A DNA stretch of 24,000 nucleotides from Tractidigestivibacter montrealensis (lineage in GTDB: Bacteria > Actinomycetota > Coriobacteriia > Coriobacteriales > Atopobiaceae). Positions within the stretch are counted from its first letter, which is position 1, and each line of letters begins with the position of its first letter. The translations under genes were made by a program, and so were the position numbers. A model generated the notes under the pieces. The model was not told the origin of the DNA and made no database searches. It worked only from the letters and a program-made list of their open reading frames with translations. The DNA is taken from contig NZ_JANSKA010000001.1 of the NCBI RefSeq assembly GCF_024741235.1, positions 537,133 to 561,132 on the forward strand, written 5' to 3'. Shown piece by piece: positions 1 to 24,000 of the stretch.

Positions 1-968
1 CCATTCACGGAGATGGTGCCGGAATCCACCTTCGCAAGGCCATCGATGGCCTCTACGAACTCGTCCTGGCCGTTGCCCTCGATGCCGGCTATGCCCACGA
101 TCTCTCCGGCGCGAACGTCAATGTTGAGCCCGCATACCTGCTCGATTCCACGGGCGTCCTTCACGTGCAGGTCCTTGACCGAGAGAACCGTCTTGCCTGG
201 GTTGGCAGGCCCCTTCTCGACGGTAAGGCTCACATGACGGCCAACCATCTTGGACGCGAGCTCTTCCTCGGTGGTCTTGCTCACGTCCACCGTGCCCATG
301 TACCTGCCACGACGAATGATGGTGCAGGCGTCGGCGGACTCCATGATCTCCTTGAGCTTGTGGGTAATGATGATGATCGTCTTACCCTTGGCGACAAGCT
401 CATGCATGATCTTGATGAGCTGCGTGATCTCCTGCGGCGTGAGGACTGCCGTGGGCTCGTCGAGAATCAGCGTGTCCGCACCACGGTAGAGCGCCTTCAG
501 AATCTCGACGCGCTGCTGCATGCCAACGGTGATGTCCTCGACCTTCGCGTCCGGATCGACCTCAAAGCCATACTCGTCGACGATCTTCTCGACTTCCTTT
601 TTGGCACGAGCCATGTCAAGGACACCCATCGAGTGGCAGACCTCGTCGCCAAGAATGATGTTCTCGGTGACGGTGAAGTTCTCGACGAGCATGAAGTGCT
701 GGTGGACCATGCCAATCCCGTGAGCAATCGCGTCGAGCGGGCTCTGTATCTGGACGCTCTGCCCACCGAGGTACACCTCGCCCTCGTCGGCCTGGTACAG
801 GCCGTAGAGCACGTTCATGAGCGTGCTCTTGCCCGCACCGTTCTCGCCAAGGATGGCATGGACCGTCTGCTTCTTCACGTCGAGGTCAACGCCATCGAGC
901 GCCTTGAACGAGCCAAAGGTCTTCGTGATGCCATGCATCTGCACGGCATAGTCGGGACTGGCCTCCAT
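1..968 (-). CDS. ABC transporter ATP-binding protein, tandem-ATPase type associated with BMP-family sugar/nucleoside importers; the C-terminal part runs off the window
   Basis: Absent from the ORF track because the window edge truncates it. My reverse-strand translation from the ATG at 966-968 reads MEASPDYAVQMHGITKTFGSFKALDGVDLDVKKQTVHAILGENGAGKSTLMNVLYG (Walker A GENGAGKST). It continues with MQQRVEILKALYRGADTLILDEPTAVL (signature-like motif plus Walker B) and then the start of a second ATPase domain (GEIVGIAGIEGNGQDEF). A GAGGAGG Shine-Dalgarno lies at 975-981. Confidence 0.9.
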   Translation of the reverse strand, partial: MEASPDYAVQMHGITKTFGSFKALDGVDLDVKKQTVHAILGENGAGKSTLMNVLYGLYQADEGEVYLGGQSVQIQSPLDAIAHGIGMVHQHFMLVENFTVTENIILGDEVCHSMGVLDMARAKKEVEKIVDEYGFEVDPDAKVEDITVGMQQRVEILKALYRGADTLILDEPTAVLTPQEITQLIKIMHELVAKGKTIIIITHKLKEIMESADACTIIRRGRYMGTVDVSKTTEEELASKMVGRHVSLTVEKGPANPGKTVLSVKDLHVKDARGIEQVCGLNIDVRAGEIVGIAGIEGNGQDEFVEAIDGLAKVDSGTISVN

Positions 969-991
969 AGTCCACCTCCTCATAAAAGCGA

Positions 992-1053
992 GGGGCCATG
1001 GCCCCCCAGCAATCAAACCAAGAGGGGTGCCCGACGCGCACGCCAGGCACCCC
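992..1053 (-). other. Two intercistronic stem-loops between the binding-protein gene and the ATPase gene (possible partial terminator or mRNA stabiliser)
   Basis: GGGGTGCC (1024-1031) pairs with GGCACCCC (1046-1053) around a 14-nt loop. GGGGCCATGGCCCC (992-1005) is a perfect palindrome. Both lie in the 97-bp gap between the stop at 1066 and the start at 968. Confidence 0.4.
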
Positions 1054-1065
1054 CCAACTGCGCGT

Positions 1066-2163
1066 CTAGAGGCTAGCGACAAACTTGTCGTAGTCATCCG
1101 AGGTCGCAGGAGGCACGATGTCGCCGGACTTGATGAGCTCCTCCACAGCGAGGGCGTCGTTGTATACGTCCTCTCCCATGAGGGAGTAGTCCTCGGGGAT
1201 GCCCACTGCGCCGTCGGAGAGACCCAGGGTGATGTTGGAGCCGCCCTTAAGGTCGCCGGAGAGAAGGCGCTTGGAGACGTCCACGATGGCAACGTCGACC
1301 TCCTTGAGGGCGGAGGTGAGAACCGTGCCCTCAGCGAGGTAGGACTGGTCCATGTCGGCACCAATGGCGTAGATGCCGGCATCCTTGCAAGCATTGATGA
1401 CGCCAACGCCGGTGCCACCAGCTGCCTGGAACACAACGTCGCAGCCGTCGGAAACCATGCGCTGCGTGATGGAGCTGCCCTTGGCGGCATCGCCAAAGCT
1501 CTCGGCGTACTGGGACTCGCACTGAACGTTGAGGCCCTTCTCCTTGTTGGCATAGGCAACGCCGGCCTTGTAGCCAAACTCGAACTGGCGCAGGACGTCG
1601 CTCTCGACGCCAAGCACGTTGCCAACCATGCCGGTCTTGCTCACGCAGGCGGCAATGTAGCCAACGATGAACGACGACTCCTGGGCACGGAACTGAACGC
1701 CGGTGATATTGGAGGCGTCGGTGGGGTTGGCGTTGTCGATGATGCCAAACTGGACGTTGGGGTTGGCTTTGGCCGCGTTGCCCACAGCGTCTGCCATGGC
1801 AAAGCCAATTGCCCAGATGAGCTCTGCGTCATCGTCAACTGCCTTGTCGAGGTTGGTAGCGTAGTCGGACTCCTGCTTGGACTCGAGGTAGCTGACATCC
1901 CAGCCCTCTTCCTGCTGGAGCCGCTGGAGGCCGGACCACGAAATCTGGTTGAACGACTGGTCGTTAACGCCACCGGTATCGGTAACCATCTCAACCTTGT
2001 GCGTGGTCCCGGACGTGGCGGTACTGCTGGAGGTGTCGCTGCTGGAAGACGAGTCGCTGGACGAACCGCCGCACCCTACGAGTGCTCCGGTGGCGCCCAG
2101 TGCGCATGCGCCAGCAAGGCCCTTCAGGAAGCCACGCCGAGTAAAGCTGCTCTGATCTGGCAT
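1066..2163 (-). CDS. BMP-family (Med/PnrA-like) ABC substrate-binding lipoprotein, probably nucleoside-binding
   Basis: ORF 1066..2211. I trimmed the start to the ATG at 2161-2163, which follows GGAGAAAGGGG. The N-terminus MPDQSSFTRRGFLKGLAGACALGATGALVGCGG has a twin-arginine-like signal and a lipobox Cys, followed by an S/T-rich linker and a periplasmic-binding fold. It is co-oriented with the ATPase downstream and deoD/deoB upstream. Confidence 0.88.
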   Translation of the reverse strand: MPDQSSFTRRGFLKGLAGACALGATGALVGCGGSSSDSSSSSDTSSSTATSGTTHKVEMVTDTGGVNDQSFNQISWSGLQRLQQEEGWDVSYLESKQESDYATNLDKAVDDDAELIWAIGFAMADAVGNAAKANPNVQFGIIDNANPTDASNITGVQFRAQESSFIVGYIAACVSKTGMVGNVLGVESDVLRQFEFGYKAGVAYANKEKGLNVQCESQYAESFGDAAKGSSITQRMVSDGCDVVFQAAGGTGVGVINACKDAGIYAIGADMDQSYLAEGTVLTSALKEVDVAIVDVSKRLLSGDLKGGSNITLGLSDGAVGIPEDYSLMGEDVYNDALAVEELIKSGDIVPPATSDDYDKFVASL

Positions 2164-2233
2164 TTCTGTCCCCTTTCTCCGCCCCGTCCTCTCCCGAACG
2201 AGGTACCCCATGGAGTCAAACTTCCTATCTACA

Positions 2234-2250
2234 GAGGGAGACTCTCCCTC
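2234..2250 (-). other. Short stem-loop just downstream of the deoD stop
   Basis: GAGGGAG (2234-2240) and CTCCCTC (2244-2250) form a 7-bp stem with a 3-nt loop. No clear U-tract follows on the minus strand, so this is not a confident terminator. Confidence 0.3.
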
Positions 2251-2259
2251 GTGTTGCCC

Positions 2260-2988
2260 CTATGCATTTAAGTCTGGCGTCGCCAAGCTCAGCGCGACCT
2301 CCATCATCTGCGTAAGGCTCTCCTGACGCTCCTCTGCCGTGAGGGCCTCGCCGCGAGAGACAACGTCCGTCACGGTGAGAATCGTGAGCGCGCGTTTGCG
2401 GGCGCGCATCGCGTTGAGGTAGAGCGCTGCCGACTCCATCTCCACGGCAAGGACGCCCATCTTGGCCCAGCGCTGCTCCGCAGTGCGGTCGTCGTTGTAG
2501 AAGACGTCCGACGAGAGAACGTTGCCCACACGCGCGGGGTAACCCAGGCGCTCCGCTGCGTCAGCCGCACGGCGCAGGAGACCAAAGTCCGCGATGGGGG
2601 CAAGCGTGCCCGGAACGTTGAACTGGTGGGCATAGTTGGAGTCGGTGCAGGCACCCATCCCAAGCACGATGTCGCGCAGGCGCACGCTTGGTGCCACACC
2701 GCCCGCAGTGCCAATGCGCACGATCGACTCGACGCCGTAGAAGTTGAAGAGCTCGTACGAGTAGATGCCAATGGAGGGCATGCCCATGCCGCTGCCCATT
2801 ACCGACACGGGGTTGCCCTGGTAGGTGCCCGTATAGCCCAGCATGTTGCGAACGCCGTTGAACTGCTCGACGTTCTCGAGGTAGGCCTCGGCAAGGCGCT
2901 GGGCGCGGAGCGGGTCGCCCGGCATCAGGACGAACGGCGCAATCTGGCCTGCAACGGCCTCGTTGTGCGGCGTAGGGGTTCGTGCCAT
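2260..2988 (-). CDS. deoD: Purine nucleoside phosphorylase, DeoD type
   Basis: ORF 2260..3141 trimmed to the ATG at 2986-2988, with GGAGG 8 nt upstream. [30 protein letters not shown]...[10 protein letters not shown]...VRIGTAGG...GMGACTDS...VEMESAALY...ERQ aligns motif-for-motif with the E. coli DeoD sequence as I recall it. The start lies 2 nt after the deoB stop. Confidence 0.95.
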
Positions 2989-2990
2989 AG

Positions 2991-4181
2991 CTATGCCTCC
3001 AGAATCTGATCGAGGTGGGACGTGCCGTTGGGAAGTGCGGGTGAGCCAAGGTAGTCGAGAACCGTTGCTGAGACGTCCGCGAAAGTAGGCCGCGTGCCCA
3101 GGTCGACGCCGGCGCGCACGCGCGGTCCGCACGCGATCCATGGGACGTACTCGCGCGAGTGGTCAGTCGAGGGCGTCACGGGATCGCAGCCGTGGTCTGC
3201 CGTAATCATAAGCAGGTCATCGTCGCGCAGGCCCGCAACGATGCGCGGGAGCTGGCTATCAAAGTAGCTCAGGGCACGCGCATAGCCGGGCGCGTCGTTG
3301 CGGTGGCCGTAGACCATGTCGAAGTCCACGAGGTTGGTGTAGCAGAGGCCTGTGAAGTCACGGCCGGTCGCCTCGACGGTGCGCTCGATGCCCTCCTCGT
3401 TTCCTGAGGTAAAGACGTGGTCCGTTATCCCGCGGTGGGCAAAGATGTCGTAGATCTTGCCAATGGAGAGCACGTCCTGGCCCGCGTCCTTGAGCACGTC
3501 GAGCATCGTGGTGCCCGTGGGCTCCAGAGAGAAGTCATGCCTGCGCGGGGTGCGCACGTAGTTTGGCCAGTCCCCCGTGTAGGGGCGCGCGATGACGCGG
3601 GCGACGCCGTGCTCGCCCGTGAGGATCTTGCGCGCGATGCGGCAGTACTCGTAGAGCTGCTCGGGGGACACCATGTCCTCGTGCGCCGCAATCTGGAAGA
3701 CGCTGTCGCCCGAGGTGTAGACAATGAGCTTGCCAGTCTTGAGCTGCTCGCGGCCGTAGTCCTTGATCACCTGCGTACCGGAGTATGGCTTGTTGCAGAG
3801 AACCCCACGACCCGTCTGGCGCTCAAACTCGTCCAGCACCTCCTGGGGGAAACCGTTGGGATACGTGGGGAAGCGCTTGGGCGAGATGACGCCCGCCATC
3901 TCCCAGTGCCCAACCGTGGTGTCCTTGCCGGCAGACGCCTCGCGAAGGCGGGCAAACGCACCGGTGGGCGAGGCGACCGGCTTGAGGTCCACGTCATAGG
4001 GGGACTCGAGCGCGCCTTCAATGTTGAGAAGGCCAAGAGACGTCATGTTGGGGATGTTGAGCTCACCCGTGGTGGCGCAGGCGCACAAGGTGTTGCTCCC
4101 CTCGTCACCCCACTCTGCGGCATCTGGCTCGGCGCCGATGCCAAAGCTATCCAAGACGATAAGAAACACGCGCTTGCCCAT
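2991..4181 (-). CDS. deoB: Phosphopentomutase
   Basis: ORF 2991..4241 trimmed to the ATG at 4179-4181, preceded by GGAGGGGG. The N-terminus [32 protein letters not shown] and the later TADHGCDP motif are the metal-binding signatures of phosphopentomutase. Confidence 0.95.
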
Positions 4182-4265
4182 GGTCGCCCCCTCCGCAGGC
4201 ATCTCTCTGATGCCGCTGCGTAACGCCACAACAAATGACAAGTCGAAACTACCGACATGACTAGT

Positions 4266-4360
4266 ATTGTTTGACCGCTCATGAAGCGGCGGATAAGTGG
4301 GGCAGCCGGTACAAACAATTCGACAAGCGGCAAATGCTTAGTAACAATAAATAATTGTTT
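4266..4360. promoter_or_regulatory. AT-rich divergent promoter region carrying four copies of ATTGTT(T)/AACAAT half-sites
   Basis: The copies are ATTGTTT at 4266-4272, AAACAAT at 4313-4319, and the close inverted repeat AACAAT-aaata-ATTGTT at 4343-4359. All lie in the 219-bp gap between deoB (start 4181, minus strand) and the wHTH-kinase gene (start 4401, plus strand). Confidence 0.4.
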
Positions 4361-4400
4361 AGAATTGCAATGCAGGGCGACGCACGAGAGAGGGAACGCA

Positions 4401-5516
4401 ATGCTCACTGACAGAGAACAGCAGATCCTTGGGTGGATTCGCGCAAACCCCTCCATTTCCCAGCAGGAGATCGCCGACCGCGCGGGCATCTCTCGATCGT
4501 CTGTCTCCGTCCATATCTCGAACCTCACCAAGAAGGGCGCGATTCTCGGCAGGCAATATGTGCTTGCCGACACCCCCTATGTCGTTGTGGTGGGAGCCAC
4601 CAACATGGATGTGGTTGGCAAGCCGGGCGGGGTTCCCACCCCGCGAGACGTCACGCCAGGCACCATCGTGGTCTCACCCGGCGGCACCGCGCGAAACGTT
4701 GCGCACAACCTCACGCTACTGGGAACCAGCACCAAGCTGGTGACCGCATTTGGGGAAGACGTGCGCGCCAGGGAGCTCTCCGAGGGGTGCATGGGAATGG
4801 GCATGGACCTCGAGGGGTCGGTGACCGTCCCCGGCGGAACCACCTCAACCTGCGTCTTTATCCTGGACGAGCACGGTGACCTCTCCCAGGCCATCGCTGA
4901 CATGGGGATTCTCGACAGCCTCACCCCCAGCGTGCTGGAGCGCAGGCTCGACCTCATCGATCGAGCCGCGGCATGCTTCGTCGACACCAACATCTCCCAC
5001 GAGAGCCTTCGCTTCCTTGCCGAGCACGTGAGCACTCCCCTGTTCTGCGACCCCGTCTCCACCACCAAGGCTGCAAAGCTCTCCGGGCTGCTGGGGCACT
5101 TCCACGCCATGAAGCCAAATGCCCTTGAGGCCGAAGCTCTCACGGGAGTCGCAATCCACGACGAGAAGAGCCTGGAGCTGGCAGCAAAAAAGCTTCTCGA
5201 TACCGGGCTTGACCAGGTGTTCATTTCACTTGGAGCCGACGGGCTTCTCTGCGCGGGACAAGACGGGATGCTTCGGCTCCCCAGCTACAGCGCAAACGTG
5301 GTGAGCGCCACGGGATCCGGTGACGCAATGATGGGGGCAATCATCTGGGCGTATCTGCAGGGTGAGAACCTGGAGGGAACCTGTGCCGCCGGCCTTGCGG
5401 TCGCCGCCATCTGCACGGAGTCTGCCTCTACCGTCAACCCCAACCTCACTGCCCAAGCAGTAAGGCAGCGTATGAACGAGGCTGGTGCGGCAGGAAAGCT
5501 TCTCTCGGCAAGCTAG
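4401..5516 (+). CDS. PfkB-family sugar/nucleoside kinase (pseudouridine-kinase/ribokinase-like) with an N-terminal winged-helix DNA-binding domain
   Basis: ORF 4281..5516 trimmed to the ATG at 4401, after GAGAGAGGGAA. Residues 1-55 (MLTDREQQILGWIRANPSISQQEIADRAGISRSSVSVHISNLTKKGAILGRQYVL) form a MarR-like wHTH. The rest has PfkB motifs: VVVGATNMDVVG, SPGGTARNVAHNL and the C-terminal TGSGDAMMGA. Confidence 0.85.
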   Translation: MLTDREQQILGWIRANPSISQQEIADRAGISRSSVSVHISNLTKKGAILGRQYVLADTPYVVVVGATNMDVVGKPGGVPTPRDVTPGTIVVSPGGTARNVAHNLTLLGTSTKLVTAFGEDVRARELSEGCMGMGMDLEGSVTVPGGTTSTCVFILDEHGDLSQAIADMGILDSLTPSVLERRLDLIDRAAACFVDTNISHESLRFLAEHVSTPLFCDPVSTTKAAKLSGLLGHFHAMKPNALEAEALTGVAIHDEKSLELAAKKLLDTGLDQVFISLGADGLLCAGQDGMLRLPSYSANVVSATGSGDAMMGAIIWAYLQGENLEGTCAAGLAVAAICTESASTVNPNLTAQAVRQRMNEAGAAGKLLSAS

Positions 5517-5567
5517 CTCTTGCGTCCAGCGCGGCCGCTTGGGACAGACCCCACGCCATCCACCGAC

Positions 5568-5605
5568 AAGTGGACATGGTCGTCTCATAAAGTGGACAAA
5601 TGTCC
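5568..5605 (+). promoter_or_regulatory. Direct repeat AAGTGGACA x2, the second copy embedded in the palindrome GGACAaaTGTCC, upstream of the Crp/Fnr-yjjI-yjjW unit
   Basis: AAGTGGACA occurs at 5568-5576 and 5590-5598, a 22-bp spacing. GGACA (5594-5598) and TGTCC (5601-5605) are inverted repeats. The elements sit about 60-95 bp upstream of the ATG at 5664. Confidence 0.3.
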
Positions 5606-5663
5606 TTTTCTTGCTGAGCGCTTGGCCTTAGCATGCACCCAAGAATCTTGGGGAGGAGGGGAC

Positions 5664-6401
5664 ATGGACACGCTTGGCTACCTCGAAACCTTGGATGCAG
5701 AGGTTCGCGACAGGCTCGCCCCTTGGGCAGGCCGAATCCCCGCCGCCCTTCTCAGCAGGTGCGCGCTCGTCAAACTAGACAAGGGCGACGAGCTTGTGCA
5801 CGAGCTTGACCGCTTTGGCTCCGTCTACGTCCTCACGCGCGGCACCATCGCCTCTACCAGCCCGCTGCTTGACGGCGGCACCTACGTGATAGACGAGTTC
5901 CATGCACCGGCAGCCTTTGGTGAGATGGAGGCCATTGGCGCTAGCCCCTTCTACCACAGCTCGCTCATGGCGGCCACAGATGCCGAGCTTATCCGCGCCT
6001 CCGGAAAGGACTACCTCGCATGGCTTTCCGGCGACGCCGACGCCTTGCTTGCTCGCTCGCGCTGGGTTGTCCAGCGACTTGCGAGCCAATCGAGCCACGA
6101 GCGCTCCCTGCTTGCCTGGACTGGCGAGAAGCGCGTTGCCTACGCACTCTGTCAGCTCTATGGCGAGGGCGGGAAGGAATGCCTGGTGGTGCCGCTAACG
6201 CGCGCACAGCTGGCAGAACGCGTGGGCGTAAGCACCAAGACGGTGAGCCGTTCCATAGCCTCGCTTGCGGATGGCGGGATGGCACGCCTTGAGGGCAGAA
6301 AGATCGTGATTGACCGAGAGGCATTTGAGCTTCTCGAGGACATGCTCCGTGACGAGCTTGGCCAAAGCTCACGCGGAAGAGAGGGGAGTGCTCGTTCATG
6401 A
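5664..6401 (+). CDS. Crp/Fnr-family transcriptional regulator (cNMP-binding-like domain plus C-terminal HTH)
   Basis: ORF 5520..6401 trimmed to the ATG at 5664, after GGGAGGAGGGG. It has a beta-roll-like N-terminal domain (GDELVHE...VYVLTRGTI...FGEMEAI) and the C-terminal HTH LTRAQLAERVGVSTKTVSRSIASLADGGM. I see no FNR-type N-terminal Cys cluster. Its stop overlaps the next start as ATGA at 6398-6401. Confidence 0.85.
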   Translation: MDTLGYLETLDAEVRDRLAPWAGRIPAALLSRCALVKLDKGDELVHELDRFGSVYVLTRGTIASTSPLLDGGTYVIDEFHAPAAFGEMEAIGASPFYHSSLMAATDAELIRASGKDYLAWLSGDADALLARSRWVVQRLASQSSHERSLLAWTGEKRVAYALCQLYGEGGKECLVVPLTRAQLAERVGVSTKTVSRSIASLADGGMARLEGRKIVIDREAFELLEDMLRDELGQSSRGREGSARS

Positions 6402-7912
6402 AGACCATCGACAACACCAAGGAGTTCTACGACATCTGCACGGCAAGCAACCTCACGTACAAGCAGAAGCTTCTGCACCTGGCGCAGGCAGCCGAGAACA
6501 GCGTCGACCCCATCGAGCGGCCAAAGGAGGCAGACTACTTCTTCGAGCACGGCGGCATTGACTACATGTGCGAGGGCAACGCGCCCTACCGCCCGCGCTA
6601 CATCTGCCCGGACTACGGCAAGTTCCTCGCCCAGGGGAGCGAGTTCTTGCGCCTTAGGCCGGCGGAGTCCCTGGATGACGCGCTCTGGAACCTCGCGATG
6701 GTCTACGACAACGTGCCTTCGGTCACCAGCCGCCCCGTCTACGTGGGCCAGCTTGACCGCATGCTCGACCCCTACCTCGACGGCTATAGCGACGAGGAGG
6801 TAAAGGCGCGCCTACGTCGCTTCCTCAACTACATTGACCGCACCGTTGCAAGCGGTTACTGCCACGCCAACATTGGTCCCGAGGAGACGCGTGCCGGCCG
6901 GCTGCTCATGGAGGTTGAGCAGGAGCTTGCCAACGCTGTGCCCAACTTCACGCTGAAGTACGATCCGGCAGTCACGCCCGACGACTTTGCCCGTCTCGCC
7001 GTGAAGGCCACGCTCACCTGCGCCAACCCCGCCTTTGCCAACGATCGCATCCACCGCGAGACCTATCCCGGAGACTACACGGTGGTAAGCTGCTACAACG
7101 TGCTGCCCATGGGCGGCGGCGCCTACTGCCTCGACCGCCTGCTGTTCCCGCGCCTTGCTGACATGGCGTCGAGCGTAGATGACTTCATGGACAACATCCT
7201 CCCGTCTGCCACGGGCGCGCTTCTCGAGTACATGAACTCCCGCATCAAGTTCCTTGTCGAGACGTCGAACTTCTTCGAGACCTCGTTCCTCGCCAAGGAG
7301 GGCCTCATCAGCCGTGACCGCTTCTGCGCGATGTTTGGCGTAGCCGGCATGAGTGAATGCGTGGCCAAGCTGCTTGGCCTTCACGACGGCCGCGCCTACG
7401 GAACTGACGACGAGGCCAACGACCTTGCCGACCGCATCATGTGCCAGGTCTACAAGCAGGTCCTGGGGTTCCCAGCCGTGTACTCGGAGGTCTCCGGCAA
7501 CCGCTTCACGCTGCATGCGCAGGCTGGCTTCTCCGACATGCCGGGCGTGACTCCGGGCGTCCGCATCAAGGTTGGCGACGAGCCCGAGGTCTTCTACGAC
7601 CACATTCGTCACAGTGCCCGCATGCATCGCTTCTTCAACGCCGGCGTCTCCGACATCTTCCCCGTTGAGCCCACGGCCAAGTCCAACCCCGACGCCGTTC
7701 TCGACGTTGTGAAGGGCGCCTTTGCCATCGACGACAAGTACCTCTCGTTCTACTCGTCCAACGGGGACTTGGTTCGCATTACGGGCTTCCTGGTGAAGCG
7801 CTCGGAGATGGAGAAGTTCGCCCGTGGCGAGGCAGTGCTCGCCGATACCTCGCATGACGGCGAGGGCAACTGGCGGGCAAACGACCTTGCCGACCGCAAG
7901 GTTCGTCTGTAG
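6398..7912 (+). CDS. yjjI: YjjI-family glycyl-radical enzyme (short GRE, 504 aa), substrate unknown
   Basis: The C-terminal glycyl-radical fingerprint is NGDLVRITGFLVKR, with Gly463 encoded at 7784-7786, 41 residues from the C-terminus. Blocks CEGNAPYRPRYICPDYGKFL, VPSVTSRPVYVGQLD, HANIGPEE, PNFTLKYDP.VTPDD and VVSCYNVLPMGGG match the E. coli YjjI sequence as I recall it. A dedicated activase gene follows directly. Confidence 0.85.
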   Translation: MKTIDNTKEFYDICTASNLTYKQKLLHLAQAAENSVDPIERPKEADYFFEHGGIDYMCEGNAPYRPRYICPDYGKFLAQGSEFLRLRPAESLDDALWNLAMVYDNVPSVTSRPVYVGQLDRMLDPYLDGYSDEEVKARLRRFLNYIDRTVASGYCHANIGPEETRAGRLLMEVEQELANAVPNFTLKYDPAVTPDDFARLAVKATLTCANPAFANDRIHRETYPGDYTVVSCYNVLPMGGGAYCLDRLLFPRLADMASSVDDFMDNILPSATGALLEYMNSRIKFLVETSNFFETSFLAKEGLISRDRFCAMFGVAGMSECVAKLLGLHDGRAYGTDDEANDLADRIMCQVYKQVLGFPAVYSEVSGNRFTLHAQAGFSDMPGVTPGVRIKVGDEPEVFYDHIRHSARMHRFFNAGVSDIFPVEPTAKSNPDAVLDVVKGAFAIDDKYLSFYSSNGDLVRITGFLVKRSEMEKFARGEAVLADTSHDGEGNWRANDLADRKVRL

Positions 7913-7923
7913 GGAGCGCTGCG

Positions 7924-8763
7924 GTGTCCGTTCATGTACCGATTAACAACATCATCCCGTTTTCGCTGGTGGACGGCCCTGGATCGCGCTGCTCGATCTT
8001 TGTCCAGGGTTGCAACATCCACTGCGCGTATTGCCACAACCCAGAGACCCAGCGGCTCTGCGTTGGCTGCGGCGCCTGCGTGAGATCGTGCCCGGCGGGA
8101 GCCCTCAAGATGGTGTGTGGCGCCGTCGAGTGGGACCAGGACGCATGCGTGAAGTGCGACACGTGCATCCACGTGTGCCCCAACCACTCGTCGCCCCGCA
8201 TCCTCTACCTCGACGCGGAGCAGGTCTTTGAGCGCGTGAAGTCGTACATGCCCTTCATTAGGGGGGTCACCTGCTCGGGTGGCGAGTGCATGCTCTATCC
8301 GGAGTTTCTCTCCGAGCTCTTTGGGCTGTGCCGAGGCGTAGGTCTTGGTTGTCTCATCGACTCCAACGGAACGGTAGACTTTGCCGGGCATCAGGACCTT
8401 CTTGCGCTCTCTGATGGCGTGATGCTCGACCTCAAGTGTTGGGATGATTCGTGGTTTGTCTCGCTCACGGGGACAGGCGGAAAGGCAGTCCGCAAGAACC
8501 TCGCCTTTCTTGCGGAGCAGGATAAGCTTGCTGAGCTGCGCGTCATTGTGACCGTGGGCCGCAACGACCCCGAAGTGGCGGTGCGTGGGGCAGCCGGGGT
8601 GCTTGGGGAGAAGGTGGCCTCCACGAGGCTGAGGCTCATGCGCTTTCGCCACTTTGGCGTTCGTGGGGAGATGGAGGGGGCGCCCTCCCCTACTGACGAG
8701 CGCATGGGCGCCATGGAGGAGCTTGCGAGGTCGTTGGGTTTTGGCACCGTTGTGGTGAGCTAG
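7924..8763 (+). CDS. yjjW: YjjW-type glycyl-radical enzyme activating protein (radical SAM with two ferredoxin-like auxiliary clusters)
   Basis: GTG start at 7924, 7 nt after GGGAG (7912-7916). The radical-SAM motif is GCNIHCAYCHN (C30/C34/C37, nt 8011-8034). It is followed by CVGCGACVRSCP and CVKCDTCIHVCP 4Fe-4S motifs and by GVTCSGGEC (SAM-binding GGE). Confidence 0.9.
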   Translation: MSVHVPINNIIPFSLVDGPGSRCSIFVQGCNIHCAYCHNPETQRLCVGCGACVRSCPAGALKMVCGAVEWDQDACVKCDTCIHVCPNHSSPRILYLDAEQVFERVKSYMPFIRGVTCSGGECMLYPEFLSELFGLCRGVGLGCLIDSNGTVDFAGHQDLLALSDGVMLDLKCWDDSWFVSLTGTGGKAVRKNLAFLAEQDKLAELRVIVTVGRNDPEVAVRGAAGVLGEKVASTRLRLMRFRHFGVRGEMEGAPSPTDERMGAMEELARSLGFGTVVVS

Positions 8764-8787
8764 TTAGGATCATACCGACGAAGGTAG

Positions 8788-8830
8788 ACGGCCGGCCTGG
8801 CGCGGATTGAGCCAGGACGGCCGTTGTTGT
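8788..8830. terminator. Stem-loop terminator between the convergent yjjW and deoC genes
   Basis: ACGGCCGGCCTGGC (8788-8801) pairs with GCCAGGACGGCCGT (8811-8824), a 14-bp stem with one mismatch and a 9-nt loop. TGTTGT follows on the plus strand. Confidence 0.6.
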
Positions 8831-8855
8831 ATGGCGGCCCCCATGAAACCAGACG

Positions 8856-9497
8856 TCAGCCCTCGACAATCTTGATGCCCGCGCTGCAGCCGAGGCGGTC
8901 GGCTCCTGCCTCAACCATGGCAAGCGCCTCCTCCTTGGTGTGGATGCCGCCCGCAGCCTTGACCTTGCAGCGGTCGCCCACGGTCTTGCGCATGAGCGCC
9001 ACGTCGTGCACCGTGGCGCCACCCGTCGAAAAGCCGGTGCTGGTCTTCACGAACGAGGCGCCCGCTGCAACCGCGTCCTCGCAGGCGCGGACAATCTGCT
9101 CGTCATTGAGCAGGCAGCACTCCAGAATGACCTTCACGGGGTGGCCCTGGGCAGCCCTGACGACGGCTGCTATGTCATCGATGACGTACTGGTCGTCGCC
9201 AGCGACGAGGTGACCGCCATTGACCACCATGTCGATCTCTGTGGTCCCGTCCGCCACGGCCTGGGCGGCCTCGGCGGCCTTCGCCTGCGTGGAGCAGGCA
9301 CCCAGAGGGAAGCCGATGCAGGTGGTCACGCCCACGCCGGTGCCCGCAAGGCGCTTGGCAGCCATCGCCGTCCAGCACGAGTTGATTGCAACCGTCGCGA
9401 AGTGGTACTTGGCCGCCTCGTCGCACAGGCGCTCGATGTCTGCCTGCGTCGCGTTCTGCTTGAGATTGGTGTGATCGATGTAGCCATTGAGTTCCAT
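8856..9497 (-). CDS. deoC: Deoxyribose-phosphate aldolase (class I DERA)
   Basis: ORF 8856..9860 trimmed to the ATG at 9495-9497, after GGGAG. MELNGYIDHTNLKQNATQADIERLCDEA...VTTCIGFPLG...EIDMV...VKVILE...FVKTSTGF...VKAAGGI are canonical DERA blocks that include the Schiff-base lysine context. Confidence 0.95.
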   Translation of the reverse strand: MELNGYIDHTNLKQNATQADIERLCDEAAKYHFATVAINSCWTAMAAKRLAGTGVGVTTCIGFPLGACSTQAKAAEAAQAVADGTTEIDMVVNGGHLVAGDDQYVIDDIAAVVRAAQGHPVKVILECCLLNDEQIVRACEDAVAAGASFVKTSTGFSTGGATVHDVALMRKTVGDRCKVKAAGGIHTKEEALAMVEAGADRLGCSAGIKIVEG

Positions 9498-9658
9498 AAC
9501 AAACTCCCGTCTTACGAAGACCCTCCCATAGCTTCCAGCCCACACCTTGGCACAAACAAGATGCTGACGCAATGAGCGCCTCGGCAGCCGTATGGCATCC
9601 CACTCATCACTGACGGCTACACACAGACCCAGGTGAGGCCTAGTTCGCCCAATACTGA

Positions 9659-9808
9659 TTCCTGGCATCAATTGACGGTTGGGATACGGTTTATCGGGCA
9701 CCCACTGAGTACAAACTGGTTCGAGATTTGTTAAACACCTGGTAGACGAATTGCCATCATGACGATTACATATCATTATTGAAACCAAAACTGCTGCCAA
9801 CCGGAAGT
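9659..9808 (-). repeat. Arm B of a diverged AT-rich inverted duplication; sense on the minus strand, in the region upstream of deoC
   Basis: The reverse complement of 9659-9808 aligns without gaps to 9864-10013 at about 70% identity by my hand count (105/150). Near-identical blocks are ACTTCCGGTTRGCAGCAGTT, ATATGT, GCAATTC, TTTAACAAAYYTCGAACCA, CCGYATCCCAACC and TGCCAGG. Confidence 0.75.
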
Positions 9809-9863
9809 CGCCTTTTGCATCAGTACAAGCGCTCGGATTCCAAGGGGCGCCGAGGGTCATCGC

Positions 9864-10013
9864 ACTTCCGGTTAGCAGCAGTTATTGTTCAAGTCTTTAT
9901 ATGTCATTATGCATATCGCAATTCTTTGACCTGCGCTTTAACAAACTTCGAACCATTTGATACTTGGGGGTACCCTCAAAAACCGCATCCCAACCAGAAA
10001 TTCTTGCCAGGCA
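9864..10013 (+). repeat. Arm A of the same inverted duplication; sense on the plus strand, with no downstream plus-strand gene
   Basis: See arm B. The arms are head-to-head and separated by a 55-bp GC-richer spacer (9809-9863). Arm A runs towards the adh terminator at 10047-10087. Confidence 0.75.
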
Positions 10014-10046
10014 GGGCGAGGAACCAGCCCACAGCTCTGCGGTTAG

Positions 10047-10087
10047 CCAAAGGAAAAGAGGGACGGAGCCAAAAGGCTCCGTCCCTC
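10047..10087 (-). terminator. Rho-independent terminator of the alcohol dehydrogenase gene
   Basis: GAGGGACGGAGCC (10058-10070), loop aaaa, GGCTCCGTCCCTC (10075-10087): a perfect 13-bp stem. On the minus strand it is followed by TTTTCCTTTGG. It lies 34 nt downstream of the stop at 10121. Confidence 0.8.
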
Positions 10088-10120
10088 GGGTGGTAACGCC
10101 AATGCTACTTGGAGCAAGAA

Positions 10121-11347
10121 CTAGAAGTTGACCGGCTCGTCGTAGTAGCAGCACTTGAGGATCTTCTCGAAGTCCTCCGCCTTGGTCTCGCGCGGGTTCT
10201 CCGGCGTGCAAGCATCCTGAACTGCGTTGGCAGCAATGGTGGGGAGCTTCTCGAGGAACTCCTTCTCGGAGACCATGACGGGCTCGCCGGTCTCGTCAGC
10301 CTTCACGCCGCCATTGGCGTAGTTGTTGATGCTCTGCGGAATGTGCAGCTCGTCGTTCATGCTGCGGATCTTCTCCACAAGCGAGTCGATAAGCTGGTCG
10401 TCGGTGGTGCCGGGAAGGTGCAGGATCTCCTTGGCAACATAGGCGTAGCGCTCGTGAGCGCGCGGGTCCTTGGAGTTCCACTGGATGGCCTTGCCCAGGT
10501 ACATGGCGTTGGCGGCACCGTGAATGATGTGGCCGTTCTCGAAGGCAGCGCCGGTCTTGTGGGCCATGGAGTGCACGATGCCGAGCAGGCCAGAGGAGAA
10601 CGCCAGGCCGGCCAGGCACTGGGCCTCGTGCATGTGCTTGCGGCCCTCATGATCGCCGGTGTAGGAGACGGGCAGCCACTGCGTAATCTCACGGATGCCG
10701 TGCAGCGCGTCGGCGTCGGTGAACATGGAGGCTGCTGTCGAGACGTACGCCTCGAGACAGTGCGTAAGGGCATCCATACCGGTGTGTGCGCAGAGCTTCT
10801 GAGGCATGGAGTAGGTGAGCTCGGGGTCGACGATGGCAACGTCAGGCGTGATGTTGAAGTCTGCCAGCGGGTACTTAATGCCATGCTCGTAGTCGGTAAT
10901 GACCGAGAAGGCCGTTACCTCGGTAGCGGTGCCGGAAGTGGAGCTAATAGCGCAGAAGTGAGCCTTGTGGCGCAGCTCGGGGAACGAGAACGGCTGAATG
11001 ATGTTATCGAACTTCTCGTCGGGATACTCGTAGAAGACCCACATGGCCTTCGCGGCGTCGATAGGCGAGCCTCCGCCGATGGCAACAATCCAGTCCGGGC
11101 CAAAGTCCTGCATGAACTTGGCGCCCTTCTGCACCGTCTCGATGGACGGGTCGGACTCGACGCCCTCGAACAGCTTGACCTCAAAGCCAGCATCCTCCAG
11201 GTCCTTCTGAACGTCCTGCAGGAAGCCGCCGCGACGCATGCTGTGGCCACCGGAGACGATGACGGCCTTCTTGCCCTTGAGGTTCTTCACCTCGTGGCGA
11301 GCGCCCTCACCAAAGTACAGGTCACGCGGGTTGGTAAAACGTCCCAT
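10121..11347 (-). CDS. Iron-containing (group III) alcohol dehydrogenase
   Basis: A 408-aa ORF with GGAGGA upstream. Fe-ADH blocks are present: IVAIGGGSPIDAAKAMW, ISSTSGTATEVT, and the metal-binding His context AHTGMDALTHCLEAY...GIVHSMAHKTG...HG.ANA. Confidence 0.9.
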   Translation of the reverse strand: MGRFTNPRDLYFGEGARHEVKNLKGKKAVIVSGGHSMRRGGFLQDVQKDLEDAGFEVKLFEGVESDPSIETVQKGAKFMQDFGPDWIVAIGGGSPIDAAKAMWVFYEYPDEKFDNIIQPFSFPELRHKAHFCAISSTSGTATEVTAFSVITDYEHGIKYPLADFNITPDVAIVDPELTYSMPQKLCAHTGMDALTHCLEAYVSTAASMFTDADALHGIREITQWLPVSYTGDHEGRKHMHEAQCLAGLAFSSGLLGIVHSMAHKTGAAFENGHIIHGAANAMYLGKAIQWNSKDPRAHERYAYVAKEILHLPGTTDDQLIDSLVEKIRSMNDELHIPQSINNYANGGVKADETGEPVMVSEKEFLEKLPTIAANAVQDACTPENPRETKAEDFEKILKCCYYDEPVNF

Positions 11348-11610
11348 AGCACATCCTCCAATTCACCGGCCGCCACCGATGGCGGCAAATGCCTGAGAAG
11401 ACCCCTCGGCCTTCCCTGATGCCCTACCTGGAACAACTTGAAGCCGGACGAGCAGCGAAAAACGCACCGCCAGTCCGAACCTGAATGCGGCCCCATCCTA
11501 TCAGATAGACGCCAGCGAGAGGCCACTTACGGCAGGCGGCTTCGCGCAGGAACAAGGCCGTATCCCTGCTCCACCGACGTCCATACCCTTGGTCTTCTCC
11601 GACACCCCGC

Positions 11611-11639
11611 TGTGACTAAAACTACATATTTTCATCACA
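11611..11639. promoter_or_regulatory. AT-rich imperfect palindrome TGTGActAAAA-N7-TTTTcaTCACA, far upstream of adh
   Basis: Across 11611-11639, 9 of 11 arm positions are complementary. It is the only AT-rich patch in the 374-bp adh-cstA gap, about 265-290 bp upstream of the adh ATG. Confidence 0.25.
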
Positions 11640-11664
11640 TTTTGAAGCAGGAGGAATACGGGAA

Positions 11665-11695
11665 GGGCGTCCGATGCCACCGGCACCAGACGCCC
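11665..11695 (-). terminator. Candidate terminator hairpin downstream of cstA
   Basis: GGGCGTC (11665-11671) pairs with GACGCCC (11689-11695), with inner TGCC/GGCA pairing. It lies 27 nt after the cstA stop. The trailing minus-strand sequence TTCCCGTATTCC is only moderately U-rich. Confidence 0.45.
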
Positions 11696-11721
11696 AGCCA
11701 AACACTCTGCGAGAACCCGCC

Positions 11722-13578
11722 TTACGCAGTGACCTCGGTCTTGGTGTCCACCGCAACGTCGCGCTTGGACTCCTCAACGTGCTTGCGGCCAAGCTCAGAC
11801 CACTCGGGCTCCTCGTCGGGAATGGAGCCAGGCTTCTTGGTGAAGAGCTCCTTCAGGCAGTTGTACGCCACGATGACACCCAGGACCACGATCAGGATGG
11901 CGATTACGAGCTGCAGACCCTTGGTCGCGATCACCGCAAAAGACTGGTCGGCGGCAACGGCAGTCCAGCAGCTATAGATGCTCATGCCAAGCGACGTGAA
12001 GGTGCATGCGAGCAGGAATGCCACGGGCACGTAGAGCATCCAACCCTTGCGACCAGTGCACTTGCAGAAGACGGCGAGAGTGATCATGGTCATGCCGCCA
12101 AGCAGCTGGTTGGAAGCGCCAAACAGCGGCCAGATGTTGAGGTAGCCGCCAAAGCACAGGGCGATGCCCAGGACCAGCGTGACAGCGATGGAGAAGGCCG
12201 TGTTGGTGACGACCTTGCGGGCACCGGACTGCTCGGAAGAGCGGGAGGCGGCGTCGTTGGTCTCGTAGAAGAACTCCTGCCAGCTGGTGCGACCAATACG
12301 GGCAACGGCATCAACGGAGGTGAGTGCCAGCGCAGAGACGTTCATGGTCATGAAGACCGTAGCAAACGTGGCGTTGAAGCCCATGAGCTCCATACCGCGA
12401 GCAACGCCGGCGGCGAAGATCTGGAACGGCGTTGAAGCGGTGCCAGCGTTGAGGGCGCCCGTGCCGGCGGTATTCATGTCACCAAACATGATGCCAGCGG
12501 TCACGATGGCAAGCACGCCCACAAAGGACTCGAGGACCATGGCGCCGTAGCCAACGGGAAGCATGTGGGTCTCGTTGGAAATCTGCTTAGAGGAGGTGCC
12601 GGAAGAGACAAGGCTGTGGAAGCCGGACAGGGCACCGCAGGCAACAGAGACGAACAGAACCGGGAAGATGTAGTTGCCCTTAGCTGCCAGGGCGTCGAGC
12701 GTCTCGGAGCTCACAACCATCGGCGCCGTTATAGTGGCCTGGCCATTGATGCCCAGCGCGATGATGCCGAGGACGGCGCACGCGATCATGGCGACCATCA
12801 TGATGGTCGTAAGGAAGTCACGTGGGGTCTTGAGCGTCTGGATGGGCATGGCGCTTGCGAGAATCAAGTAGAGCGTCACGACGGCAATCCAGCCAGTGGC
12901 GTTGAGGTAAATCGGGAACACCATGCCAAGCGCAAAGGGAACCGCGATGCACGCAAGGGCAAACAGGAACTTTGCAACGCCCTTGAGGTCCCACTTGCGG
13001 CACGCCCACCCAAAGAAGATGGCGGAGAAGGTGAGCAAGATGGAGATGGTACCCGCGCAGCCACCGGCGTAGGACTTGGCGAAGTCAACGGAACCATCGG
13101 CAGCAGCGGTGGTAGCAAACGTGCCCGCCACCATCGAGACGAACGCAGCGATGACAATGCAGCAGAACAGCCACGAGAAGGCCAGGAACAGATGGCGACC
13201 GGTCCTGCCAATGTACTTCTCGATGAGCTGGCCAAGCGACTTGCCGTTGTTCTTGACGGAGGCGTACAGGGCGCCAAAGTCATGAACGGCGCCAAAGAAG
13301 ATGCCGCCGACAAGGACCCAGAGAAGCACGGGGAGCCAGCCAAACATCATGGCGACGATGGTACCCGTGACAGGGCCAGCGCCACAAATCGAGGAGAACT
13401 GGTGGGCAAACACGGAGAAGCGCTGTGCGGGCGAGAAGTCCTTGCCGTCCTCCATGCGGACCGCAGGGGTGAGGGCCTTGGAATCGACGCCCCATGACTT
13501 AGCTAGCCAGCGCCCGTACCCGAGGTAGCCAATAATCAGGACCACCGCACTTATCAAGATGATCGTGATGCCATTCAT
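11722..13578 (-). CDS. cstA: Carbon starvation protein A family transporter (peptide/pyruvate uptake type)
   Basis: A 618-aa polytopic membrane ORF with AAGGAGGT upstream. The N-terminus has the conserved CstA blocks FAHQFSSICGAGPVTGTIVAMMFGWLP and GGIFFGAVHDFGALY. Confidence 0.93.
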   Translation of the reverse strand: MNGITIILISAVVLIIGYLGYGRWLAKSWGVDSKALTPAVRMEDGKDFSPAQRFSVFAHQFSSICGAGPVTGTIVAMMFGWLPVLLWVLVGGIFFGAVHDFGALYASVKNNGKSLGQLIEKYIGRTGRHLFLAFSWLFCCIVIAAFVSMVAGTFATTAAADGSVDFAKSYAGGCAGTISILLTFSAIFFGWACRKWDLKGVAKFLFALACIAVPFALGMVFPIYLNATGWIAVVTLYLILASAMPIQTLKTPRDFLTTIMMVAMIACAVLGIIALGINGQATITAPMVVSSETLDALAAKGNYIFPVLFVSVACGALSGFHSLVSSGTSSKQISNETHMLPVGYGAMVLESFVGVLAIVTAGIMFGDMNTAGTGALNAGTASTPFQIFAAGVARGMELMGFNATFATVFMTMNVSALALTSVDAVARIGRTSWQEFFYETNDAASRSSEQSGARKVVTNTAFSIAVTLVLGIALCFGGYLNIWPLFGASNQLLGGMTMITLAVFCKCTGRKGWMLYVPVAFLLACTFTSLGMSIYSCWTAVAADQSFAVIATKGLQLVIAILIVVLGVIVAYNCLKELFTKKPGSIPDEEPEWSELGRKHVEESKRDVAVDTKTEVTA

Positions 13579-13690
13579 GTCGTCTTACCTCCTTAGGGTA
13601 GGGCGCTGCGGACCGTTTCCGCTGTTTGCGCTCGGTGCGCGGCATGGTACAACCTTGAGAAGGAGTTGGGGATTCACTCAACTACCCTAG

Positions 13691-13767
13691 AGTATTGGAT
13701 ATTTTCAATAATTTCTGGATATTTTTGGATATCTTCCAAATAGTTTTATCAAGTATTGTATATTTTT
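13691..13767. promoter_or_regulatory. Phased direct repeats (TGGATATYTT x3 plus a 15-mer AGTATTGKATATTTT x2) in the AT-rich divergent intergenic region upstream of cstA
   Basis: TGGATATTTT occurs at 13696-13705 and 13716-13725, and TGGATATCTT at 13726-13735, giving spacings of 20 and 10 bp. AGTATTGGATATTTT is at 13691-13705 and AGTATTGTATATTTT at 13752-13766. The repeats sit 115-190 bp upstream of the cstA ATG. Confidence 0.4.
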
Positions 13768-13999
13768 CGATAGTTCAAAAACACTGTTCGCAATACACCT
13801 CCCTTCAAACGTTCTCCAAGATGTAATCGTTTGGGACCTCGTTTCGAAACATTTTTCAACCGTTCACCCCATTTTGATGACCGCTCGTGGTATTCGAGAG
13901 ATAGCAACTCTCGTTTATGGGCAGGCTGGCCAGTTATCCGTGGCGTCCTTTGTCGTGCCACGCATGGGATACCATGAGAGCGACGAAAGGAGGCGCACC

Positions 14000-15073
14000 G
14001 TGGCGTTTGACCCCAGGAGAGAGGACTACCAGCGTCTGGCGCTGCGCTATGCGCTGTCGCTGCCCAAGGGGAACCCCGTTGCCGCGGCCAAGGCGTTCAC
14101 GGACTTTGGCCGCCGCTTTGCCCGTGATCGGGACACGCTTCCCCAATCCGATGCCGACCGCGCCTTCCACCTCGTGGCCGTTGCCGCCGAGGTCATCGAC
14201 TACCAGCTTCCCTTCTCGAGCGAAGAAAGGGCGGACGCGCTCATCAACCGCGGGCGCGACCTTCTCGACGAGGCCATCTCGCTCGACCCCAAGTGCCACG
14301 ACGCTATCCGCATGCGCGCCTCGCGCGTGAGTCCCAGTTTTGATGCCCAGTTCTCCTTCCTCCACGAAGGCGCGGACGAGGTTCTCGCGTCCTGCCAGGA
14401 GGCTCGCGACGCCGTGCCAAACGACGGGGACGATGAGCGCATTGCCCTTGGCCGCGACATCGCCCTTCGTCCCTATAGGCGGTGGATGGCCGCGCTGGCC
14501 GAGGAGGCACTCATCTGTGGCCGCAATCGCAGCTGCATAGAGGCCGGCGAGCGCCTGCTGGAGCAGGACCCCTCGGACCAGGCGGACGTTCGGTTCACGC
14601 TTGCCCTTGCCTACGCAAAGCTCGAGGATGAGGCATCCCTTGACGCGCTGGCCAAGCGCTACGGCACCATCATCCCTGCACGCCCCGCAGACGACGCCTG
14701 GATGGGAATCGCACGGCTGGCACTAGCGCACAAGAGCCACGACATGGGCCAGACCCGGCAGCTTCTCGAGCGCCTGATCGCCGCCTATCCGGGCTGCGCG
14801 TCCGCGCTTATTACGCAAACGGAGCTGCCGGACGGCGTCTTTGCCCGTCTCGCCGTGCCGCCCTACAGCGAGGACGAGCTCATCCTTGCCGTCTCCGAGG
14901 CAACGGTGCTGCTCCAGGAAGGCGACGACAAGAGCGGGCGCGGCGTACTTGGCTCCTGGGTCGCGCGGACCACGGCAAAGCTCTATCCCGAGGCGCTCGC
15001 CGAGGCGCAGGAGTTCTCCGCCCCCTACTACCAGCAGGACGAGAAGGGCCCGCAGGACGGTGATGCCTCGTGA
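14000..15073 (+). CDS. Hypothetical alpha-helical repeat (TPR-like) protein, paralog 1
   Basis: ORF 13874..15073. I prefer the GTG at 14000 because AAAGGAGG (13986-13993) sits 6 nt upstream; the ATGs at 13877 and 13964 lack an SD, so the start is uncertain. GC3-rich codon usage matches the neighbouring genes. I recognise no catalytic motif. It is homologous to the next ORF. Confidence 0.6.
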   Translation: MAFDPRREDYQRLALRYALSLPKGNPVAAAKAFTDFGRRFARDRDTLPQSDADRAFHLVAVAAEVIDYQLPFSSEERADALINRGRDLLDEAISLDPKCHDAIRMRASRVSPSFDAQFSFLHEGADEVLASCQEARDAVPNDGDDERIALGRDIALRPYRRWMAALAEEALICGRNRSCIEAGERLLEQDPSDQADVRFTLALAYAKLEDEASLDALAKRYGTIIPARPADDAWMGIARLALAHKSHDMGQTRQLLERLIAAYPGCASALITQTELPDGVFARLAVPPYSEDELILAVSEATVLLQEGDDKSGRGVLGSWVARTTAKLYPEALAEAQEFSAPYYQQDEKGPQDGDAS

Positions 15074-16041
15074 ACGGACGAGAGGAGCTTGTGCTCAGGT
15101 GCGCCCAGCGGCGCCGCGAGAAGATAGGCACCCTATCTGACGAGGGGTTTGCCGAGCTGTGCCTGGCCGTGCGAGAGAATCCCTCGGCCTTTGTCGACTC
15201 CCCCGAGCAGGCGTCGTTCGCCACGCTCGTTGGCGCGCTGGACGCATTCCACCGCGCCGGCGCCGATGATGACCTTCTCGACGACGAGGAGTTCCGCGCG
15301 GCACGCGAGCGCAGGTTGCAGACGCTCTCGGCAGCATGCGACCAGGCGCTCTCGCAGGACGGCGGCTGCCTGGACGCACGGCTCGTGCAGGTGCTTGCCG
15401 CAGACCTGGACCCCGACGACAGGCTCGACGCTCTTCTCGAGATCGAGGCCAAGGCAGACGCGGCGAACGAGCTCACCCTTGGCAGCACGGGTGACGCCTG
15501 GGACGACGTCTTCACGCGGCCGCGGCTGCGCCTGTGGGACGCCATCGCACGCACCTGCCTTGCAGGTGGCCGCTACCACATGGCGCTCGACGTCTCGCGC
15601 GGCCTCATGGCGGCGTCACCCAAAGACCAGGTTGGCGGCAGGCTCACAGCTGCGCTTGCCCTGGCGCGTCTGGAGGACGAGGAGGGCTTCAACGAGCTTG
15701 ACGCACGCCTTGCCGGTCGTGAGAACTCCTGGCTCAATCTGGGGCGCACCATCCTCCTCTACAAGCTGGGCCGCATGAACGCCGCGCGCCGTGCGCTACG
15801 CGGGTACGGCGAGCTCTGCGAGGGAGCGGCGTACGCCCTGCTCAGACCCACGTTTGTAGAGATCTACCTCCCCGACAGGCCCGAGGTTCCCGCAGGGGGC
15901 TTCGAGGAGGCAACGTTTGCCGTCCACGAGGCGGAGCCCATCATTGCGGACGTGCCAGACTTCATCGCCTGGGCGGACGGCTTCCCGTGGTTCCATGCTG
16001 CCGGCGAGGCATATGCGGAGGAGCACGGATACGACTGGTAG
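15070..16041 (+). CDS. Hypothetical alpha-helical repeat (TPR-like) protein, paralog 2
   Basis: The GTG start overlaps the upstream stop as GTGA at 15070-15073. It shares collinear blocks with paralog 1: RPRLRLWDAIARTCLAGGR vs RPYRRWMAALAEEALICGR, RLTAALALARLEDEEGF vs RFTLALAYAKLEDEASL, and WLNLGRTILLYK vs WMGIARLALAHK. Confidence 0.65.
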   Translation: MNGREELVLRCAQRRREKIGTLSDEGFAELCLAVRENPSAFVDSPEQASFATLVGALDAFHRAGADDDLLDDEEFRAARERRLQTLSAACDQALSQDGGCLDARLVQVLAADLDPDDRLDALLEIEAKADAANELTLGSTGDAWDDVFTRPRLRLWDAIARTCLAGGRYHMALDVSRGLMAASPKDQVGGRLTAALALARLEDEEGFNELDARLAGRENSWLNLGRTILLYKLGRMNAARRALRGYGELCEGAAYALLRPTFVEIYLPDRPEVPAGGFEEATFAVHEAEPIIADVPDFIAWADGFPWFHAAGEAYAEEHGYDW

Positions 16042-16072
16042 AGTGGCGTCGCTCTGATATACTCTCACCTGC

Positions 16073-16147
16073 GTCCCCATCGTCTAGCGGTCAGGACATC
16101 GCCCTTTCAAGGCGACGACACGAGTTCGAGTCTCGTTGGGGGCACCA
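16073..16147 (+). tRNA. tRNA-Glu (anticodon UUC)
   Basis: The cloverleaf folds by hand. Acceptor GTCCCCA pairs with TGGGGGC, the D arm is GTCT-AGCGGTCA-GGAC, the anticodon arm is TCGCC-CTTTCAA-GGCGA, and the T arm is ACGAG-TTCGAGT-CTCGT. It has discriminator A and an encoded CCA. It closely resembles E. coli tRNA-Glu. Confidence 0.95.
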
Positions 16148-16159
16148 TTTGCACCAGGC

Positions 16160-16195
16160 AGCGGCCGTCCCTAACCCAGGGGCGGCCGCTTTTTC
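16160..16195 (+). terminator. Rho-independent terminator after tRNA-Glu
   Basis: AGCGGCCGTCCC (16160-16171) pairs with GGGGCGGCCGCT (16179-16190). This is a 12-bp stem with one G-U pair and a 7-nt loop, followed by TTTTT. Confidence 0.85.
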
Positions 16196-16309
16196 GCAGA
16201 CAGAACAGACGGCACCGCCCCCGCGAACCGCGCCATCACGCTACTATGGCTGATAAGGTCACGTGCCCACGAGCGGCGCCGTGCCGCCCGCACCGAAGGG
16301 AGCTCGAGC

Positions 16310-16606
16310 ATGTCGGACAAGAAGAAGCGCATCCTCATCGCATGCGGCTCCGGCATTGTCACCTCGACAATCGCGCGCAAGAAGATCGAAGAGCTTCTCG
16401 ACGCGCACGGTTACAAGGGCAGCTACGAGATTGCGCAGGTGCCCCTGAGCACGGCACCCGAGAAGTCGAAGGACTGCGACTTCATGGTGGCAACCGCCAT
16501 CCATCCCTCCGAGCTGAGCTGCCCGTTTGTCGACGGCACCCCCTACCTCACCGGCACCGGCGAGAACGCCACTAACGAGCAGATCCTGCACCTCATGGAG
16601 CAGTAG
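16310..16606 (+). CDS. PTS EIIB component, galactitol (GatB)-type, stand-alone
   Basis: A 98-aa ORF after GAAGGGAG. MSDKKKRILIACGSGIVTSTIARKKIEELL carries the phospho-Cys loop (ACGSG..TS) of GatB-type EIIB. No EIIA or EIIC gene is present in this window. Confidence 0.85.
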   Translation: MSDKKKRILIACGSGIVTSTIARKKIEELLDAHGYKGSYEIAQVPLSTAPEKSKDCDFMVATAIHPSELSCPFVDGTPYLTGTGENATNEQILHLMEQ

Positions 16607-16639
16607 GTCCGCGGCTACGCCGCGCGGCGGAGCGCCAAC

Positions 16640-17638
16640 CTACCCCAGCCTGGCAAGCACGGAGGCCGCAATGCCCTCGGGCGTGAGCCCCGCGCGCTCC
16701 AGCAGGCGAGCCTGCTCGTCCGCCTCGGGATAGCCGTCGGGCGCACCCAGGCGCAGCAGCCCAGGGGTAGCGCCGCGGTCGAGCAGCTCCTCGGCGAGAA
16801 GTCCGCCAAGTCCGCCCACCACGCTGTGCTCCTCCACCGTCACGTCAAGCCGCGCGTTGGCGAGAAGCTCAACAACGTGCTGGTCAAGGGGCTTTATCGT
16901 ACCCACGGTCACCACGCGGCAGGAAAGCCCCCGCCCACGCAGCAGCTGGGCGGCAGCTAGCGCGCGAGACGCGATGGAGCCGCAGGTAGCAATCGCAACG
17001 TCTGCCATGCGGCCGGGCGCGTCATCCGCAAGTACGCGGCAGAGCCCAAGCTCGAAGTCCCCACTGGGAAGCGCAGGGTCGCCCGCGGGCGCCTGCGTGA
17101 TGCGCACGTAGGCCGGTCGCGGATTGCGCGCGAGCTCCGCAAGCGCACAGGCAAGCTCGGTGTTGGTCGCCGGTGCCACCACGGTGAGGCCCGGGATAGA
17201 GCGCATGCACGCAAGGTCCTCCAGGGCCATGTGGCTGGGGCCAAGGATGCCCGCGTGGTAGCCTGCGCCGAGCCCAACCAGCACGACCGGCGACTCCATC
17301 ATTCCCAAGTTGACGCGCACCTGGTCGAGCACGCGGGCCGTGATGAACGGCGCATAGGACGGCGCAAACACGTGGAAGCCCTCGTTGGCAAGGGCGGATG
17401 CAACCTCGACCTGGTTCTGCTCGGCAATACCGCACTGAACAACGGAGCCCGGCAGCTTTGAGCGCAGCACATCGAGCGCAAGTCGGCGGCCGTAGTCCGA
17501 GACAACGGCCATGACCTGCGGGTCATTCTCGGCAATCTTTCCAAGCGCCCGGCCAAAGGCCACGCGCGAGTCCAGCCGGTCGAACTCGGCCGGGTCTGCG
17601 ACGACCGCAGACTCCACAGCAACAGCTTCCCTAGACAT
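16640..17638 (-). CDS. Transketolase, C-terminal subunit (pyrimidine-binding plus C-terminal domains) of a split transketolase
   Basis: ORF 16640..17677 trimmed to the ATG at 17636-17638, which overlaps the upstream stop by 8 nt. Matching blocks are GIAEQNQVEVASALANEGFHVFAPSYAPF, GPSHMALEDLACMRSIPGLTVVAP and TVEEHSVVGGLG. Confidence 0.9.
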   Translation of the reverse strand: MSREAVAVESAVVADPAEFDRLDSRVAFGRALGKIAENDPQVMAVVSDYGRRLALDVLRSKLPGSVVQCGIAEQNQVEVASALANEGFHVFAPSYAPFITARVLDQVRVNLGMMESPVVLVGLGAGYHAGILGPSHMALEDLACMRSIPGLTVVAPATNTELACALAELARNPRPAYVRITQAPAGDPALPSGDFELGLCRVLADDAPGRMADVAIATCGSIASRALAAAQLLRGRGLSCRVVTVGTIKPLDQHVVELLANARLDVTVEEHSVVGGLGGLLAEELLDRGATPGLLRLGAPDGYPEADEQARLLERAGLTPEGIAASVLARLG

Positions 17639-19289
17639 GGCCCACCTCCCGACCAAGCTCCCTGACCGCCCGCGCATAGAGCTCGTCGGTCAGCTTGTTG
17701 TCGTGCCACTCCACGCAGTTCTCGGCAAACGAGAGGCCCTTCCCCTTGGTGGTGTGGGCAAGCACGGCCCGCGGCCGCGTATGGCTTGGCGCAAGCACGC
17801 TCCAGAGGGCGCTCACGTCGTGGCCGTCCACCTCGATTGCCTCGAAGCCAAAGGCGCGGAACTTCTCCGCGAGGCTGCCCGTGTCGAGAATCTGCGCCGT
17901 AGGGCCATCGAGCTGCAGCCCGTTGACGTCGACGATAACCGTGAGCGACGCCAACCCCATATGCCCTGCAAGCGCGGCAGCCTCCCAGACCGAGCCCTCG
18001 TTGCATTCGCCATCGCCAAGAAGGCAGAAGACGCGTGAGCCGCTCGCACGCCTGTTTGCGGCAATCGCAAGGCCGCACGCATAGCCCAGCCCCATGCCCA
18101 GACTGCCACCGGAGGTCTCGATGCCACGAGCGGGGTCTCGCCTGGGGTGCTTGAACAGCACCGCATTGGGGCCGAGAAGCCCGCGGTCAATGTCCTCCTG
18201 CGAGACCAGGCCCGCATGAAGCAGGGCCGGGTAGAGCGCGAGAGAGGCGTGACCCTTGGAGAGCACAAAGCGGTCGCGCTGCTCCCAGGGGGTGCCGTCC
18301 GCTCCAGTGCGCATAACGCCCCCGTAGAGCACGGCGAGAATCTCTGCCGCAGAGAGGCTGCCACCCAGGTGGAACGGCATGTTTGGGTTAGCGTGCGCAA
18401 ACTCGACGACGGTCTTGCGAATGTCCAGGGCCAGACCGGAGAGCCGACGCCGTTCAGAGGGGGCAAGCGCGGGGGCAAGCGCCGTGGGTAGCCAGCCGTC
18501 CTGGACCGAGGTCCCAGCCACCTCCTGGCCGGCACGCAGCCAGGTGAGGCCCCACTCGATGACCGTTGCGTCCGCAAGGCCTATGGTCTGGCGCAGCACC
18601 AGCACGGGGTCGTTCTCGCCACATCCCAGCGCCTCCGCGCGTTCCCCTGCCGAAGAGGCGGAGTAGCGCAACTTCGACCAGGTAATCTTTCGGCCAGAGC
18701 AGCGCTCCACGGCGTCGAAAGCCGTCTCACACGAGAAGTCCGCATCTTCCAGGCCCGGGCACTCCCCCAGGTTCTCCCAGCCCTCCTGGCAGATGACCGG
18801 CTTGCCGTCGACAGTGCGAACGCGCAGCAGGTAGAGCACCGGACTGCCCGGCTGTATGCGCAGGTGCTCGGCAACGTCTGCGGGAGCGGGGATCACGCGC
18901 TTCTCGAGGACGTGGGTCACAAAGTCTTTGCCCTGCTCGCGGAGGGACTCGCCAAACGAGAGGGACCGCTCGCCTGCGGGATGCGAGAGAGCGCGCTCCG
19001 AGACAAAGGTGCCCGAGCCGCGCACCTGGACGAGAAATCCCTCGTCCACGAGCTCGCTGATGGCGCGGCGCACGGTACCGCGCGAAATGCCAAAGCGGGC
19101 CATGAGCTCGTGCTCGGAGGGAATACGTGAACCGGGGGCCCACTCGTGCAGGCCGATCTTCTCGCGCAGGAGGGCGGCCAGCTGCGAGTACACCGGGGCA
19201 GAGCCCGCCTTGCCTGCAGAGCGCTCTGTGGACCTGCTCGCCACCGCCTGTGGCGCGCCCCCAAACGCATCCATGCCGTTCTCTGCCAT
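17631..19289 (-). CDS. Fusion protein: GntR-family HTH plus UTRA (HutC-like) effector domain joined to the N-terminal TPP-binding half of a split transketolase
   Basis: ORF 17631..19490 trimmed to the ATG at 19287-19289 (GGGGGAGGGG upstream), because the longer form overlaps tRNA-Leu. Residues ~32-100 are a GntR HTH (PSEHELMARFGISRGTVRRAISELVDEGFLVQVRGSGTFV) and ~105-255 are UTRA-like. An Ala/Pro linker is encoded at ~18444-18524. Transketolase N-terminal motifs follow: HLGGSLSAAEILAVLY, SKGHASLALY, LLGDGECNEGSVWEA and VDVNGLQLDG. Confidence 0.8.
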   Translation of the reverse strand: MAENGMDAFGGAPQAVASRSTERSAGKAGSAPVYSQLAALLREKIGLHEWAPGSRIPSEHELMARFGISRGTVRRAISELVDEGFLVQVRGSGTFVSERALSHPAGERSLSFGESLREQGKDFVTHVLEKRVIPAPADVAEHLRIQPGSPVLYLLRVRTVDGKPVICQEGWENLGECPGLEDADFSCETAFDAVERCSGRKITWSKLRYSASSAGERAEALGCGENDPVLVLRQTIGLADATVIEWGLTWLRAGQEVAGTSVQDGWLPTALAPALAPSERRRLSGLALDIRKTVVEFAHANPNMPFHLGGSLSAAEILAVLYGGVMRTGADGTPWEQRDRFVLSKGHASLALYPALLHAGLVSQEDIDRGLLGPNAVLFKHPRRDPARGIETSGGSLGMGLGYACGLAIAANRRASGSRVFCLLGDGECNEGSVWEAAALAGHMGLASLTVIVDVNGLQLDGPTAQILDTGSLAEKFRAFGFEAIEVDGHDVSALWSVLAPSHTRPRAVLAHTTKGKGLSFAENCVEWHDNKLTDELYARAVRELGREVGHV

Positions 19290-19460
19290 GCTGCCCCTCC
19301 CCCACTCCAAGCGCATCGAAGTTGCGAGACATAGTTGTACACCACTTGTCCCTACGTAGGACACGCAACGGGATGTTCTGGGCGCATGCGCCAAAACAAC
19401 ACGCCAGCGGCAGACCGGCGAACCTGTTGGCCAAGACCGCGGCACAGGATTAACAAAGGC

Positions 19461-19545
19461 TGGTAGGGGCGGTGGGACTCGAACCCACAATCCTTTCGGC
19501 GAGGGATTTTAAGTCCCCTGCGTATGCCAATTCCGCCACGCCCCC
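19461..19545 (-). tRNA. tRNA-Leu (anticodon UAA), class II with a long variable arm
   Basis: The minus-strand sequence is GGGGGCGTGGCGGAATTGGCATACGCAGGGGACTTAAAATCCCTCGCCGAAAGGATTGTGGGTTCGAGTCCCACCGCCCCTACCA. The anticodon arm is GGGGA-CTTAAAA-TCCCT and the T arm is GTGGG-TTCGAGT-CCCAC. CCA is encoded. Confidence 0.9.
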
Positions 19546-19562
19546 AGCTTGTCTTGGGAACC

Positions 19563-20561
19563 CTACTCCCCAGACGGCCGAAGCGGTCTCATGGTGGGCT
19601 TCCACACCACCGGAGACTCGCGCCCATCTAGCATAGCAGCAGCGACAATGGAAAGGCCAAAGAGAAGGTCGCTCTCGCTCACCGTAAGGCTCGAGAAGCC
19701 CGTCTGGCGCACAAGTTCTGAGACCGCAACGGCACCGCCCAGGATCACGGGAGCGCGCTTGGCCTGGATTCCCTTGAGCGCGGCACGCTCCTCCTGCGTG
19801 AGTGAGGCAAGGCGGCGCTCGAGCTCATCGACCTTCTCGCCAGAGAGCTCGTGAAGGTGCACGTACGCAGGGTCATATGGGTCGAGACCGGCGTCGATGG
19901 CCACCAGCGTGGTGACCGTGCCGCCCGTGACCACGAGCGTCTTGGGGTCACCAAGGCGACCCCCTGCCTCTTTAAGCGCCTGCGAGAAGGTCTGTGCGGC
20001 GTACTCGTGGGCTTGGGCCAGGTCCTCTGCGGAAGGCGGATCCTCGCGAGAGAGGAAGCGCTCCGTGAGGCGCCTGCAGCCAACCTGGACCGAGGTGACC
20101 CACCCCAGGTCAAGCGTGCCGCCGGAAAGCTCGCCCACGGCCAGCTCGGTCGAGCCGCCGCCGTTGTCGGCCACCAGGATGCGACGCCCGTCGAAGTCCT
20201 GCGCAACGCCCATGAACGTGAGGGCACCCTCAATTTGCCCTGGAATGATAAGAGGATCGAGGCCAAGCGAGGCAAGCGCCGCACCAAGCTCGGGCGAGTT
20301 GGAGGCGTCGCGTGCGGCACTTGTGAGGGTGCAGCACACGGCCTCGGCACCAGACTCGCGCGCCGAGTTCACATACGCCTTTGCGCAGGCAAAGACGCGC
20401 TCCATGGCCTCCTGCGCAAGTTTGCCCGTTCTGTCAACGTCCTGCCCCAAGTTGCAGATATTCGACTGCTTGCCCAGTCGCACGACGCGGGACCCCTCGA
20501 CGTCCGCCACCGCTAGGCGGCAGGTGACCGTGCCAATGTCGATGACTGCAACCCTGCGCAT
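19563..20561 (-). CDS. Ppx/GppA-family phosphatase (exopolyphosphatase / guanosine pentaphosphate phosphohydrolase-like)
   Basis: A 332-aa ORF. MRRVAVIDIGTVTCRLAVADV and ILVADNGGGSTELAVG are the ASKHA phosphate-binding loops typical of Ppx/GppA. The start overlaps the upstream stop as TAATG at 20559-20563. Confidence 0.88.
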   Translation of the reverse strand: MRRVAVIDIGTVTCRLAVADVEGSRVVRLGKQSNICNLGQDVDRTGKLAQEAMERVFACAKAYVNSARESGAEAVCCTLTSAARDASNSPELGAALASLGLDPLIIPGQIEGALTFMGVAQDFDGRRILVADNGGGSTELAVGELSGGTLDLGWVTSVQVGCRRLTERFLSREDPPSAEDLAQAHEYAAQTFSQALKEAGGRLGDPKTLVVTGGTVTTLVAIDAGLDPYDPAYVHLHELSGEKVDELERRLASLTQEERAALKGIQAKRAPVILGGAVAVSELVRQTGFSSLTVSESDLLFGLSIVAAAMLDGRESPVVWKPTMRPLRPSGE

Positions 20562-21397
20562 TAGTTACCGCTTCCCGAGGTATCCGTGTGGTACTGGAAG
20601 ATGACGTCTGCGACGTTCACGTACCAGGGGACATCCGCCGAGACGACCGTACCCGTGCCCATGGGAGTGGCGTCGGCGCTGGTATCCGAGAGGCCCTCGA
20701 CCACCACGCCCGTCTCACCCTCGCCAACGTAGCCGCGCTCGCGCGCGAGGTCCTGGACACCCTCTGGTGTCATGAGGGCATCGACCTCGCTGGTGAGTTG
20801 GTCGTTGCTCTGAGTGGTGGCGTCGTAGGTGGCCTGGAGGTCAAACCCCGAGCGCCAGGCGGCGTACAGATTGCATGCGGGGCCGTAGAGCATGATCACC
20901 GTGACGATAACAACGGTGGCGATGATAACCGGGAGGCGATGCGCGCCCGCAAACTCCTCAGCACGCGAGACCGTCGCGGAGGCCGCAGACGTAGCGCCCG
21001 ACGCGACATCTGCTGCCCTTGAGGCAACATCCGAGACGGCGCTGGGGGCATGTTCAGCAGCACGCTGCGAGCGGTGCCCGGTGCGAGTGCGCGTGCGGGT
21101 GCGGGTAGTACTAGCGGCACCCACAGAGCGGGTCGCGATTGCGCGACTGACGGAGGCGCCGCGGGAGGCGCGCCGGCGAACTGCGGAAGCCTGGGCGCGA
21201 CCGGAGCACGAGCGCGTAGCGGTGCCCGTGCCCACGTGGTGACCGGTAGGACCGTCCTCCTCAACGCGAACGCCCTCCATCACGGAGGAGAAGGCCGAAC
21301 GATGGGTTCTACCTGCAGAATAGGTGTAGACCGCCGGTCTTGGCGACACGTCTGTGGAGCCTCTCAACGCAATTTCTGTGCCCGAATATCTGCTCAT
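20561..21397 (-). CDS. Septum formation initiator (FtsB/DivIC-like) protein with a long disordered R/S/T/A-rich N-terminal region
   Basis: It has a single TM segment (LPVIIATVVIVTVIMLYGPACNLYAAW) followed by a coiled-coil-like stretch (LQATYDATTQSNDQLTSEVDALMTPEGVQDLARERGYVGEGE), which is the usual FtsB/DivIC C-terminal pattern. The start is uncertain because the SD at 21397 is weak and internal Met codons exist. Its position directly upstream of ppx matches the actinobacterial gene order as I recall it. Confidence 0.6.
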   Translation of the reverse strand: MSRYSGTEIALRGSTDVSPRPAVYTYSAGRTHRSAFSSVMEGVRVEEDGPTGHHVGTGTATRSCSGRAQASAVRRRASRGASVSRAIATRSVGAASTTRTRTRTRTGHRSQRAAEHAPSAVSDVASRAADVASGATSAASATVSRAEEFAGAHRLPVIIATVVIVTVIMLYGPACNLYAAWRSGFDLQATYDATTQSNDQLTSEVDALMTPEGVQDLARERGYVGEGETGVVVEGLSDTSADATPMGTGTVVSADVPWYVNVADVIFQYHTDTSGSGN

Positions 21398-21429
21398 GCC
21401 GTTGCTTCGTTTCTAGTTTGGTTTGGCGT

Positions 21430-21453
21430 GACAGCGCGGATGCACCGCGTGTC
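21430..21453 (-). other. Stem-loop between the MazG-fusion stop and the FtsB-like start
   Basis: GACAGCGCGG-atgca-CCGCGTGTC forms about a 9-bp stem with one bulge. There is no U-tract, so it is not called as a terminator. Confidence 0.25.
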
Positions 21454-21485
21454 CCAGTGTATACCAGAAGTGCCCGCGGCCAGGC

Positions 21486-23597
21486 TCAGGAGTGGCTCTC
21501 CTCTTGCTTCGCACGGTCCCAAAGCTCGTTCAGCTCCGCAGTCGAGAGTGCGTCAAGGTCGCAGCCCTTCTCACGCGCCAGGTCCTCCATGCGAGACCAG
21601 CGGCGACGGAACTTCTCGTTGCTCTGTGCCAGGGCCCCCTCGGCGTCGATGCCCTCCATGCGCGCTACGTTCACCAGCGAGAAGAGCAGGTCGCCAAACT
21701 CGAGCGCGCGGGCCTGTGATCCTGTCGGCTCGCGCTCGAACTCATCGCGCTCCTCGTGCACCTTGTCCCACACGCCAGAGACGTCATCCCAGTCGAAGCC
21801 GACCTTTGCCGCGCGAGCGCTGATCTTTTGGCACTGCATGAGCGCCGGCATAGCGCGCGGCACGGAGTCGAGAAGCCCGACCTCAGGCTCCCTGGCGCTG
21901 GCGCCCGCCGTCTCGCGCTCGCGACGCTTCACGTTGTCCCAGATGCGAGCCACGTCCTCGGGCGTCTCGGCATCCACGCCACCAAAGACGTGGGGGTGAC
22001 GGCGCACGAGCTTCTCATCTATGGCGCGGCACACGTCATCGATGGTGAAAGCGCCTTCCTCCGCAGCCACCTGCGAGTTGAGGACCACCTGGTAGAGCAC
22101 GTCGCCGAGCTCCTCCGCCATGTGGGAGGCGTCATCTGCGCGCAGGGCCTCGGCAGCCTCGTAGGCCTCCTCAACCATGTAGCGCACAAGCGACTCGTGC
22201 GTCTGCTCGCGGTCCCACGGGCAGCCGTCCTCCTGGCGCAGGCGCCAGACCGTGCGCACGAGCCGGTCGAACTCGCAGTGCGTTCCGGGAACGCCGGGGC
22301 GCGAGAGACTCTCGGCGTCCACGGCGCAAAGGGCGTCCGCGGTCGTAGCGACCTCCGGCCCCGGCACGGGCGCGGACACGGGGTCCGCTTGGGGCCCGCG
22401 GCCGCCCACCCCGACGCCGCCGCCGTTGCGCACTGCTGCGGCGAGCGCCTCGGCGACAATCCCCGCACCGGTGGAGCCGGGATGCAGCCGACCGTCAGCA
22501 AACATGAGGGGGCTTCTCGGCAAGATGCTTGCTCCGTCGACCACCGTCACGTTTTCGTGGCCACGGCACGCGCGCTCAATGGCACGGCGCACCCACGAAA
22601 GCGACTTGCCATTAGGGATGCCAGCCAGCGTGGCCTCGTCCGCCTCGTCGGCGCGCCAGAGCGGCGTGAGCACGTAGATGGGCGTGTTGGGGAAGAGCTT
22701 GCACAGGCGGTCAAGGTAGGCGGAGGCGTCGCGGCGAATCTCCTTGCCCGAGCCCTCGCAGCCCCAGTCGTTGGTCCCGTAGGCCACGGTAATTGCCGCA
22801 GGCGGCTCCTTGCGCAGCGCCTTTATACCCGTAAGCGTCTTCTGGTCAAAGACGTAACCGCAGACGGCCTGGTTCACCAGGTCAAGGCCAAGCTCCGCCG
22901 AGAGGAGCGCCGGGTACGAGAGTGAAGGGCACCCCACCACAAAGCCCTGGGTGATGGAGTCGCCAAGGGCCAGCAGGTAGCCGCGCCGGGGTGCCGGGGC
23001 GGCCGTGCCGTTCGAGACAAGGCGTCCCACGGCAACGGACATAATGAGCGGCAGGTAGATGCGAACCTCGAGGGGCAGGTGCTCCGGATTGTCGAAGCGC
23101 ACGGCAATACGACCGTCTCGCACGGCGACGGTATGGGACTGGCCACCCTCCACCACGGCGTCGATGCCGTCGATAAGGCCGTCCTCTGCTTGCCCAAGAC
23201 TGCCCAGGTGCTCCATGACCTCGGAGTAGAGCGGGTGCGCGGGATCCAGGGCAGCCGTCACGTGGCAGTCAAAGGAGACCTCACTGCCCGTGGTCACAAG
23301 CGCCAGGCAAATGCCCGAGGTCGCGCGGGCACGGCGCCCGCGACCAACGGAGTCCAGGTAGCGAAGCTGTTTCTCGGAGAAGCGGTAGGGCTGCACAAGA
23401 CCGTCGCCCGCGTCCTCGACGAGAAGGGCGCCACGAAGGTACTCGGTGATGTCACCGGGCAGGGATACCTCGGACGGGGCCGCATCCTCGCCGGAATGCG
23501 GCGTCATTCTCGTCCCCATGTGCGCAGCCGCAAGCGCCGTGCGTGCCAGCTTGCCAGACTTGATGAGCCTTGCCCTATCATCCTTGCTCAAAGCCAT
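21486..23597 (-). CDS. mazG: Three-part fusion: unknown N-terminal domain, SGNH/GDSL hydrolase domain and tandem MazG nucleoside-triphosphate pyrophosphohydrolase
   Basis: A 703-aa ORF after GAGGAGAGGGA. Residues ~207-388 are SGNH: block I LLALGDSITQG (Ser214, nt 22956-22958), YGTNDW, and block V DGRLHP. Residues 389-440 form a Gly/Pro-rich linker. Residues 441-703 hold two MazG repeats (CPWDREQTHESLVRYMVEEAYEAAEA...ELGDVLYQV...RRHPHVFG, then VWDKVHEERDEFE...EFGDLLFSLVNVAR). Confidence 0.85.
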   Translation of the reverse strand: MALSKDDRARLIKSGKLARTALAAAHMGTRMTPHSGEDAAPSEVSLPGDITEYLRGALLVEDAGDGLVQPYRFSEKQLRYLDSVGRGRRARATSGICLALVTTGSEVSFDCHVTAALDPAHPLYSEVMEHLGSLGQAEDGLIDGIDAVVEGGQSHTVAVRDGRIAVRFDNPEHLPLEVRIYLPLIMSVAVGRLVSNGTAAPAPRRGYLLALGDSITQGFVVGCPSLSYPALLSAELGLDLVNQAVCGYVFDQKTLTGIKALRKEPPAAITVAYGTNDWGCEGSGKEIRRDASAYLDRLCKLFPNTPIYVLTPLWRADEADEATLAGIPNGKSLSWVRRAIERACRGHENVTVVDGASILPRSPLMFADGRLHPGSTGAGIVAEALAAAVRNGGGVGVGGRGPQADPVSAPVPGPEVATTADALCAVDAESLSRPGVPGTHCEFDRLVRTVWRLRQEDGCPWDREQTHESLVRYMVEEAYEAAEALRADDASHMAEELGDVLYQVVLNSQVAAEEGAFTIDDVCRAIDEKLVRRHPHVFGGVDAETPEDVARIWDNVKRRERETAGASAREPEVGLLDSVPRAMPALMQCQKISARAAKVGFDWDDVSGVWDKVHEERDEFEREPTGSQARALEFGDLLFSLVNVARMEGIDAEGALAQSNEKFRRRWSRMEDLAREKGCDLDALSTAELNELWDRAKQEESHS

Positions 23598-23679
23598 GGG
23601 GTCGTCCCTCTCCTCGCGTCACGCTGGTTGTCAGCTCTCGTCAGCATAGGGCAAGAGGCGGCACGGGGACGGCGAGGCA

Positions 23680-23728
23680 CCGAATGTGTGGCGAGCCGAT
23701 ACACATTCGGGGCACGAACGTGTATCGG
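23680..23728. other. Two overlapping, mutually exclusive inverted repeats in the 232-bp intergenic region upstream of the MazG-fusion gene
   Basis: CCGAATGTGT (23680-23689) pairs perfectly with ACACATTCGG (23701-23710). CCGATACAC (23696-23704) pairs perfectly with GTGTATCGG (23720-23728). The two stems share ACAC at 23701-23704. Confidence 0.35.
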
Positions 23729-23829
23729 CCTGCGCGGGATACAGCTTCGGGCCCAAACGTGTGGCGGCGCGCCGGCCCGCAGCGCTGCCGCCCACCGCCA
23801 CCCGGCGCAAGCCGGCGCCAAGCCCCGCC

Positions 23830-24000
23830 CTACTCGTCGTCCGTCTCGTCTCCGCCGCCAATCTCCTCCAGCACGCCAAGCGCGGCAGGCATGACCTCCT
23901 CCTGCTTTGCGCGGAAGGGATACGCCAGCTTGTGCGTCTTGGGGTAGACCAGGGCCCCACGCTCCTTGAGCTTGAGCGCCGTCTTTCTCGGCACATCAAT
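23830..24000 (-). CDS. 3' end of a CDS that continues beyond the window; possibly transcription-repair coupling factor Mfd (guess from gene order only)
   Basis: My reverse-strand translation is ...IDVPRKTALKLKERGALVYPKTHKLAYPFRAKQEEVMPAALGVLEEIGGGDETDDE*, with stop TAG at 23830-23832. Codons are GC3-rich. The product guess rests only on the mfd-mazG adjacency seen in other actinobacteria. Confidence 0.5.
   Translation of the reverse strand: MDVPRKTALKLKERGALVYPKTHKLAYPFRAKQEEVMPAALGVLEEIGGGDETDDE

Follow-up and report, generated by a model that had tools for sequence, protein, structure and literature searches.

The question raised by this locus is what an orphan glycyl-radical enzyme (GRE), YjjI, does among genes for nucleoside import and breakdown. 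The window, that is, the whole stretch of 24,000 nucleotides analyzed here, encodes a further member of a known family whose function is still uncharacterized; literature searches turned up no published function, no solved structure and no biochemical datum for any member, and a GRE review of June 2026 does not mention the family. We propose that YjjI probably takes part in the anaerobic breakdown of ribonucleosides, using radical chemistry on their ribosyl part, and the cross-bacterial nucleoside link of the family described below narrows the substrates worth testing.

The yjjI operon and its flanks

Positions 5664-8763 of the window constitute a self-contained three-gene operon on the plus strand, encoding a CRP-like regulator (5664-6401, 245 aa), YjjI (6398-7912, 504 aa) and YjjW (7924-8763, 279 aa). 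This reading follows from genes that overlap or nearly abut and from a hairpin terminator after yjjW: the regulator stop and the yjjI start share an ATGA at 6398-6401, the GTG start codon of yjjW lies 11 nt past the yjjI stop, and a GC-rich hairpin followed by UUGUUGU (8787-8830, plus strand), the probable terminator of the trio, is located between the convergent yjjW and deoC. The 77-nt stretch containing this hairpin (8764-8840) folds at -33.7 kcal/mol (z = -2.6).

The product of 6398-7912 matches Pfam PF11230 (YjjI-like) with 680.9 bits over 485 of 485 model positions and NCBIfam TIGR04040 with 602 bits (cutoff 498.3), and scores 20.6 bits against the PFL-like Pfam model, below its cutoff of 24.3. 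The putative radical residue Gly463 (codon 7784-7786) is within the motif DLVRITGFLVKR and Cys232 (codon 7091-7093) within VVSCYNVLPMGGG. Both are invariant in a 42-sequence YjjI alignment reaching down to 37% identity, and the motifs R[IVL][TS]G[YF] and SC[YF]N are kept in all 17 complete, divergent 50%-cluster representatives. YjjW is a radical-SAM activase by its match to TIGR04041 (350 bits, cutoff 250), carries CNIHCAYC (CX3CX2C) plus two CxxCxxCxxxCP ferredoxin-type clusters, and is of the two-ferredoxin-cluster type, nearer to the activases of dehydratases than to NrdG; its gene adjoins yjjI in 15 of 16 lineages. The earlier note had read the overlap, the 11-nt gap, the activase motifs and the positions of Gly463 and Cys232 from the letters, and the analysis bears out each of these, together with the assignment of both proteins to their families above curated cutoffs. 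As family membership would predict, YjjW with SAM and its [4Fe-4S] clusters would put a radical on Gly463, which would then generate a thiyl radical on Cys232 able to abstract a hydrogen atom from the substrate.

On the left, the minus strand carries a partial ABC ATPase of an importer at the window edge, the BMP/PnrA-family nucleoside-binding lipoprotein Bmp of an ABC importer (1066-2211; PF02608, 263 bits), the purine nucleoside phosphorylase DeoD (2260-2988; TIGR00107, 280 bits, cutoff 232) and the phosphopentomutase DeoB (2991-4181; NF003766, 510 bits, cutoff 256); beyond the edge follow the rest of the ATPase, two permeases, cdd and pdp. A wHTH-PfkB kinase on the plus strand (4401-5516, with a start most likely at 4401, not 4281) shows 36% identity over its full length to Escherichia coli YeiI and 32% to the pseudouridine kinase PsuK, and in the 16-lineage comparison is confined to four Atopobiaceae/Coriobacteriales lineages. 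On the right, the minus strand encodes the deoxyribose-phosphate aldolase DeoC (8856-9497, most likely starting at 9497 with MELNGY, not at 9860; TIGR00126, 248.5 bits, cutoff 117), convergent with yjjW, and an iron-type alcohol dehydrogenase (10121-11347), which matches the ADH half of AdhE best and whose gene has its own terminator hairpin at 10058-10087. The note's inventory of flanking genes, from the BMP importer to the convergent deoC, stands, except that the catabolic genes on the left are divergent from the trio, not co-oriented with it.

By curated cutoffs, YjjI and YjjW of E. coli K-12 (b4380/b4379; TIGR04040/TIGR04041; PF11230) are relatives within these families: identity is 40%, the Gly and Cys motifs recur, and the activase next door is again of the two-ferredoxin-cluster type. 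As stated in the earlier note, the pair adjoins deoCABD, from which yjjW-yjjI is divergent, so that deoC, deoA, deoB and deoD lie nearby. The window cluster is fuller, with importer, cdd, pdp, deoD, deoB, YeiI-like kinase, deoC and ADH.

A CRP-like regulator and its presumed operator

The regulator, whose ATG is preceded by the ribosome binding site GGAGGAGG, contains cNMP_binding and HTH_Crp_2 domains, which agrees with its earlier designation as a Crp/Fnr-family protein; the designation can be sharpened, as the protein is more CRP-like than FNR-like. The profile of its family, characterized by a conserved F-AP-x-x-FGEME motif, scores 89 bits with E. coli CRP, 39 with FNR and 22 with YeiL. 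The FNR-type Cys cluster is absent from the regulator sequence, which argues that it is not a direct oxygen sensor.

Upstream of the regulator gene, the palindrome GGACAAATGTCC (5594-5605), the core of a conserved AAGGACAnnTGTCCTT and the presumed site of the regulator, occurs once in the window, 23 nt upstream of the -10-like hexamer TAGCAT (5629-5634, plus strand). The same palindrome precedes the crp-like gene or yjjI in Atopobiaceae, Caproiciproducens-like Bacillota, Neobacillus, Texcoconibacillus, Tissierellia, Clostridium, Lachnospiraceae and Lacrimispora, once per locus, in the same place and at a fixed spacing to the -10 box: 16 of 18 representative loci have 23-24 nt to TATAAT, TATATT or TACAAT, and the two remaining loci have 21 and 22 nt. 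In six of 16 lineages the crp-like gene is directly upstream of yjjI. Lacrimispora is a seventh in which it is nearby: the regulator gene is 5.7 kb away (+5.7 kb), yet the palindrome lies 99 nt upstream of yjjI itself. This recurrence of the regulator-yjjI-yjjW trio behind AAGGACAnnTGTCCTT in Actinomycetota and Bacillota is new here, and the co-occurrence of regulator gene, operator and yjjI across two phyla supports the dedicated Crp-family sensor that the note had envisaged.

A spacing of 23-24 nt to the -10 box would place the centre of AAGGACAnnTGTCCTT near -41.5, the class II geometry of CRP/FNR activation. Judging from such promoters, the regulator may bind the palindrome there as a dimer and, with a small-molecule effector, activate its own gene together with yjjI-yjjW from a transcription start predicted near 5641, some 7 nt past TAGCAT. 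The operator is absent from the deoB, bmp and deoC promoters in the window, so the sequence lends no support to co-regulation with the catabolic genes.

In enterobacteria, yjjI is anaerobically induced and directly activated by FNR (PMC3688515, PMC3792023). The E. coli gene is likewise under CRP/FNR-family proteins, with direct FNR activation and a CRP ChIP peak between yjjI and deoC, but it relies on these global factors and has neither a dedicated regulator gene nor the AAGGACAnnTGTCCTT operator, whereas the window trio appears to be an autoregulated module. The E. coli yeiI-nupX-rihB/yeiL-psuT-psuG-psuK region resembles the window in that it brings together a wHTH-PfkB kinase (YeiI), a CRP/FNR-family regulator (YeiL) and genes for the transport and cleavage of nucleosides. 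YeiL shares an F-AP-x-x-GE-x-E stretch with the window regulator family, although the latter is far closer to CRP; the yei region lacks a GRE and the window lacks PsuG.

Nucleoside genes around yjjI in other bacteria

The neighbourhoods were surveyed at 80 genome loci and 12 further places, from 20 YjjI lineages, out of roughly 580 genomic loci in all; for 16 lineages, tblastn and an all-vs-all clustering of the neighbours gave family counts within ±8 kb. Genes for nucleoside transport or catabolism occur within about 8-10 kb of yjjI-yjjW in 13 of the 20 lineages, the link being weak in Pseudomonadota: E. coli has it, Proteus does not, and of two loci with an E. coli-like YjjI, L100 lacks it and L099 is ambiguous. 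The partners vary in kind and are not homologous: the importers are BMP-ABC or NupG, cleavage is by Udp, DeoD or Pdp phosphorylases or by Rih hydrolases with ribokinase, and Cdd, DeoB and DeoC are further partners. The family counts are 13 for the ABC ATPase, 10 each for the PNP/Udp family, Bmp and the permease, and six for DeoB. The PNP-family neighbour is a uridine phosphorylase in five Bacillota and Spirochaetota lineages (TIGR01718, 278-319 bits, cutoff 280). The genes after yjjW encode a nucleoside permease of the NupG family in Neobacillus (611 bits, cutoff 446) and a RihA/UriH-like hydrolase, a ribokinase and RihC in Texcoconibacillus, and a divergent YjjI (41% identity) adjoins a Rih-like hydrolase and a BPD_transp_2 permease. 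Nucleoside genes are absent nearby at the Proteus (L087), L100, Bacillus massiliigorillae (L072) and Coriobacteriales (L040) loci, and in Tissierellia (L058/L090) the sole one is an adenosine deaminase about 7 kb away. DeoC falls within ±8 kb in only four of the 16 lineages, with a fifth at +8.3 kb, a low count that we set against our main reading.

Differing gene orders and non-homologous but functionally equivalent enzymes suggest functional coupling rather than inherited synteny, in keeping with the note's expectation that the link is a functional one. The neighbourhoods lean to ribo- and pyrimidine nucleosides, not specifically to deoxyribose. Seen across phyla, they suggest a substrate derived from imported ribonucleosides, with uridine and cytidine to the fore, and most likely their ribosyl part as ribose-5-phosphate, ribose-1-phosphate or the nucleoside itself, which the importers, phosphorylases or hydrolases, kinase and DeoB would supply.

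The same partners allow another assignment, in which the substrate of YjjI is the freed base, above all uracil or another pyrimidine, or a reduction product of it, and the sugar genes are the ordinary remainder of the operon. Uracil-making partners do recur (uridine phosphorylase, cytidine deaminase, pyrimidine nucleoside phosphorylase and the RihA/UriH-like hydrolase), and at L091 the genes after yjjI-yjjW encode PreA (399 bits, cutoff 335), a dihydropyrimidinase-/allantoinase-like cyclic amidohydrolase and an M20/M28 peptidase, of which PreA and the amidohydrolase point to the base rather than the sugar. We nevertheless consider this assignment improbable: the known reductive pyrimidine pathway requires no radical enzyme, purine-specific DeoD and RihC co-occur as well, the fold neighbours of YjjI (NrdD, PflD and YbiW) are all sugar-phosphate binders, and the many invariant Arg and His residues of the YjjI alignment fit a phosphorylated ligand, albeit without proving one.

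Less probable still is that the adjacency has no functional meaning and that YjjI serves an unrelated anaerobic role, such as the nitrogen- or nitrate-linked one predicted from E. coli co-expression, in which a bicluster analysis put yjjI with narG and nitrate-responsive genes (PMC3228777). This would suit Proteus and L100, in which the pair stands alone among unrelated genes, Proteus retaining the surrounding serB-smp synteny with deo absent. It is hard to reconcile with a link as broad and varied as that above, which involves three importer types and either phosphorylases or hydrolases with ribokinase, when a rough, uncomputed estimate puts a random gene within 8 kb of such a locus at about 5%; in several Bacillota, moreover, yjjW is followed by co-oriented importer and catabolic genes that lie downstream of the yjjI promoter.

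Fold and possible chemistry of YjjI

The AlphaFold model of YjjI (pLDDT 91) has class III ribonucleotide reductases (RNRs) as its best structural neighbours (Foldseek E = 2.7e-16, TM 0.66-0.76); next come two GREs acting on sugar phosphates, YbiW and PflD (8id0, 8id7), and HHalign relates YjjI to NrdD with 96% probability over the catalytic barrel. In the model, the finger loop with its Cys and the Gly loop near the C-terminus appear in the same places as in NrdD, but identity is only 13-15%, YjjI has neither the ATP cone and helical region found at the N-terminus of NrdD (1-144) nor the Zn ribbon, its finger loop reads Ser-Cys-Tyr-Asn where NrdD has Met-x-Cys, and the adjacent activase is of the YjjW type, which has additional ferredoxin clusters, rather than of the NrdG type. 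The reducing Cys175 of NrdD aligns to the invariant Tyr68 of YjjI and the 42-sequence alignment contains no second invariant Cys, so any net reduction of the RNR type would require another reductant or a dehydrogenase partner, which weighs against the deoxygenation proposed below. That YjjI is a stripped-down, back-up or specialized class III RNR making deoxyribonucleotides at the nucleotide level is very unlikely: although NrdD is its closest fold and profile match, many homologues have weak precomputed PF13597 (NRDD) matches and Neobacillus carries nrdD-nrdG 3 kb upstream of the trio, YjjI matches no NrdD family model, the specificity-site region is lost along with the other NrdD elements, E. 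coli and Neobacillus already possess NrdDG, the neighbours are catabolic and import genes rather than nucleotide-synthesis genes, and the activase is nearest to those of dehydratases.

Returning to YjjI as an enzyme of ribonucleoside catabolism, we suggest, as a tentative and rather speculative extension, an RNR-like C-O cleavage at C2 (dehydration or deoxygenation) whose product would be, or be readily converted to, a 2-deoxypentose phosphate. DeoC would split this into glyceraldehyde-3-phosphate and acetaldehyde, and the neighbouring AdhE-like ADH would reduce the acetaldehyde. In the YbiW and PflD systems, the GRE turns a sugar-phosphate derivative into a deoxy-ketose phosphate, which a downstream aldolase cleaves to glyceraldehyde-3-phosphate and a small carbonyl compound (PMC13450708). 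The route proposed for YjjI would parallel this logic with DeoC as the aldolase, although YbiW and PflD are PFL-like, about 770-810 aa long, and have a Cys-x-Glu loop, whereas the 504-aa YjjI has Cys-x-Asn.

The YjjI/YjjW pair and its place among glycyl-radical enzymes

The gene yjjI (6398-7912, + strand) encodes a 504-aa glycyl-radical enzyme (GRE) that matches the YjjI family from end to end, scoring 602 bits against TIGR04040 in the NCBIfam scan (curated cutoff 498.3; model positions 2-497 of 497) and 680.9 bits against PF11230 in the Pfam scan (model positions 1-485 of 485). The adjacent yjjW (7924-8763, +) encodes a YjjW-family activase with a CX3CX2C motif and two ferredoxin-type motifs, which reaches 350 bits against TIGR04041 (cutoff 250). 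The stop codon of the CRP-like regulator gene overlaps the yjjI start (ATGA at 6398-6401); yjjW begins with GTG after an 11-nt gap that holds a GGAG Shine-Dalgarno sequence. Downstream of yjjW lies a 14-bp GC-rich hairpin followed by UUGUUGU, and the 77-nt stretch containing this hairpin folds at -33.7 kcal/mol. The regulator gene, yjjI and yjjW thus make up a three-gene operon. An earlier note, made from the sequence alone, had described the three proteins, placed the ATGA overlap and an activase 11 nt past the yjjI stop, and assigned the pair to YjjI/YjjW; the ORF listing, translation, and Pfam and NCBIfam scans agree with it throughout, both proteins exceeding the curated family cutoffs. 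The glycine that it named as the radical site, Gly463 (codon 7784-7786), and the candidate Cys232 (codon 7091-7093) are invariant in an alignment of 42 homologues down to 37% identity, and all 17 complete, divergent representatives of the 50% clusters keep the radical Gly and Cys. The family motifs are R-[IV]-T-G-[YF] around the C-terminal radical glycine and S-C-[YF]-N at the Cys loop.

The pair is a fresh member of an already known orphan family, which occurs in E. coli, Salmonella, Haemophilus and many gut Actinomycetota and Bacillota; the YjjI of 'bacterium OL-1 / Jeddahella massiliensis' (Atopobiaceae) is 98% identical to the one here. The family comprises only about 20-25 full-length 50%-identity clusters among 1.84 billion representatives, and its small size and tight conservation suggest one conserved function. 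No characterisation of YjjI/YjjW, including EPR radical or turnover data, was found in the full-text literature. A role in nitrogen metabolism was predicted for YjjI in 2011 from co-expression alone (PMC3228777), and a GRE review of June 2026 divides the superfamily into two InterPro families, with YjjI unmentioned (PMC13450708).

YjjI/YjjW is a third GRE sequence family beside the RNR-type (ribonucleotide reductase) and PFL-type families. Membership of the PFL-like GREs (PF02901/IPR004184) is rejected, since the 20.6-bit score is below the Pfam gathering score of 24.3 and covers just 70 residues. Among all PDB sequences, a profile search found no solved structure of a YjjI family member. An AlphaFold model built from 42 sequences (pLDDT 91, pTM 0.91) is predicted to adopt the GRE fold, a ten-stranded alpha/beta barrel with a Cys finger loop and a C-terminal Gly loop, and its top 50 Foldseek matches in the PDB are all GREs (NrdD or PFL-like) at a probability of 1.00. 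Foremost among them is the class III RNR (NrdD; E = 2.7e-16, TM 0.66-0.76, 13-15% identity), followed by the sugar-phosphate GREs PflD and YbiW and the diol and hydroxyproline dehydratases. HHalign likewise pairs NrdD with YjjI at 96% probability, covering NrdD 145-695 only; the ATP cone and Zn ribbon of NrdD have no counterpart in YjjI, the Zn-ribbon segment being gapped. In this alignment the YjjI finger loop reads Ser-Cys232-Tyr-Asn, and the reducing Cys175 of NrdD (E. coli numbering) appears to fall opposite the invariant Tyr68 of YjjI. Cys232 is the only invariant cysteine; Cys208, about 90% conserved, appears in the same alignment to lie opposite NrdD Arg360. As judged from its sequence, YjjI would therefore not be a class III RNR itself, with no NrdD model among its NCBIfam and Pfam matches and the second active-site Cys absent.

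Nucleoside genes around yjjI

The full cluster layout was read from gene calls on contigs identical to the window. Genes for Pdp, Cdd, two permeases, an ABC ATPase, Bmp, DeoD and DeoB lie left of the trio on the minus strand; divergent from the deoB side, the plus strand carries a wHTH-PfkB kinase gene, the regulator gene, yjjI and yjjW, and deoC is convergent to the right of yjjW, on the minus strand. Upstream of deoC follow an AdhE-like iron alcohol dehydrogenase (ADH) gene with its own terminator and then cstA. Over its full length the kinase is 36% identical to YeiI of E. coli; its identity to PsuK, the pseudouridine kinase, is 32%. It is not a ribokinase. Rfam matches are two tRNAs only, with no riboswitch or other known RNA in the cluster.

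Several other features of the window were recorded. Between the deoC start and the ADH terminator lies a long imperfect hairpin of about 370 nt (9560-10040; arms 9661-9808 and 9864-10011), which folds as DNA at -87 kcal/mol (z = -9.6) with no Rfam match. The window shares this hairpin with one further contig (L006), but four contigs that are nearly identical elsewhere (L002-L005) lack it and are some 350 nt shorter at this point; its appearance is that of a MITE-type insertion into the promoter region of deoC. Two overlapping ORFs at 13874-15073 (+, 399 aa) and 15070-16041 (+, 323 aa) have no Pfam or NCBIfam match; the first at least occupies the same position in Olsenella-like and Atopobium/Lancefieldella lineages, and the pair, flanked by cstA and a tRNA/PTS-IIB gene, has the look of a two-gene module that has escaped annotation. 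In a single uninterrupted ORF at 17631-19490 (-), a GntR HTH and a UTRA effector domain are joined to the TPP-binding N-terminal half of a split transketolase, and gene callers on identical contigs also give one 552-aa product; such a regulator-transketolase fusion would be unusual. The 5' end of the longest form of this ORF is overlapped by a tRNA at 19464-19545 (-). The 703-aa ORF at 21486-23597 (-) has a MazG nucleoside-triphosphate pyrophosphohydrolase domain confined to about residues 441-699, its N-terminal 440 residues being without any NCBIfam match.

For the neighbourhood census, the YjjI alignment was scanned over one genome per GTDB species; of 578 confirmed relatives the 80 best loci, each with flanks of 10 kb, were retained and supplemented by 12 places from an exact-protein look-up. 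Single linkage at 75% or more YjjI identity, on tblastn-derived YjjI sequences, gave 16 lineages, with four extra divergent ones. Two counts of neighbours were made, one from tblastn searches with queries from the window and from E. coli, the other from all-vs-all clusters of the flanking ORFs. Among the 16 lineages from the best 80 of 578 relatives, the following lie within 8 kb on either side of yjjI: YjjW in 15, with its gene adjacent; an ABC ATPase in 13; a PNP/Udp-family phosphorylase, Bmp and an ABC permease in 10 each; the CRP-like regulator in seven; DeoB in six; and DeoC in four, a fifth lying at +8.3 kb. The phosphorylase is specifically a uridine phosphorylase in five lineages.

The gene architecture varies between lineages. 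Atopobium and Lancefieldella retain the layout of the window. Caproiciproducens-like Bacillota carry udp and deoB directly upstream, and in Tissierellia, Clostridium and Lacrimispora yjjI-yjjW is followed by a same-strand Bmp-ABC system and then by cdd, pdp or deoD. A NupG-family nucleoside permease gene (TIGR00889, 611 bits) follows yjjW in Neobacillus, and genes for a RihA/UriH-like hydrolase, a ribokinase and RihC follow it in Texcoconibacillus. In a Christensenellaceae genome the upstream side holds an ECF transporter and a PNP_UDP_1 gene, and a divergent YjjI (41% identity) is accompanied by a Rih-like hydrolase and a BPD_transp_2 permease. That three unrelated importer types, and phosphorylase as well as hydrolase-plus-kinase routes, share yjjI as a neighbour argues for functional coupling of YjjI to nucleoside use. 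With the best 80 of 578 relatives and the 12 further places taken together, the nucleoside link is clear in 13 of 20 YjjI lineages. Three lineages (L091, which has PreA, L093 and L099) have an ambiguous or base-directed context. The link is absent in four of the 20, listed as Proteus (L087), L100, L072 and several individual loci such as L040. Actinomycetota and Bacillota show the link strongly, Pseudomonadota only weakly. The earlier note had stated that yjjI-yjjW adjoins deoCABD in E. coli K-12, where yjjW-yjjI is indeed divergent from that operon, and had made its reading depend on whether nucleoside genes recur near YjjI beyond chance; the 13 of 20 lineages stand against an expectation, estimated rather than computed, of roughly 5% for a random gene to be as near to such genes.

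Two further neighbours deserve mention. A YczE/YitT-like membrane protein (NF052291, weak match) is encoded within 8 kb of yjjI in five lineages (L050 1395-2072, L059 3634-4344, L064 8971-9618, L067 2812-3510 and L074 3706-4341), usually adjoining a uridine phosphorylase and a Bmp-like ABC system. In Neobacillus sp. WH10 (L086, 5051-7404), nrdD-nrdG shares the strand of crp-yjjI-yjjW-nupG and lies only 3 kb upstream, with three small genes between.

The CRP-like regulator and its presumed operator

The regulator gene (5664-6401, +) encodes a 245-aa protein with cNMP_binding (PF00027, 39.3 bits) and HTH_Crp_2 (PF13545, 46.7 bits) domains, each over its Pfam cutoff. The NCBIfam equivalogs do not place it as an orthologue of CRP, FNR, FixK or YeiL (FixK 47.9 against a cutoff of 300, CRP 31.5 against 266). 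Its family shares the motif F-AP-x-x-FGEME, and in the window protein the position of CRP Arg82 is His. An FNR-type oxygen sensor is rejected because the 14-member family alignment has no conserved Cys cluster; the regulator should therefore sense a small molecule and not oxygen directly. YeiL, whose gene in E. coli adjoins nucleoside genes and yeiI, was considered as an orthologue and rejected, the regulator family profile giving CRP 89 bits, FNR 39 and YeiL 22. By these sequence scores the family is nearer to CRP than to FNR or YeiL.

Extraction of the sequence 5' of the crp-like gene from every locus revealed a palindrome, AAGGACAnnTGTCCTT, whose core GGACAAATGTCC is at 5594-5605 in the window. 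It is carried by the Atopobiaceae lineages with the regulator, Caproiciproducens-like Bacillota, Neobacillus, Texcoconibacillus, Tissierellia, Clostridium and Lachnospiraceae. A 20-kb locus has essentially one copy, invariably in this position. Lacrimispora and Hungatella have the regulator gene 5.7 kb downstream and still carry the palindrome 99 nt upstream of yjjI. Lineages without the regulator gene generally lack the operator (E. coli, Proteus, RUG Coriobacteriaceae, and lineages 7 and 10-12; exceptions are L037 and L091). A -10-like hexamer follows (TAGCAT at 5629-5634 in the window; TATAAT, TATATT or TACAAT elsewhere) at a distance of 23-24 nt in 16 of 18 representative loci and of 21 and 22 nt in the other two, which places the palindrome centre near -41.5. 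A centre at -41.5 is the geometry of class II CRP/FNR-activated promoters, and regulators of the CRP/FNR family bind palindromes of 14-16 bp. Given this conserved arrangement, the trio probably has its own promoter in the kinase-regulator gap, with predicted positive autoregulation. No further operator was found at the deoB/kinase, bmp or deoC promoters, the window holding a single site; other loci have essentially one high-quality site apiece.

With one mismatch allowed, chance matches to the 10-base core are not uncommon (91 observed, about 41 after shuffling), so the evidence for an operator is its position, exactness and spacing and not its count. The palindrome might be read as a terminator, but the stem is only 4-5 bp given a viable loop, the A/T flanks are symmetric, the spacing to the -10 is fixed, and it is present where the upstream gene is on the opposite strand. 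At 5568-5587, some 22 nt upstream of the palindrome, is a second conserved element, AAGTGGACATGG-N4-TCTCA, which the Olsenella-like loci have in common; at the corresponding position Atopobium carries TTGTCTCA-N5-GTGGACA. The element may be an additional half-site or UP-like.

This dedicated regulator-operator module is newly described here. In enterobacteria the global regulators FNR and CRP fill its role: yjjI is directly FNR-activated there (PMC3688515), Yersinia yjjI is induced anaerobically (PMC3792023), and a CRP ChIP peak lies in the yjjI/deoC intergenic region (PMC4287617).

Possible substrate of YjjI

We consider it likely that the trio is a genuine YjjI/YjjW system with a functional tie to nucleoside catabolism and under a dedicated CRP-type activator; the census and the conserved regulator-operator module support the earlier note, which had cautiously linked the enzyme to nucleoside catabolism and to a dedicated Crp-family gene. 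What is gained is the cross-phylum extent of the nucleoside link, a leaning toward pyrimidine and ribo substrates, and the regulator-operator module. From family knowledge, YjjW would generate the Gly463 radical on YjjI, and Cys232 would become the working thiyl radical. The gene context suggests that the substrate derives from imported ribonucleosides. Since the phosphorylase-plus-DeoB and hydrolase-plus-ribokinase routes both reach ribose-5-phosphate, the ribosyl unit is the best common denominator, and as a whole this ribosyl-substrate reading is somewhat favoured.

One specific form of the ribosyl-substrate reading is an RNR-like C2 C-O cleavage by YjjI to a 2-deoxypentose phosphate, directly or via a reduced keto intermediate, which DeoC would split into glyceraldehyde-3-phosphate and acetaldehyde, the latter being reduced to ethanol by the ADH. 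YbiW and PflD are C-O lyases whose deoxy-ketose-phosphate product is then cleaved by an aldolase (PMC13450708), a useful precedent for the pairing of YjjI with DeoC. The hypothesis is weakened by the absence of the second catalytic Cys from YjjI, by DeoC being a neighbour of yjjI in no more than a quarter to a third of the lineages, and by the context of L091, which indicates pyrimidine bases. We rate this deoxygenation-to-DeoC route as unlikely, and as similarly unlikely the reading of YjjI as a minimal RNR relative, a ribosyl 2-deoxygenating or dehydrating radical enzyme acting on free ribose phosphate or a ribonucleoside.

If the route were true, YjjI, DeoB, DeoC and the AdhE-like ADH would form a previously unrecognised anaerobic ribose route, splitting the C5 unit into C3 and C2 (glyceraldehyde-3-phosphate and acetaldehyde or ethanol), bypassing the pentose-phosphate and phosphoketolase pathways and turned on by the dedicated CRP-type regulator at AAGGACAnnTGTCCTT. 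Conversion of ribose to deoxyribose would then extend RNR-like chemistry by a new branch and give fermentation a new pentose route. Whichever reaction is involved, the cross-phylum link to ribonucleoside import and cleavage narrows the orphan YjjI question to a few direct tests, and the conserved regulator-operator pair provides a second handle on its function, the ligand of the regulator being an independent clue.

An esterase-D/S-formylglutathione-hydrolase-like protein (PF00756) is encoded near yjjI-yjjW in three Bacillota lineages, at 10703-11494 (-) in L064, 7.3 kb off, and adjoining the pair at 8398-9189 (+) in L067 and 10346-11164 (+) in L091. The genes after it in L091 encode a LarA-type nickel racemase, PreA and a cyclic amidohydrolase. 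The recurrence of this protein may be a hint of an ester, lactone or formyl intermediate in the pathway.

Follow-up and report, generated by a model that had tools for sequence, protein, structure and literature searches.

A facing pair of dispersed intergenic repeats between deoC and adh in Tractidigestivibacter montrealensis is probably the gene-less form of a nuclease gene module

The gap between deoC and adh in T. montrealensis holds two AT-rich arms in head-to-head orientation, and our analyses suggest that this pair is probably the gene-less form of a recurrent module in which two such arms flank a nuclease gene. The pair would stand there as a relic or a partner site, following a logic like that of REPINs and their RAYT transposases. 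Each arm belongs to a dispersed repeat family, here called sf1, that is apparently undescribed; a survey of the literature on DUF559 proteins with repeats or transposition, on Olsenella repeats and on REPINs in Actinobacteria found no account of the sf1 family or of a nuclease-repeat pairing. The DNA analysed, called the window below, is a stretch of 24,000 nt (contig NZ_JANSKA010000001.1, positions 537,133 to 561,132), and positions without a contig label refer to it.

Results

The deoC-adh gap

Since deoC starts at 9497, the bounds of the gap (9498-10120) are correct, and profile and six-frame searches of it came back empty, in agreement with the first-pass annotation, which had seen no credible gene there; no tRNA was found in the gap either. 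When the reverse complement of 9659-9808 was compared without gaps to 9864-10013, 105 of 150 positions matched, whereas 1000 dinucleotide shuffles, each scored at the best of 21 offsets, gave a mean of 47 matches and a maximum of 60. The ~70% homology initially counted by hand therefore lies far above shuffled controls. A repeat search of the window returned the arms as 9661-9808 and 9864-10011 (148 nt, 70% complementary, 55 nt apart). Their GC content is 0.40-0.47, compared to 0.55-0.75 for deoC and adh, which bears out the AT-richness that had been noted relative to the neighbouring genes. The spacer was likewise GC-richer, as described, but the length of 55 bp given for it did not hold, since the family alignment adds ~10 nt to the inner head end of each arm and leaves a spacer of ~41 nt (Table 1). 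The relatives G001 and G006 (97-99%) share this spacer letter for letter, and that of the orthologous doublet in G007 is unrelated. Arm A has its head, TTCCGGTTGGCAGCAG, at ~9806 and its tail, TGCCAGG, at ~9661; it was placed in an alignment with 45 other copies, and BLAST found paralogs of it in its own genome.

Table 1. Features of the deoC-adh region in the window (first eight rows) and copies of other palindromic families named in the text
Feature	Coordinates	Strand	Description and evidence
deoC	8856..9497	-	Deoxyribose-phosphate aldolase; translation 8859-9497; orthologs in 72 of 91 family genomes
deoC-proximal leader	9498..9570	-	Conserved genus-wide whatever fills the remaining gap; 13 orthologous intergenic regions aligned
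Arm A	9659..9815	-	sf1a unit; nhmmer E = 2e-25 to family profile
Weak sigma-70-like match in arm A	9772..9800	-	TTGGCA, 17 nt, AATGAT; towards deoC; consensus scan
Spacer between heads	9816..9856	.	GC-richer, unconserved
Arm B	9857..10014	+	Second sf1a unit; head ~9866, tail ~10011; nhmmer E = 7e-27; also in 46-copy alignment
adh intrinsic terminator	10058..10087	-	13-bp stem followed by T-run
adh	10121..11347	-	Fe-type alcohol dehydrogenase gene; ORF list; orthologous anchors
P copies, own genome	C7:255625-255717, C5:167325-167417, C6:62365-62457, C4:267299-267391, C1:20160-20252		Five copies of a precise 93-nt palindrome
Further P copies	L193:356-455, 1644-1737		
p3-type copies, own genome (examples)	C10:101396-101604, C4:31813-32060, C5:180404-180652		
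L202-type copies, own genome (examples)	C6:24444-24545, C7:21666-21767		

A dispersed intergenic repeat family

BLAST of arm A against its own genome (2.46 Mb, 62% GC, 12 contigs) recovered copies of ~146 nt on other contigs at 68-74% identity, and iterated nhmmer searches placed the family, with units of ~140-157 nt, at about 28 loci, in two related subfamilies, sf1 and sf2. Units of sf1, the type found in the window, have the head TTCCGGTTGGCAGCAG (sf1a) or TGACGGTTGGTGGCAG (sf1b), and sf2 units have the ends TGCACAAAAATCGCGGTTGCCGG; core motifs such as ACCTGCGG and TACTCGG are common to both subfamilies at fixed spacing. Since each unit matches its own reverse complement, the units have terminal inverted repeats, which are imperfect and ~20-35 nt long (e.g., ACGGTTGGTGGCAGTTTT at both sf1b ends). 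All 28 copies of the genome are intergenic (28/28) and occur in every orientation relative to neighbouring genes. The discrete conserved blocks that had been picked out by comparing the two arms match family-wide blocks in the 46-copy, almost gap-free alignment.

Counting of arm copies in the same genome and its relatives, as the first-pass annotation had proposed, thus gave ~28 in the own genome, and among 30 relatives searched the family was present in 13 of the 13 same-genus genomes (Olsenella / Tractidigestivibacter-like Atopobiaceae) and in 0 of the 17 from other genera. When 185,579 species genomes were scanned for exact patterns, multi-copy matches were confined to Olsenella spp., Tractidigestivibacter scatoligenes, 'bacterium OL-1' and Atopobiaceae/Coriobacteriaceae MAGs; single matches in other phyla were without profile support. 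Plasmid and phage collections contained nothing similar to the window doublet.

Doublets and gene-bearing modules

Head-to-head doublets like that of the window occur at no fewer than five (at least 5) independent loci and have unrelated, GC-rich spacers of 42-135 nt. A single close pair, on C9, is tail-to-tail, so that five of six close pairs are head-to-head (p ~0.005 by hand calculation if orientation were random). The C9 locus (71619-73091) comprises three sf1b copies, two of them tail-to-tail 82 nt apart and the third head-to-head across ~1 kb, a segment in which a nuclease-gene remnant was not detected.

At C4:176419-177947 of the own genome, a 321-aa gene of lower GC content (176602-177567) is framed by two sf1b copies that face each other head-to-head at a distance of 1.25 kb, and the same arm-gene-arm layout was found at the murB-adjacent locus in G005, G007, G012 and G013 and on a metagenome contig. 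Around this gene the two arms are 78-100% identical (100% over 159 nt in G013), compared to 67-75% for the arms of gene-less doublets. A further comparison put the latter at 64-76%, against a median of 70% for random pairs. No gene-bearing module with arms of the sf1a type, the subtype of the window, was found, and the window gap contains no surviving remnant of a nuclease gene.

The bracketed protein

Taken alone, the protein encoded between the sf1b copies had no sequence match in Pfam, NCBIfam or the PDB. Its aligned relatives match PF04480 and PF18741, with 16 of 67 hitting DUF559 (PF04480) and 13 hitting REase_MTES_1575, and the own-genome paralog p3 scored 21.8 bits to PF04480 against a cut-off of 20.6. 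Residues D225 and E236 do not vary among the sequences, and H243 occurs in at least 90% of them. An alignment-based structure model reached a pLDDT of 91.6, compared to 39 for a single-sequence model. The best PDB match by sequence profile was the Vsr-like (EDxHD) homing endonuclease I-Bth0305I (E = 0.05), and the modelled C-terminal domain weakly matches 3r3p, 1vsr, TnsA and other PD-(D/E)xK folds. The likeness to I-Bth0305I (PDB 3R3P) is a weak one, with a TM score of 0.55 on the target, an rmsd of 3.1 A over 68 residues and conserved acidic residues; unlike that enzyme, the protein here has no intron or intein context. Foldseek with the whole protein returned nothing at E < 0.03, and the N-terminal two-thirds are without a solved relative. 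At ~320 aa, the protein also differs from small DUF559 genes by a large extra N-terminal domain. Residue conservation and the structure model point to a two-domain PD-(D/E)xK protein of DUF559/Vsr-like type, with predicted nuclease activity. The family to which it belongs is large, amounting to 3127 clusters at 50% identity (full-length matches, E <= 1e-30), and the own genome encodes four of its paralogs.

Paralogs and their flanking repeats

Every one of these four own-genome paralogs (4/4) adjoins a dispersed palindromic element, and three of their eight flanks carry sf1, sf2 or P, families that are present in ~1.5% of intergenic regions (p ~2e-4, calculated by hand). Paralog p2, which is 48% identical, has an sf2 copy 31 nt past its stop codon, and orthologs in other same-genus genomes have one in the same position. 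Distant paralogs are bracketed by unrelated palindromic families, namely the P, L196, L202, p3 and p4 types. The P, L196, L202 and p3 types are themselves dispersed in the own genome, the L202 type at ~11 loci and the p3 type at ~12 (examples in Table 1); the p4-type motif has 8 matches, on contig C10 only. Units resembling sf1 also stand on both sides of metagenomic homologs (52-55% identity) that lie among other genes. For about half of the paralogs examined, a flanking repeat was not detected. Comparison across loci shows predicted nuclease genes bracketed by cognate repeats, the related genomes compared not being independent samples.

Some further observations concern these families. The p2 slot (C5:159607-160593) and the orthologous loci L160, L161 and L182 are hypervariable, with flanks 91-98% identical, a DUF559-like gene of only ~64% identity in DNA, and sf2 absent in some genomes. 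The p3-type and L202-type families have the ends GCATAAAAAGCCTCTATCGGACGG and AAACCTGCGGGTTAATAGCAGT, and each adjoins a DUF559-like paralog in some genome. The window itself contains, at 23680-23765, another palindromic unit, of the GATACACATTCGG ... CGAACGTGTATC type, which has 4 motif matches in the genome and is of the same family as that bracketing a DUF559-like paralog in G011 (L196).

Turnover at the deoC-adh locus and other slots

We aligned the 13 orthologous deoC-adh gaps. Both arms are present in G000, G001, G006 and G007, and G013 has the outer ends of both arms only, i.e., an internal deletion. In six species the gap holds a 93-nt palindromic element, P (AACCTCACACGTG ... CACGTGTGAGGTT), instead, and in two species it holds neither the arms nor P. 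In another genus (G042, G092, G110), the gap is occupied by a DUF559-like gene of 342 aa together with palindromic units; the encoded protein is 26% identical to the sf1b-bracketed one. The G110 copy of this gene (L249:219-1247) seemingly has substitutions at the usual acidic motif, reading LLDYD where VEYD stands here, and its product may be catalytically dead.

The murB slot has a similar range of occupants: in G000 the gene lies between two sf1b copies (sf1b-gene-sf1b), in G004 and G008 a distant paralog lies between two P copies (P-gene-P), and G001 and G006 have a solo P. At a third slot one genome carries a doublet where another carries P, which brings to three the loci where P and sf1 doublets or modules alternate. 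On C1, a P copy and an sf1b copy flank a gene for Hsp33; since this is an ordinary housekeeping gene, the arrangement was set aside as coincidence.

The first ~70 nt upstream of deoC are conserved in nearly all 13 gaps, including those of sister species without arms. Since this leader is kept in species lacking the arms, it does not depend on them, and we infer that the window doublet is not a deoC-specific regulator.

Selection on the conserved blocks

Conserved positions were defined from 13 own-genome paralogs alone and then compared between orthologous copies. At conserved positions 4.0% differed (46/1136) versus 29.9% at variable positions (204/682), so that the conserved blocks evolve ~7 times slower between orthologs, in pairs that are not independent of one another. 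The window arms differ from their G007 orthologs at 12-13% of conserved and 48-68% of variable positions. In the most divergent ortholog pairs, variable positions were 68-81% different, i.e., saturated, and copy replacement may therefore contribute to the constraint signal; ortholog pairs of intermediate divergence gave the same ratio of ~7 to 1. The conserved blocks are thus under purifying selection.

An array of protein-binding sites had been among the readings offered for the two arms. Block-wise purifying selection fits this reading, but as a property of the whole family, with no special tie to deoC. In a broader form, sf1 units could be binding arrays for an unrelated chromosomal protein (nucleoid-associated, topological or regulatory), with the nuclease genes merely co-occupying permissive, recombination-prone slots. 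Selection on blocks in units lacking RNA structure would be expected of such sites, as would the stability of copies at orthologous loci across species, and unrelated elements do occupy common slots. However, the same repeat family stands on both flanks of a nuclease gene and switches with the protein clade (sf1b, sf2, P, L196, L202, p3, p4), the two arms resemble each other far more closely where a gene lies between them than where none does, and no own-genome paralog is without its dispersed palindromic neighbour. We consider it unlikely that binding by an unrelated host protein accounts for the family.

Age and mobility of the copies

Copies within one genome are 63-82% alike, and this limited identity indicates that there was no recent burst of copies. 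We scanned 53 anchored copies for target-site duplication, a check that had been suggested at the outset, and found no direct repeat of 3-8 nt at a consistent offset; the best case was a 3-mer in 13% of copies, and old copies may have lost their duplications. The presence or absence of sf1 copies differs between species, and relatives have copies that this genome lacks. Since the 'empty' sites examined carry a decayed tail or other remnants, or have diverged flanks, this variation resembles deletion rather than insertion, and neither the target-site scan nor the empty-site alignments gave a sign of recent transposition.

Of the readings in the first-pass annotation, that of a MITE-like or decayed mobile element came closest, except that the arms are not the termini of one element: each of them is a full, imperfectly palindromic unit of a ~28-copy family. 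If the units were classical MITEs, i.e., non-autonomous derivatives of an IS whose transposase was lost or lies elsewhere, the doublet would be two independent insertions. Small, non-coding, multi-copy, intergenic units with imperfect terminal inverted repeats are what such an origin would leave, and their presence varies between species as it should. Nevertheless, duplications at a consistent offset are missing, the sf1 terminal motifs of the own genome all lie inside units, and the only pair with IS-like spacing brackets the nuclease gene. Furthermore, the copies are old and yet their blocks are conserved in place, and random insertion would not be expected to make close pairs favour the head-to-head orientation. 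A classical MITE origin is, on this evidence, quite unlikely.

RNA structure, hairpin and coding potential

The arms had also been read as two copies of a structured ncRNA or leader belonging to no recognised family. The latter point was confirmed, as a search of the gap against Rfam found no family at gathering or lenient thresholds, the lenient search giving chance-level matches on the adh terminator only. The former was not supported at any level examined. Single-arm folds were no better than those of shuffles (z from -1.6 to +1.2), RNAalifold on 66 sf1 copies returned no more than a terminal stem of 6 bp, and that for one of the two strands only, and the 46-copy, near gap-free alignment gave a terminal stem (6-7 bp over both alignments) and one local hairpin with covariation not above shuffles. 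The covariation score, computed on this family alignment, was 0.109 versus 0.104 in shuffles and was reached by 125 of 500 of them. A consistent orientation towards genes was likewise lacking.

The whole doublet can fold, as had been proposed, into one long imperfect hairpin of ~150 bp, with a folding energy of -166 kcal/mol for the minus strand (z = -12.7) and -151 kcal/mol for the plus strand, z lying between about -11 and -13. The complementarity of its arms is not maintained, however, since arm A and arm B are 68.6% alike and so no more similar than random inter-locus sf1a pairs (median 70.1%). The long hairpin is probably a by-product.

The open reading frame shared by the two arms runs through both in the window, as first noticed, but is not kept across the family: it stays open for at least 45 codons in only 12 of 66 sf1 copies, the first stop coming after a median of 12 codons. 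This test of its coding potential was therefore negative, and a coding role of the arms was rejected, since the frame is lost in most copies. Neither an RNA-structure signal nor a coding signal is present in the family.

These results bear on the possibility that the units act at the RNA level, each being an sRNA gene or a mobile promoter or leader, with a dsRNA hairpin of the doublet affecting deoC or adh transcripts. The stability of that hairpin would speak for it, together with the weak sigma-70-like match that faces deoC from the head of arm A, although sigma-70-like sites in the region numbered 2 against 0.9 +/- 0.9 in shuffles and are not significant. Apart from the missing Rfam match, consensus structure and covariation, the units have no terminator and no orientation preference relative to genes, complementarity between the arms does not exceed that of random family pairs, and the deoC leader is conserved without them, so that an RNA-level function is left with a slim chance.

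A decaying local inverted duplication without function, to which the modest 70% identity of the arms might point, is almost certainly wrong and is refuted by their membership of a dispersed 28-copy family, each arm having closer relatives elsewhere than its partner and the orthologous doublet of G007 keeping the blocks while its variable positions are saturated.

Discussion

Comparison with known repeats

A close parallel to sf1 is that of REP sequences and REPINs with their RAYT transposases (Bertels and Rainey, 2011; PMC3116915). As in that system, the sf1 repeats are palindromic and lie between genes, their inverted, spaced doublets are able to fold into hairpins, the gene for a putative partner enzyme sits between inverted copies, enzyme clades pair with different repeat families, and copies are long-lived. 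There are also differences: units here are 93-150 nt long and AT-rich versus 20-40 nt, copies number tens versus hundreds, sf1 doublets are not better conserved than singlets, and the enzyme is a predicted two-domain PD-(D/E)xK protein (DUF559/Vsr-like) and not an HUH Y1 transposase. The genome does contain two Y1_Tnp genes (PF01797; RAYT/IS200-like) at C6:286822-287160 and C5:287877-288209, which have their own short perfect palindromes, TGAGACAAAGGGACAGTCCCTTTGTCTCA and CCTGGCAATGGAATCCCATTGCCAGG; these flanking REPs form a classical REP-RAYT layout unrelated to sf1.

ERIC/IRU, Correia/NEMIS and MITEs are imperfect palindromes of ~100-150 bp that are intergenic, multi-copy and non-coding and have conserved ends. 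The sf1 units share with them their size, palindromy, intergenic siting, copy number in the plural, lack of coding capacity and conserved ends. Unlike them, sf1 has neither a target-site duplication nor a transposase partner that we could find, is strongly diverged yet selected block by block, and shows a head-to-head pairing that also brackets a nuclease gene. An IS with sf1 termini was not found in the own genome, and the sole gene-bearing relative encodes a DUF559-like nuclease. The BoxC, PIT and TMECO repeats are GC-rich hairpin or 'intrastrand triplex' repeats (Holder et al., 2015; PMC4666352), unlike sf1 repeats, which are long, AT-rich and lineage-specific. Published accounts of these hairpin repeats do not cover a link to a nuclease. 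A survey of programmed inversions found 'DUF559 domain-containing protein' enriched among inverted-repeat-associated genes with an odds ratio of 14.3 (Milman et al., 2023; PMC9881135). Unlike in programmed inversions, no invertase was seen beside the modules described here, and nothing here shows inversion.

A proposed relationship between nuclease and repeats

We propose the following explanation for the window doublet. Each arm is a complete copy of a lineage-specific intergenic repeat of ~150 bp in which about six blocks are held by selection. Each nuclease paralog of the clade would be bracketed by its own cognate palindromic family; members of these families also stand solo or as doublets elsewhere on the chromosome, and the families replace one another at a few intergenic slots, the deoC-adh gap among them. 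The conserved blocks are putative recognition sites of the nuclease family, contacted probably by way of the N-terminal domain. By analogy with the part that RAYTs play for REPINs, the nuclease may spread, homogenise or maintain the repeats; alternatively, it could spread as homing nucleases do, with the arms serving as homology. The window doublet would then be an old relic, or a landing pad without a resident gene.

Extended beyond this locus, the proposal becomes more tentative. It is possible, and we offer it as a conjecture, that two-domain DUF559 proteins are the partner enzymes of many lineage-specific palindromic families, each paralog recognising its cognate repeat of ~100-150 bp, being carried between two copies of it and spreading or homogenising gene-less solo and doublet copies, with modules competing for a small set of slots such as deoC-adh.

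For annotation, the results caution against labelling AT-rich conserved islands of the sf1 kind as sRNAs or deoC operators. If the link between repeat and enzyme holds, a large uncharacterised protein family would gain a concrete DNA substrate, and a candidate partner enzyme would be available for the unexplained intergenic repeats found in Olsenella-like gut Actinobacteria. The turnover of unrelated elements at a few intergenic slots would also be explained, and the idea of domesticated repeat-plus-enzyme pairs, so far tied to HUH transposases, would extend to PD-(D/E)xK nucleases. Should the wider conjecture be true, the modules would represent the counterpart, built on a nuclease, of REPINs and RAYTs, and a very large orphan protein family would be given a function.

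Follow-up and report, generated by a model that had tools for sequence, protein, structure and literature searches.

One gene in the 24,000-nucleotide stretch of Tractidigestivibacter montrealensis DNA analysed here (the window) encodes a genuine fusion of a transcriptional regulator and an enzyme subunit; the architecture is common to about 70 protein clusters, and both halves look functional. We consider it probable (about 0.6) that the product is a bifunctional, self-repressing enzyme-repressor in which two working modules are held on a flexible tether. The first module, a complete HutC-type repressor made of a winged HTH (wHTH) and a UTRA domain, would bind a conserved 17-mer upstream of its own gene and repress the two-gene operon of the fusion and the C subunit, until a phosphorylated sugar-like effector in the UTRA pocket releases it from the DNA. 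The second module would serve as the alpha, ThDP-binding chain of a two-chain enzyme resembling transketolase. Its partner would be the C subunit, whose translation is coupled to that of the fusion, and the complex, probably an alpha2beta2 tetramer, would belong to a divergent subfamily whose acceptor site is unlike that of the pentose-phosphate transketolases. Judged from sequence, the fusion most likely switches off its own operon, and because each repressor molecule would double as an enzyme subunit, repression would scale directly with enzyme concentration. We propose that the fusion arose once, in the Atopobiaceae, where selection would have retained it since, and that the regulator was drawn from a lineage that, at the same locus, controls an operon of TIM-like, UPF0047, PTS-IIB and EIIC(Gat) genes.

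Table 1. Positions of the features of the fusion locus, numbered from the first letter of the window
Feature	Positions	Strand	Remarks
Orphan GatB-type PTS IIB gene	16310..16606	+	PF02302; convergent with C-subunit gene
Partner C subunit, Transket_pyr + Transketolase_C	16640..17638	-	PF02779 + PF02780; non-canonical active-site motifs
Fusion gene, GntR wHTH + UTRA + linker + Transketolase_N	17631..19289	-	Stop-free frame, 552 codons + TAG
Transketolase_N (ThDP/PP) module, residues 282-552	17634..18446	-	PF00456, 108.5 bits
Ala/Pro-rich inter-module linker, residues 258-281	18447..18518	-	Sequence WLPTALAPALAPSERRR
UTRA effector-binding domain, residues 118-253	18531..18938	-	PF07702, 92.5 bits
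GntR-type winged HTH, residues 34-96	19002..19190	-	PF00392, 66.8 bits
Shine-Dalgarno-like GGGGGAGGGG	19294..19303	-	Ahead of ATG 19289, read from sequence
Candidate operator TTGTACACCACTTGTCC (+ strand spelling)	19335..19351		46-62 nt upstream of fusion ATG
Terminator-like hairpin + T-run downstream of tRNA-Leu	19392..19420	-	Consensus scan only
tRNA-Leu(UAA)	19461..19545	-	Conserved between Ppx and operon, enzyme-only loci included

Two modules in one reading frame

The preliminary description had read a single 552-codon frame with a GntR HTH, a UTRA domain and an Ala/Pro linker, had assigned the N-terminal 255 aa to GntR/UTRA and had seen a complete transketolase N subunit with a GDG...N motif behind them. 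The open reading frame and the Pfam profiles bear this out. All three scores in Table 1 are far over the cut-offs (27 for PF00392), the PF00456 match itself covers residues 307-546, and NCBIfam transketolase models match the protein from residue 282 on. An N-terminal wHTH with a UTRA domain of the chorismate-lyase fold directly after it is the arrangement of the GntR/HutC regulators, but the two-domain layout of about 240 aa does not describe a protein of 552 aa in which Transketolase_N follows UTRA. Upstream of ATG 19289 the same frame stays open to a TTG at 19490, but this extension overruns the tRNA-Leu gene, and ATG 19289 is a plausible start because GGGGGAGGGG precedes it. Within the linker no usable Shine-Dalgarno sequence with an in-frame ATG, GTG or TTG was found, and homologues have no conserved Met or internal start codon there, which argues against a separate Transketolase_N chain made from an internal start.

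The single-chain AF2 model (pTM 0.54) contains three confident modules and low-confidence linkers, and shows no confident contact or interface between the modules. The first 12 linker residues (258-269) are disordered in the model, with pLDDT below 50, and linker length is very variable across homologues, some of which carry much longer inserts at this place. When the fold was searched against solved structures, the two halves matched separately, one to NagR/DasR/PhnF and the other to the split-transketolase alpha subunit 6YAK, and no solved structure spanned both. The model is of one chain, and whether dimers of UTRA and of transketolase could form side by side across a linker of about 12-24 residues lies outside its scope.

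Two other forms of the locus bear on how the modules relate. At the enzyme-only loci the regulator half seems to have been lost secondarily; in their spacers between Ppx and the gene for the Transketolase_N subunit (TK_N) the conserved tRNA-Leu is the only match, and a sensitive tblastn search of these spacers for regulator remnants gave nothing convincing (best E 0.003, at one locus). In the G083/P0126 lineage the fused frame is intact on 63 contigs and the GDG motif and catalytic histidines are lost, a decay which hints that the appended TK_N module may have an additional, non-catalytic role. G083 is one species, and the change in its TK_N may be plain decay. Among ten long TK_N-containing representatives, P0126 was the only other fusion with a transcription factor; most were enzyme-enzyme fusions (PfkB, GT2, epimerase, methyltransferase, GNAT), and one had an N-terminal part without a Pfam match.

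The trigger-enzyme likeness proposed earlier holds for the architecture only, that is, for a DNA-binding domain and an enzyme module in one polypeptide. In a true trigger enzyme, operator binding would be set by the ThDP or substrate load of the alpha module or by its assembly with the C subunit, and the enzyme half would act as a second sensor. This would fit the long retention of the fusion in many genera, where separate genes would work too, as well as the short linker of the source genus with its 12 disordered residues, and an intact frame with lost catalytic residues, as in G083, is what is expected of a regulatory or structural module. Nevertheless, we regard it as unlikely. A linker that is variable in length and predicted to be disordered disfavors a fixed interface between the modules, and the model places them without confident contact. 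Moreover, the regulator owns a complete effector domain with the same pocket as its stand-alone relatives, the enzyme-only lineages lost the regulator yet kept the enzyme, and the G083 case is confined to its single, possibly simply decaying, species. Two independent modules on a flexible tether fit the evidence equally well as DNA binding coupled to enzyme state. If the coupling were real, the protein would report enzyme assembly or flux straight to its own promoter, and the G083 lineage would represent a natural halfway stage between an enzyme and a pure sensor domain.

The enzyme half and its partner subunit

Residues H307, H347, H381 and H529 of the fusion align to His37, 77, 110 and 258 of human transketolase, and D426 and N456 of the GDGE...N motif align to D155 and N185. 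No variation was seen at H307, H347, H381, D426, E431, N456 or H529 across 55 fused proteins, and the source protein and 26 of the 27 non-redundant fused lineages keep every ThDP, Mg and catalytic residue. The C subunit retains the cofactor-activating Glu (GIAEQN), which aligns to human E366 and is likewise invariant. Its ATG at 17638 overlaps the fusion TAG (17631-17633) by 8 nt, in agreement with the earlier reading, inside ATGTCTAG, and is preceded by a GGGAGG Shine-Dalgarno sequence of its own; this overlap and the separate Shine-Dalgarno sequence indicate coupled translation of the two proteins.

The term split transketolase, under which the pair was first described, is correct for the two-chain split, with a PP-domain N chain and an adjacent gene for the Pyr and C-terminal domains carrying the activating Glu, and incorrect for a canonical transketolase (EC 2.2.1.1). 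In E. coli transketolase, Ser385, His461, Asp469, Arg520 and the GEDG motif are the acceptor/phosphate-binding residues of the Pyr domain. The C subunit and its whole clade have Arg, Gly, Leu and Gln at these four positions, GILG is found where the canonical protein has GEDG, and the motifs SDYGRRL, GLGAGYHAGILGPSH and VRITQ stand for the canonical ADLxxS, THxGxxxGEDGxTH and RxxR. Because the canonical acceptor/phosphate-binding residues are absent from the C subunit, the pair is not a canonical transketolase. A second split transketolase with canonical residues is encoded elsewhere in the same genome, beside a transaldolase. The same non-canonical motifs are found in unfused relatives of many phyla that lie in biosynthetic clusters, which indicates a different specificity rather than decay, and the closest outside relatives of the enzyme pair sit in glycan or acyl biosynthesis-like clusters. 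For this widespread transketolase-like subfamily, whose acceptor site is altered, annotation as pentose-phosphate transketolase is unwarranted. D-apiose/apulose-phosphate transketolase was considered as a function and dropped, as a literature search gave nothing usable. That the pair of fusion and C subunit is enzymatically active is our assumption from the conserved residues.

The missing His, Asp, Arg and Ser of the acceptor site, together with Pfam scores far below those of the canonical split transketolase of the genome, could also mean that the pair is a pseudo-enzyme, in which TK_N and the C subunit do no more than help a transcription factor to oligomerize or to sense a ligand, as in MocR-type regulators, and the G083 lineage proves such decay possible. 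We find this very improbable, since the ThDP, Mg and catalytic residues are kept in the window and nearly all fused lineages, the C-subunit motifs are shared with the unfused relatives in biosynthetic clusters and are thus a mark of specificity, and the enzyme-only lineages keep the pair without any regulator.

The regulator half and its candidate operator

Residues S58, E59, R70, G71, T72 and R74 of the HTH are invariant across fused and stand-alone regulators, and the equivalents of the phosphate and sugar ligands of NagR are conserved in UTRA (S111, F112, R156, R158, E169, T189, F191, Q234 and E245). DNA-contact and effector-pocket residues are identical between the fused and stand-alone forms. 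The fold of this half matches YvoA and DasR, and UTRA also matches 3HFI. The stand-alone regulators of the Atopobiaceae, 55-61% identical to the regulator half and often found at the same Ppx-adjacent locus, head an operon of the order GntR / TIM-like / UPF0047 / PTS IIB / EIIC-Gat and share with the fusion the upstream motif, the HTH residues and the pocket residues. They stop after UTRA and control the PTS operon, whereas in the fused form the place of this operon is taken by the transketolase-like pair. By sequence comparison, the regulator half descends from these stand-alone HutC-type regulators heading a Gat-type PTS operon. The orphan IIB gene of the window shares 65-68% identity with its counterparts in the regulator-PTS operons and is likely a relic of the PTS operon under the stand-alone regulators; no match to the TIM-like or UPF0047 genes was found in the source genome, and its EIIC matches are distant only, with at most 42% identity. 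The possibility that the fused form depends on the PTS operon was rejected, because the two occur together in 8 of 41 fused genomes, approximately the background rate, and are thus unassociated.

When the 2.46-Mb genome was scanned, the candidate operator was the only site with a score of at least 21 bits, and it is identical in the 9 same-genus genomes despite differing flanks. The 17-mer, with the consensus yTGTAyAnnAnyTGTCC, was initially chosen by eye and later scored on held-out loci. Of the 10 held-out fused loci, 7 had an upstream site of at least 21 bits and the other 3 scored poorly; of the 13 held-out stand-alone-regulator loci, 7 had one of at least 18.5 bits; and none of the 6 enzyme-only loci had it (best score 0.4 bits or less in all 6). 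In each locus it is confined to the region upstream of the regulator gene; a conserved upstream cis-motif co-occurs with the regulator half. Unlike classical HutC operators, the 17-mer is no clean palindrome, and in the source genus it faces the opposite way with respect to the gene. An inverted-repeat search upstream of the fusion gene gave no pair, and a consensus scan of 16000-19600 found no sigma-70 promoter. The hairpin downstream of tRNA-Leu, a predicted terminator, sets the control region of the fusion operon apart from upstream transcripts.

A candidate operator that is no textbook palindrome, and DNA binding that is predicted from conserved residues, leave room for an HTH that does not bind DNA, with the GntR/UTRA half regulating the enzyme allosterically through a bound ligand. 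We find this, too, very improbable, because purifying selection on the HTH (dN/dS 0.06) is as strong as on the enzyme, the recognition-helix residues are those of the stand-alone relatives, and the upstream motif accompanies the regulator and vanishes with it.

Age of the fusion and comparison with known systems

An intact open reading frame of 1659 nt, with an undisturbed frame, was found in 9 same-genus genomes at 84-89% DNA identity. The homologue search gave about 70 clusters of full-length fused proteins, with identity down to 48%, from independent isolates and metagenomes; GntR, UTRA and Transketolase_N thus do co-occur in one protein. Of 151 genomes of the family, 41 carry the fused form, and these represent at least 13 genera of Atopobiaceae, with orthologues in Lancefieldella parvula, Atopobium and Olsenella, at 48-60% cross-genus identity and in the fixed order MazG-DivIC-Ppx-tRNA-Leu-fusion-TK_C, and none was found outside the family among 401 genomes of the class. 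Within the genus, dN/dS was 0.06 for HTH, 0.07 for UTRA, 0.13 for the linker and 0.07 for TK_N. HTH, UTRA and TK_N are all under strong purifying selection, and the fusion is kept by selection. One clade of the tree holds 27 of 28 fused regulators and monophyly of all of them was not rejected (p-AU 0.43), so that the trees are compatible with one origin. The distribution over genera and the single-origin-compatible trees contradict the recent fusion by stop-codon loss offered in the preliminary description, and the independent assemblies dispose of the indel artefact that it had wished to exclude. Although the linker is short and lies where stop and start codons would be expected, the idea that two adjacent genes were joined by an error of sequencing or assembly, or by the very recent loss of a stop codon, is already refuted by these comparative data, namely the identical architecture without frame break in the same genus, the independently obtained clusters and the orthologues in other genera.

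Fusions of regulators and enzymes, called trigger enzymes, are known, and few of them are understood. No paper on the present fusion was found in the literature searched, and neither the solved structures, that literature nor the best 150 of 1.84 billion protein representatives contained a trigger fusion with a ThDP enzyme or a complete HutC regulator. The Atopobiaceae offer a natural comparison of four forms, fused, enzyme-only (regulator and operator lost together), regulator-only (with the PTS operon) and a fusion with a decaying enzyme, and with all four in one family, the questions why fusions persist and how enzyme domains turn into sensors become directly testable. The carriers, such as Olsenella and Lancefieldella parvula, are cultivable oral and gut commensals.

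For the regulator half, the wHTH and UTRA of NagR/YvoA (Bacillus subtilis), DasR and PhnF match residues 26-248 with E about 1e-22; the fold is alike, and the phosphate Arg pair and the sugar-contact equivalents are conserved in the fusion. These proteins stand alone, with about 240 aa, and end after UTRA, whereas the fusion adds a 270-aa enzyme subunit and its candidate operator is not a palindromic dre-type site. The best solved relative of both enzyme subunits is the alpha2beta2 split transketolase of Carboxydothermus hydrogenoformans (6YAK/6YAJ; 2.5e-59 and 2.2e-39), of which 6YAK chain A, the alpha subunit, has 44% identity to TK_N with a TM of 0.88. It shares the split into a PP chain and a Pyr + C chain and the ThDP motif, but keeps HxGxxxGEDGxSH and RxxR where the C subunit of the window has GLGAGYHAGILGPSH and VRITQ, and no regulator is attached to it.

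PutA, BirA and NadR are DNA-binding trigger enzymes. Like them, the fusion joins a DNA-binding domain to a metabolic enzyme module in one polypeptide and probably represses the genes of its own pathway; unlike them, its regulator comprises both domains of a complete repressor, effector pocket included, and its enzyme part is one subunit of a heteromeric ThDP enzyme. Regulators of the MocR/GabR/PdxR type also have a GntR-family HTH joined to a large enzyme-derived domain, which is aminotransferase-like, and G083, in which the catalytic residues have decayed, is similar to this end state. However, in MocR proteins the enzyme-like domain stands in place of an effector domain and does not usually work as a metabolic enzyme, whereas the fusion retains UTRA, and in nearly all lineages its enzyme module looks capable of catalysis.

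The fused gene and its distribution

The preliminary description had reported a single uninterrupted frame of 552 codons encoding a GntR-type HTH and a UTRA domain, followed after a linker by a transketolase N-terminal subunit (TK_N), with the C-subunit gene overlapping its stop by 8 nt, and all of these features were recovered. The frame could be read from the sequence to its stop codon, the three domains matched Pfam models, and NCBIfam models for HutC and PhnF matched the first half of the protein and those for transketolase began at residue 282. No in-frame start codon was found at the junction of the regulator and TK_N (...WLRAGQEVAGTSVQDGWLPTALAPALAPSERRRLSGLALDIRK...). The fusion ATG at 19289 is preceded by GGGGGAGGGG, and the frame stays open 5′ as far as 19490, a stretch inside the tRNA-Leu gene. 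The C subunit, which carries Transket_pyr and Transketolase_C domains, starts at ATG 17638 within ATGTCTAG and is preceded by a GGGAGG of its own.

Features of the fusion locus (window coordinates unless residues are given)
Feature	Position	Strand	Remark
Fusion gene	17631-19289	-	single open frame, 552 codons, TAG stop
GntR wHTH	fusion residues 34-96	-	Pfam, far above cut-off
UTRA	fusion residues 118-253	-	Pfam, far above cut-off
Transketolase_N	fusion residues 307-546	-	Pfam, far above cut-off
Candidate operator (17-mer)	19335-19351		25.5 bits
Terminator-like hairpin after tRNA-Leu	19402-19420		
tRNA-Leu(UAA)	19461-19545	-	overlaps 5′ open extension of fusion frame
Orphan GatB-type PTS IIB	16310-16606	+	adjoins C subunit

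An assembly artefact is ruled out, because the 1659-nt ORF is intact in nine genomes of the same genus (84-89% DNA identity) and a search of 5.8 billion proteins gave about 70 clusters with the identical GntR, UTRA and Transketolase_N arrangement, at 98% down to 48% identity. Olsenella, Parolsenella and Atopobiaceae are among the sources named, and the product names go no further than "UTRA domain-containing protein" or similar. The window comes nearest to Olsenella sp. kh2p3 (94%), and Lancefieldella parvula and Atopobium carry fused orthologues. The fused gene was present in 41 of the 151 family genomes, and in a survey of the class (401 genomes, 33 families) it was found in Atopobiaceae only. 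The earlier suggestion of a recent fusion by stop-codon loss is contradicted by its occurrence in at least 13 genera and by the low identities. Within the genus, dN/dS (Nei-Gojobori) was 0.06 in the HTH, 0.07 in both UTRA and TK_N, and 0.13 in the linker. The fusion is real, ancient and maintained by selection. When 1.84 billion protein representatives were searched, a transcription-factor module joined to TK_N was seen only in this Atopobiaceae family among the best 150 of the 1113 strong matches, and full-text literature searching directed at this fusion gave no paper about it.

Other genes of the window also have composite architectures. A second regulator-enzyme fusion (4281-5516, +; 411 aa) joins an N-terminal winged HTH (HTH_24/MarR, residues 42-88) to a PfkB-family sugar kinase (residues 100-388). 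The genes after it encode a Crp/FNR-type regulator, a YjjI-like glycyl-radical enzyme and the radical-SAM activase of that enzyme. The 703-aa product of 21486-23597 (-) carries GDSL-type lipase/acylhydrolase and MazG nucleotide pyrophosphohydrolase domains, and in several other genera the match is limited to the MazG part.

Locus states and history of the fusion

The gene order MazG - DivIC - Ppx - tRNA-Leu - operon - convergent genes - CstA is strict, the convergent stretch being two paralogous hypothetical genes before CstA. The adjacent genes 13874-15073 and 15070-16041 (+), weakly similar to each other (~30%) and with no Pfam match, are syntenic beside the operon throughout Atopobiaceae. 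The operon position holds the fused gene and C subunit (state A), TK_N and C subunit without any regulator (state B, in one genus and one further genome), or a stand-alone GntR/UTRA gene ahead of a TIM-like gene, UPF0047, PTS IIB and Gat-type EIIC (state C, also found elsewhere in some genomes). States A and C occur together in 8 of the 41 fused genomes, about the background frequency. In the regulator-PTS operon, the TIM-like gene (L017:6761-8032, with equivalents in loci L109-L119) precedes the UPF0047 (YjbQ-like) gene and shows an unusual degree of conservation, being 74-89% identical across genera, whereas the adjoining regulator is 55-60% identical to the regulator half of the window.

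The state-C operon is absent from the window's genome, where the orphan PTS IIB is the sole state-C gene kept; no cognate EIIC or EIIA was found in this genome. It is 65-68% identical to IIB genes of regulator-PTS operons in related genera, and two other genomes have IIB 3′ of the C subunit with the same orientation. The orphan gene and the operon are flanked by tRNA-Glu (16073-16147, +) and the tRNA-Leu.

All TK_N sequences from the Ppx-tRNA-Leu locus formed one clade (support 100), with both state-B lineages nested within fused sequences. A tree uniting fused TK_N without state B was rejected (p-AU 0.005), the constrained group being named only after the tree had been seen. In the regulator tree, 27 of 28 fused sequences fell in one clade among state-C regulators, and monophyly of all fused regulators was not rejected (p-AU 0.43). 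The state-B spacers held no regulator remnant, and one genome (G029) has a decayed copy. The simplest reading is one early fusion in Atopobiaceae, after which the regulator half was cleanly deleted at least twice.

Candidate operator and regulator half

A 17-mer, yTGTAyAnnAnyTGTCC, initially picked out by eye, is common to the upstream regions, where it frequently recurs as two or three head-to-tail copies spaced by about 16 nt. The motif lacks clean palindromic symmetry, and its orientation relative to the gene is inverted in the window's genus. When loci outside the training set were scored with a weight matrix built on 12 instances, 7 of 10 fused loci reached at least 21 bits and 7 of 13 stand-alone-regulator loci at least 18.5 bits; the six enzyme-only loci gave at most 0.4 bits. 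Sites of at least 18 bits were restricted to the upstream region in each 4-15-kb locus. The candidate operator of the window lies between the terminator-like hairpin and the fusion SD sequence, and no sigma-70 consensus promoter was found at the operon. Because it is the only site above 21 bits in its genome (runner-up 19.1), a regulon limited to the fusion operon itself is suggested.

NagR binds the phosphate of its effector through Thr90, Ser165-Tyr167, Arg133 and Arg135 and the sugar through residues including Phe89 and Glu145 (PMC4333415). The equivalents in the fusion, S111-F112, R156, R158, E169, T189-F191, Q234 and E245, vary little or not at all across 55 fused proteins. Fused and stand-alone regulators do not differ at the pocket and recognition-helix residues, and the fused regulator has therefore probably retained its ancestral DNA specificity and a phosphorylated effector.

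Enzyme half and relation to known systems

H307, H347, H381, D426, E431, N456 and H529 are invariant in the 55 fused proteins and align to human transketolase His37, His77, His110, Asp155, Glu160, Asn185 and His258, whose roles are established. In the C subunit the activating Glu is retained (GIAEQN), as is a basic residue at the position of Arg318, and the subunit has Arg, Gly, Ile-Leu and Gln at human Ser345, His416, Glu423-Asp424 and Arg474 (E. coli Ser385, His461, Glu468-Asp469 and Arg520). State-A and state-B loci share this non-canonical signature, part of which also occurs in the nearest relatives from other phyla; the SDYGRRL motif is specific to the Atopobiaceae clade. The clusters of the outside relatives contain SDR, FabA-like, LuxC-like, GNAT, radical-SAM and PseB/CapD-like genes. 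A second split transketolase of the genome, adjoining transaldolase and KDPG-aldolase genes, has much higher Pfam scores and the canonical motifs that the fusion's C subunit lacks. From these motifs, clusters and the separate canonical transketolase, the fused enzyme is, as judged by sequence, a transketolase-like ThDP enzyme and not the pentose-phosphate enzyme.

TK_N of the non-canonical subfamily is often joined to other enzymes (L042:3316-4743, L046:6218-7780, proteins P0162-P0228), namely GNAT, SDR, PfkB kinase, GT2 glycosyltransferase, NAD-epimerase/dehydratase and methyltransferases; the first two loci lie in clusters resembling glycan or acyl biosynthesis.

In one fused species (G083, protein P0126, L020:5964-8724) the ORF is intact, seen on 63 contigs, and the regulator half is well conserved with a normal score. 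In its TK_N the GDG motif and three catalytic histidines are gone (H307R, GG to ED, H347Y, H381S, GDGE to GASD), and its C subunit is likewise divergent. Either the module is still decaying in this one species or it is moving toward a non-catalytic role.

AlphaFold2, with 55 homologues, predicted three confident modules (33-96, 112-252 and 277-550), with pLDDT below 50 at 1-29, 98-108 and 258-269. The pTM was 0.54, and therefore the model has no confident inter-module arrangement. Linker length differs widely among homologues, some having much longer inserts, and no solved structure covering both halves was found. We favor, at a probability of about 60%, a bifunctional, self-repressing protein in which the two modules act alongside each other. 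Allosteric coupling between the modules, which strictly speaking would make it a trigger enzyme and would be the interesting case, is a less likely possibility.

Among known systems, the fusion resembles NagR/YvoA, DasR and PhnF, which align along the full length of its regulator half, and its TK_N module resembles the split transketolase of C. hydrogenoformans, whose alpha chain (6YAK) is the module's best solved relative (44% identity, TM 0.88).
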